Assembly (NCBI GenBank): GCA_944371435.1
Contig: CALVXQ010000003.1
Location: 1 to 33,135, forward strand
DNA: 33,135 nucleotides
Direction of reading: 5' to 3'
Source: an uncultured Bacilli bacterium
GTDB taxonomy: Bacteria; Bacillota_I; Bacilli_A; RF39; UBA660
Shown here: positions 1-33,135 of the stretch, piece after piece
How positions within the stretch are numbered: position 1 is the first letter of the stretch
Layout of the letters: every line of letters begins with the position of its first letter
The notes under the pieces: generated by a model
Told to the model about the DNA's origin: nothing
What the model saw: the letters and a program-made list of their open reading frames with translations, nothing else
Databases searched by the model: none
Position numbers and translations under genes: made by a program

Positions 1-446
1 CCAATATTAACAGCAATTTTATAATATTTATCTTCCGACTTAAAGAAATTACCATTACTATCTTTGACTAAAGTTATATACCAATAACTAAAATTAAACT
101 CATGATCTGTATATGATATATTAACATCACTTACCCCTCTACTTGGAGCTTTTAAATTATCCCAGAGTTTTTTTACCTCTTCTTCTTTCTTAGAATCATA
201 TACAATATCCTTACTTTCTTTTAAAGCTATCTTATCAACCGCATTAAAAGAATCATACTTAGTAATAAATTCTTCGTCAATACTATCTAAACCACTTTCA
301 ATAAAAGCAAAACCTCCACAATCATTATCAGTTAATTCAACATCAGTATAATAATAAATATTGTCATTTAAGTTAATCATCTCTTCTTTATTTTCACAAC
401 CAGGTAAAAATAATAAACTTATCATAATTATTAAATATTTTTTCAT
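1..446 (-). CDS. Hypothetical lipoprotein (3' end outside window)
   Basis: Manually translated from ATG at 446 with AGGAG RBS: MKKYLIIMISLLFLPGCENKEE..., lipobox LPGC. The frame is open to the window edge. Confidence 0.8.
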   Translation of the reverse strand, partial: MKKYLIIMISLLFLPGCENKEEMINLNDNIYYYTDVELTDNDCGGFAFIESGLDSIDEEFITKYDSFNAVDKIALKESKDIVYDSKKEEEVKKLWDNLKAPSRGVSDVNISYTDHEFNFSYWYITLVKDSNGNFFKSEDKYYKIAVNI

Positions 447-549
447 AATAATCTCCTATTCAATTATAACATAGGTTTTTTGTTTATTATAAATAAATCA
501 GCAGGAAAAATTTAATATCTTGCTTACTTTTATACCACTATATTTAAAA

Positions 550-903
550 TTACTTCTTAACTTCTTTAACTATCCAAGTCATAATAATATCTACTATATA
601 ATCTATTTCTTTCCTACTTAGTTCTTTATCTTTAGCTATTTTATGCCATTTATAAAGACAAGAACGACAACAAGTTGCTGTTGCATGTTGAGCAATAAAT
701 ACCGGATGTCCCCTCATTGGTGTCTGTGCTCCATCATTTAAAATTACTTTAGGAGCTAATCTTTTAGTTATAAAAGTATAAGCATGTTCTTGAATAGTAT
801 CTAAACCTTTAGTTTTTACATAATCTATATCTTTTTCTTTTAAATGAAACTTACTTCTAAATTTAGATAGTTCTAATCTTTTTAATATATATTCTTTATT
901 CAT
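550..903 (-). CDS. DUF4186 family protein
   Basis: Characteristic SKFRSKFHL, NDGAQTPMRGHPVFIAQHATATCCRSCLYKWH motifs. Confidence 0.9.
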   Translation of the reverse strand: MNKEYILKRLELSKFRSKFHLKEKDIDYVKTKGLDTIQEHAYTFITKRLAPKVILNDGAQTPMRGHPVFIAQHATATCCRSCLYKWHKIAKDKELSRKEIDYIVDIIMTWIVKEVKK

Positions 904-921
904 AATAATACTTCTTTCTAA

Positions 922-2004
922 TTAAAATATCTTTAACATATCACTACTATTTATAATAGAAGTATTATATAAAATTAATATATCTTGATTATCAAAAGTT
1001 ATATAATCACTTAATAGATTCATATTCATATATCTTAAATCTACTAAAGTTATTTTTTTATATCCTTCGATTAATAAAGGAGCTAGACTACTACTAAATG
1101 AATCTCTAAATATAATAAGTTCTTTTTTACTTGTATTAGAATTATTAGTAATTTCAATAAGAGCTGATGAACCACCTAAGAAAACATCGTAAGAATCCAT
1201 TTTACCTAAAGAAGATTCTTCATAAACTGTATTTAATTTACTTTCAATATCATAAACACTAGCAGCATCGATTATATCATTAGTTAAATAAGTTAATTTA
1301 TCAAAAGGTACTTTAAGTCCTATCTGACCATAATAAGTTCCTTTAAATTCTGTAAATTCATGTCTCTTGTAATCTTTATCTTTAATCTTAAAACCCATAC
1401 TACTACTTAATAAATCTACTATCTCATCTAATGTTTCTTGTTTCCAATGAATATCTGTATAATAATAATTAGAAAGTTCTAACTTATCAGTCAAATCAAT
1501 ATATTCCATATAATCTAAACCTTGATTAACCATACTAAATAATAAATCATAATCAATTTTTAAATATTTATTACTAGAATAATAATTTTTATCCGGAATA
1601 ATACTATAATAAACATTCATATCTTTTAAATAAGTATTATATAATAAATTCATTTTATCTATAAAAGTATTTACTTTATTTATATTTAATGGATAATCTA
1701 TTTTAATTATTTGGCCATCTTCGATAAAAAGATTATTATTATCAAGTTTACCTAATATATTATATTGAACCCAAGCTTTTAGGCCCCGAAAATAATCTCG
1801 CCAGACAAATTGATCAGAACTATAATCTTCAATACTTGCAAATACACTAGCGTCTAGCAAACCACTCAAAGTTATATCAGGAAATTTAGTTAAATATCTT
1901 CGTTCACTATCTGATATATCAATATCTTTAACGATAATATTTAATAAAAACAGACCACAAACGATAATTATAAATAAGATTGTTATTATTTTATTCTTCA
2001 TCAT
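922..2004 (-). CDS. DHHW-family / AlgJ-like SGNH O-acetyltransferase, N-terminal membrane anchor
   Basis: YYYTDIHW (DxHW) and IIFRDSF motifs, N-terminal TM, directly downstream of an MBOAT gene. Confidence 0.8.
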   Translation of the reverse strand: MMKNKIITILFIIIVCGLFLLNIIVKDIDISDSERRYLTKFPDITLSGLLDASVFASIEDYSSDQFVWRDYFRGLKAWVQYNILGKLDNNNLFIEDGQIIKIDYPLNINKVNTFIDKMNLLYNTYLKDMNVYYSIIPDKNYYSSNKYLKIDYDLLFSMVNQGLDYMEYIDLTDKLELSNYYYTDIHWKQETLDEIVDLLSSSMGFKIKDKDYKRHEFTEFKGTYYGQIGLKVPFDKLTYLTNDIIDAASVYDIESKLNTVYEESSLGKMDSYDVFLGGSSALIEITNNSNTSKKELIIFRDSFSSSLAPLLIEGYKKITLVDLRYMNMNLLSDYITFDNQDILILYNTSIINSSDMLKIF

Positions 2005-2009
2005 ATCAC

Positions 2010-3410
2010 CTAAAATCTAAAATATAAAAATGGATTAAAAGAAGCATCTATTAAGAAAGCAGTTATAATAATTAAAAGTAACATACTACCACTTATTTCT
2101 AAGAAAGAACCTATATAACGTAGTTTTGGTTTACTAAAGATTTTTTGCCAATATTTTACAACTGGAGTAGCAAAAATAATACCACATAATAAAACAACTA
2201 AATAACTTCTTAAATAATATATAGTACTAAAGTTACTAAATGGTAAGTTATTAAAGCCAAATATACTCTTTAAGAATACAACAATTTCACTTAAACTCTC
2301 AGAGTTAAAAATAATAAAACTTATTAAAACTAAGAAAAGGGTATAAATATGACTAAATATGCGATGCTTATCTAAGAAATCTTTTAATAAATATTTTTCT
2401 ATTATTAAAAGAATACCAAAATATACGCCCCAGATAATAAAATTCCAAGCAGCTCCATGCCAGAATCCTGTTAAGAACCAAACAATAAATATATTTCTAA
2501 TATGTTTTAAAATTCCTTTGCGACTACCACCTAGAGGAATATAGACATAATCTCTAAAAAAGCTAGATAAAGAAATATGCCATCTACGCCAAAAATCAGT
2601 AATACTTTTAGCAATAAAAGGATAATTAAAATTTTCTAAGAAATGGAAGCCAAACATTTTTCCTAAACCAATAGCCATATCACTATAGCCTGAAAAATCA
2701 AAGTATATCTGAAGAGTCTCACTTACTGCTATTATTAAATAAGTTAAGATTGCTTTATCTGGTATATTACCTAATAAAGATACTAAAGAACCTAACTCAT
2801 TGGCTATTAATACTTTTTTAGCTAGACCAATAATAAATCTGATTACTCCACTTCCAAATTCATCAAAACTACATTTTCTTTTCTTTAATTCATCATCGAT
2901 ATCACTATATCTGACAATCGGACCAGCAATTAATTGAAAAAATAAAGAAACATATGTACAAAAATCGATAAGATTTTTACTTGCTTTTACCTTATTAGTA
3001 TAAACATCAACAACATAACTCAAAGTTTGAAATGTAAAAAAGCTAATTCCGATTGGCATTACAATATTTAAAAAGGGAATATTAGTATTAAAAATATTAT
3101 TTATATTATCGATAAAAAAGTTAAGATATTTAAAATACATAAGAAGTCCAATATTAGTTACAATAGCAGTTATAAAAACAATCTTAGCTAATTTTTTGTT
3201 ACGATATTTATCTATTAATAAACCGTAAATGAAATTCATTAAACATGATAATAATAAGATAATTAGAAATTTACCCTCCCCATAAAAGTAAAAAAATAAA
3301 CTACTTATTAACAAACATAAATTTTTAAATTTATTAGGAATTATAAAATAAATAATTAATACTATAGGCAGAAAATAGTATAGAAATGTTATACTTGAAA
3401 AAACCATCAT
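2010..3410 (-). CDS. MBOAT family O-acyltransferase (AlgI/DltB/PatA-like)
   Basis: PIGISFFTFQ, QIYFDFSGYSDMAIG, FWRRWHISLS, TGFWHGA catalytic His, multiple TM helices. Confidence 0.95.
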   Translation of the reverse strand: MMVFSSITFLYYFLPIVLIIYFIIPNKFKNLCLLISSLFFYFYGEGKFLIILLLSCLMNFIYGLLIDKYRNKKLAKIVFITAIVTNIGLLMYFKYLNFFIDNINNIFNTNIPFLNIVMPIGISFFTFQTLSYVVDVYTNKVKASKNLIDFCTYVSLFFQLIAGPIVRYSDIDDELKKRKCSFDEFGSGVIRFIIGLAKKVLIANELGSLVSLLGNIPDKAILTYLIIAVSETLQIYFDFSGYSDMAIGLGKMFGFHFLENFNYPFIAKSITDFWRRWHISLSSFFRDYVYIPLGGSRKGILKHIRNIFIVWFLTGFWHGAAWNFIIWGVYFGILLIIEKYLLKDFLDKHRIFSHIYTLFLVLISFIIFNSESLSEIVVFLKSIFGFNNLPFSNFSTIYYLRSYLVVLLCGIIFATPVVKYWQKIFSKPKLRYIGSFLEISGSMLLLIIITAFLIDASFNPFLYFRF

Positions 3411-3441
3411 TTACCTCCAAAAAAAAGTCTTCACAAGAAGA

Positions 3442-3900
3442 CTATAAATTTTTAAAATTATTCAATATTTTATCAGCAGTATCATTTGAAGCCATAATTA
3501 GAATTATAACATCATCGTTACTATCAACGATTACTTTTTCTGCTTCAACACATACCCATTTAGCTGGATTAACATTGTCTTTTATCTCTTGTTTAGCTTG
3601 TTCTATATCAACGCCATCAGCTACTCTTAAGACAACAACTGAATGGGCAATCGAACTTATTAATGGTTCTGATGCGATTGCTTCTTTAAAATCAATAGTA
3701 TCAACACCTAAATAATAAGCCATATTATCTTTAGTAATTTGCGTATTATTTAAACTTGGTAGTTCATCTTCGCCAAAGCCTTCATAAACCTTAGCAAGTA
3801 TATCTTCTAAGGACATATCTAAAGTTTCTTTTTTACCACAGCCAGTAAGAACTACTAGTAAAGCACTAAATACTAAAAATATGCTAAAAATCTTTTTCAT
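3442..3900 (-). CDS. Lipoprotein, probably DUF4358 family
   Basis: Lipobox LTGC. First gene of the MBOAT-DHHW operon, where DUF4358 proteins are typical. Confidence 0.65.
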   Translation of the reverse strand: MKKIFSIFLVFSALLVVLTGCGKKETLDMSLEDILAKVYEGFGEDELPSLNNTQITKDNMAYYLGVDTIDFKEAIASEPLISSIAHSVVVLRVADGVDIEQAKQEIKDNVNPAKWVCVEAEKVIVDSNDDVIILIMASNDTADKILNNFKNL

Positions 3901-3918
3901 ACTTCAACCTCCTACGGC

Positions 3919-3947
3919 ATTATACTATTGCTGATTATTATTTGCAA
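3919..3947 (-). promoter_or_regulatory. Sigma-A promoter of the lipoprotein-MBOAT-DHHW operon
   Basis: TTGCAA-N17-TATAAT on the minus strand, followed by an AGGAGG RBS. Confidence 0.7.
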
Positions 3948-3955
3948 GTAAAAAT

Positions 3956-4225
3956 TTATCTTTGTTTTTTACTATACATTTCATCATAAATAGAATCTAG
4001 GTAACTAGCTTCTTCTAAAGTTTTACAGTCAATAGCAAATTTAGAAAGATATAAACCAGTATTTAATTTTACCTGTAACTTATCTATAGCCATTTTAAGA
4101 ATTCTGATACGATTAGAAATGGTTCCAAACTCTTCTAAATCAGCATTATTTTTATATCTTTCGAATTCACGAGATAATATTTCTGATAAAAATATTATTT
4201 GTTTTTCTATTTCTTGCATATCCAT
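3956..4225 (-). CDS. Hypothetical small helical protein
   Basis: ORF. ATG at 4225 is preceded by GAAGGAAGGA. No recognisable motif. Confidence 0.65.
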   Translation of the reverse strand: MDMQEIEKQIIFLSEILSREFERYKNNADLEEFGTISNRIRILKMAIDKLQVKLNTGLYLSKFAIDCKTLEEASYLDSIYDEMYSKKQR

Positions 4226-4330
4226 GAAATTTCCTTCCTTCAATTAAATGTATTCCTATTCTATCACATTTAACATAAATTACCTAATTTATTGAACATA
4301 TAAATGGTATAATAAGAAAAGGAGGTTTGT

Positions 4331-5578
4331 ATGCAAGAAAGAAATATCCTTTGTATCGATTTAAAAAGTTTTTTTGCCTCCGTTGAATGTCTAAAAAGAA
4401 AAATAGATCCTTTTAAAGTTAATTTAGTAGTAGCTAATCCTAAACAAGGTCAAGGTGCTATTACCTTAGCAGTTACCCCACATTTAAAAAGTCTAGGCGT
4501 TAAATCAAGGGGACGTTTATATGAGATACCTAAAGAAGTTAAATATATAATTGCAGAACCTCATATGGCTTCCTATATTGAGTATAGTAAAAAAGTAGTT
4601 AATATCTACTTGAATTTTGTAGCCGAAGAAGATTTACATATTTATTCAATCGATGAATGTTTTCTTGATTTAACTAATTATTTGAAACTGTATAATAAAA
4701 CTGATTATGAAATAGCACAAGACATTTTAAATACTATTTATAATGAAACTGGATTAACTGCTACCTGTGGAATTGGTCCTAATATGTTATTAGCTAAAGT
4801 AGCTATGGATACAGAAGCTAAGAAGTATAAAAATGGGATTGCAAAATGGACTTATGCTGATGTTAAAACTAAATTATGGAGTATTAATCCTTTATCTAAA
4901 ATGTGGTCAATCGGGCCACGAATGGAAAAAAGATTAAATGGCTTAGGATTATATACGATTGGCGATATTGCTAATTATGATAAAAACAAATTAAAAGATA
5001 AATTTGGGGTTATTGGCGAAGAATTATGGTTACATGCTAATGGAATTGATAACTCAGTAATTAGTGATTGGAAAGAAGCACCTAAAGATTTAAGCTATTC
5101 CCATTCACAAGTGCTATTCAAAGATTATAATGGCAATAACATAAGATTAATAATTACGGAAATGGTTGAAGTAATTACTAAAAGATTAAGAGAAAATCAT
5201 AAACAAACAGGTTTAATTGGTCTTAATATTGGGTATTCTAAGAATATTGGTGGTGGTTTCTATCACTCTATAAAAACAGTACCTACTAAATCTTCACGAG
5301 AAATTCTTAGAGTCTGTTTAAATATATTTGATAGATATTATACTAATTTACCAATTAGAAAAGTTAGTATCGTAGCCGGAAGATTAACTGATGATGATTC
5401 TTTTCAACTAAATTTATTTGAAGATTATAACAAAATTGTCGAAGATAATAAATTAAATGAAACAATCGATGAAGTTAAAAATAAATATGGTAAAAATAGT
5501 ATTCTAAAAGCTTCAGCTTTATTAGACGACTCCACTGCTATCGAAAGAAATAAAAAGATAGGAGGTCATAATGCCTAA
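4331..5578 (+). CDS. Y-family translesion DNA polymerase (ImpB/MucB/SamB; UvrX/YqjW-like)
   Basis: IDLKSFFASVE, YSIDECFLD, GIGPNMLLAK, QLNLF clamp-binding motif, C-terminal IGGHNA. Confidence 0.95.
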   Translation: MQERNILCIDLKSFFASVECLKRKIDPFKVNLVVANPKQGQGAITLAVTPHLKSLGVKSRGRLYEIPKEVKYIIAEPHMASYIEYSKKVVNIYLNFVAEEDLHIYSIDECFLDLTNYLKLYNKTDYEIAQDILNTIYNETGLTATCGIGPNMLLAKVAMDTEAKKYKNGIAKWTYADVKTKLWSINPLSKMWSIGPRMEKRLNGLGLYTIGDIANYDKNKLKDKFGVIGEELWLHANGIDNSVISDWKEAPKDLSYSHSQVLFKDYNGNNIRLIITEMVEVITKRLRENHKQTGLIGLNIGYSKNIGGGFYHSIKTVPTKSSREILRVCLNIFDRYYTNLPIRKVSIVAGRLTDDDSFQLNLFEDYNKIVEDNKLNETIDEVKNKYGKNSILKASALLDDSTAIERNKKIGGHNA

Positions 5579-5888
5579 AAAAAGTCGCGAAGAAATAATA
5601 TGGCAACCATTTAATTCTTTAGTACCTTTAAATTCTCTTAAAAAAACAATTGATAAAAATAAAGTAAAAATCCCTAAACCTGTATTATCTCCTGATCAAA
5701 TAAAAGATTTGGAAGAAAAAATATTAGATAGTTATTATAGTAAAGAAGAAATAATTATTACTTACTATCGCGAAGGATTCCTATATAAAGTAAAAGCGTA
5801 TATAAAATATATCGATAAGTTAAAAAAACAATTAATACTAAGTAATGGTTTAATAATATATTTTAAACAAGTAATAGCAATATCTTAA
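5571..5888 (+). CDS. YolD-like protein
   Basis: WQPFNSL and KPVLSPDQ motifs, overlapping the PolY stop as in uvrX-yolD/yqjW-yqjX pairs. Confidence 0.85.
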   Translation: MPKKSREEIIWQPFNSLVPLNSLKKTIDKNKVKIPKPVLSPDQIKDLEEKILDSYYSKEEIIITYYREGFLYKVKAYIKYIDKLKKQLILSNGLIIYFKQVIAIS

Positions 5889-5894
5889 ATACCT

Positions 5895-5919
5895 AACTTC
5901 AAACGAAGTTTCTTTTTTT
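5895..5919 (+). terminator. Rho-independent terminator after the yolD-like gene
   Basis: AACTTC-aaac-GAAGTT hairpin followed by a T tract. Confidence 0.6.
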
Positions 5920-5969
5920 ATTTAGAAATTTATGATATATTATTTATGTAAGATAGAAAGTGGTACCTA

Positions 5970-7535
5970 ATGCAGAAGATATTAATTGAAATTAAAGATG
6001 ATACGTTAGAATTTACAAGTTTAGTTAAATTAAAACCTAATACTAGTAATTTATTAAATACGAATATTATTTCTAATAATGAATTATTATTCTCTTTAAG
6101 TTATTTAAACGAAAATTATAATATAGTTAATTTATTTATTAAAGAATTATGTCAAGATAAAAAAATTAAGAAAATTTGCATTAGTAATATGTCTTTAGTA
6201 AGTACTATTTGTCATCTCGTAAATAATGTTAATATCGAAGAAATAGATATTCAGGAAGAAGTAAATATATCTTATGAAGCTTATGAAGCTTTAATTACTA
6301 TCCCCTCTTTGATAAAGATTGTTTGTTTTACCATACCTACTTATATGTTAGATTTATTTGATCAAAAAAATATTATTGTCGAATCACGGCAAGAAGTATT
6401 GTTCACTTCTAAGTTTATGGAAGATAATAATTTAACTTCTTATTCAAATATATATTATAAAGAAAAAATTAATTTTAATACTATTACGGAAGAAGATTTA
6501 GAAGATTTTAAAACATTCTTAAAAATCAATAAGTATTTAAAGACTATATATCTTAATACTTCTCTTAAAGAATTTGTAAATAAAGTTGTTGAAGTTTTAG
6601 TTAGTTATCGTTTAAAAAAAGTCAAAATAATTATTTTAGATGATAATATTAATAAAGTTAATGCGGATAATTTAAGAGAACTTAATAAAAAATATAGTAA
6701 ATATCTGATAATTAGAATATCTTATTCGAAAGAATATATTAAAAAGAATTATTTAAAACAGATAATATTAACTACTTTTTCTTATTGTTTAATAATTATT
6801 ATTGGCATTGTTGCTATGACATTTAGTTATATTTTTATTAGTAATTATCAATCAGAACAAAACTTAATAGCTATTCAAGAAGAAATAGATAATATATTAA
6901 AAGATTATCCTAATCATGATATTACTCCCCCAACAACTACTCCTGATGGAGATGTTCCAAGTATTCCTACTCTTACTCCTAATGAAGCTTATTTAAGTTT
7001 AAAAGAAATCAATGATGATACAGTAGGTTGGTTAACTGTACCTGGTACTAATATCGATTATCCTGTTGTTAAAACTACTGACAATGATTATTACTTAACT
7101 CATAATTTTAAAAAACAAAAGGATTATAATGGTTGGGTATTTATGCATTATTTAAACAATGATACTACCTTAGATAAAAATACTATTCTATTTGCCCATA
7201 ATCGTTATTATAGCGGTTTAATGTTTGGAACTCTAAACAATGTAAATAACGAAGATTGGTATAGTAATACTGAAGAAAATTTAATTACTTTTAATACTAT
7301 TTATAACAATTATCAATGGGAAGTATTCTCTATTTATAGTATTAAAGTAACAGCAGATTATCTAAAAACAATTTTTGATAGTGATGAAGAATGGTTAGAA
7401 TTTATTGACTTACTAAAAAGTAGAAGTGTTTTTACAAGTGATATTGAAATAGGACCAGATGATAAAATATTAACTCTATCAACTTGTTTAGAAAATAATA
7501 AAAGATTAGTAGTTCATGCCGTATTAAGAAAGTAG
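5970..7535 (+). CDS. srtB: Class B sortase with a ~260-aa N-terminal extension
   Basis: C-terminal VGWLTVPGTNIDYPVV, NDYYL, FAHNR (His), LTLSTC (Cys), KRLVVHA (Arg). A single TM at about aa 265-290 is followed by a Pro/Thr linker. Confidence 0.9.
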   Translation: MQKILIEIKDDTLEFTSLVKLKPNTSNLLNTNIISNNELLFSLSYLNENYNIVNLFIKELCQDKKIKKICISNMSLVSTICHLVNNVNIEEIDIQEEVNISYEAYEALITIPSLIKIVCFTIPTYMLDLFDQKNIIVESRQEVLFTSKFMEDNNLTSYSNIYYKEKINFNTITEEDLEDFKTFLKINKYLKTIYLNTSLKEFVNKVVEVLVSYRLKKVKIIILDDNINKVNADNLRELNKKYSKYLIIRISYSKEYIKKNYLKQIILTTFSYCLIIIIGIVAMTFSYIFISNYQSEQNLIAIQEEIDNILKDYPNHDITPPTTTPDGDVPSIPTLTPNEAYLSLKEINDDTVGWLTVPGTNIDYPVVKTTDNDYYLTHNFKKQKDYNGWVFMHYLNNDTTLDKNTILFAHNRYYSGLMFGTLNNVNNEDWYSNTEENLITFNTIYNNYQWEVFSIYSIKVTADYLKTIFDSDEEWLEFIDLLKSRSVFTSDIEIGPDDKILTLSTCLENNKRLVVHAVLRK

Positions 7536-7542
7536 GTGTCTT

Positions 7543-10500
7543 ATGATAGATAATATAATTAAAGATTTAAACAATATTATAGAATATACAATATATAAAG
7601 ATATTAAACTAGATTCAGAAATGCAAAACAAATTAGATAATATTATTATATATATGAATAATAGTAAAAATATAATTAAAGATTTAAATAGTATTATGGA
7701 AATTAAAAATAAAGAAAATAAAATATTTTTAGAAAGATATATTAGTATTATATTATCTAAAACTAACCTTTCTTTTTTAGATATTAGTAAAATTCTTAAA
7801 ACTAATATTTCTTTAAATATAAAATATATTTTATGGAATAAACTAAGTACTAGTAATAAAATAAATTATCTTCTTGCTAATAATATAGAAACTGACGATT
7901 TAACTCTAATAAATATTTCTTTAGATAATAAAAATACTAAGTTATATCATAATATAGTCAGTAATAAAGATATTTTAAAAAAATTAAAAAATATTACTCC
8001 TAATATTAATATCGTAAAAAAAGAAGATTTTGAAACAGAAGATATCTTAAAAGTAATTGATTCTAAGACAGTTAGTAAGTATATTATGAAATATTATTCT
8101 ACTTATAATAATTTTAAAAACTTAGTAATTAATAATAACAATATTATTAATTATGCTAATAAATATAGTATTAAGATAGATAAAATAGATAAAGAAGACT
8201 TAAACACTCTAGTAAAAGAATATCCTTTTATCATTACTAAATTAGATACTAAAATAAGTATTAATTATTTAACTAGCGAAACTTTAAAACAAATTTTAAA
8301 TAATAATAAAGATTTAGATATTACTAGTAGTGCTAAAGAATTATTAACTATTTTAGATTCTAATAATATTTATAAATATTTTAATTTAGACTTTGTTAAA
8401 CAACAAAAAGATTTTACGCTAAGTATCTATCCTTTTGCTAAACTAGATAATAACTTAACTAAAGAAATTATATATAACTATGATTTATTAAAGAAATTTA
8501 CTTATAATACTATTGTTACTATTATTAATAATTTATACATGGAAGAAATGAAAATAAGTCTATTTAGAAATAATAATTTTATCGAAGAAATCCCTAGTTA
8601 TTATTTAATTCAAATTTTAAATAATATGAACTTTAAAAACGTCTTTAATTTATTACAAAATATTAATTTATTAACTAAACTAGATAACTTAAATATTAAA
8701 TTAAATATTGAAGATAACTTATTTGTGGATAGTTACTTAGATTCTCCTACTCTAGTAAATATAAGTAATCCCAAAATGCTCTATAATATGCTTTTATTAA
8801 GTAATAATACTATAAAATATTTAGAATTTCCTTACTTAAATTCCCGTTTAAATATAGTAGATATAATAGATATCTTAGTTAATAAAAATATTAATATCTT
8901 TGATACTTCTTTATTAAAGTTATTTAAAACTTTAGAAATTAAAGATTATATTAATAAAATGCTAAAAACTTATCATATCAATTACGATTTATTATTAAAT
9001 GATTATGTTTTCCATAATATCTATAACTATAATAAAAATAAATTAACTAGTCTTGATTTAGATAATATAAAATATTTATTCGATAAAATATATACTAAGG
9101 GAATTAATACTTCGGCTTGTTATGCTATTGATATAGATTCTTTTAAAAGTATTTTAAATAGTTATATCCTATTAGGTTTTGATAATACTAATAAATTATT
9201 TGAAAATGGAACATATAATATTACTTTTAAAAATATTAATAGTTTAAAAAATATTTATGTAAAGAAATTTAAAAAAGACTTAAATTTATTAAGTGTTAAA
9301 AAAGTTACTAAACTATTTAGTAAATATTTAATAAAATTAGATAAAAATAGTAATGAAAATTTCTTAAGAAATTACTTATTAGATATACCAGAAATAAAAA
9401 GTTATCTTATGTTATTTAATAATACTAAATATTCTTCTCTTAAAGATACTACTAAATTATGTCTAAATTATTTAGATTATAGTAATTATAATAATGAAGT
9501 AGCTAACAATTTATTAACTAACTTTATTAAAGGATTTAATAGTTACTATAAAGATAAATGGATATTAGATTTAAAAAATAGATTTGATAAAATAACGATA
9601 AAATCTTCTTTAATAAGTACTAATATCTTATATCAAACAGAAAAAGTAATAGATCAAGATTATACAATTAAATATAAATTAGACTTATTTAAAAAATTTT
9701 TAAAAGCTAATAATAAAGATAATTATTCTAAATACTTTAATATTCCTTTAGATCAAGTAATAGTTAAATATTTAAAATATATTAAAACAAAAATAACTTT
9801 AGATGATTTAATAAACAAAGTTTTAATAGATACAGATATAAATACGATATTAAATAGTTTAAATATTAAAACACCAATTTTTTATAACTTATATAAAGAA
9901 ATTAAAAAAGAAGAAGAATTAATCAATAATTATAATATTATACTTAAAACTAAATTAAAGAATATGCATAGTACTAGAGTAATTACTATCTTAAATCATA
10001 TTTGTTATAATACTACTATTCCTTTTATAATAGATAATAAACTTAAAAAAATTATTAATGATTTAAAAAATAAAATAAGTTTATTTAATGGAAAAGTAGA
10101 TGTTAATAAACTAAATAATTCTTTAGAATATACTAATATATTTACATTTAATAATCTTAATGAACTGGAAGAATACGATTTAAAATACCAAAAAATTAAT
10201 GATATTTTAGAAAAAACGGATAAATTTGTTAATAAATATATTAATACTGAAGAAATAAAAGCTAAATATAAAGATTACTATAAATATTCTTTAGATACTT
10301 ACTTAAATATGATACCAGTTAATAAAAATTATTATTCTTTAAAAAGAAGATATTTATATTTAGAAGATTTTAAGAAAATATTTAATGGTTATGACTTATC
10401 TATTAATCATTATTTAAGTTCTACTACTAAATCTTTCTTAGTAAATAATCTAGTATATGTTGCTTTAGGTTATCTAGATGATTTTACTAATAACTTTGGT

Positions 10501-10566
10501 ACATCTTTAAATCATATTGATGATACAAAACTATACCATAATATCTATGAATTAGTTAGCAAATAA
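7543..10566 (+). CDS. Large hypothetical protein, Asn/Lys/Ile-rich, probably all-helical
   Basis: 1007-aa uninterrupted ORF in AT-rich DNA, 7 bp after the sortase stop with an AGGTG RBS. No signal peptide or motif recognised. Confidence 0.85.
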   Translation: MIDNIIKDLNNIIEYTIYKDIKLDSEMQNKLDNIIIYMNNSKNIIKDLNSIMEIKNKENKIFLERYISIILSKTNLSFLDISKILKTNISLNIKYILWNKLSTSNKINYLLANNIETDDLTLINISLDNKNTKLYHNIVSNKDILKKLKNITPNINIVKKEDFETEDILKVIDSKTVSKYIMKYYSTYNNFKNLVINNNNIINYANKYSIKIDKIDKEDLNTLVKEYPFIITKLDTKISINYLTSETLKQILNNNKDLDITSSAKELLTILDSNNIYKYFNLDFVKQQKDFTLSIYPFAKLDNNLTKEIIYNYDLLKKFTYNTIVTIINNLYMEEMKISLFRNNNFIEEIPSYYLIQILNNMNFKNVFNLLQNINLLTKLDNLNIKLNIEDNLFVDSYLDSPTLVNISNPKMLYNMLLLSNNTIKYLEFPYLNSRLNIVDIIDILVNKNINIFDTSLLKLFKTLEIKDYINKMLKTYHINYDLLLNDYVFHNIYNYNKNKLTSLDLDNIKYLFDKIYTKGINTSACYAIDIDSFKSILNSYILLGFDNTNKLFENGTYNITFKNINSLKNIYVKKFKKDLNLLSVKKVTKLFSKYLIKLDKNSNENFLRNYLLDIPEIKSYLMLFNNTKYSSLKDTTKLCLNYLDYSNYNNEVANNLLTNFIKGFNSYYKDKWILDLKNRFDKITIKSSLISTNILYQTEKVIDQDYTIKYKLDLFKKFLKANNKDNYSKYFNIPLDQVIVKYLKYIKTKITLDDLINKVLIDTDINTILNSLNIKTPIFYNLYKEIKKEEELINNYNIILKTKLKNMHSTRVITILNHICYNTTIPFIIDNKLKKIINDLKNKISLFNGKVDVNKLNNSLEYTNIFTFNNLNELEEYDLKYQKINDILEKTDKFVNKYINTEEIKAKYKDYYKYSLDTYLNMIPVNKNYYSLKRRYLYLEDFKKIFNGYDLSINHYLSSTTKSFLVNNLVYVALGYLDDFTNNFGTSLNHIDDTKLYHNIYELVSK

Positions 10567-10573
10567 TAAATAG

Positions 10574-10610
10574 AAAATAGCATCGATAAAAATTTTATTG
10601 GTGCTATTTT
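10574..10610 (+). terminator. Long hairpin terminator after the 1007-aa gene
   Basis: AAAATAGCATCGATAAA-aat-TTTATTGGTGCTATTTT (with G-U pairs). Confidence 0.7.
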
Positions 10611-10666
10611 ATGTTAATTACGCAACAAATATAAATTATGCTATAATCATTATTATAGGAGTATAT

Positions 10667-12646
10667 ATGATAAGGATTGAACATGTAAATAAAGTAATAG
10701 ATAATAAATGTATTTTAGAAGATATTAATTTAACTTTACCCGATACTGGCTTTATTTTAATAAAAGGCGATAATGGTGCTGGTAAATCAACTCTTCTTAA
10801 TTTAATTGGTGTTTTAGATAAACCTACATCAGGTAATATCTTTTATAATAATACAAATTTAACTTTATTAAATGAAGAAAAACTTACTACTTTTAGAGAA
10901 GAATATATAAGTTTTATTTTTCAAGATCCTAATCTATTTGCTAATTTTACAGCTTTAGAAAATATTAATATTACTAATAAAAATAATTTAAATGAAGTAA
11001 TTAATTTTTTAGATATTAAAGATTTATTAAATAAAAAAGCTAAAGTTTTATCTGGTGGTGAACAGCAAAGAATATCTATTGCTCGAGGTATTCTTAAAGA
11101 CTCTCCTGTTTTACTCGCAGATGAACCAACTGGTGCACTTGACTTAGAAATGAAAACTAATCTTTTTAGTTATCTAAAAAAAATAAGTAAAGAAAAACTA
11201 GTAATTATTATTAGTCATGATACAAATTTAGCTTCCTTTTTAGCCGATATGATTATTGAAATAGATAATGGAAAAATAATTAATATTATTAATAAAAATA
11301 ATTTTTTAGAAGAAAATCATAAACATATTTATCATAATCAGTTTAAGGCATTAAATTTTACTTTAAAAAATTTATATCAAAATAAAGTAAGACTTATTTT
11401 TAGTAGTTTTATTCTAATAATTACATTATATTTATTATGGTTATCTACTTCTTTATCTAGTTTAAATTATAATAAAATACATGAAGATACGATGAATTTA
11501 GAAAATGATACTTTATTTATATTTAATAAAAATAATGCTCCATTTTTTAACGATGAAGATGTTACTTATCTTAAAAATACTATTAACCAAGACCTTATTA
11601 TAGGAAAATTATTAGTTTTCAATTCTAATTTTTTTGTTAATAATATATATAAAAGACCTAATCTTTATTTATCTATTATCCCAATCAATAACTTTACTTA
11701 CTTTGATATATCATACTTAAAACACGTTGATTATGGAAGATATCCAACAAAAGATAATGAAATCGTTATTAGCTCTTATTTAGCTGATTTAGCAATTCAT
11801 GATGGAATTTTATTAAATGATGGTTTTATTTATAAACCTACTAATTATGAAGCTTTAGTTACCGAAAATAAGGAAATTGATTTAGGGGGTAAACCAGTAT
11901 ATATAGTCGGTATCTTTGATTTAGGACTAGAAGAACAATATGGATACCTAAAAGAAATAGATGATTATTATCATTTAACAACAAGACAAAAAGCTGAATA
12001 TTATATTTATGGTGATAAAGTATTAAATAATGCTGCTAATGTTTATGTTACAGACGGATTTTGGGATTACTTTAGTGATATCCCTAACAGTTATATTATC
12101 AATAAGAAAATATATACATATATAGAAGATAAACAGATTAGAGATGAAGTATTTGCTAATTTTCCTATCGAAGGTAGTGAATTTACAATTGCAACCAACT
12201 ATAGTCCAATTATTATTGCTTTAAAAGATTTAGTTAATAGATTTGTTGATATTTTTAAAGTAATATCTATTATACTAAGTATATTTACTATTCTATTACT
12301 AATCAATTACACCTTAAATAGTATATTTTTACATCAAAAAAATATTGCTATCTTAAAAAATTTAGGAATTAAAGAAAAACAAATTAATACTTTATTTATA
12401 ACGGAATTACTATTCCTAACTTTATTTAGTTTTATAATATCATTTATTCTCTTCTTAGTATCAAGACTTATAATTAATAATATAGCTAGTAACTTTATTA
12501 CTTTTAAAATCAATATTTTACCTATTAATATAATTAATATCTTAGCTATTTTCCTAGGCATTTTATTATTTATCTTCTTAGTATCTTTTATAATTAAAAA
12601 GAAAATAAAAAAACTTAGCCCTCAAAAAATATATAAAACAAATTAG
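10667..12646 (+). CDS. MacB-like fused ABC ATPase / FtsX-type permease (copy 1)
   Basis: Walker A GDNGAGKST, LSGGEQQR, LLADEPT, SHD. Topology is TM + large extracellular domain + 3 TM. ATG 10667 follows AGGAG and TGcTATAAT. Confidence 0.92.
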   Translation: MIRIEHVNKVIDNKCILEDINLTLPDTGFILIKGDNGAGKSTLLNLIGVLDKPTSGNIFYNNTNLTLLNEEKLTTFREEYISFIFQDPNLFANFTALENINITNKNNLNEVINFLDIKDLLNKKAKVLSGGEQQRISIARGILKDSPVLLADEPTGALDLEMKTNLFSYLKKISKEKLVIIISHDTNLASFLADMIIEIDNGKIINIINKNNFLEENHKHIYHNQFKALNFTLKNLYQNKVRLIFSSFILIITLYLLWLSTSLSSLNYNKIHEDTMNLENDTLFIFNKNNAPFFNDEDVTYLKNTINQDLIIGKLLVFNSNFFVNNIYKRPNLYLSIIPINNFTYFDISYLKHVDYGRYPTKDNEIVISSYLADLAIHDGILLNDGFIYKPTNYEALVTENKEIDLGGKPVYIVGIFDLGLEEQYGYLKEIDDYYHLTTRQKAEYYIYGDKVLNNAANVYVTDGFWDYFSDIPNSYIINKKIYTYIEDKQIRDEVFANFPIEGSEFTIATNYSPIIIALKDLVNRFVDIFKVISIILSIFTILLLINYTLNSIFLHQKNIAILKNLGIKEKQINTLFITELLFLTLFSFIISFILFLVSRLIINNIASNFITFKINILPINIINILAIFLGILLFIFLVSFIIKKKIKKLSPQKIYKTN

Positions 12647-12656
12647 AAAGGATTAT

Positions 12657-14969
12657 ATGATAAAACTAGTAAAAGTTAATAAATTAATTGTTAATAGAGA
12701 AATATTACGAAATATTAATCTTACTTTACCAGATACAGGATTAGTTGTAATTAAGGGAAAAAATGGTTCCGGTAAATCTAGTCTTCTAAATATAATTAGT
12801 GGGATAGATAATCCAAGTACTGGTAATATATATTATGATAATACTGATATAACTAAGTTAAATGAGGAAGATAAAAGAAAATTTAGAGAAAAATATATTA
12901 GTTTAGTATTTCAAAAACCTAACCTATTCTTAAATAGTAATGTAAATGATAATATTACTATTGTAAATGATGAAAAAAATATTAAAAAAGTTTTACAATT
13001 TTTTAATCTAGAAAACTTAAAAAAGACAAAAGTTAAAAAGTTATCGGGTGGCGAAAAAGAAAAAGTTGCTTTAGCAAGAGGCTTAATCAAAAAATGTCTA
13101 GTACTTTGTCTTGATGAACCTACTTCTAATTTAGATACTAAGACTAAAATTGATTTATATAGATACTTAAAGAATATATCTAAACATAAATTAGTAATTA
13201 TGGTATCTCATGATTCTTTAAGTGAAGAATATGCTGATATAATAATTAACATGCAAAATGGCGAAATAGAAAAGATTATTAATAAAAATACTATGCAAGG
13301 GAAACTAGAATTTATCTCTCATAAGAATAATTTTAATAGTATAAAATTTGTTATTCATAATCATTTTACTAATAAAATTAAATTAATTTTTAATAGTATT
13401 CTCTTAATCTTTATTTTTACTATTATTATCTTATTTTTATCTTTAAAAAATATAAATATAGTCGATTTACACACTAGTTCTCTTGCGTTAGAAAAAGATA
13501 GTATAATGATTTTTAATAAGCAAAATTATAGTAGTGTTTTTGCAGATAATTATTTTAATGAAGATGATATAACTTATCTAAATAATAATAAAATATCTAA
13601 AAATAATTTAATTATTGGTAAAAATATTTTTTATAATAATAGTCTTCTTAATTTTACATATGTAAATCGTCTAGATTATCTCTATGATCCGGTTGAAAGA
13701 TTAACCTTTATCGATATAAAAGATTTAGCAAATGAGATAATTGGTAAATTACCAGAAAAATCTAATGAAATTGTAATAAGTTCAACTTTAGCAGATATTA
13801 TGGGTAAATACGGAGTTAAAACAAGTTTAAATACTGATTATTACCCTGGTAGTTATGAAGAATTTATAAACAGTGATTTCTTTCTATTATTAGGTAATCA
13901 AGAAGTTAAAGTAGTAGGTATTTATTTATTAGATGAAGAAAAATATAGTGATTTAAAAGATAATAAGATATCTTCTTTTAAAGAAAATATCTTAAGAAGA
14001 TTATACACTGACTTTTTATATTGCTATGCCGGAAATATATATGTTACTAGTGATTTCTTCAATTTATTTAATACGCCAAAGAATAGTATAAATCCCTTTA
14101 ATTCCTTTATCATCCTACCTAAAGGTTCGAATATAACAGGAACTTTACTACCATTTAATGAAGGAATGAGCGTTGAAGTATCTGATGGAAGAATAATTAC
14201 GGAATTACAAGAGAATGAAATTATCGTAAATCAAGATATGTTAAATTCATTATTATTAGATGATGTAAATAGTATTGGTAGAGAAATAAATATAGAAATT
14301 GAAGATTATATTACCAAACAAAAGTATAATTATCATTTAACTATAGTAGGAATGTCTAATGATGAAAATTATTATATTAATTCTAATACTTTAAAAGGTT
14401 TACTGACTAATACTTTTTTTACTAATAAATTATTTATAAAAGAAGATAATGAAAATACTATTCATAATATGTTAATAAAATTTGCTAAAGATAGTAATTC
14501 TGATTATTATCTAACAAGTAATTATTCTAATGTTATTGAAGATTTAACTGTTCTTACTACAATTATTAGTTTTATATTTAAATACTTATTACCTATCTTT
14601 GTTATATTATCAATTATTTTATTAATAAATTATATCTATAGTAGTATTAAAATACATCAAAAAGATATCGCAATCTTAAAAAGTTTTGGCATAAGTAATA
14701 ATAAAATAAACTTATTATTCATCGAAGAATTAGGAATTATATCTTTTATAGCCTTAATAATTTCTTTAGTAATATTTTTGATTATTAAATTTATTATAAA
14801 TTATATAGCCTATACGATTTTAGCTTTTAAAATAAATGTTTTACCATTAAATATCTTTAGTCTTATTATTATATTTTCGATTATTCTAGGAATAATTATA
14901 ATAACGATTTTAATAAGTCAAAGAAAAACTAAAAAACTTAGTCCAGAAATTATTTTTAAAATAAATTAA
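12657..14969 (+). CDS. MacB-like fused ABC ATPase / FtsX-type permease (copy 2)
   Basis: GKNGSGKSS, LSGGEKEK, LCLDEPT, SHD. Same architecture and clearly paralogous to copy 1. Confidence 0.92.
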   Translation: MIKLVKVNKLIVNREILRNINLTLPDTGLVVIKGKNGSGKSSLLNIISGIDNPSTGNIYYDNTDITKLNEEDKRKFREKYISLVFQKPNLFLNSNVNDNITIVNDEKNIKKVLQFFNLENLKKTKVKKLSGGEKEKVALARGLIKKCLVLCLDEPTSNLDTKTKIDLYRYLKNISKHKLVIMVSHDSLSEEYADIIINMQNGEIEKIINKNTMQGKLEFISHKNNFNSIKFVIHNHFTNKIKLIFNSILLIFIFTIIILFLSLKNINIVDLHTSSLALEKDSIMIFNKQNYSSVFADNYFNEDDITYLNNNKISKNNLIIGKNIFYNNSLLNFTYVNRLDYLYDPVERLTFIDIKDLANEIIGKLPEKSNEIVISSTLADIMGKYGVKTSLNTDYYPGSYEEFINSDFFLLLGNQEVKVVGIYLLDEEKYSDLKDNKISSFKENILRRLYTDFLYCYAGNIYVTSDFFNLFNTPKNSINPFNSFIILPKGSNITGTLLPFNEGMSVEVSDGRIITELQENEIIVNQDMLNSLLLDDVNSIGREINIEIEDYITKQKYNYHLTIVGMSNDENYYINSNTLKGLLTNTFFTNKLFIKEDNENTIHNMLIKFAKDSNSDYYLTSNYSNVIEDLTVLTTIISFIFKYLLPIFVILSIILLINYIYSSIKIHQKDIAILKSFGISNNKINLLFIEELGIISFIALIISLVIFLIIKFIINYIAYTILAFKINVLPLNIFSLIIIFSIILGIIIITILISQRKTKKLSPEIIFKIN

Positions 14970-14999
14970 AAGCCAGTTTAATTATCTAAACTAGCTTTT
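14968..14999. terminator. Bidirectional terminator between convergent ABC and sufU genes
   Basis: AAAAGCCAGTTTA-attatc-TAAACTAGCTTTT. Confidence 0.65.
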
Positions 15000-15416
15000 T
15001 TCATATTCATTAATTGCTTTAATAATACCTTCCCAAGGAAGTAAGGCACAAGTTTTTCGATTGGGTTGTTTATAAATATCACTAAAAGCTTGCGCCTCAC
15101 CTAAATTAGTATTTAATTTACCACTTTCTAACATTTCCTTATAATTAGCATATAATTTTTTTACCTCAGTAATTGTTTTATTCTGAAGTAACTTAGTCAT
15201 AATAGAAGCAGCAGAAGTTGCAATAGCGCAGGCTTCCCCATCAAATTTAACATCTTTAATTATATTATCTTCAATTAAGACATAAATATCTAGATTATCA
15301 ATACAAGATACATTATTAGTATTAGTTTTAATATAGTTAGAATCACTAGGTATTATTTTATTACTAGGATGCATGTAATTATCTAAAATAGTTTGTCTTC
15401 TTAATTCATTATCCAT
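14991..15416 (-). CDS. sufU: SUF system Fe-S assembly sulfur-transfer protein SufU
   Basis: ILDNY, SCID, GEACAIATSAASIM, RKTCALLPW; directly downstream of sufS. Confidence 0.93.
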   Translation of the reverse strand: MDNELRRQTILDNYMHPSNKIIPSDSNYIKTNTNNVSCIDNLDIYVLIEDNIIKDVKFDGEACAIATSAASIMTKLLQNKTITEVKKLYANYKEMLESGKLNTNLGEAQAFSDIYKQPNRKTCALLPWEGIIKAINEYEKS

Positions 15417-16613
15417 TTATATCATCTCTTTTAATATTTTATCTTTATCTTTAAGTAATTCAATTACTCTATCTATTTCTTCTTTAGTATTATAAAAATA
15501 TAAACTAATACGGCAGGTATTTTTAACCCCTACTTCATCTTTTAAAATTTTAGCACAATGATTTCCTGCACGAATACATATATTATACTTATCTAAATAA
15601 ACAGCAACATCTTGGGAAAATATTCCTTCAACATTAAAAGTTATAATGCCACTATCGGCTTCTAAATTAATTATATCTATATGCTTAAGAGATAAAAGTT
15701 TATCGATAAAGTAATTTCTTAAATTTAACTCATAATCATGAATATTCTTAAGACCGATATTAGTAATATATCTTATTGCTTCTCCTAAACCTAAAACACC
15801 AGCTATATTAGGTGTACCTGCTTCTAATCTTGTTGGTAAAGGTTTTAAATAAACATCTTCGATTGAATCAAAGGACTCATTCATTCCCCCACCTAAATTA
15901 ATTGGTTCTAAAGATGCCAACAATTCCTTTTTACCATATAAAACACCTACACCTGTTGGTCCACACATTTTATGAGCTGAAAAAGCTAAGAAATCACAAT
16001 CTAAATCTTGGACATCAGTTGGAATATGACCAATACTTTGGGCGGCATCGACAACGACAAATATTCCCCTTTCATGGGCTATTTTACAAATTTCTTTAAT
16101 CGGTCTAATATCCCCAATAACATTTGTAATGTGAGCTAAACTAATAACTTTAGTATTCGGGGTAATAGCTTTTAAAACATTGGCAATTGTTACATAATAA
16201 TTATTATCTAATTCAATATAATTTACTTGTAAATTTAATTCTTTAGCTAATCTAAACCAAGGTAAGACATTTGAAGCATGCTCTGACTTGGTAATTAAAA
16301 TTTCATCATTAGGTTCTAATAGATTACCAAAAAATCCTGTTACTATATAATTCAAAGATTCTGTAGCCCCACCAGTAAAAACAATTTCACTACGATCCTT
16401 AGCATTTATAAAATCTTTGACTAAATTTCTAACTAACTCATATTCTGTATCTACCTTTAATGATATTTTATAATCCCCACGATGAGCATTAGCATTATAT
16501 TCCGTATAATACTCGTCCATCTTCTTTATTACACTTAATGGTTTTTGCGTAGTAGCACCATTATCTAAATAAATAATATCATTACAAAAAAATGGAAAAT
16601 CTTCACGATGCAT
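15417..16613 (-). CDS. sufS: Cysteine desulfurase SufS
   Basis: YLDNGATTQKP, SAHKMCGPTGVG (PLP Lys), RAGNHCA (catalytic Cys). ATG 16613 follows GGAGGTG. Confidence 0.95.
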   Translation of the reverse strand: MHREDFPFFCNDIIYLDNGATTQKPLSVIKKMDEYYTEYNANAHRGDYKISLKVDTEYELVRNLVKDFINAKDRSEIVFTGGATESLNYIVTGFFGNLLEPNDEILITKSEHASNVLPWFRLAKELNLQVNYIELDNNYYVTIANVLKAITPNTKVISLAHITNVIGDIRPIKEICKIAHERGIFVVVDAAQSIGHIPTDVQDLDCDFLAFSAHKMCGPTGVGVLYGKKELLASLEPINLGGGMNESFDSIEDVYLKPLPTRLEAGTPNIAGVLGLGEAIRYITNIGLKNIHDYELNLRNYFIDKLLSLKHIDIINLEADSGIITFNVEGIFSQDVAVYLDKYNICIRAGNHCAKILKDEVGVKNTCRISLYFYNTKEEIDRVIELLKDKDKILKEMI

Positions 16614-16718
16614 ATATTCACCTCCCAATTTTTAATCTAACTTTTACTAATATTTTATTCCTTATAATAATATTGATATATTGTATTTGCCCTAAGAAAT
16701 AAGAAAAATATTGTCCTA

Positions 16719-16747
16719 ATTATAGCACTAAATTTATTCCATAGCAA
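16719..16747 (-). promoter_or_regulatory. Sigma-A promoter for sufSU
   Basis: TTGCTA-N17-TATAAT with extended TG on the minus strand. Confidence 0.65.
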
Positions 16748-16754
16748 ATTTTCC

Positions 16755-16783
16755 TTGAACTATTTAATAATTTATTATATAAT
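16755..16783 (+). promoter_or_regulatory. Sigma-A promoter for tRNA-Arg
   Basis: TTGAAC-N17-TATAAT, 20 bp upstream of the tRNA. Confidence 0.7.
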
Positions 16784-16803
16784 CTTATTTGTAATCCAGT
16801 TAT

Positions 16804-16880
16804 GTCTCCATAGCTCAGCTGGATAGAGCATACGCCTTCTAAGCGTACGGTCGAGTGTTCGAATCACTCTGGGGACACCA
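16804..16880 (+). tRNA. tRNA-Arg (anticodon TCT)
   Basis: Acceptor stem GTCTCCA/TGGGGAC, D arm AGCTCAGCTGGATAGAGC, anticodon arm TACGC-CTTCTAA-GCGTA, T loop GTTCGAATC, encoded CCA. Confidence 0.97.
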
Positions 16881-16889
16881 GGAGAAATT

Positions 16890-16916
16890 AAAGGGCTTAA
16901 TAGGCTCTTTTATTTT
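16890..16916 (+). terminator. Terminator after tRNA-Arg
   Basis: AAAGGGCTT-aat-AGGCTCTTT followed by a T-rich tract. Confidence 0.7.
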
Positions 16917-16981
16917 AATCTTCAAATTATTAAATAATTAAAGATTCACATGGTGCTTACTAATATAACTTGTGATATTTA

Positions 16982-17057
16982 AATGCACCATCATAGGGCA
17001 AAATTGGGTCTCAAAACAGCAAAAATGCACAATTTTTTTAAAATATTGTGCATTTTT
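16982..17057 (+). repeat. 76-bp direct repeat, copy 1 (upstream of fic)
   Basis: AATGCACCATCATAGGGCAAAATTGGGTCTCAAAACAG...AAAAATGCACAAT...ATATTGTGCATTTTT; matches 18162-18237 at 72 of 76 positions. Confidence 0.95.
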
Positions 17058-17095
17058 ATATTTATTTTGTTATAATTTAACTAGAGGTGAACAAA

Positions 17096-18163
17096 ATGGA
17101 AATAGTAAAACTTAATGAATTACCTATTAATTATAATATGGATAAGGAGTTATTACGTTTACTTGCAGATGCTAATGAATTATATGGGGAGTATAAATCA
17201 AAATTAAAAAACAGTAAAATAAATTCTAAACTTTTTTTAGATTCCCTTATTTTAAAAGAAAGTTTTAAATCAACACAAATTGAAGGAACTCAAATCTCGC
17301 AAGATGATATATATTATTTAAAATACATGCCTAAAACAGATGAAAACTTGGAAATTCAAAATTTAAAAATGGTAATTGATTATGCTAAAAACTATTTAAA
17401 TGAAAATGATAAAATAAATTTGGAATTTGTAAATGAAATTCATAAAATTCTCTTAAATAGCGTTCGCGGTAATGAAAAAGAACCAGGTAAAATACGCAGT
17501 ATTCAAAACTGGATTGGTCCAAATGGATGTACAATTGAAGAGGCAAGCTATATCCCTCCAGCACCAGAAAAAGTACCGCTTTTACTAGATAATTTATTTA
17601 AATATATGAATGATTTATATATAGATCCCCTATTTATAAATATGGCTATTTCTCATTGCCAATTCGAATCAATTCATGCTTATAGAGATGGTAATGGAAG
17701 ATTAGGTAGAGCTTTAATTCCAATCCAATTGGCTGCTTTAACAAATGAAGAACCTATTTTATTCTTATCAGAAATTATAGAGCTTTATAAACCTACTTAT
17801 TATCGCTTATTAAATGAAAGTCGTAATGGAAATATATTAGGATTTATTAAATTCTTTTTACAATGTATTATAGAACAATGCAATAACTATATATATAAAA
17901 TAAATCGAATTGAACAAATATATGAAAAAAATAATGAGAAAATAAAAGTATTAAAAAGTAGTGCTGTATATCAAATAATGCCTATTATTACAAAATTAGT
18001 AATTTTTACTAAAAAGGAAATAGAAGATGAATCTAAATTATCCAGAAATACAGTCTCTAGAATTATTGATAAATTAGTAGAACTTAATATTTTAGTTCCT
18101 GATACTAATCACACAAAACTTGGTTATCGTTACCAAGATATATACAATGTATTTATCAAATAA
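17096..18163 (+). CDS. Fic family protein (class II, N-terminal inhibitory helix, C-terminal HTH)
   Basis: STQIEG (S/TxxxEG), Fic motif HAYRDGNGRLGR, C-terminal TKKEIEDESKLSRNTVSRIIDKLVELNIL winged HTH. ATG 17096 follows GAGGTG and TGtTATAAT (alternative start GTG 17087). Confidence 0.93.
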   Translation: MEIVKLNELPINYNMDKELLRLLADANELYGEYKSKLKNSKINSKLFLDSLILKESFKSTQIEGTQISQDDIYYLKYMPKTDENLEIQNLKMVIDYAKNYLNENDKINLEFVNEIHKILLNSVRGNEKEPGKIRSIQNWIGPNGCTIEEASYIPPAPEKVPLLLDNLFKYMNDLYIDPLFINMAISHCQFESIHAYRDGNGRLGRALIPIQLAALTNEEPILFLSEIIELYKPTYYRLLNESRNGNILGFIKFFLQCIIEQCNNYIYKINRIEQIYEKNNEKIKVLKSSAVYQIMPIITKLVIFTKKEIEDESKLSRNTVSRIIDKLVELNILVPDTNHTKLGYRYQDIYNVFIK

Positions 18164-18237
18164 TGCACCATCATAGGGCAAAATTGGGTCTCAAAACAGT
18201 AAAAATGCACAATATTCTAAAAATATTGTGCATTTTT
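18162..18237 (+). repeat. 76-bp direct repeat, copy 2; its hairpin doubles as a bidirectional terminator for fic/scpB
   Basis: Fills the whole gap between the fic stop and the scpB stop. Palindrome AAAAATGCACAATATT...AATATTGTGCATTTTT. Confidence 0.95.
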
Positions 18238-18824
18238 TAAACAGCAACCTCTTCGGAAGTAGGATTTTCTTTATATATAGATTGAAATAAATCTTTATCA
18301 TCAGTTTCTACTTCCTTAGTAGGTAACTTAGGTAAATCATTTAAAGTAGCTAAACCAAAGTAATCAAGAAAATCACTAGTAGTTCCATACAAATTAGGTC
18401 TACCAGGCATTGTTGATTTACCAACTTCTTTAACTAAGCCTTTAGCAACTAATTTTCTAATTACCCAAGAATTATTAACACCTCGCATCTCATCTACTTC
18501 AGCCCTTGTTATTGGCTGATGATAGGCAATAATAGCTAATGTTTCCAATGCTGATTGCGATAAGGTATTAGTTTCAGGATTGACTATTAATTTTTCATAA
18601 TATTCTTTATGTTCTTTCTTAGTAGTTAACTTAAAGGCATTTCCTAAATAACTAATTCTTATCCCCCTTTTAACATCTTCATAAGATTTTTTTAACTCCA
18701 TAAGTAATTCTTTAGCTTCATCCATTGTTATTTCTAAAATATTACATATCTGTTCTAAAGTTAATCCTTCATCACCAACAACAAATAATAACCCTTCTAA
18801 AACAGCAACTTTATCATCCTTCAT
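18237..18824 (-). CDS. scpB: SMC-Scp complex subunit ScpB
   Basis: LEGLLFVVGDEG, LSQSALETLAIIAYHQPITRAEVDEMRGV, GRPNLYGTT. Confidence 0.96.
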   Translation of the reverse strand: MKDDKVAVLEGLLFVVGDEGLTLEQICNILEITMDEAKELLMELKKSYEDVKRGIRISYLGNAFKLTTKKEHKEYYEKLIVNPETNTLSQSALETLAIIAYHQPITRAEVDEMRGVNNSWVIRKLVAKGLVKEVGKSTMPGRPNLYGTTSDFLDYFGLATLNDLPKLPTKEVETDDKDLFQSIYKENPTSEEVAV

Positions 18825-19545
18825 TTAATACACCTTCTACTATAATCGGACTATAACTATTTTCTTGAAATATCTTTAACTCTTTATTCTTACTCATCTG
18901 TAGTATGGCTAAAAATGTTACAACGATATACTCTCTATTAATAGTATCAAATAAACTAAAAAACTCTACACGTTTTTTATTTTGAATAATCTTTTTAATC
19001 GAAGTTATTCTATCTTCAATACTTAATTCTTTTTTAGTAATTTTAGTATTAAGAGGCTTTAAAAACTTAGCTCTTTTTTGATACTCCAAGAAAGCTTGAT
19101 ATAAGTCATCAGTCGTAAATAACCCTTTAGTTAATTTATTATCTTTAGCATAAATCTTTAAATTTTCCGGAACTTTAGTAAATACTTCACTTCTTTTTTC
19201 TTCTAAATCTTTAAAAGTATTAGTTATATTTTTTATCTCTTCATACTCGATTAATTTATTTCTTAAATCCTCTTCACTTGTTATACTATATTCATCAGCA
19301 GTATCCTCTTCATCTTTCCTATTAACTAATAAACGGGCTTTTAAATTAACTAATTCAGCAGCCATTACTAAATAACTAGAAGCAATATCAATATTTAAAG
19401 ATTCAAAATTATTAATAATATTAAGATATTGATCAATTATTTCTTTTAAATTAATTTCATAAATATCCATTTTGGATTGCTTAACTAAATGTAAAAGAAG
19501 ATCTAAAGGACCTTCAAAATCATTAATATGAAAATTATAATCCAT
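18814..19545 (-). CDS. scpA: Segregation/condensation protein ScpA (kleisin)
   Basis: FEGPLDLLLHL, YLVMAAEL, IVVTFLAILQM. ATG 19545 follows GAGGGGG. Confidence 0.96.
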   Translation of the reverse strand: MDYNFHINDFEGPLDLLLHLVKQSKMDIYEINLKEIIDQYLNIINNFESLNIDIASSYLVMAAELVNLKARLLVNRKDEEDTADEYSITSEEDLRNKLIEYEEIKNITNTFKDLEEKRSEVFTKVPENLKIYAKDNKLTKGLFTTDDLYQAFLEYQKRAKFLKPLNTKITKKELSIEDRITSIKKIIQNKKRVEFFSLFDTINREYIVVTFLAILQMSKNKELKIFQENSYSPIIVEGVLNEG

Positions 19546-19561
19546 AATTTTCCCCCTCTTT

Positions 19562-20890
19562 TTAATGGCAAGTAAAACCAAGAGATTCTATTTCATAATT
19601 TAAGACATCTTTACTAGTATCCTTCTTATAATAATATATATCTTCTCCTGTTAAATCAACATCAGTAGTATAATTAATAGTAGCAGTATAAGTAAAACCA
19701 GTATCGATTGCTAAGGCATTAGCAGTTGCAATTCCACTTTCTTCAACACGCAATGCTTTAGCTTGATAATTTAAGAAATTAACAGTATAACTATTATCAT
19801 CAACCTTAATATAGTTATAATTATCTCTAATACTTACTAACTTATTATCTTGAAAAGTATAAGTTAAAGTACGATTAGGAGCCTCACAAGTAATTACTGT
19901 ACCTAATTCAGATATAGGATAATCTGATACATTACGATTTACTACTTGAAAAGAATTAGCATTAGTATAAATAGATTCATCAATAGGACTTTGCATCGTT
20001 GTAGTACCACCAGCACCTAAATTATCAATATTAATTAAAGCTCGTCCTAAATATGTATTATCTTGATAAAAATCAATATATACTCGATTAGTAGCAAAAT
20101 CAAAGCCATTCTGAGTATCAATATTCTTAAGTGTATAATTAAAATAATATGTATTATTAGCCATAGTCTTGGAAACATTGCTAATTTCTATATTCTCATA
20201 TTTGGCTATTACTGTTGGATCAATTAAATATGTTTCGATAACAGGTTCTTCTGGTAATGGTTCCTCTTCCTCATCATCAGGTAAAGATGGAGTTGGTACT
20301 TCTTCTAAAACCTCAGAATTATCACTTATATTTAACTTACTTAATAAATCACTAAAATAAGGAGTTATCTCCGGAATAAAAAATATTGTTGCGATTAAAA
20401 CAGTAAATAGTATTACCATTGCTAAAGGACTCTTTTGCTTATCCTTCTTAATCTTACCAATACTTTTACTAGCTAAAGCTGGTTCTTCTGGAATGGTACC
20501 AGTTGGCGTTGCCGGAGATACATTAGGATTAGCTTGCACATTAACATTAGGTTGAGGAGTTTGAACTTGAGATGGCACTGGTTGTTTTGGAGCAGCCATT
20601 CCATTATTTAAAGTGTTATTCTCATTTAATTGATTACTTAAATCTGCCTGATTAAAAAATGTATTATGATTAGGTTGAGGAGAACTATTTTTTAAAGCTG
20701 GTATATCCGGTTTTGCTTCTACTGGGGGAGTAGTTTTATCTTCACCAAGATTTCCCAATATTTTAGGAGTATTTAATTCTTCCACTTTTTTGGGTTCTTC
20801 TTTTTTTTCTTCCTCCTTAGAAACTGGTGTTTCTATCTTACGTCCCCATATATCTGTATTTACATTATCACTAGGATTATTGTTATTCAT
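19562..20890 (-). CDS. Bitopic membrane protein with Pro/Asn/Gln-rich disordered N-terminus and extracellular beta-rich domains
   Basis: Low-complexity aa 1-150, TM after KIKKDKQK, acidic Pro linker, then FNYTLKN..YIDFYQDNTYLG (FxLYD/Ig-like appearance). Confidence 0.8.
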   Translation of the reverse strand: MNNNNPSDNVNTDIWGRKIETPVSKEEEKKEEPKKVEELNTPKILGNLGEDKTTPPVEAKPDIPALKNSSPQPNHNTFFNQADLSNQLNENNTLNNGMAAPKQPVPSQVQTPQPNVNVQANPNVSPATPTGTIPEEPALASKSIGKIKKDKQKSPLAMVILFTVLIATIFFIPEITPYFSDLLSKLNISDNSEVLEEVPTPSLPDDEEEEPLPEEPVIETYLIDPTVIAKYENIEISNVSKTMANNTYYFNYTLKNIDTQNGFDFATNRVYIDFYQDNTYLGRALINIDNLGAGGTTTMQSPIDESIYTNANSFQVVNRNVSDYPISELGTVITCEAPNRTLTYTFQDNKLVSIRDNYNYIKVDDNSYTVNFLNYQAKALRVEESGIATANALAIDTGFTYTATINYTTDVDLTGEDIYYYKKDTSKDVLNYEIESLGFTCH

Positions 20891-20962
20891 ACTATCCCTC
20901 TTTTTCTTATAACTTAATTATATCAAGTTTTAATAAGTTTTGTAAATATTTGAACAAGATAA

Positions 20963-20989
20963 AACTTCTAAACTATGAATTTAGAAGTT
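20963..20989 (-). terminator. Terminator after spoVAE
   Basis: AACTTCTAAA-ttcatag-TTTAGAAGTT followed by T's on the minus strand. Confidence 0.65.
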
Positions 20990-21338
20990 AATCTTTAGCT
21001 TTACAAAATAAAGTTATTATGAATGCAAATATAATGGCACTAGTAATACCGGCTGAAGTAGTAGATAATAAGTTACTAAACATTCCTAAAGCTCCTTTAG
21101 TATAATACCCTTCAATGCATGCTTTATATAATAAATTACCAAATGATGTAATAGGAACACTAGCAGCAACACCAGCCCAATCAATAAAATAGTCATAGAT
21201 ACCTAAAAATGATAAGATAGCTCCAAGAACAACAAATAAAGAAGTAATATGACCTGCAGTTAATTTAGTATTATCTAATATTAATTCACCTAATAAACAA
21301 ACAATCCCACAAAATATTGCCCCATTAAGATAAATCAT
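20988..21338 (-). CDS. spoVAE: Stage V sporulation protein AE (SpoVAEb)
   Basis: CGIVCLLGELILDNTKLTAGHI, GVAASVPITSFGN, SAGITSAI. Confidence 0.9.
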   Translation of the reverse strand: MIYLNGAIFCGIVCLLGELILDNTKLTAGHITSLFVVLGAILSFLGIYDYFIDWAGVAASVPITSFGNLLYKACIEGYYTKGALGMFSNLLSTTSAGITSAIIFAFIITLFCKAKD

Positions 21339-22302
21339 CTTCCACCTCCAAACTTATAGCATGACATATCGCTGGTATAGTCTTTTTTTGATTAACCGAT
21401 GTTGGGGAATGTAAAGAACCTGTTGCTAATAATAAAATTCGTTTATACTTTCTATTATTTAGTATCTTGTTAAAAACTACTAATGGTAAAGTAACTGGTC
21501 CGGAAGAACCTGATATAGCAAAATCTTCCTCCTTAAAAAGTAATGAACCAGCATCAATATAATTATCAATTTTAATATTATTTACCTTTAATAATTCTTT
21601 AAATATTTTAGCTCCTACTCTTCCTAAATCACCAGTAAGAATAACATCATAATAGTTAGGATCTCTTTTAAATTCTTCAAGATGTTCTTTTAAAGTCGTA
21701 AAAGCCGCAGGAGCCATTACTGCACCCATATTAAGACAATCACTTACACCATAATCAACTACTTTACCAATCGTAGCCGATTCCACTTTAATCTTCGTTT
21801 TATAATTAGTTAGATAAACACCTACTGCTCCAGTAGCAGTTAAAGTACTTCTTTTAATCTTAGGTGCTCCGTATTCGATTGGATAACGAAATTGTCTTTC
21901 AGCTACATTAATATGACTACTAGTTAATACTAAAGAATTTTTTATCTTTTTACTATCAAGCATATTAGCCGCTACAATTAAACTTTCATTAAAAGAAGCA
22001 CAGGCACTATAGCAACCTAAATAAGGAATAGGAAATTTAGCCATAACGGCACTAGAAATAGCAAGTTGATTAGATAATTCTCCAGATACAACTAAATCAA
22101 CTTTATTAAGTTTATTATTCTTAATTAAATTATCTAAACAAGCATATTGCATTTTTTCTTCAGCTTCTTCAAATGTTTTCATTCCAAAATAATAATCTGT
22201 TATTATTTGATCATAATCCTTAATGCTACCTTTAACTTCATTTGGTCCAGCAATAGAGTAACTATCCGCAATAAATACATTTTTAAACTTATAACTAGCC
22301 AT
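21325..22302 (-). CDS. spoVAD: Stage V sporulation protein AD
   Basis: TSSHINVAERQFRYPIEYG, NMGAVMAPAA, YYDVILTGDLG, ATGSLHSPTS, IPAICHA. Confidence 0.95.
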   Translation of the reverse strand: MASYKFKNVFIADSYSIAGPNEVKGSIKDYDQIITDYYFGMKTFEEAEEKMQYACLDNLIKNNKLNKVDLVVSGELSNQLAISSAVMAKFPIPYLGCYSACASFNESLIVAANMLDSKKIKNSLVLTSSHINVAERQFRYPIEYGAPKIKRSTLTATGAVGVYLTNYKTKIKVESATIGKVVDYGVSDCLNMGAVMAPAAFTTLKEHLEEFKRDPNYYDVILTGDLGRVGAKIFKELLKVNNIKIDNYIDAGSLLFKEEDFAISGSSGPVTLPLVVFNKILNNRKYKRILLLATGSLHSPTSVNQKKTIPAICHAISLEVEDDLS

Positions 22303-22729
22303 ATAAGACCACCTTAATAACAGCTAAAATAAATGCTGATACTATACCATATAAGATAACTGAACCTGCTAATTTAAAGACATTAGCACCCAAACCAGTA
22401 ATAAGTCCATCTTTCTTATAATCAAGAGCACTAGATGTTACGGAATGAGCAAATCCCGTAATAGGAATAATTAAGCCACAACGGACTTTAGCCACCCAGT
22501 TATCGAAGAAACCTAATCCAGTAAATAAACTAGCTAAAAATATTAAGATAATAATAGTCCAAATATTAGCTTCTTTATCGCCAATATTATAACTTGTTAA
22601 TATCTGAAAAATAATAATAGATATTATCCCTATTAAGGCACCAGTTATAAAAGCCATTAAAGCATTTTTTAGTCTTTCTTCACTAGGAGTATACTTCTTT
22701 ACTAACAACTTATAATCATCTTTATTCAT
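22295..22729 (-). CDS. spoVAC: Stage V sporulation protein AC
   Basis: NALMAFITGALI, GLIIPITGFAHSV, FKLAGSVILYG. ATG 22729 follows GGAGG. Confidence 0.92.
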   Translation of the reverse strand: MNKDDYKLLVKKYTPSEERLKNALMAFITGALIGIISIIIFQILTSYNIGDKEANIWTIIILIFLASLFTGLGFFDNWVAKVRCGLIIPITGFAHSVTSSALDYKKDGLITGLGANVFKLAGSVILYGIVSAFILAVIKVVLYG

Positions 22730-22747
22730 TAAAAAATCCTCCATACT

Positions 22748-22778
22748 TATTATGAAGGATTAATTTATTTTTTATTCA
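22748..22778 (-). promoter_or_regulatory. SigG-type forespore promoter for spoVA
   Basis: Minus strand TGAATA-N18-CATAATA, matching the GHATR-N18-CATxxTA SigG consensus. spoVA is SigG-dependent in Bacillus. Confidence 0.75.
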
Positions 22779-22779
22779 A

Positions 22780-23421
22780 TTAATGTAAAGATTGATATAA
22801 TTCATCTAAACTCTTTTTCTCATAACGAGATACTTTTACTTGCGTAAGATTTAATTTCTTAGCTACTTCTTGTTGAGTATAATCATCAAAATATCTTAAT
22901 TTAATAATACTACGATAAGGTTCTTCTAAGTTATCTACACCCCATTTTAAATCTAAATAATCAATATTATTAGCTTTTTCATCTTTAATTGTATTATATA
23001 AAGAAGTATCATTATCTAACTCGTTATCTAAACTCAAAATACTATAAGTAGAGTTAATAGCATTACTAACTAGACTAGGATCGATATTCAAATAATTGGC
23101 AATCTCTAAAGTTGTAGGAACCTTACCTAGACTTTGGGTTAAATAAACATTAGTTTTCTCAATTAATTTAGTTAATTTTAAGATATCCCGATTTTGTTTC
23201 AAAGCTTTAGCCGATAGCATATAATTATACATTTCCCCAAATATATATTTATAAGCATAAGTAGAAAATTTAGTTTTTCCATCATCTTTATAATGGTTAT
23301 AAGCTTGAATTAAACCTAATACTCCAGCCTGATACAAATCATTATACTCTACACCATAAAAATTATTAGCAATACTCTTTATTAAGGGTTTAAATTCTTC
23401 GATAGGTATATCAATATTCAT
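22780..23421 (-). CDS. sigF: Sporulation sigma factor, SigF-like (SigB/F/G family), N-terminally short
   Basis: DLYQAGVLGL, KFSTYA..GE, LGKVPTTLEIA, LRYFDDYTQQEVAKKLNLTQVKVSRYEK (QVxVSR, SigF type); directly upstream of spoVAC. Confidence 0.75.
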   Translation of the reverse strand: MNIDIPIEEFKPLIKSIANNFYGVEYNDLYQAGVLGLIQAYNHYKDDGKTKFSTYAYKYIFGEMYNYMLSAKALKQNRDILKLTKLIEKTNVYLTQSLGKVPTTLEIANYLNIDPSLVSNAINSTYSILSLDNELDNDTSLYNTIKDEKANNIDYLDLKWGVDNLEEPYRSIIKLRYFDDYTQQEVAKKLNLTQVKVSRYEKKSLDELYQSLH

Positions 23422-23475
23422 GATATTAGCCTCCTTACCCGTAATATAGAATAATTTTTTAATAATTTAAACAGT

Positions 23476-23482
23476 TTCGACA
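23476..23482 (-). promoter_or_regulatory. Spo0A box
   Basis: Minus strand TTTGTCGAAA containing a perfect TGTCGAA, about 55 bp upstream of the sigF-like start. Confidence 0.7.
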
Positions 23483-23515
23483 AATGTTTTCAAGAAATAC
23501 TCTAGAGATTGACAA

Positions 23516-24691
23516 CTAAAACTTTGTACCCTTTACACCTTTAGTTCCATTAAAATTACTTAATATATTACTATCAAAAGAATTTATCTTCTTTTGTTTT
23601 GTTTGATAATTACGAATTCCTATTTTAATTAATTCATCTAATAAATCACTATATTTTTTATTACTTGGTTCCCATAAATAAAAGGCTAAAGATCCAGGAC
23701 AAGTATTTATTTCATTAATATAGACTTTTTTACTAGTATTATCAACTAAAAAATCTATTCTAACTACTCCAGAATTACCTAAAGCTAAAAATGCTTTCTT
23801 AGCTATTGCAATTATTTCTTCTTGCATTTTTTTAGGAATATCAGCCGGAATTTTCCGAGAACTAGCAGATAAACCTTTTAGAGATTTTGTTTTACTACCA
23901 CTTAAGTACTTATCATCAAAAGTTAAGATATGATGAGAATTATTTACTTCTTCAATTTGGGATACTTCTAAACTTTGATAATTACCTAAAACAGAAATAT
24001 TTACTTCTTTTAAGTCAGTAAGACATTTTTCTACTAATATCTTTTTATCATAACTAATTGCTTCTTTAATCGCAACTTTTACCTCTTCTAAATTATTAGC
24101 TACACTTATGCCAATACTACTTCCTAAATTAGCTGGTTTAATAATAACCGGATATCCTAACTTTTTTATTTCATCTAAGTATTTATCATTATCATTATTA
24201 TATTCATAATCATAAAACCAAATAAAAGGTAGAACTGGTAATTTATTAACTTCATAAACAGATTTTTGAATAACTTTATCTTGACCAACAGCACTAGCTA
24301 AAACATCACTACCAACATAAGGAATATTAATAGTCTCTAAATATCCTTGCAATTTACCATCTTCAACATTCGTACCATGCACTATTGGGAATATAATATC
24401 TATTTCATATTTATATCTTTTAAAGAAACCAGTTGTTTGTAAATAAAACTTATTTCCTTTATTTACTAAAATACATTCACTAGTAAACCTTTCTAACTCA
24501 GCCATATCTTTATAAGTATTAATATCTTTTAATACTTCACCAGTATGCCAAACTCCTTTTTTATCAATATAAATGGGTATTATTTGATACTTATTAGTAT
24601 CCATATTTTTTATAGCTTGAAGCGCTGATATAATACTTACTTCATGTTCAACGCTTACACCCCCAAATAAAACACCAACTTTAATTTTCAT
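23516..24691 (-). CDS. ddl: D-alanine--D-alanine ligase
   Basis: GGVSVEHEVS, HGTNVEDG, IIKPANLGSSIGI, DKY omega loop, RIDF, NEINTCPGS. Confidence 0.93.
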   Translation of the reverse strand: MKIKVGVLFGGVSVEHEVSIISALQAIKNMDTNKYQIIPIYIDKKGVWHTGEVLKDINTYKDMAELERFTSECILVNKGNKFYLQTTGFFKRYKYEIDIIFPIVHGTNVEDGKLQGYLETINIPYVGSDVLASAVGQDKVIQKSVYEVNKLPVLPFIWFYDYEYNNDNDKYLDEIKKLGYPVIIKPANLGSSIGISVANNLEEVKVAIKEAISYDKKILVEKCLTDLKEVNISVLGNYQSLEVSQIEEVNNSHHILTFDDKYLSGSKTKSLKGLSASSRKIPADIPKKMQEEIIAIAKKAFLALGNSGVVRIDFLVDNTSKKVYINEINTCPGSLAFYLWEPSNKKYSDLLDELIKIGIRNYQTKQKKINSFDSNILSNFNGTKGVKGTKF

Positions 24692-24706
24692 TCTAATCAC
24701 TACTTT

Positions 24707-26302
24707 CTATTCATTATATGTATCTGGCAAATCATTTTCATATAAAGCATAAATTTCTTTTTTTAAATCTAGTTTAGCTAATAAAAGATAAGTACTACGA
24801 ACATCATTAGTAATTATAATATTTTCTTTATTATACTTAGCAGCAAGAAGCCCTTCATAAATCGGTTTAGTCTGTTTTTCTCCAACTAGCACTACTACAT
24901 CTGCTACTTTAGCTATTTCTTTACCAAATTCATAATTACATTTTTCTTCTTCTTTACCAAGTTCTACCATTCCCGGCGTAACAACAACTTTAGCCCCTGG
25001 CATCATATCTAAAACTTCTAAGGCCACTTTAGCACCAACTGGGTTAGAATTATAAGCATCATCTATTTGATAAAAATTACCTATTTTTTTTAATTCTAAA
25101 CGATGTTCTACGGGGGTTATATTACTAACTGCCTCAATTAACTTAGAAACTGATATTCCAAGGGTATAACCAACAGCAATACCTGCTACAATATTACTTA
25201 TATTATGACGTCCTAATAATTTAGTTGTAAATTTATAACTTTGTTTTAAATCTCGAAAATATACTTCAAAGGTAGAACCTTTATAACTACAACTAATATT
25301 TTTCGCATAAAAATCTGCTTCTTTATTTTTTAAAGCATACCAAACTATTTTAACTTTATTTTTTAAAGGATAATTTACTTGAAATGGATCGTCTTTATTC
25401 AAAAAAGCTATGCCATCAGCAGGTAGGCTTTCGATAAGTTCAAACTTCGTCTTAACAATATTTTCTTGCGAGCCAAAAGTTTCTAAGTGAGCTTGACCAA
25501 TAGTAGTTAACAAGCCATACTTAGGCGATACTAAATTACATGCATTTTTTATTCTACCAACCCGATAAGCTCCCATTTCGGCAATGAATATTTCATCAAA
25601 AACCGTTAAATCATTATTAATAGTAGTCATTAAACCAACATCAGTATTAAAGTTTTTAGGAGTTGGATGAGTAATATATTTAATACTTAATATTTCGTTT
25701 AAAACATTTTTGGTACTAGTTTTACCATAAGAACCAGTAATACCGATAGTTACTAAATTATTTAAAGAATGTAATTTATTAACAGCTTGATGCCAAAACT
25801 TTTTATAAATTAATCTTTCAATAGGATTATTAATAACTTTAACAATATATACTATATAATAATTAAATATTAATAATAAGACTGCTATTAATAAAAAGAT
25901 ATTACCTAAATTAGAATTAAATGTATACAATAAAAATGGTAATAAATTAAGAATATAAAGAGTAAGTATCTGTCTTTTAACCCGAGCTGTCTTTACTAAA
26001 GGTTTTTTAGCTTTTTCTAGCATAATAGTATATTTTATTACTTCAGAATCAATTAAAAGAATAAAGATACTAAGAATAATTAAAATATAAGATATAAAAT
26101 TATTTAATAAAGTTGCTACTAAAATTAATAAACCAGCTAATAAATCATAATGATAAAAAGCTGTTTTTAAATTATTCTTTAACCATTTTAAATAGCGATT
26201 ATTTTCATTATAAAGATTTTGCTGTAACATATGTAATGATTTACGTGATTTAACCGTAACTACATAAAATATAACAACAAATGCTAATAAATATATTAAC
26301 AT
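24707..26302 (-). CDS. murF: UDP-MurNAc-tripeptide D-Ala-D-Ala ligase MurF with N-terminal membrane domain
   Basis: GITGSYGKTSTK, AEMGA, GQAHLE, DDAYNSNP, TPGMVELG; about 4-5 N-terminal hydrophobic helices. Confidence 0.88.
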   Translation of the reverse strand: MLIYLLAFVVIFYVVTVKSRKSLHMLQQNLYNENNRYLKWLKNNLKTAFYHYDLLAGLLILVATLLNNFISYILIILSIFILLIDSEVIKYTIMLEKAKKPLVKTARVKRQILTLYILNLLPFLLYTFNSNLGNIFLLIAVLLLIFNYYIVYIVKVINNPIERLIYKKFWHQAVNKLHSLNNLVTIGITGSYGKTSTKNVLNEILSIKYITHPTPKNFNTDVGLMTTINNDLTVFDEIFIAEMGAYRVGRIKNACNLVSPKYGLLTTIGQAHLETFGSQENIVKTKFELIESLPADGIAFLNKDDPFQVNYPLKNKVKIVWYALKNKEADFYAKNISCSYKGSTFEVYFRDLKQSYKFTTKLLGRHNISNIVAGIAVGYTLGISVSKLIEAVSNITPVEHRLELKKIGNFYQIDDAYNSNPVGAKVALEVLDMMPGAKVVVTPGMVELGKEEEKCNYEFGKEIAKVADVVVLVGEKQTKPIYEGLLAAKYNKENIIITNDVRSTYLLLAKLDLKKEIYALYENDLPDTYNE

Positions 26303-26303
26303 A

Positions 26304-27029
26304 TTAATTACCTCCTATAAAACTTTTTATAATTTTTACAACATAATCTAAATGTTCTAAATAAGCATAATGCGTTGCACCCTCTATCTTGATTAAAGCG
26401 CCATCTTTTAATAACTTTTCTAACTTCATAGCATCAGAAATAGGGGCTGCAGTATCGTTAGTACCCCATATTAATATCGTCGGTGCCGTAATCTTTTGCG
26501 CACATTCTGATAAGTCTTCATTAATTGTATTAACTAAAATACCCCGCATAATGACTGAAGCATTCTTATAATCAGTTGAACCAATATAATTTTTAGCTAC
26601 TTCTACTAATAGTTTAGTTCCCGGTATCTTTTTTAAATTTTTTAATAATTTTTCTTTTACACTAGTTTTACGTTCTCTAACACATGGTGCTCCAAATAAA
26701 ATCAGTTTATCAACCTCGTACTTACTAGCATAAATAATACCTATTCTCCCCCCAAAAGAGTGACCAATAACGATTGGTTTCTTAAGTCCCACTTCTTCGG
26801 CAAAATCATGAATAATTTCTGTATATTCATAAATATCATAAGATTTAGTTGGCTCACTAGAAGCCCCAAATCCAGGTAGGTCTAAAATAGTAATACGAAA
26901 GCCCTCAAGTTTTTTTCCTAGAGGTAACATCATTTCTTTATTTTGCCCCCATCCGTGTAATAATAAAATATCTCTTCCACTACCAAACATCATATAAGAA
27001 ATATTTATATCTTTTATAATAACATTCAT
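26304..27029 (-). CDS. Alpha/beta fold hydrolase
   Basis: LLHGWG, DLPGFG, GHSFGG nucleophile elbow, WGTND, H near the C-terminus. Confidence 0.92.
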   Translation of the reverse strand: MNVIIKDINISYMMFGSGRDILLLHGWGQNKEMMLPLGKKLEGFRITILDLPGFGASSEPTKSYDIYEYTEIIHDFAEEVGLKKPIVIGHSFGGRIGIIYASKYEVDKLILFGAPCVRERKTSVKEKLLKNLKKIPGTKLLVEVAKNYIGSTDYKNASVIMRGILVNTINEDLSECAQKITAPTILIWGTNDTAAPISDAMKLEKLLKDGALIKIEGATHYAYLEHLDYVVKIIKSFIGGN

Positions 27030-27098
27030 AAAAGCACATCCTTGTTTATTAATTATATCATAATAAATTAAAATTAATTAATATTTTCCATAAAAAAA

Positions 27099-27950
27099 CT
27101 ATTTAGATTCAATATAATTTTCAACATCTAAAATAGTTTTGTTAAAATCATCATAACAAGTGTTAAACCATTTAACATCCATTTGATTATTAAACCAAGT
27201 ATACTGTCTTTTCGCATAATGACGAGAATTTTTTTTAATTAAAGAAATAGCTTCTTCTAAAGAAATATTATTATCTAAATAAGAATATATTTCTTTATAC
27301 CCAATTCCCGTAAGTAATGCTTTACTACGAATATGTAAATCATAAAATTTCTTTACTTCCTCAACTAATCCAGCACTAATCATCTTATCGACACGTTCAT
27401 TTATCTTCTTATACAATGTATCTCTATCGGTTGTTAAACCAATCAGAATAAAGTCATATAATTTTTCTGGTTTTACTATAGTAACATCTTTCTTATTTAA
27501 AAATCTAATTAAGCGTTTACGATTATTTACATGTATAGAACAGTTTTTATCCTTTTTTAAAGCTAACTTATATAACTCTTCATTAGAATACCCATCATAT
27601 GTCTTATTACCATCATCTGATGAGAAACGATAATCGTATAAAGTTGCCTTTAAATATAAACCTGTTCCCCCAACAAAGATAATATTTCGATTCTTATATT
27701 TCTCTAAGATATTTCTAGCATCTTTTTGATAATCAAAAACAGTATAATTATAATTAACATCGACAAAGTCTATTAATTCATGAGGAATTCCTTCCATTTC
27801 TTCTGGTGTAATTTTAGCTGTTCCAATATCTAGTCCTTTATATACCTGCATCGCATCACAATTGACTATTATCGCGTTATATTTTTTAGCTAATTCTAAG
27901 GACAATTTAGTTTTACCAACAGCAGTTGGTCCTACTACACATAAAATCAT
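27099..27950 (-). CDS. miaA: tRNA dimethylallyltransferase
   Basis: GPTAVGKT, DAMQVYKGLDIGTAK, VGGTGLY, IGYKE, YAKRQYTW. Confidence 0.97.
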   Translation of the reverse strand: MILCVVGPTAVGKTKLSLELAKKYNAIIVNCDAMQVYKGLDIGTAKITPEEMEGIPHELIDFVDVNYNYTVFDYQKDARNILEKYKNRNIIFVGGTGLYLKATLYDYRFSSDDGNKTYDGYSNEELYKLALKKDKNCSIHVNNRKRLIRFLNKKDVTIVKPEKLYDFILIGLTTDRDTLYKKINERVDKMISAGLVEEVKKFYDLHIRSKALLTGIGYKEIYSYLDNNISLEEAISLIKKNSRHYAKRQYTWFNNQMDVKWFNTCYDDFNKTILDVENYIESK

Positions 27951-27953
27951 ATC

Positions 27954-28943
27954 TTACCTCGTTAATCCTAATATCTTCTGAAAAGATTTAGTATCTTCAT
28001 TATTATTTTTTAAATATTGCCTTAAAAAATATACTTTATCTAAATTATTATTAAATACTAAATCACAAAATTCTAAAGCACTATCTAAATGAATCTTATT
28101 ATAATCTGAAAAATAAGAATAATTATATTTATTTAATTTACGACGATGAAAAATTGTTTCATAATCAAATTTATCACTTTTAACATAGTATAACATTTTC
28201 ATAAATAGATTAATATTATTTTGCCAAATAATAGGATTTAAAGTTCCATTAGGATTACGAAACTCAATCGTATTATTTAAGTTATATTGACCTAATTTAT
28301 TACATTTTTCAAAACTAACAGCAGCAGCATTTTCTTTTTTTAACATAGCGAGTACTTCCATAAAATCAGTAGGGAATTCTTGTAACACCAAAAAAGCTTC
28401 TTCAAAATCCGCATTACAATTATAAGCATACTCATCAATAAGTGGTCGACTAATCGTATACTCACCATTACCAAAACGAAATATAACATCTTCATAAGTT
28501 GACCAAAGTAATAAAAAACGGGACAATATTTCCGAACTTTCTGGCAATATTTGAGCTCCAACATGAACTTGAGCCGCACATTTTTCATTAATACTACTAT
28601 ATCTTTTCAAAATATCACATACTCTTTTTATTTCTTGCCAAGAATTAATATCATCTTTTAAAGGAGGAGATGTAAATTCTAACCCCTCATCTAAACTTGG
28701 TTCTTCTTTTTTAGTCCAACCTTCATCTTCATACATAAAGTAAGCACTTGCTAAATCATTATAATCAATTATATCTTCTGTTTCTATTTCGATTCCAAAC
28801 GTATCTTGAGAAGATAAACTAAGTGTATTTCTATATTCTAGTAAATAAAGATTTAAGTAACTTAAAATTTCTTCTAAATCTTTTTTAGATAATTTAGAAA
28901 ATAATAAATTTCCTTGTTTATTGATTAAATCAAATATTTCCAT
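27954..28943 (-). CDS. Putative amidoligase (COOH-NH2 ligase, Amidoligase_2-like)
   Basis: TFGIEIET, LEFTSPPL, CAAQVHVG, TIEFRNPNGTLN motifs. Confidence 0.8.
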   Translation of the reverse strand: MEIFDLINKQGNLLFSKLSKKDLEEILSYLNLYLLEYRNTLSLSSQDTFGIEIETEDIIDYNDLASAYFMYEDEGWTKKEEPSLDEGLEFTSPPLKDDINSWQEIKRVCDILKRYSSINEKCAAQVHVGAQILPESSEILSRFLLLWSTYEDVIFRFGNGEYTISRPLIDEYAYNCNADFEEAFLVLQEFPTDFMEVLAMLKKENAAAVSFEKCNKLGQYNLNNTIEFRNPNGTLNPIIWQNNINLFMKMLYYVKSDKFDYETIFHRRKLNKYNYSYFSDYNKIHLDSALEFCDLVFNNNLDKVYFLRQYLKNNNEDTKSFQKILGLTR

Positions 28944-28962
28944 TACAACACCCCCTAATCTA

Positions 28963-30711
28963 TTAATTCATAATCCTCTTAAACATTCTTTCTAAATCAT
29001 AATTACTAAACTTAATCATAGTGGGTCTACCATGAGGACAATTATAGGGATTATCAGTTTTTACTAATTCATCTAAAAGTTCGCTCATTGCTTCATGAGA
29101 AATATGCATATTGGCTTTAATCGACATTTTACAAGCTAAAGTAATCGCAGCACCCTCTCTAAATTTATCTGGATCAAACTTATTACCATAACTTATTACT
29201 AAATCAATAATTCTTCTAATACTTTCTTCTTCATAACCTTGTAACAACCAAGTCGGATGTTCAATAACCCGGAAAGTGTTAATTCCAAATTCATCAATTT
29301 TAAAGCCAATACTATTTAGAAAATCTAAATGTTCTCTAAGTACTAAAGCTTCACTAGCATTTAGTTCAATCGTTATCGGAAATAAAGTCCTAGTAGTACT
29401 AGTCTTACTTTCTTTTAAAGCTTTAAAAAATCTTTCATAATTAATTCTTTCTTGAGCGGCATGCTGATCAATTAAATACATCCCTTCTTCATTTTCCGCA
29501 ATAATATAAGTACCATGTACTGCTCCAACTGGAAATAGTTTGATTCTTTTTATTTCTTCATTAGGTTTTACAACATCAACTTGTTCTTCAGCAATACTAA
29601 ATAAATTTAATTCAGTTTGTTCTTCTTTTTGTTCCTCTTTAATATTAGCTTCAATAATACTATTTATTTCATTTTTAGTAAAAACATCATTAGTGGCTTC
29701 AATTCTTCCTAAAGCACTAGGTATAAGTAAATTATTATATAAAGCTTCCTTAATAGTATTCATAATTAAATCTGTTAAAGCGCTTATTTTGCCCAATTTT
29801 ATATCCTGTTTAGTAGGATGAATATTAACATCGATTAAAGTAGGATCTGTATTAATATTAATTACAACGATTGGAAACTTAATATCCGGTTTATAAGTAT
29901 AATAAGCATCATTAATAGCTTTATTTATTTCATTATTTCTTACTACCCTTCCATTAACAATAGTTGTCATATGATACCTATTAGATTTTAAAATCTCTGG
30001 TTTACATATATATCCATAAATATCATAATCATCATTAGAAGCTTTTATCTCAATTAATTTAGAAGAAACTTGTAAACCATATATTTCATGAATAGTCTTC
30101 TTTAGATTACCAGAACCACTTGTATTTACTATGATACGTTCATTATTCAATAATTTAAAACTAATTTTAGGATAACTTAAAGCTAATTTTTCTAAATAAG
30201 AAACACAATTGGCTAACTCAGTTGCTTCTGTTTTTAAATATTTTAAACGAGCTGGAGTATTATAAAATAAATTTCGTACTTCAATTGTTGTTCCAATCAC
30301 ACAATCTGAATCTTCATTTATTAAAAATTTACCACCTTTAATTTTAACATGAGTACCAACATCACCAGTTGAAGTGATCAAATCAACTTCACTAACAGCC
30401 GCAATCGAAGGAAGTGCTTCACCACGAAATCCTAAAGTATTTATAAAAAATAAATCGTCTTCTTTTAACAATTTAGAAGTAGCATGTCTTTGAAAAGCTA
30501 ACAAGGCATCTTGCTTATCCATCCCTGTACCATTATCAATTACTTTAATCCCATTTAAGCCACCATTTACTAGTTCTACCCGAATATCACTTGCTAAGGC
30601 ATCAATCGAATTTTCAACTAATTCTTTAACTACTGAAGCAACTTTTTCAACTACTTCACCAGCCGAAATTTTATTAGCTAAATTTTCACTCATGATATTA
30701 ATCTTACTCAT
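28963..30711 (-). CDS. mutL: DNA mismatch repair endonuclease MutL
   Basis: ISAGEVVE, ELVENSIDA, GFRGEAL, DVNIHPTK, DQHAAQERINYE, CPHGRP. Confidence 0.97.
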   Translation of the reverse strand: MSKINIMSENLANKISAGEVVEKVASVVKELVENSIDALASDIRVELVNGGLNGIKVIDNGTGMDKQDALLAFQRHATSKLLKEDDLFFINTLGFRGEALPSIAAVSEVDLITSTGDVGTHVKIKGGKFLINEDSDCVIGTTIEVRNLFYNTPARLKYLKTEATELANCVSYLEKLALSYPKISFKLLNNERIIVNTSGSGNLKKTIHEIYGLQVSSKLIEIKASNDDYDIYGYICKPEILKSNRYHMTTIVNGRVVRNNEINKAINDAYYTYKPDIKFPIVVININTDPTLIDVNIHPTKQDIKLGKISALTDLIMNTIKEALYNNLLIPSALGRIEATNDVFTKNEINSIIEANIKEEQKEEQTELNLFSIAEEQVDVVKPNEEIKRIKLFPVGAVHGTYIIAENEEGMYLIDQHAAQERINYERFFKALKESKTSTTRTLFPITIELNASEALVLREHLDFLNSIGFKIDEFGINTFRVIEHPTWLLQGYEEESIRRIIDLVISYGNKFDPDKFREGAAITLACKMSIKANMHISHEAMSELLDELVKTDNPYNCPHGRPTMIKFSNYDLERMFKRIMN

Positions 30712-31675
30712 TATTTAATCCCCCAAATAAAGATACTCTTATACTTATAGTATCAAAATACTTTTTACTAACTTTTAAATTACAAGCTTTTTTAATATTA
30801 ATAAAACCTAGTCCTGTTATAACTAAGTCGGTATTATCAGGAACATGAATAATACTAAAATCTTCTAAATCATAGTTATATCTTCTTTCTAAGTTTATAT
30901 CATTACTAAAATAAATAGTAATACTATTGCCACCAAAGTTATTAATAACTAAATCATTTTCAATCAATAAACTAGTATTATCTTTCATCTGATAAGTAAT
31001 AGGTTTAATTATCTTCTTACAATTAGCCTTCTTAATTAAACTATTATTTATATCCATTATATTTTTCTTATATTTAAAACCTGGTGTATCAGTAATAACT
31101 AAATTATCAATTTTAATATTTAAAAAATCAAGAGTAGTATCTGGTAAAAAACTTTCTGTTATAACCTTTTCATCTAATAAGGTATTAATCAAAGTACTTT
31201 TTCCTGAGTTAGTATATCCAACTATATAACAAGAATTTAAACTCTTATTAATCATTTCTTTAATAATAATATTCTTATTCTTACTATCTTTAGCTGATAC
31301 TAAATAGATATCTTCATTTATTTGATAATTATTTCTTAAATAATCAATAATACTACTATCTTTAATACTTCTAGGAATAATATCTTTCTTAGTAACTAAT
31401 AAAGTCTTAGTATATCTAAATTTTTTATACGTATCTATTACTTCATTACTTATATTCAAAAAATCTATTAAAAAGAAAACGTGTTTTTTATTATTATTAA
31501 TTATTTTTATTATAGTATCATTATCTTTACTTACTAATTCCTTTTTTAATTCACCATAATGCCTCAAACGATGGCAACGCATACATATTTTAAACTTTAA
31601 ATCGGGCACATATCCTATTTTTTCTTTATCAATATTTTGTAAAGTTACCCCACATCCTAAACACTTTTTAACCAT
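30704..31675 (-). CDS. yqeH: Ribosome biogenesis GTPase YqeH
   Basis: N-terminal CLGCG..CMRC zinc finger, circularly permuted TKKD, VSAK, GYTNSGKS, DTPG; downstream of yqeG. Confidence 0.85.
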   Translation of the reverse strand: MVKKCLGCGVTLQNIDKEKIGYVPDLKFKICMRCHRLRHYGELKKELVSKDNDTIIKIINNNKKHVFFLIDFLNISNEVIDTYKKFRYTKTLLVTKKDIIPRSIKDSSIIDYLRNNYQINEDIYLVSAKDSKNKNIIIKEMINKSLNSCYIVGYTNSGKSTLINTLLDEKVITESFLPDTTLDFLNIKIDNLVITDTPGFKYKKNIMDINNSLIKKANCKKIIKPITYQMKDNTSLLIENDLVINNFGGNSITIYFSNDINLERRYNYDLEDFSIIHVPDNTDLVITGLGFINIKKACNLKVSKKYFDTISIRVSLFGGLNNE

Positions 31676-32189
31676 AATAATTACCTCGTTTAAAACTTCC
31701 TTTCTTCTCAAAAGAATTTAAAATTTTCTTTTCAATAAAACGATTAAATTTTGTCCAAACAAAATCTTCTTCATTTATTTTATCAACAAATATAGAAGTA
31801 AAATTCATTTTATTAGCACCCCAAATATCAGTTAAAATCTGATCGCCAATACAAGCAATTTCGCTATCTTTATAGCCATATTTTTTCTTTATAATACGAT
31901 ATTTTTTCTTAAGAGGTTTACAAGAGGAATATGCAGAATCAACATTTAATTCTTCTTTAAAAGGAGTTACTCTTTTTTTTCCACTGTTAGACATAATAAT
32001 TATTTTAAAACTTAAATCGTCTAAATAAGCAAAAAGCTCTTTTATCTTGCGAGTCGGTCTTTTAGCATATATCGAAACTAAAGTATTATCTAAATCAAAT
32101 ATTAAACACTTAATTCCATTTTCCTTTAATTTTTTATAATCAATTTTATATATATCTTTAGCATAAATATCCGGATAAAACAAGTTCAT
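31668..32189 (-). CDS. yqeG: YqeG family HAD IIIA phosphatase
   Basis: FDLDNTL, SN, KP, IGDQILTDIWGAN. Confidence 0.93.
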   Translation of the reverse strand: MNLFYPDIYAKDIYKIDYKKLKENGIKCLIFDLDNTLVSIYAKRPTRKIKELFAYLDDLSFKIIIMSNSGKKRVTPFKEELNVDSAYSSCKPLKKKYRIIKKKYGYKDSEIACIGDQILTDIWGANKMNFTSIFVDKINEEDFVWTKFNRFIEKKILNSFEKKGSFKRGNYYG

Positions 32190-32210
32190 AAAAATATTCC
32201 TTTCTTATTA

Positions 32211-32232
32211 AAAGCAAGATATATCTTGCTTT
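32211..32232 (-). terminator. Perfect 22-bp palindrome, probable terminator of the lipoprotein gene
   Basis: AAAGCAAGATATATCTTGCTTT at the stop codon. Confidence 0.6.
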
Positions 32233-32764
32233 AATTACAATCATCAGTTTTACTCTTTACTAAAAAACTAGTACACTCACTATCTAAACATAAAAGTTTA
32301 TCTTTATAATAAAGTTTAAAATCTCCTAATGTTAAAACATTATTACTTTCTTCATATTTTCCTTTATACTCTTTAGCATCAACATTATCTAAATTTAATC
32401 CGTAATTATAAGTATCATCTTCAATTACTAATTTTTGACTAGTTACTTCAAAACTCTTAATCTCAATACTTTCGATGCCATCTAAGTCTTTTAATACTTC
32501 TTCACTACTATTCATACCTATTTTATTATTAAAATATATATTTATCGTTGTATTACCTTTTTCTATATCATCTACAACATCATAGCCTCTTAAATAATTT
32601 AAACCTTGGACTTTATTTAATATATTATTATATTCTTTACTAGTATAATCTTCTTCTAAAATAACTAAAGTACTAAATATCTCATTTTTTTGACACCAAG
32701 TTCCTTCATATTTAGAACAACCACATAATAAAGTAATTAATAACAACATTAGAATTTTTTTCAT
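32231..32764 (-). CDS. Hypothetical lipoprotein
   Basis: Lipobox LCGC followed by EGTW; AGGAG RBS. Confidence 0.8.
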   Translation of the reverse strand: MKKILMLLLITLLCGCSKYEGTWCQKNEIFSTLVILEEDYTSKEYNNILNKVQGLNYLRGYDVVDDIEKGNTTINIYFNNKIGMNSSEEVLKDLDGIESIEIKSFEVTSQKLVIEDDTYNYGLNLDNVDAKEYKGKYEESNNVLTLGDFKLYYKDKLLCLDSECTSFLVKSKTDDCN

Positions 32765-32814
32765 AGATACTCCTAAAACACAAATATTATATCACAAGAA
32801 TTAATCTTTTTAAA

Positions 32815-33072
32815 TTAATTATCAAGTAATACCTGTGTTACATCGTATCCATATATTTCTAAAATACTTACTAAACGTCTACTCTTACTTCCATGACGAC
32901 AATAAAAATAATACTTCTTATTTTTATCTAAAAGTGTCCCAAAATTATAAACTAATTCGTTATAGGGAATATTAATAGCCCTTGCATCATGCCAAAGTTT
33001 ATAACTATAATTATCTTCTAAATCTACTAATACTCCATCATTAGCATATTCACTTAATTTTATTGTTTTCAT
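32815..33072 (-). CDS. Single-domain rhodanese-like protein
   Basis: VLVD, H..AINIP, YCRHGSKS active-site loop, LEIYGY. Confidence 0.8.
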   Translation of the reverse strand: MKTIKLSEYANDGVLVDLEDNYSYKLWHDARAINIPYNELVYNFGTLLDKNKKYYFYCRHGSKSRRLVSILEIYGYDVTQVLLDN

Positions 33073-33087
33073 CTAAAACCTCCTAAG

Positions 33088-33135
33088 TTAAAATATGCTA
33101 TCCCAAACTCAATCGTCATTACATTCACATATTTT
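33088..33135 (-). CDS. 3' end of an unidentified gene (partial)
   Basis: Open frame ...KYVNVMTIEFGIAYF* ending just before the rhodanese RBS. Confidence 0.4.

Follow-up and report, generated by a model that had tools for sequence, protein, structure and literature searches.

We find a SoFic-type Fic gene of a small, uncultured gut bacterium of the Bacilli to be bracketed by two copies of a conserved palindromic element, here named E, and we consider it fairly probable that E belongs to this gene as its operator and terminator and also acts as a recombination substrate, the whole forming an islet that lacks an integrase. Defence systems of a single gene, SoFic among them, have a patchy distribution; here a 76-nt element at one or both ends of the Fic gene marks the points of precise deletion, and perhaps of re-insertion, in units without a recombinase of their own.

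Layout of the locus

The window, the whole 33,135-nt stretch of contig CALVXQ010000003.1 that was analysed, comes from a metagenome-assembled genome (MAG; G000) of 1.0 Mb in 102 contigs, 89% complete. Repeat search identified one 76-nt direct-repeat family, its two copies 95% identical (72/76) and 1180 nt apart from start to start (Table 1); the runner-up in the 5.5-kb region spans only 40 nt at 70%, so the pair is not due to chance. These are the only copies of E in G000. The sister species G005 has the same two copies, again 1180 nt apart, and Logan contigs from an independent study (run X5) span each junction, one covering copy 1 with both flanks (16896-17341) and another copy 2 (18119-18774); the bracket is therefore not an assembly artefact.

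The first base of copy 2 is the second of the fic stop codon (TAA, 18161-18163), and its last is the first of the minus-strand scpB stop codon (18237-18239). The end of copy 1 is followed after 10 nt by an extended -10 box (TGtTATAAT), then by AGAGGTG and an ATG at 17096, which is probably the true start codon, rather than GTG 17087, because orthologues begin MEP or MKP. Orthologous loci show the same promoter/RBS layout after E. The first-pass annotation had described the repeat pair with its four differences, its abutment on both stop codons and on the fic promoter, and its distinctness from the tRNA 3' end; all of this is borne out, E starting 101 nt beyond the end of tRNA-Arg. The genes fic and scpB are convergent, and the sole terminator available to them is hairpin 2 of copy 2 (18201-18237); copy 2 gives a minus-strand terminator call with a 17-pair stem and fold energies of -21.7 and -23.8 kcal/mol (z-scores -5.4 and -6.0).

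The left side of the locus is variable. Homology of G005 and G003 to G000 stops at about 16916-16918 (blastn). Where G000 has a 58-nt filler, G005 carries a 2.3-kb two-gene ABC transporter, and in G003 52 nt with their own terminator replace everything up to scpB.

Table 1. Features of the Fic locus in the window
Feature	Position	Strand	Basis and remarks
tRNA-Arg(TCT)	16804..16880	+	Left landmark of variable spot; ARAGORN; Rfam tRNA 66.7 bits
tRNA-Arg terminator hairpin	16890..16910	+	Terminator scan; common to G005 and G003
58-nt filler, G000 only	16917..16974	.	blastn of G000 vs. G005 and G003
E copy 1	16982..17057	+	Repeat search; CM R1 97.1 bits; RNA fold -18 kcal/mol, z -2.95
fic promoter and RBS	17068..17089	+	Extended -10 TGtTATAAT 17068-17076, AGAGGTG 17083-17089; read from sequence
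Fic gene, 355 aa	17096..18163	+	Pfam Fic_N and Fic; PADLOC SoFic; PDB 3EQX, 7XUX
E copy 2	18162..18237	+	Overlaps fic stop and scpB stop; hairpin 2 at 18201-18237
scpB, right landmark	18237..18824	-	Pfam SMC_ScpB 3.3e-56
scpA, next after scpB	18814..19581		Pfam SMC_ScpA 8.9e-33

Sequence and structure of E

E is made of two palindromes built from the half-site TGCAC(AAT), giving four half-site copies at fixed spacing. In copy 1, hairpin 1 (about 16984-17000) is degenerate and is followed by an 18-19-nt spacer; hairpin 2 is a 37-nt palindrome (17021-17057) between A and T runs and is, by its sequence, a bidirectional intrinsic terminator. The spacer between the hairpins measures 18-19 nt in 113 of 114 E copies, and in all 114 there are 11 nt between the half-sites of hairpin 2 (CACAAT to ATTGTG), with variable sequence there. 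Arm positions are identical in 95-98 of the 98 distinct copies, and these 98 copies have no excess of covariation (0.026 vs. 0.023 when shuffled, a value reached by 67 of 500 shuffles). Given the invariant arms, the fixed spacings and the lack of excess covariation, E appears to be constrained in its sequence and not in pairing alone. No Rfam family reached threshold for E, the top hit, STnc240, scoring 29.1 bits where 55 are required, and in three related loci only tRNA and tmRNA were found. The genome scan of G000 found no E-like palindromes elsewhere that might form a regulon.

The Fic protein

The gene product is predicted to be a class II Fic AMPylase with a SoFic-like, winged-helix-like C-terminal domain. 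The PADLOC SoFic profile (PDLC03963) matches near full length, residues 10-355 aligning to profile positions 12-357 of 361 (346/361; E 9.2e-86), but the NCBIfam SoFic equivalog model NF046030 scores 89.5 bits, below its curated cut-off of 550, so this Fic is a distant member of the family and not an equivalog; SoFic itself is from Shewanella (PDB 3EQX). Pfam Fic_N covers residues 23-101, and the inhibitory-helix motif S59-T-Q-I-E-G64, invariant in orthologues, lies in the same chain, as in class II. The active-site motif is H194-A-Y-R-D-G-N-G-R-L-G-R205, of which H194-A-Y-R-D-G-N-G-R202 is invariant in 12 orthologues; relative to the consensus given as HPFx[D/E]GN[G/K]R (PMC2686095), A takes the place of P and Y that of F, and the His, Asp, Asn and Arg are retained. 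Pfam names no HTH domain in the protein. The match to the SoFic structure, which was deposited as 'FIC domain containing transcriptional regulator', runs from 147 to 335 through the C-terminal domain, and a putative recognition helix contains R317-N-T-V-S321.

Toxicity of Sofic has been reported, as has its action against phage as a one-protein defence (PMC12249575), and the wild-type gene resisted cloning behind one lac operator (section 2.1 of that report). From this toxicity we would expect SoFic-type Fic genes to need tight control. The E. coli SoFic has a separate small antitoxin (PMC12249575), whereas an AS1-like small gene after fic is ruled out here, with just 76 nt between fic and scpB. 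No flanking repeats around SoFic are described in the accessible parts of the literature found.

Distribution of E

Pattern scans of public data gave 145 distinct loci, 74 of them from genomes and 71 from metagenomes. Three states predominate, E-Fic-E (25), E-Fic (32) and solo E (72); the other 16 loci have truncated or decayed Fic genes, plus three E-X-E arrangements with different cargo. SoFic-type Fic-HTH genes preceded by E are found in many gut Bacilli MAGs, with E preceding the Fic start by 29-53 nt at all but one of the 37 full-length genome-scan loci (the exception being L092, with 89 nt). Among 150 other genera sampled from the family, CM R1 detects E in 18, never at more than one locus per genome. 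Eight of these 18 genera have solo E and no orthologous Fic (G025, G066, G075, G132, G137, G161, G163, G187), with a lower average score; the lower scores fit slow decay, and a Fic-independent function could also explain why such copies persist.

Cargo other than Fic lies between E copies in one lineage (L176, L215, L223), and L087 has the arrangement E-[two genes]-E-Fic. The other cargo and multi-cassette arrays that the first-pass annotation had envisaged come down to that one E-X-E lineage and the extra segment of L087, genomes having a single locus each. A three-E "array" in L138 was not counted: its third copy contains an N run and repeats the flank of copy 2, and may be a scaffolding product.

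E often starts 0-8 nt past the stop codon of the preceding gene, and CACCA occurs within 70 nt upstream of E in 42 of 142 loci, against 4.5% of background windows. The E-Fic unit had no blastn match in phage and plasmid collections; three matches in IMG/VR are each close to a contig end and therefore represent host flank or prophage-end cargo.

Loss, gain and movement of the module

In five lineages, flanks that are 86-99.8% identical enclose, at one and the same site, E-Fic-E in some strains and a single E in others, which shows precise loss or gain at E. In one such comparison (L218 vs. L086) the solo E follows the upstream copy, E_up, as far as the hairpin 2 loop and then joins the flank of the downstream copy, E_dn; E_up of this pair resembles E_up of related Fic modules, which identifies the solo E as a deletion product. 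The empty site with a single repeat that the first-pass annotation had proposed thus exists in five other lineages but not in the clade of G000 itself: no solo-E strain was found there, and the empty site of G003 lacks E and has a different terminator instead. An exact-pattern scan of metagenome contigs for E of the G000/G005 type returned 0 stretches. Logan contigs of four runs, which cannot show rare forms, contained no joint skipping the 1180 nt and no circle junction.

The deletion junction falls within the 3' part of hairpin 2 in all four informative lineages, in two of them with only 17 nt of shared identity; under uniform crossover, the chance of this placement is roughly estimated at about 0.01-0.05. 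Such clustering hints at a site-specific or structure-driven process over plain RecA recombination.

E copies within a genome resemble each other more than they do copies elsewhere: E_up/E_dn identity averages 0.90 within genomes (n=16) and 0.80 between them (n=117), and 9 of the 16 within-genome pairs exceed the highest between-genome value, 0.896. The two copies match at 72/76 in G000 and 75/76 in G005, and at about 68/76 between the two genomes. This is concerted evolution, and the copies of one genome are probably homogenised by gene conversion.

A second E in direct orientation makes the pair a recombination substrate. E x E recombination removes the promoter, fic and one E and leaves a solo E, as shown in relatives; in the reverse direction, an E-Fic circle of roughly 1.2 kb might enter a resident E. 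The simplest candidate drivers would be host homologous recombination or hairpin-stimulated slippage. Solo E could serve as a practical marker of sites from which the defence gene was lost.

The module also occurs in unrelated surroundings. Modules of about 1.32 kb that are 93-97% identical share no other similarity over their 5-kb loci, and they follow tRNA-Thr, tmRNA (Rfam 156.6 bits) or protein genes. Within the genus, the module lies at tRNA-Thr in G009 and at scpB in G000 and G005, and the tree does not place their Fic proteins as sisters. Judging by these sequences, the module has apparently changed its place among tRNA, tmRNA and gene-end sites. Its bounds in some clades are tRNA-end repeats, in the manner of a cis-mobilizable element: (i) in L085, the tRNA-Leu end plus a linker is repeated at both module ends; (ii) in the G009-type module, the left boundary directly adjoins the CCA end of tRNA-Thr or tmRNA, and the right boundary is formed by a tRNA-like piece of roughly 75 nt that also ends in CACCA. 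The whole module is, in our reading, a tiny, patchily distributed defence islet without an integrase.

A stronger version, which we put forward only tentatively and think improbable as a whole, gives E a dual use, as toxin operator and as recombination site of a self-flanked cassette that cycles between E-Fic-E, a circle of ~1.2 kb and solo-E landing pads, driven by a structure- or site-specific activity at the 3' arm of hairpin 2 that the Fic DNA-binding domain possibly recruits. If true, this would be a new route for single defence genes between tRNA, tmRNA and gene-end sites.

E as a probable operator of fic

E is most likely the operator and terminator of fic itself, comparable to the arrangement at CccR of Yersinia pseudotuberculosis, and a recombination substrate as well. 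The C-terminal domain of Fic, a putative DNA binder, would bind the half-sites of E and autoregulate the promoter just after it, and hairpin 2 would insulate the toxic gene, in G000 terminating both fic and scpB.

CccR is a dimeric class II Fic protein with a C-terminal HTH, by means of which it represses its own promoter at two inverted repeats with 26 bp between them (PDB 7XUX); the inner half-sites of the two palindromes of E are turned towards each other with about 24-25 nt between them by our own count. The CccR inhibitory motif S59ARIEG is comparable to S59-T-Q-I-E-G64 here, and the profile match of the 7XUX chain to Fic (3e-14) is confined to the Fic part (positions 49-275). There are also differences: CccR is a T6SS effector of a proteobacterium, and its site is close to the -35 and -10 boxes, the end of E being mostly just upstream of the -35. 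The parts of the CccR literature available make no mention of an operator repeat downstream of cccR.

Further evidence comes from six Fic orthologues at 34-64% identity. In four of them (G033, G171, G082, G172) the scan found a palindrome with altered half-sites in the same place, that of G172 sitting further upstream, and the other two (G182, G167) have imperfect palindromes only, read by eye. The fixed distance of E to the Fic promoter, together with these altered palindromes at distant orthologues, fits a cis-regulatory element better than a generic attachment site. The putative recognition helix changes from SRNTVS to HIN(T/S) in these distant orthologues, a co-variation of half-site and helix that counts as a single independent contrast. 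Should the C-terminal domain of Fic bind E, CccR-type autoregulation would extend to the SoFic defence family, and there would be a simple explanation for the silencing of a toxic AMPylase.

A point against the operator reading is the position of E at most loci: its end lies a few nt upstream of a -35-like TTTACA and thus outside the core promoter, an unusual place for a repressor site.

Recombinases and alternative explanations

G000 encodes four tyrosine and five large serine recombinases, all elsewhere in the genome and the tyrosine ones on other contigs. Look-alikes of these nine occur within 2.5 kb of E at none of the 145 loci, which extends the first-pass observation that no recombinase is nearby. 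An IS200/IS605-type hairpin-ended element was rejected, as its Y1 transposase (PF01797) has 0 matches in G000, an absence that an 89% complete genome leaves unproven.

E might nonetheless be the attachment site of a dedicated site-specific recombinase acting in trans, the cassette system that the first-pass annotation had put forward, in which hairpin 2 is the core (two arms of roughly 11 nt and a 7-nt centre), hairpin 1 is accessory, and E-Fic circles are excised and inserted. Such a site would suit the invariant arms around a centre that varies in sequence and never in its 11-nt length, the junctions in the 3' half of hairpin 2, the three states at the same sites, the lineage with other cargo and the E-[two genes]-E-Fic arrangement, the frequent position of E right after the stop codon of the upstream gene, and the presence of nine recombinases in G000. 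We nevertheless regard it as unlikely. The cargo is Fic in all but one lineage, at a single locus per genome; the palindrome diverges together with distant Fic orthologues, unexpected for a generic site; the empty site of G003 has no E; modules of other clades are bounded by tRNA-end repeats and not by E; no locus has a linked recombinase, nor was a Y1 transposase found in G000; and E is not dif-like.

A weaker case can be made for E as a structured small RNA of ~75 nt, consisting of two hairpins and a terminator of its own, that controls the Fic toxin as in type III toxin-antitoxin systems. The order at type III loci is RNA antitoxin, terminator, toxin. A similar order of structured element, strong terminator (at the end of E) and toxin gene is seen here, a TATA(A/T)-like box is often visible by eye 2-7 nt upstream of E, and the separate small antitoxin of the toxic E. 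coli SoFic has no counterpart. Yet E matches no Rfam family and shows no covariation, and the sequence upstream of it is unconserved, with E often at the preceding stop codon, making a dedicated promoter doubtful in such AT-rich DNA; we think this explanation improbable. The least credible alternative, a one-off local duplication or assembly artefact, which the first-pass annotation had itself kept in view, might be suspected from just two copies in a fragmented MAG, but is excluded for practical purposes by the independent contigs across each junction and by recurrence of the bracket in G005, at another 15 loci of the genome scan and at 9 from metagenomes, the different contexts numbering at least 12.

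Returning to E as operator, terminator and recombination substrate of fic, we compared the unit with known mobile systems. The first-pass annotation had called it an integrase-less gene cassette of integron-type layout. The cassette part of this holds to the extent that the repeats are recombination substrates and the bracket is present at 25 of the 145 loci. As in integron cassettes, there is one ORF with a palindromic site at its stop codon, no internal recombinase, and presence or absence by recombination. The integron part does not hold: the unit has its own promoter, near-invariable Fic cargo and one locus per genome in place of an array, no integrase or attI lies beside it (0/145 loci), and the site diverges along with the cargo gene.

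Xer-dependent elements (IMEX, pdif modules) also lack an integrase and have short palindromic flanking sites with conserved arms and a short centre, on which host recombinases act. A dif-type site would be expected once per chromosome, at the terminus, wherever Xer occurs. A dif or IMEX site was rejected: 132 of the 150 genera lack E, no skew switch coincides with E (GC skew being negative at either end of the window), and E has a second palindrome and a fixed spacer.

CIMEs, described as integrase-less islets that retain attL and attR at the ends of tRNA genes, are similar in that direct repeats are kept in G000 with no recombinase in the unit or within 2.5 kb, and L085 and modules of the L068/L116 type have tRNA-derived end repeats. 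No related ICE or IME with an integrase for the module was identified. In G000, by contrast, the repeats are E and not the end of the target tRNA, and the unit is just 1.2 kb with one gene.

The bracketed fic gene

The fic gene of G000, the source genome, lies between two 76-nt direct repeats, here called E (E_up before and E_dn after Fic), which are identical at 72/76 positions and spaced 1180 nt apart; no other direct repeat within the 5.5 kb around them does better than 40 nt at 70%. The first-pass annotation had described just such a pair differing at four positions, and its layout of tRNA-Arg, copy 1, promoter, fic and copy 2 at the fic and scpB stops is borne out by reading the sequence: copy 2 opens within the fic stop codon and reaches, with its final nucleotide, the first position of the scpB stop codon, which is read from the opposite strand. 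By Pfam the gene neighbours are SufU/SufS on the left and ScpB/ScpA on the right. G000 is a 1.0-Mb MAG of 102 contigs (26.5% GC, 89% complete), and these are the only two E copies in it. An assembly artefact, a threat raised in the annotation, is ruled out because the sister species G005 (ScpB 89% identical) has this Fic gene between two E copies with an identical spacing of 1180 nt, and because contigs from another study's run cover each copy plus both flanks.

Coordinates of features in the window and in two related loci
Feature	Sequence	Position	Remark
Large-ORF island	window	7543-14969 (+)	1007, 682 and 770 aa
tRNA-Arg(TCT)	window	16804-16880	
tRNA-Arg own terminator hairpin	window	16890-16910	
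E copy 1	window	16982-17057	direct repeat, 76 nt
fic extended -10 box TGtTATAAT	window	17068-17076	10 nt past end of copy 1
fic RBS, then ATG start	window	ATG at 17096	downstream of extended -10
E copy 2	window	18162-18237	direct repeat, 76 nt
442-aa ORF	window	19562-20890 (-)	immediately upstream of scpA
ABC-transporter genes	L015 (G005)	1763-4030	231 and 522 aa; tRNA-Arg to E copy 1
Truncated Fic after E	L017 (G018)	4629-4830	cut at ~40 codons

Two other features of the window stand out. The three very large ORFs have a GC of 0.16-0.21 against 0.25-0.30 in surroundings that otherwise code on the minus strand, and the last encodes a fusion of an ABC ATPase with an FtsX-type permease. The 442-aa ORF has no Pfam or NCBIfam match, and an ORF of equal length stands upstream of scpA in G005.

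Anatomy and constraint of E

E consists of a short palindrome of consensus TGCACAAT-g-ATTGTGCA (degenerate in G000), a spacer of 18-19 nt and a 37-nt near-perfect palindrome, A5-TGCACAAT-11 nt-ATTGTGCA-T5 (hairpin 2). On both strands the latter has a folding energy between -18 and -24 kcal/mol (z -3 to -6), and a terminator scan picks it up on the strand of scpB. Among 98 distinct E copies, 95-98 agree at each arm position, with the loop and spacer variable; covariation in these copies is not above shuffles (0.026 vs 0.023, 67/500 shuffles as high). The lengths within E stay constant while loop and spacer sequences differ: in a scan permitting 16-22 nt, the spacer is 18 nt in 50 copies, 19 nt in 63 and 20 nt in one, and the inner gap of hairpin 2 is 11 nt in 114/114. 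Neither the fixed spacer nor the fixed gap is required by an ordinary terminator. No other palindrome with the E half-site occurs anywhere in the G000 genome. Partial tandem E copies (hairpin 1 with the spacer, or just hairpin 2) are present in L071, L072, L092, L108 and L113, and slippage between two internal AAATGCACAAT words would yield them.

Distribution and locus states

Of 150 other genera in the family, 18 have E by a covariance model trained on seven copies, and no genome has it at more than one locus. An exact-pattern scan of the genomes of 185,579 species gave 95 stretches, from which 80 loci were fetched and, after removal of 6 overlapping duplicates, 74 distinct loci retained, nearly all from MAGs of uncultured gut Bacilli. 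The 93 stretches found by a metagenome scan correspond to 71 distinct loci, many of them from lineages already among the genome loci, which makes the sets non-independent. E is tied to SoFic-type Fic genes, and the bracket recurs; the repeat is a real member of a conserved family.

Locus states (X, cargo other than Fic)
State	Genome loci	Metagenome loci
E-Fic-E	16/74	9/71
E-Fic	21/74 (Fic full-length; next ≥150 nt downstream free of E)	11/71
Fic cut by contig end	4/74	
Internal Fic remnant beside E	5/74	
Partial Fic		4/71
Solo E	28/74	44/71
E-X-E without Fic		3/71

L107, counted as solo E, has a Fic-like gene (33% identical) nearby. Eight E-positive genera are without any orthologous Fic in the genome; their E scores are lower on average (47-88 bits, vs 72-98 for Fic-linked copies), which fits slow decay after gene loss without proving it. 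All three E matches in the viral collection IMG/VR (L258-L260) lie close to a contig end (within ~2.5 kb) and represent either host flank or prophage-end cargo; Fic adjoins E in two of the three.

The Fic protein and a possible operator

By its Pfam domains (Fic_N + Fic) the protein belongs to the class II Fic proteins. It matches the PADLOC SoFic model over almost its whole length (9.2e-86), it falls well short of the threshold for the NCBIfam SoFic equivalog (89.5 bits vs 550), and its PDB matches are 7CB8, SoFic 3EQX, reaching through the C-terminal domain, and 7XUX, the Fic-HTH autorepressor CccR of Yersinia pseudotuberculosis. Across 12 orthologues there is no change in the inhibitory-helix motif S59TQIEG64, the active-site motif H194AYRDGNGRLGR205 or the C-terminal stretch RNTVS. 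PMC12249575 describes class 2 "Sofic" proteins as single-protein anti-phage systems, the wild type being too toxic for cloning behind one lac operator.

E lies 29-53 nt upstream of the start codon at all full-length Fic loci except L092 (89 nt), and is followed there by a -35-like TTTACA and then an extended -10 box. CccR, likewise of class II and with an HTH at its C terminus, gives an experimental precedent: according to PMC9755527 it represses its own promoter through two inverted repeats 26 bp apart. In E, the facing inner half-sites of its palindromes are ~24-25 nt apart. Among six genomes with distant orthologues (34-64% identity), four have, by scan, a palindrome with A and T runs that precedes the gene, the half-sites being changed to TGCACT, TACACAAT or ATACACA; its position is that of E in G033, G171 and G082, and further upstream in G172. 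The other two (G182, G167) show only imperfect palindromes, read by eye, as were cognate half-sites directly past the stop codon in G171 and G172. In the clade with a half-site that has lost its G, HIN(T/S) replaces SRNTVS as the putative recognition helix, a co-change that counts as one independent contrast only.

We infer that E is the operator-plus-terminator of a toxic Fic gene, with the Fic protein as its putative binder. The Fic-less genera are a less comfortable point for this reading. The "integron-type" label of the first-pass annotation did not hold up, and E is better seen as part of the Fic gene. A literature search, covering listings and selected sections of papers, found no published description of repeats flanking SoFic genes.

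Loss at E and history of the two copies

Comparison of 500-nt flanks across all loci found 95 pairs sharing both flanks, 68 in the same state and 27 in different states. The differing pairs form five lineages in which E-Fic-E and solo E occupy the same site; presence and absence are precise at E. The single-repeat empty sites that had been predicted thus exist in these five other lineages. In G000's own genus the nearest empty site (G003) is without E.

Lineages with both states at one site
Lineage	E-Fic-E	Solo E	Identity
1	L076, L209, L225, L229, L235	L181, L185, L197	flanks 97-99.8%
2	L064	L103	
3	L218	L086	96.6%
4	L098	L075	
5	L203, L216	L196, L239, L182, L211, L242	

Assembler collapse of the repeat is ruled out as the source of solo E, because the paired copies of L218 and of L064 differ throughout their spacers, with a junction identity of only 17 nt. 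In 4/4 informative lineages solo E reads as E_up through the hairpin-2 loop and then as E_dn flank, which places the junction in the 3' arm. By a rough estimate uniform crossover would give such clustering in only ~1-5% of cases, so a structure-driven or site-specific step there is possible. The solo E of L086 is identical to E_up of L218, which resembles E_up of related Fic modules, and is therefore a deletion product, not a naive landing site. Fic loss probably proceeds via host recombination or hairpin-stimulated slippage, and re-insertion by a circle would be possible.

Within genomes, E_up/E_dn identity averages 0.90 (n=16), with 9/16 values above the top between-genome value of 0.896 (mean 0.80, n=117): copies within one genome are often homogenised. 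G000 and G005 differ at five spacer positions, each common to both copies of a genome. The pairs in L064/L120, L083, L141 and L072 are as unlike as unrelated E copies. Since bracketed and single-E states are intermixed on the Fic tree, repeated loss of the downstream E, or repeated gain, must have occurred.

Modules, sites and mobility

The tRNA-Arg/scpB gap is a variable spot, because its contents differ among G000, G005 and G003. G003 has tRNA-Arg, its terminator, a different bidirectional terminator and scpB; G005 has an extra 2.3-kb ABC-transporter pair between tRNA and E, the permease stop codon adjoining E. A search of the G000 genome found neither gene (the best match to the first, 33% identical, lies elsewhere; the second has none). 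G009 carries E-Fic at tRNA-Thr, and its Fic is not sister to those in the scpB-linked brackets of G000 and G005; the tRNA-Thr and tRNA-Leu loci of G000 have no E.

Near-identical modules occur in unrelated sites: units of ~1.32 kb share 93-97% identity (L116 vs L222, 95.4% over 1325 nt; L207 vs L222, 96.4%; L068 vs L116, 93.5%), the remainder of the loci being without detectable similarity. In this clade homology begins at the CCA end of tRNA-Thr(GGT) (L068, from G009), of tmRNA (L116, Rfam 156.6 bits; L207) or of tRNA-like fragments, and ends with a ~75-nt tRNA-like piece again terminating in CACCA. A second clade (L085 and relatives) has a tRNA-Leu end plus linker repeated on both sides. CACCA lies ≤70 nt upstream of E in 42/142 loci, mostly at 35-39 nt (background windows, 4.5%). 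This tRNA-end architecture is that of cis-mobilizable elements (CIMEs), which retain att repeats and have lost the integrase, as outlined in PMC5704250.

The tRNA-like piece, which is conserved but has no ARAGORN or Rfam call, lies ~70-80 nt past the Fic stop in L068 and recurs in L116, L135, L207, L222, L190, L099 and L126. It closes the G009-type module, sometimes also preceding it, and may be an att-type repeat of these islets.

G000 encodes four tyrosine and five large serine recombinases, all on other contigs, and look-alikes of the nine were found within 2.5 kb of E in 0/145 loci; there is no linked recombinase. The proposed "integrase-less cassette" is right in spirit. Other cargo, which the annotation proposed looking for, is limited to one lineage and an extra upstream segment in L087, Fic otherwise lying between the E copies. 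In that lineage (L176, L215, L223) the copies are 1466 nt apart around a 177-aa ORF that matches no family (best Pfam E 0.025) and a frame-broken gene on the other strand, an arrangement identical in three independent assemblies. Past a sharp breakpoint, the downstream part of L087 matches L064 at 98.6% identity. A third E in L138 was not counted, as it contains Ns and repeats neighbouring flank. In L017, unrelated sequence runs from the truncated Fic to the contig end. On the upstream side, at 2-3.5 kb and beyond a displaced tRNA 3' fragment, are genes for a 491-aa serine recombinase and a 297-aa product; an integrated element seems to adjoin the Fic module here.
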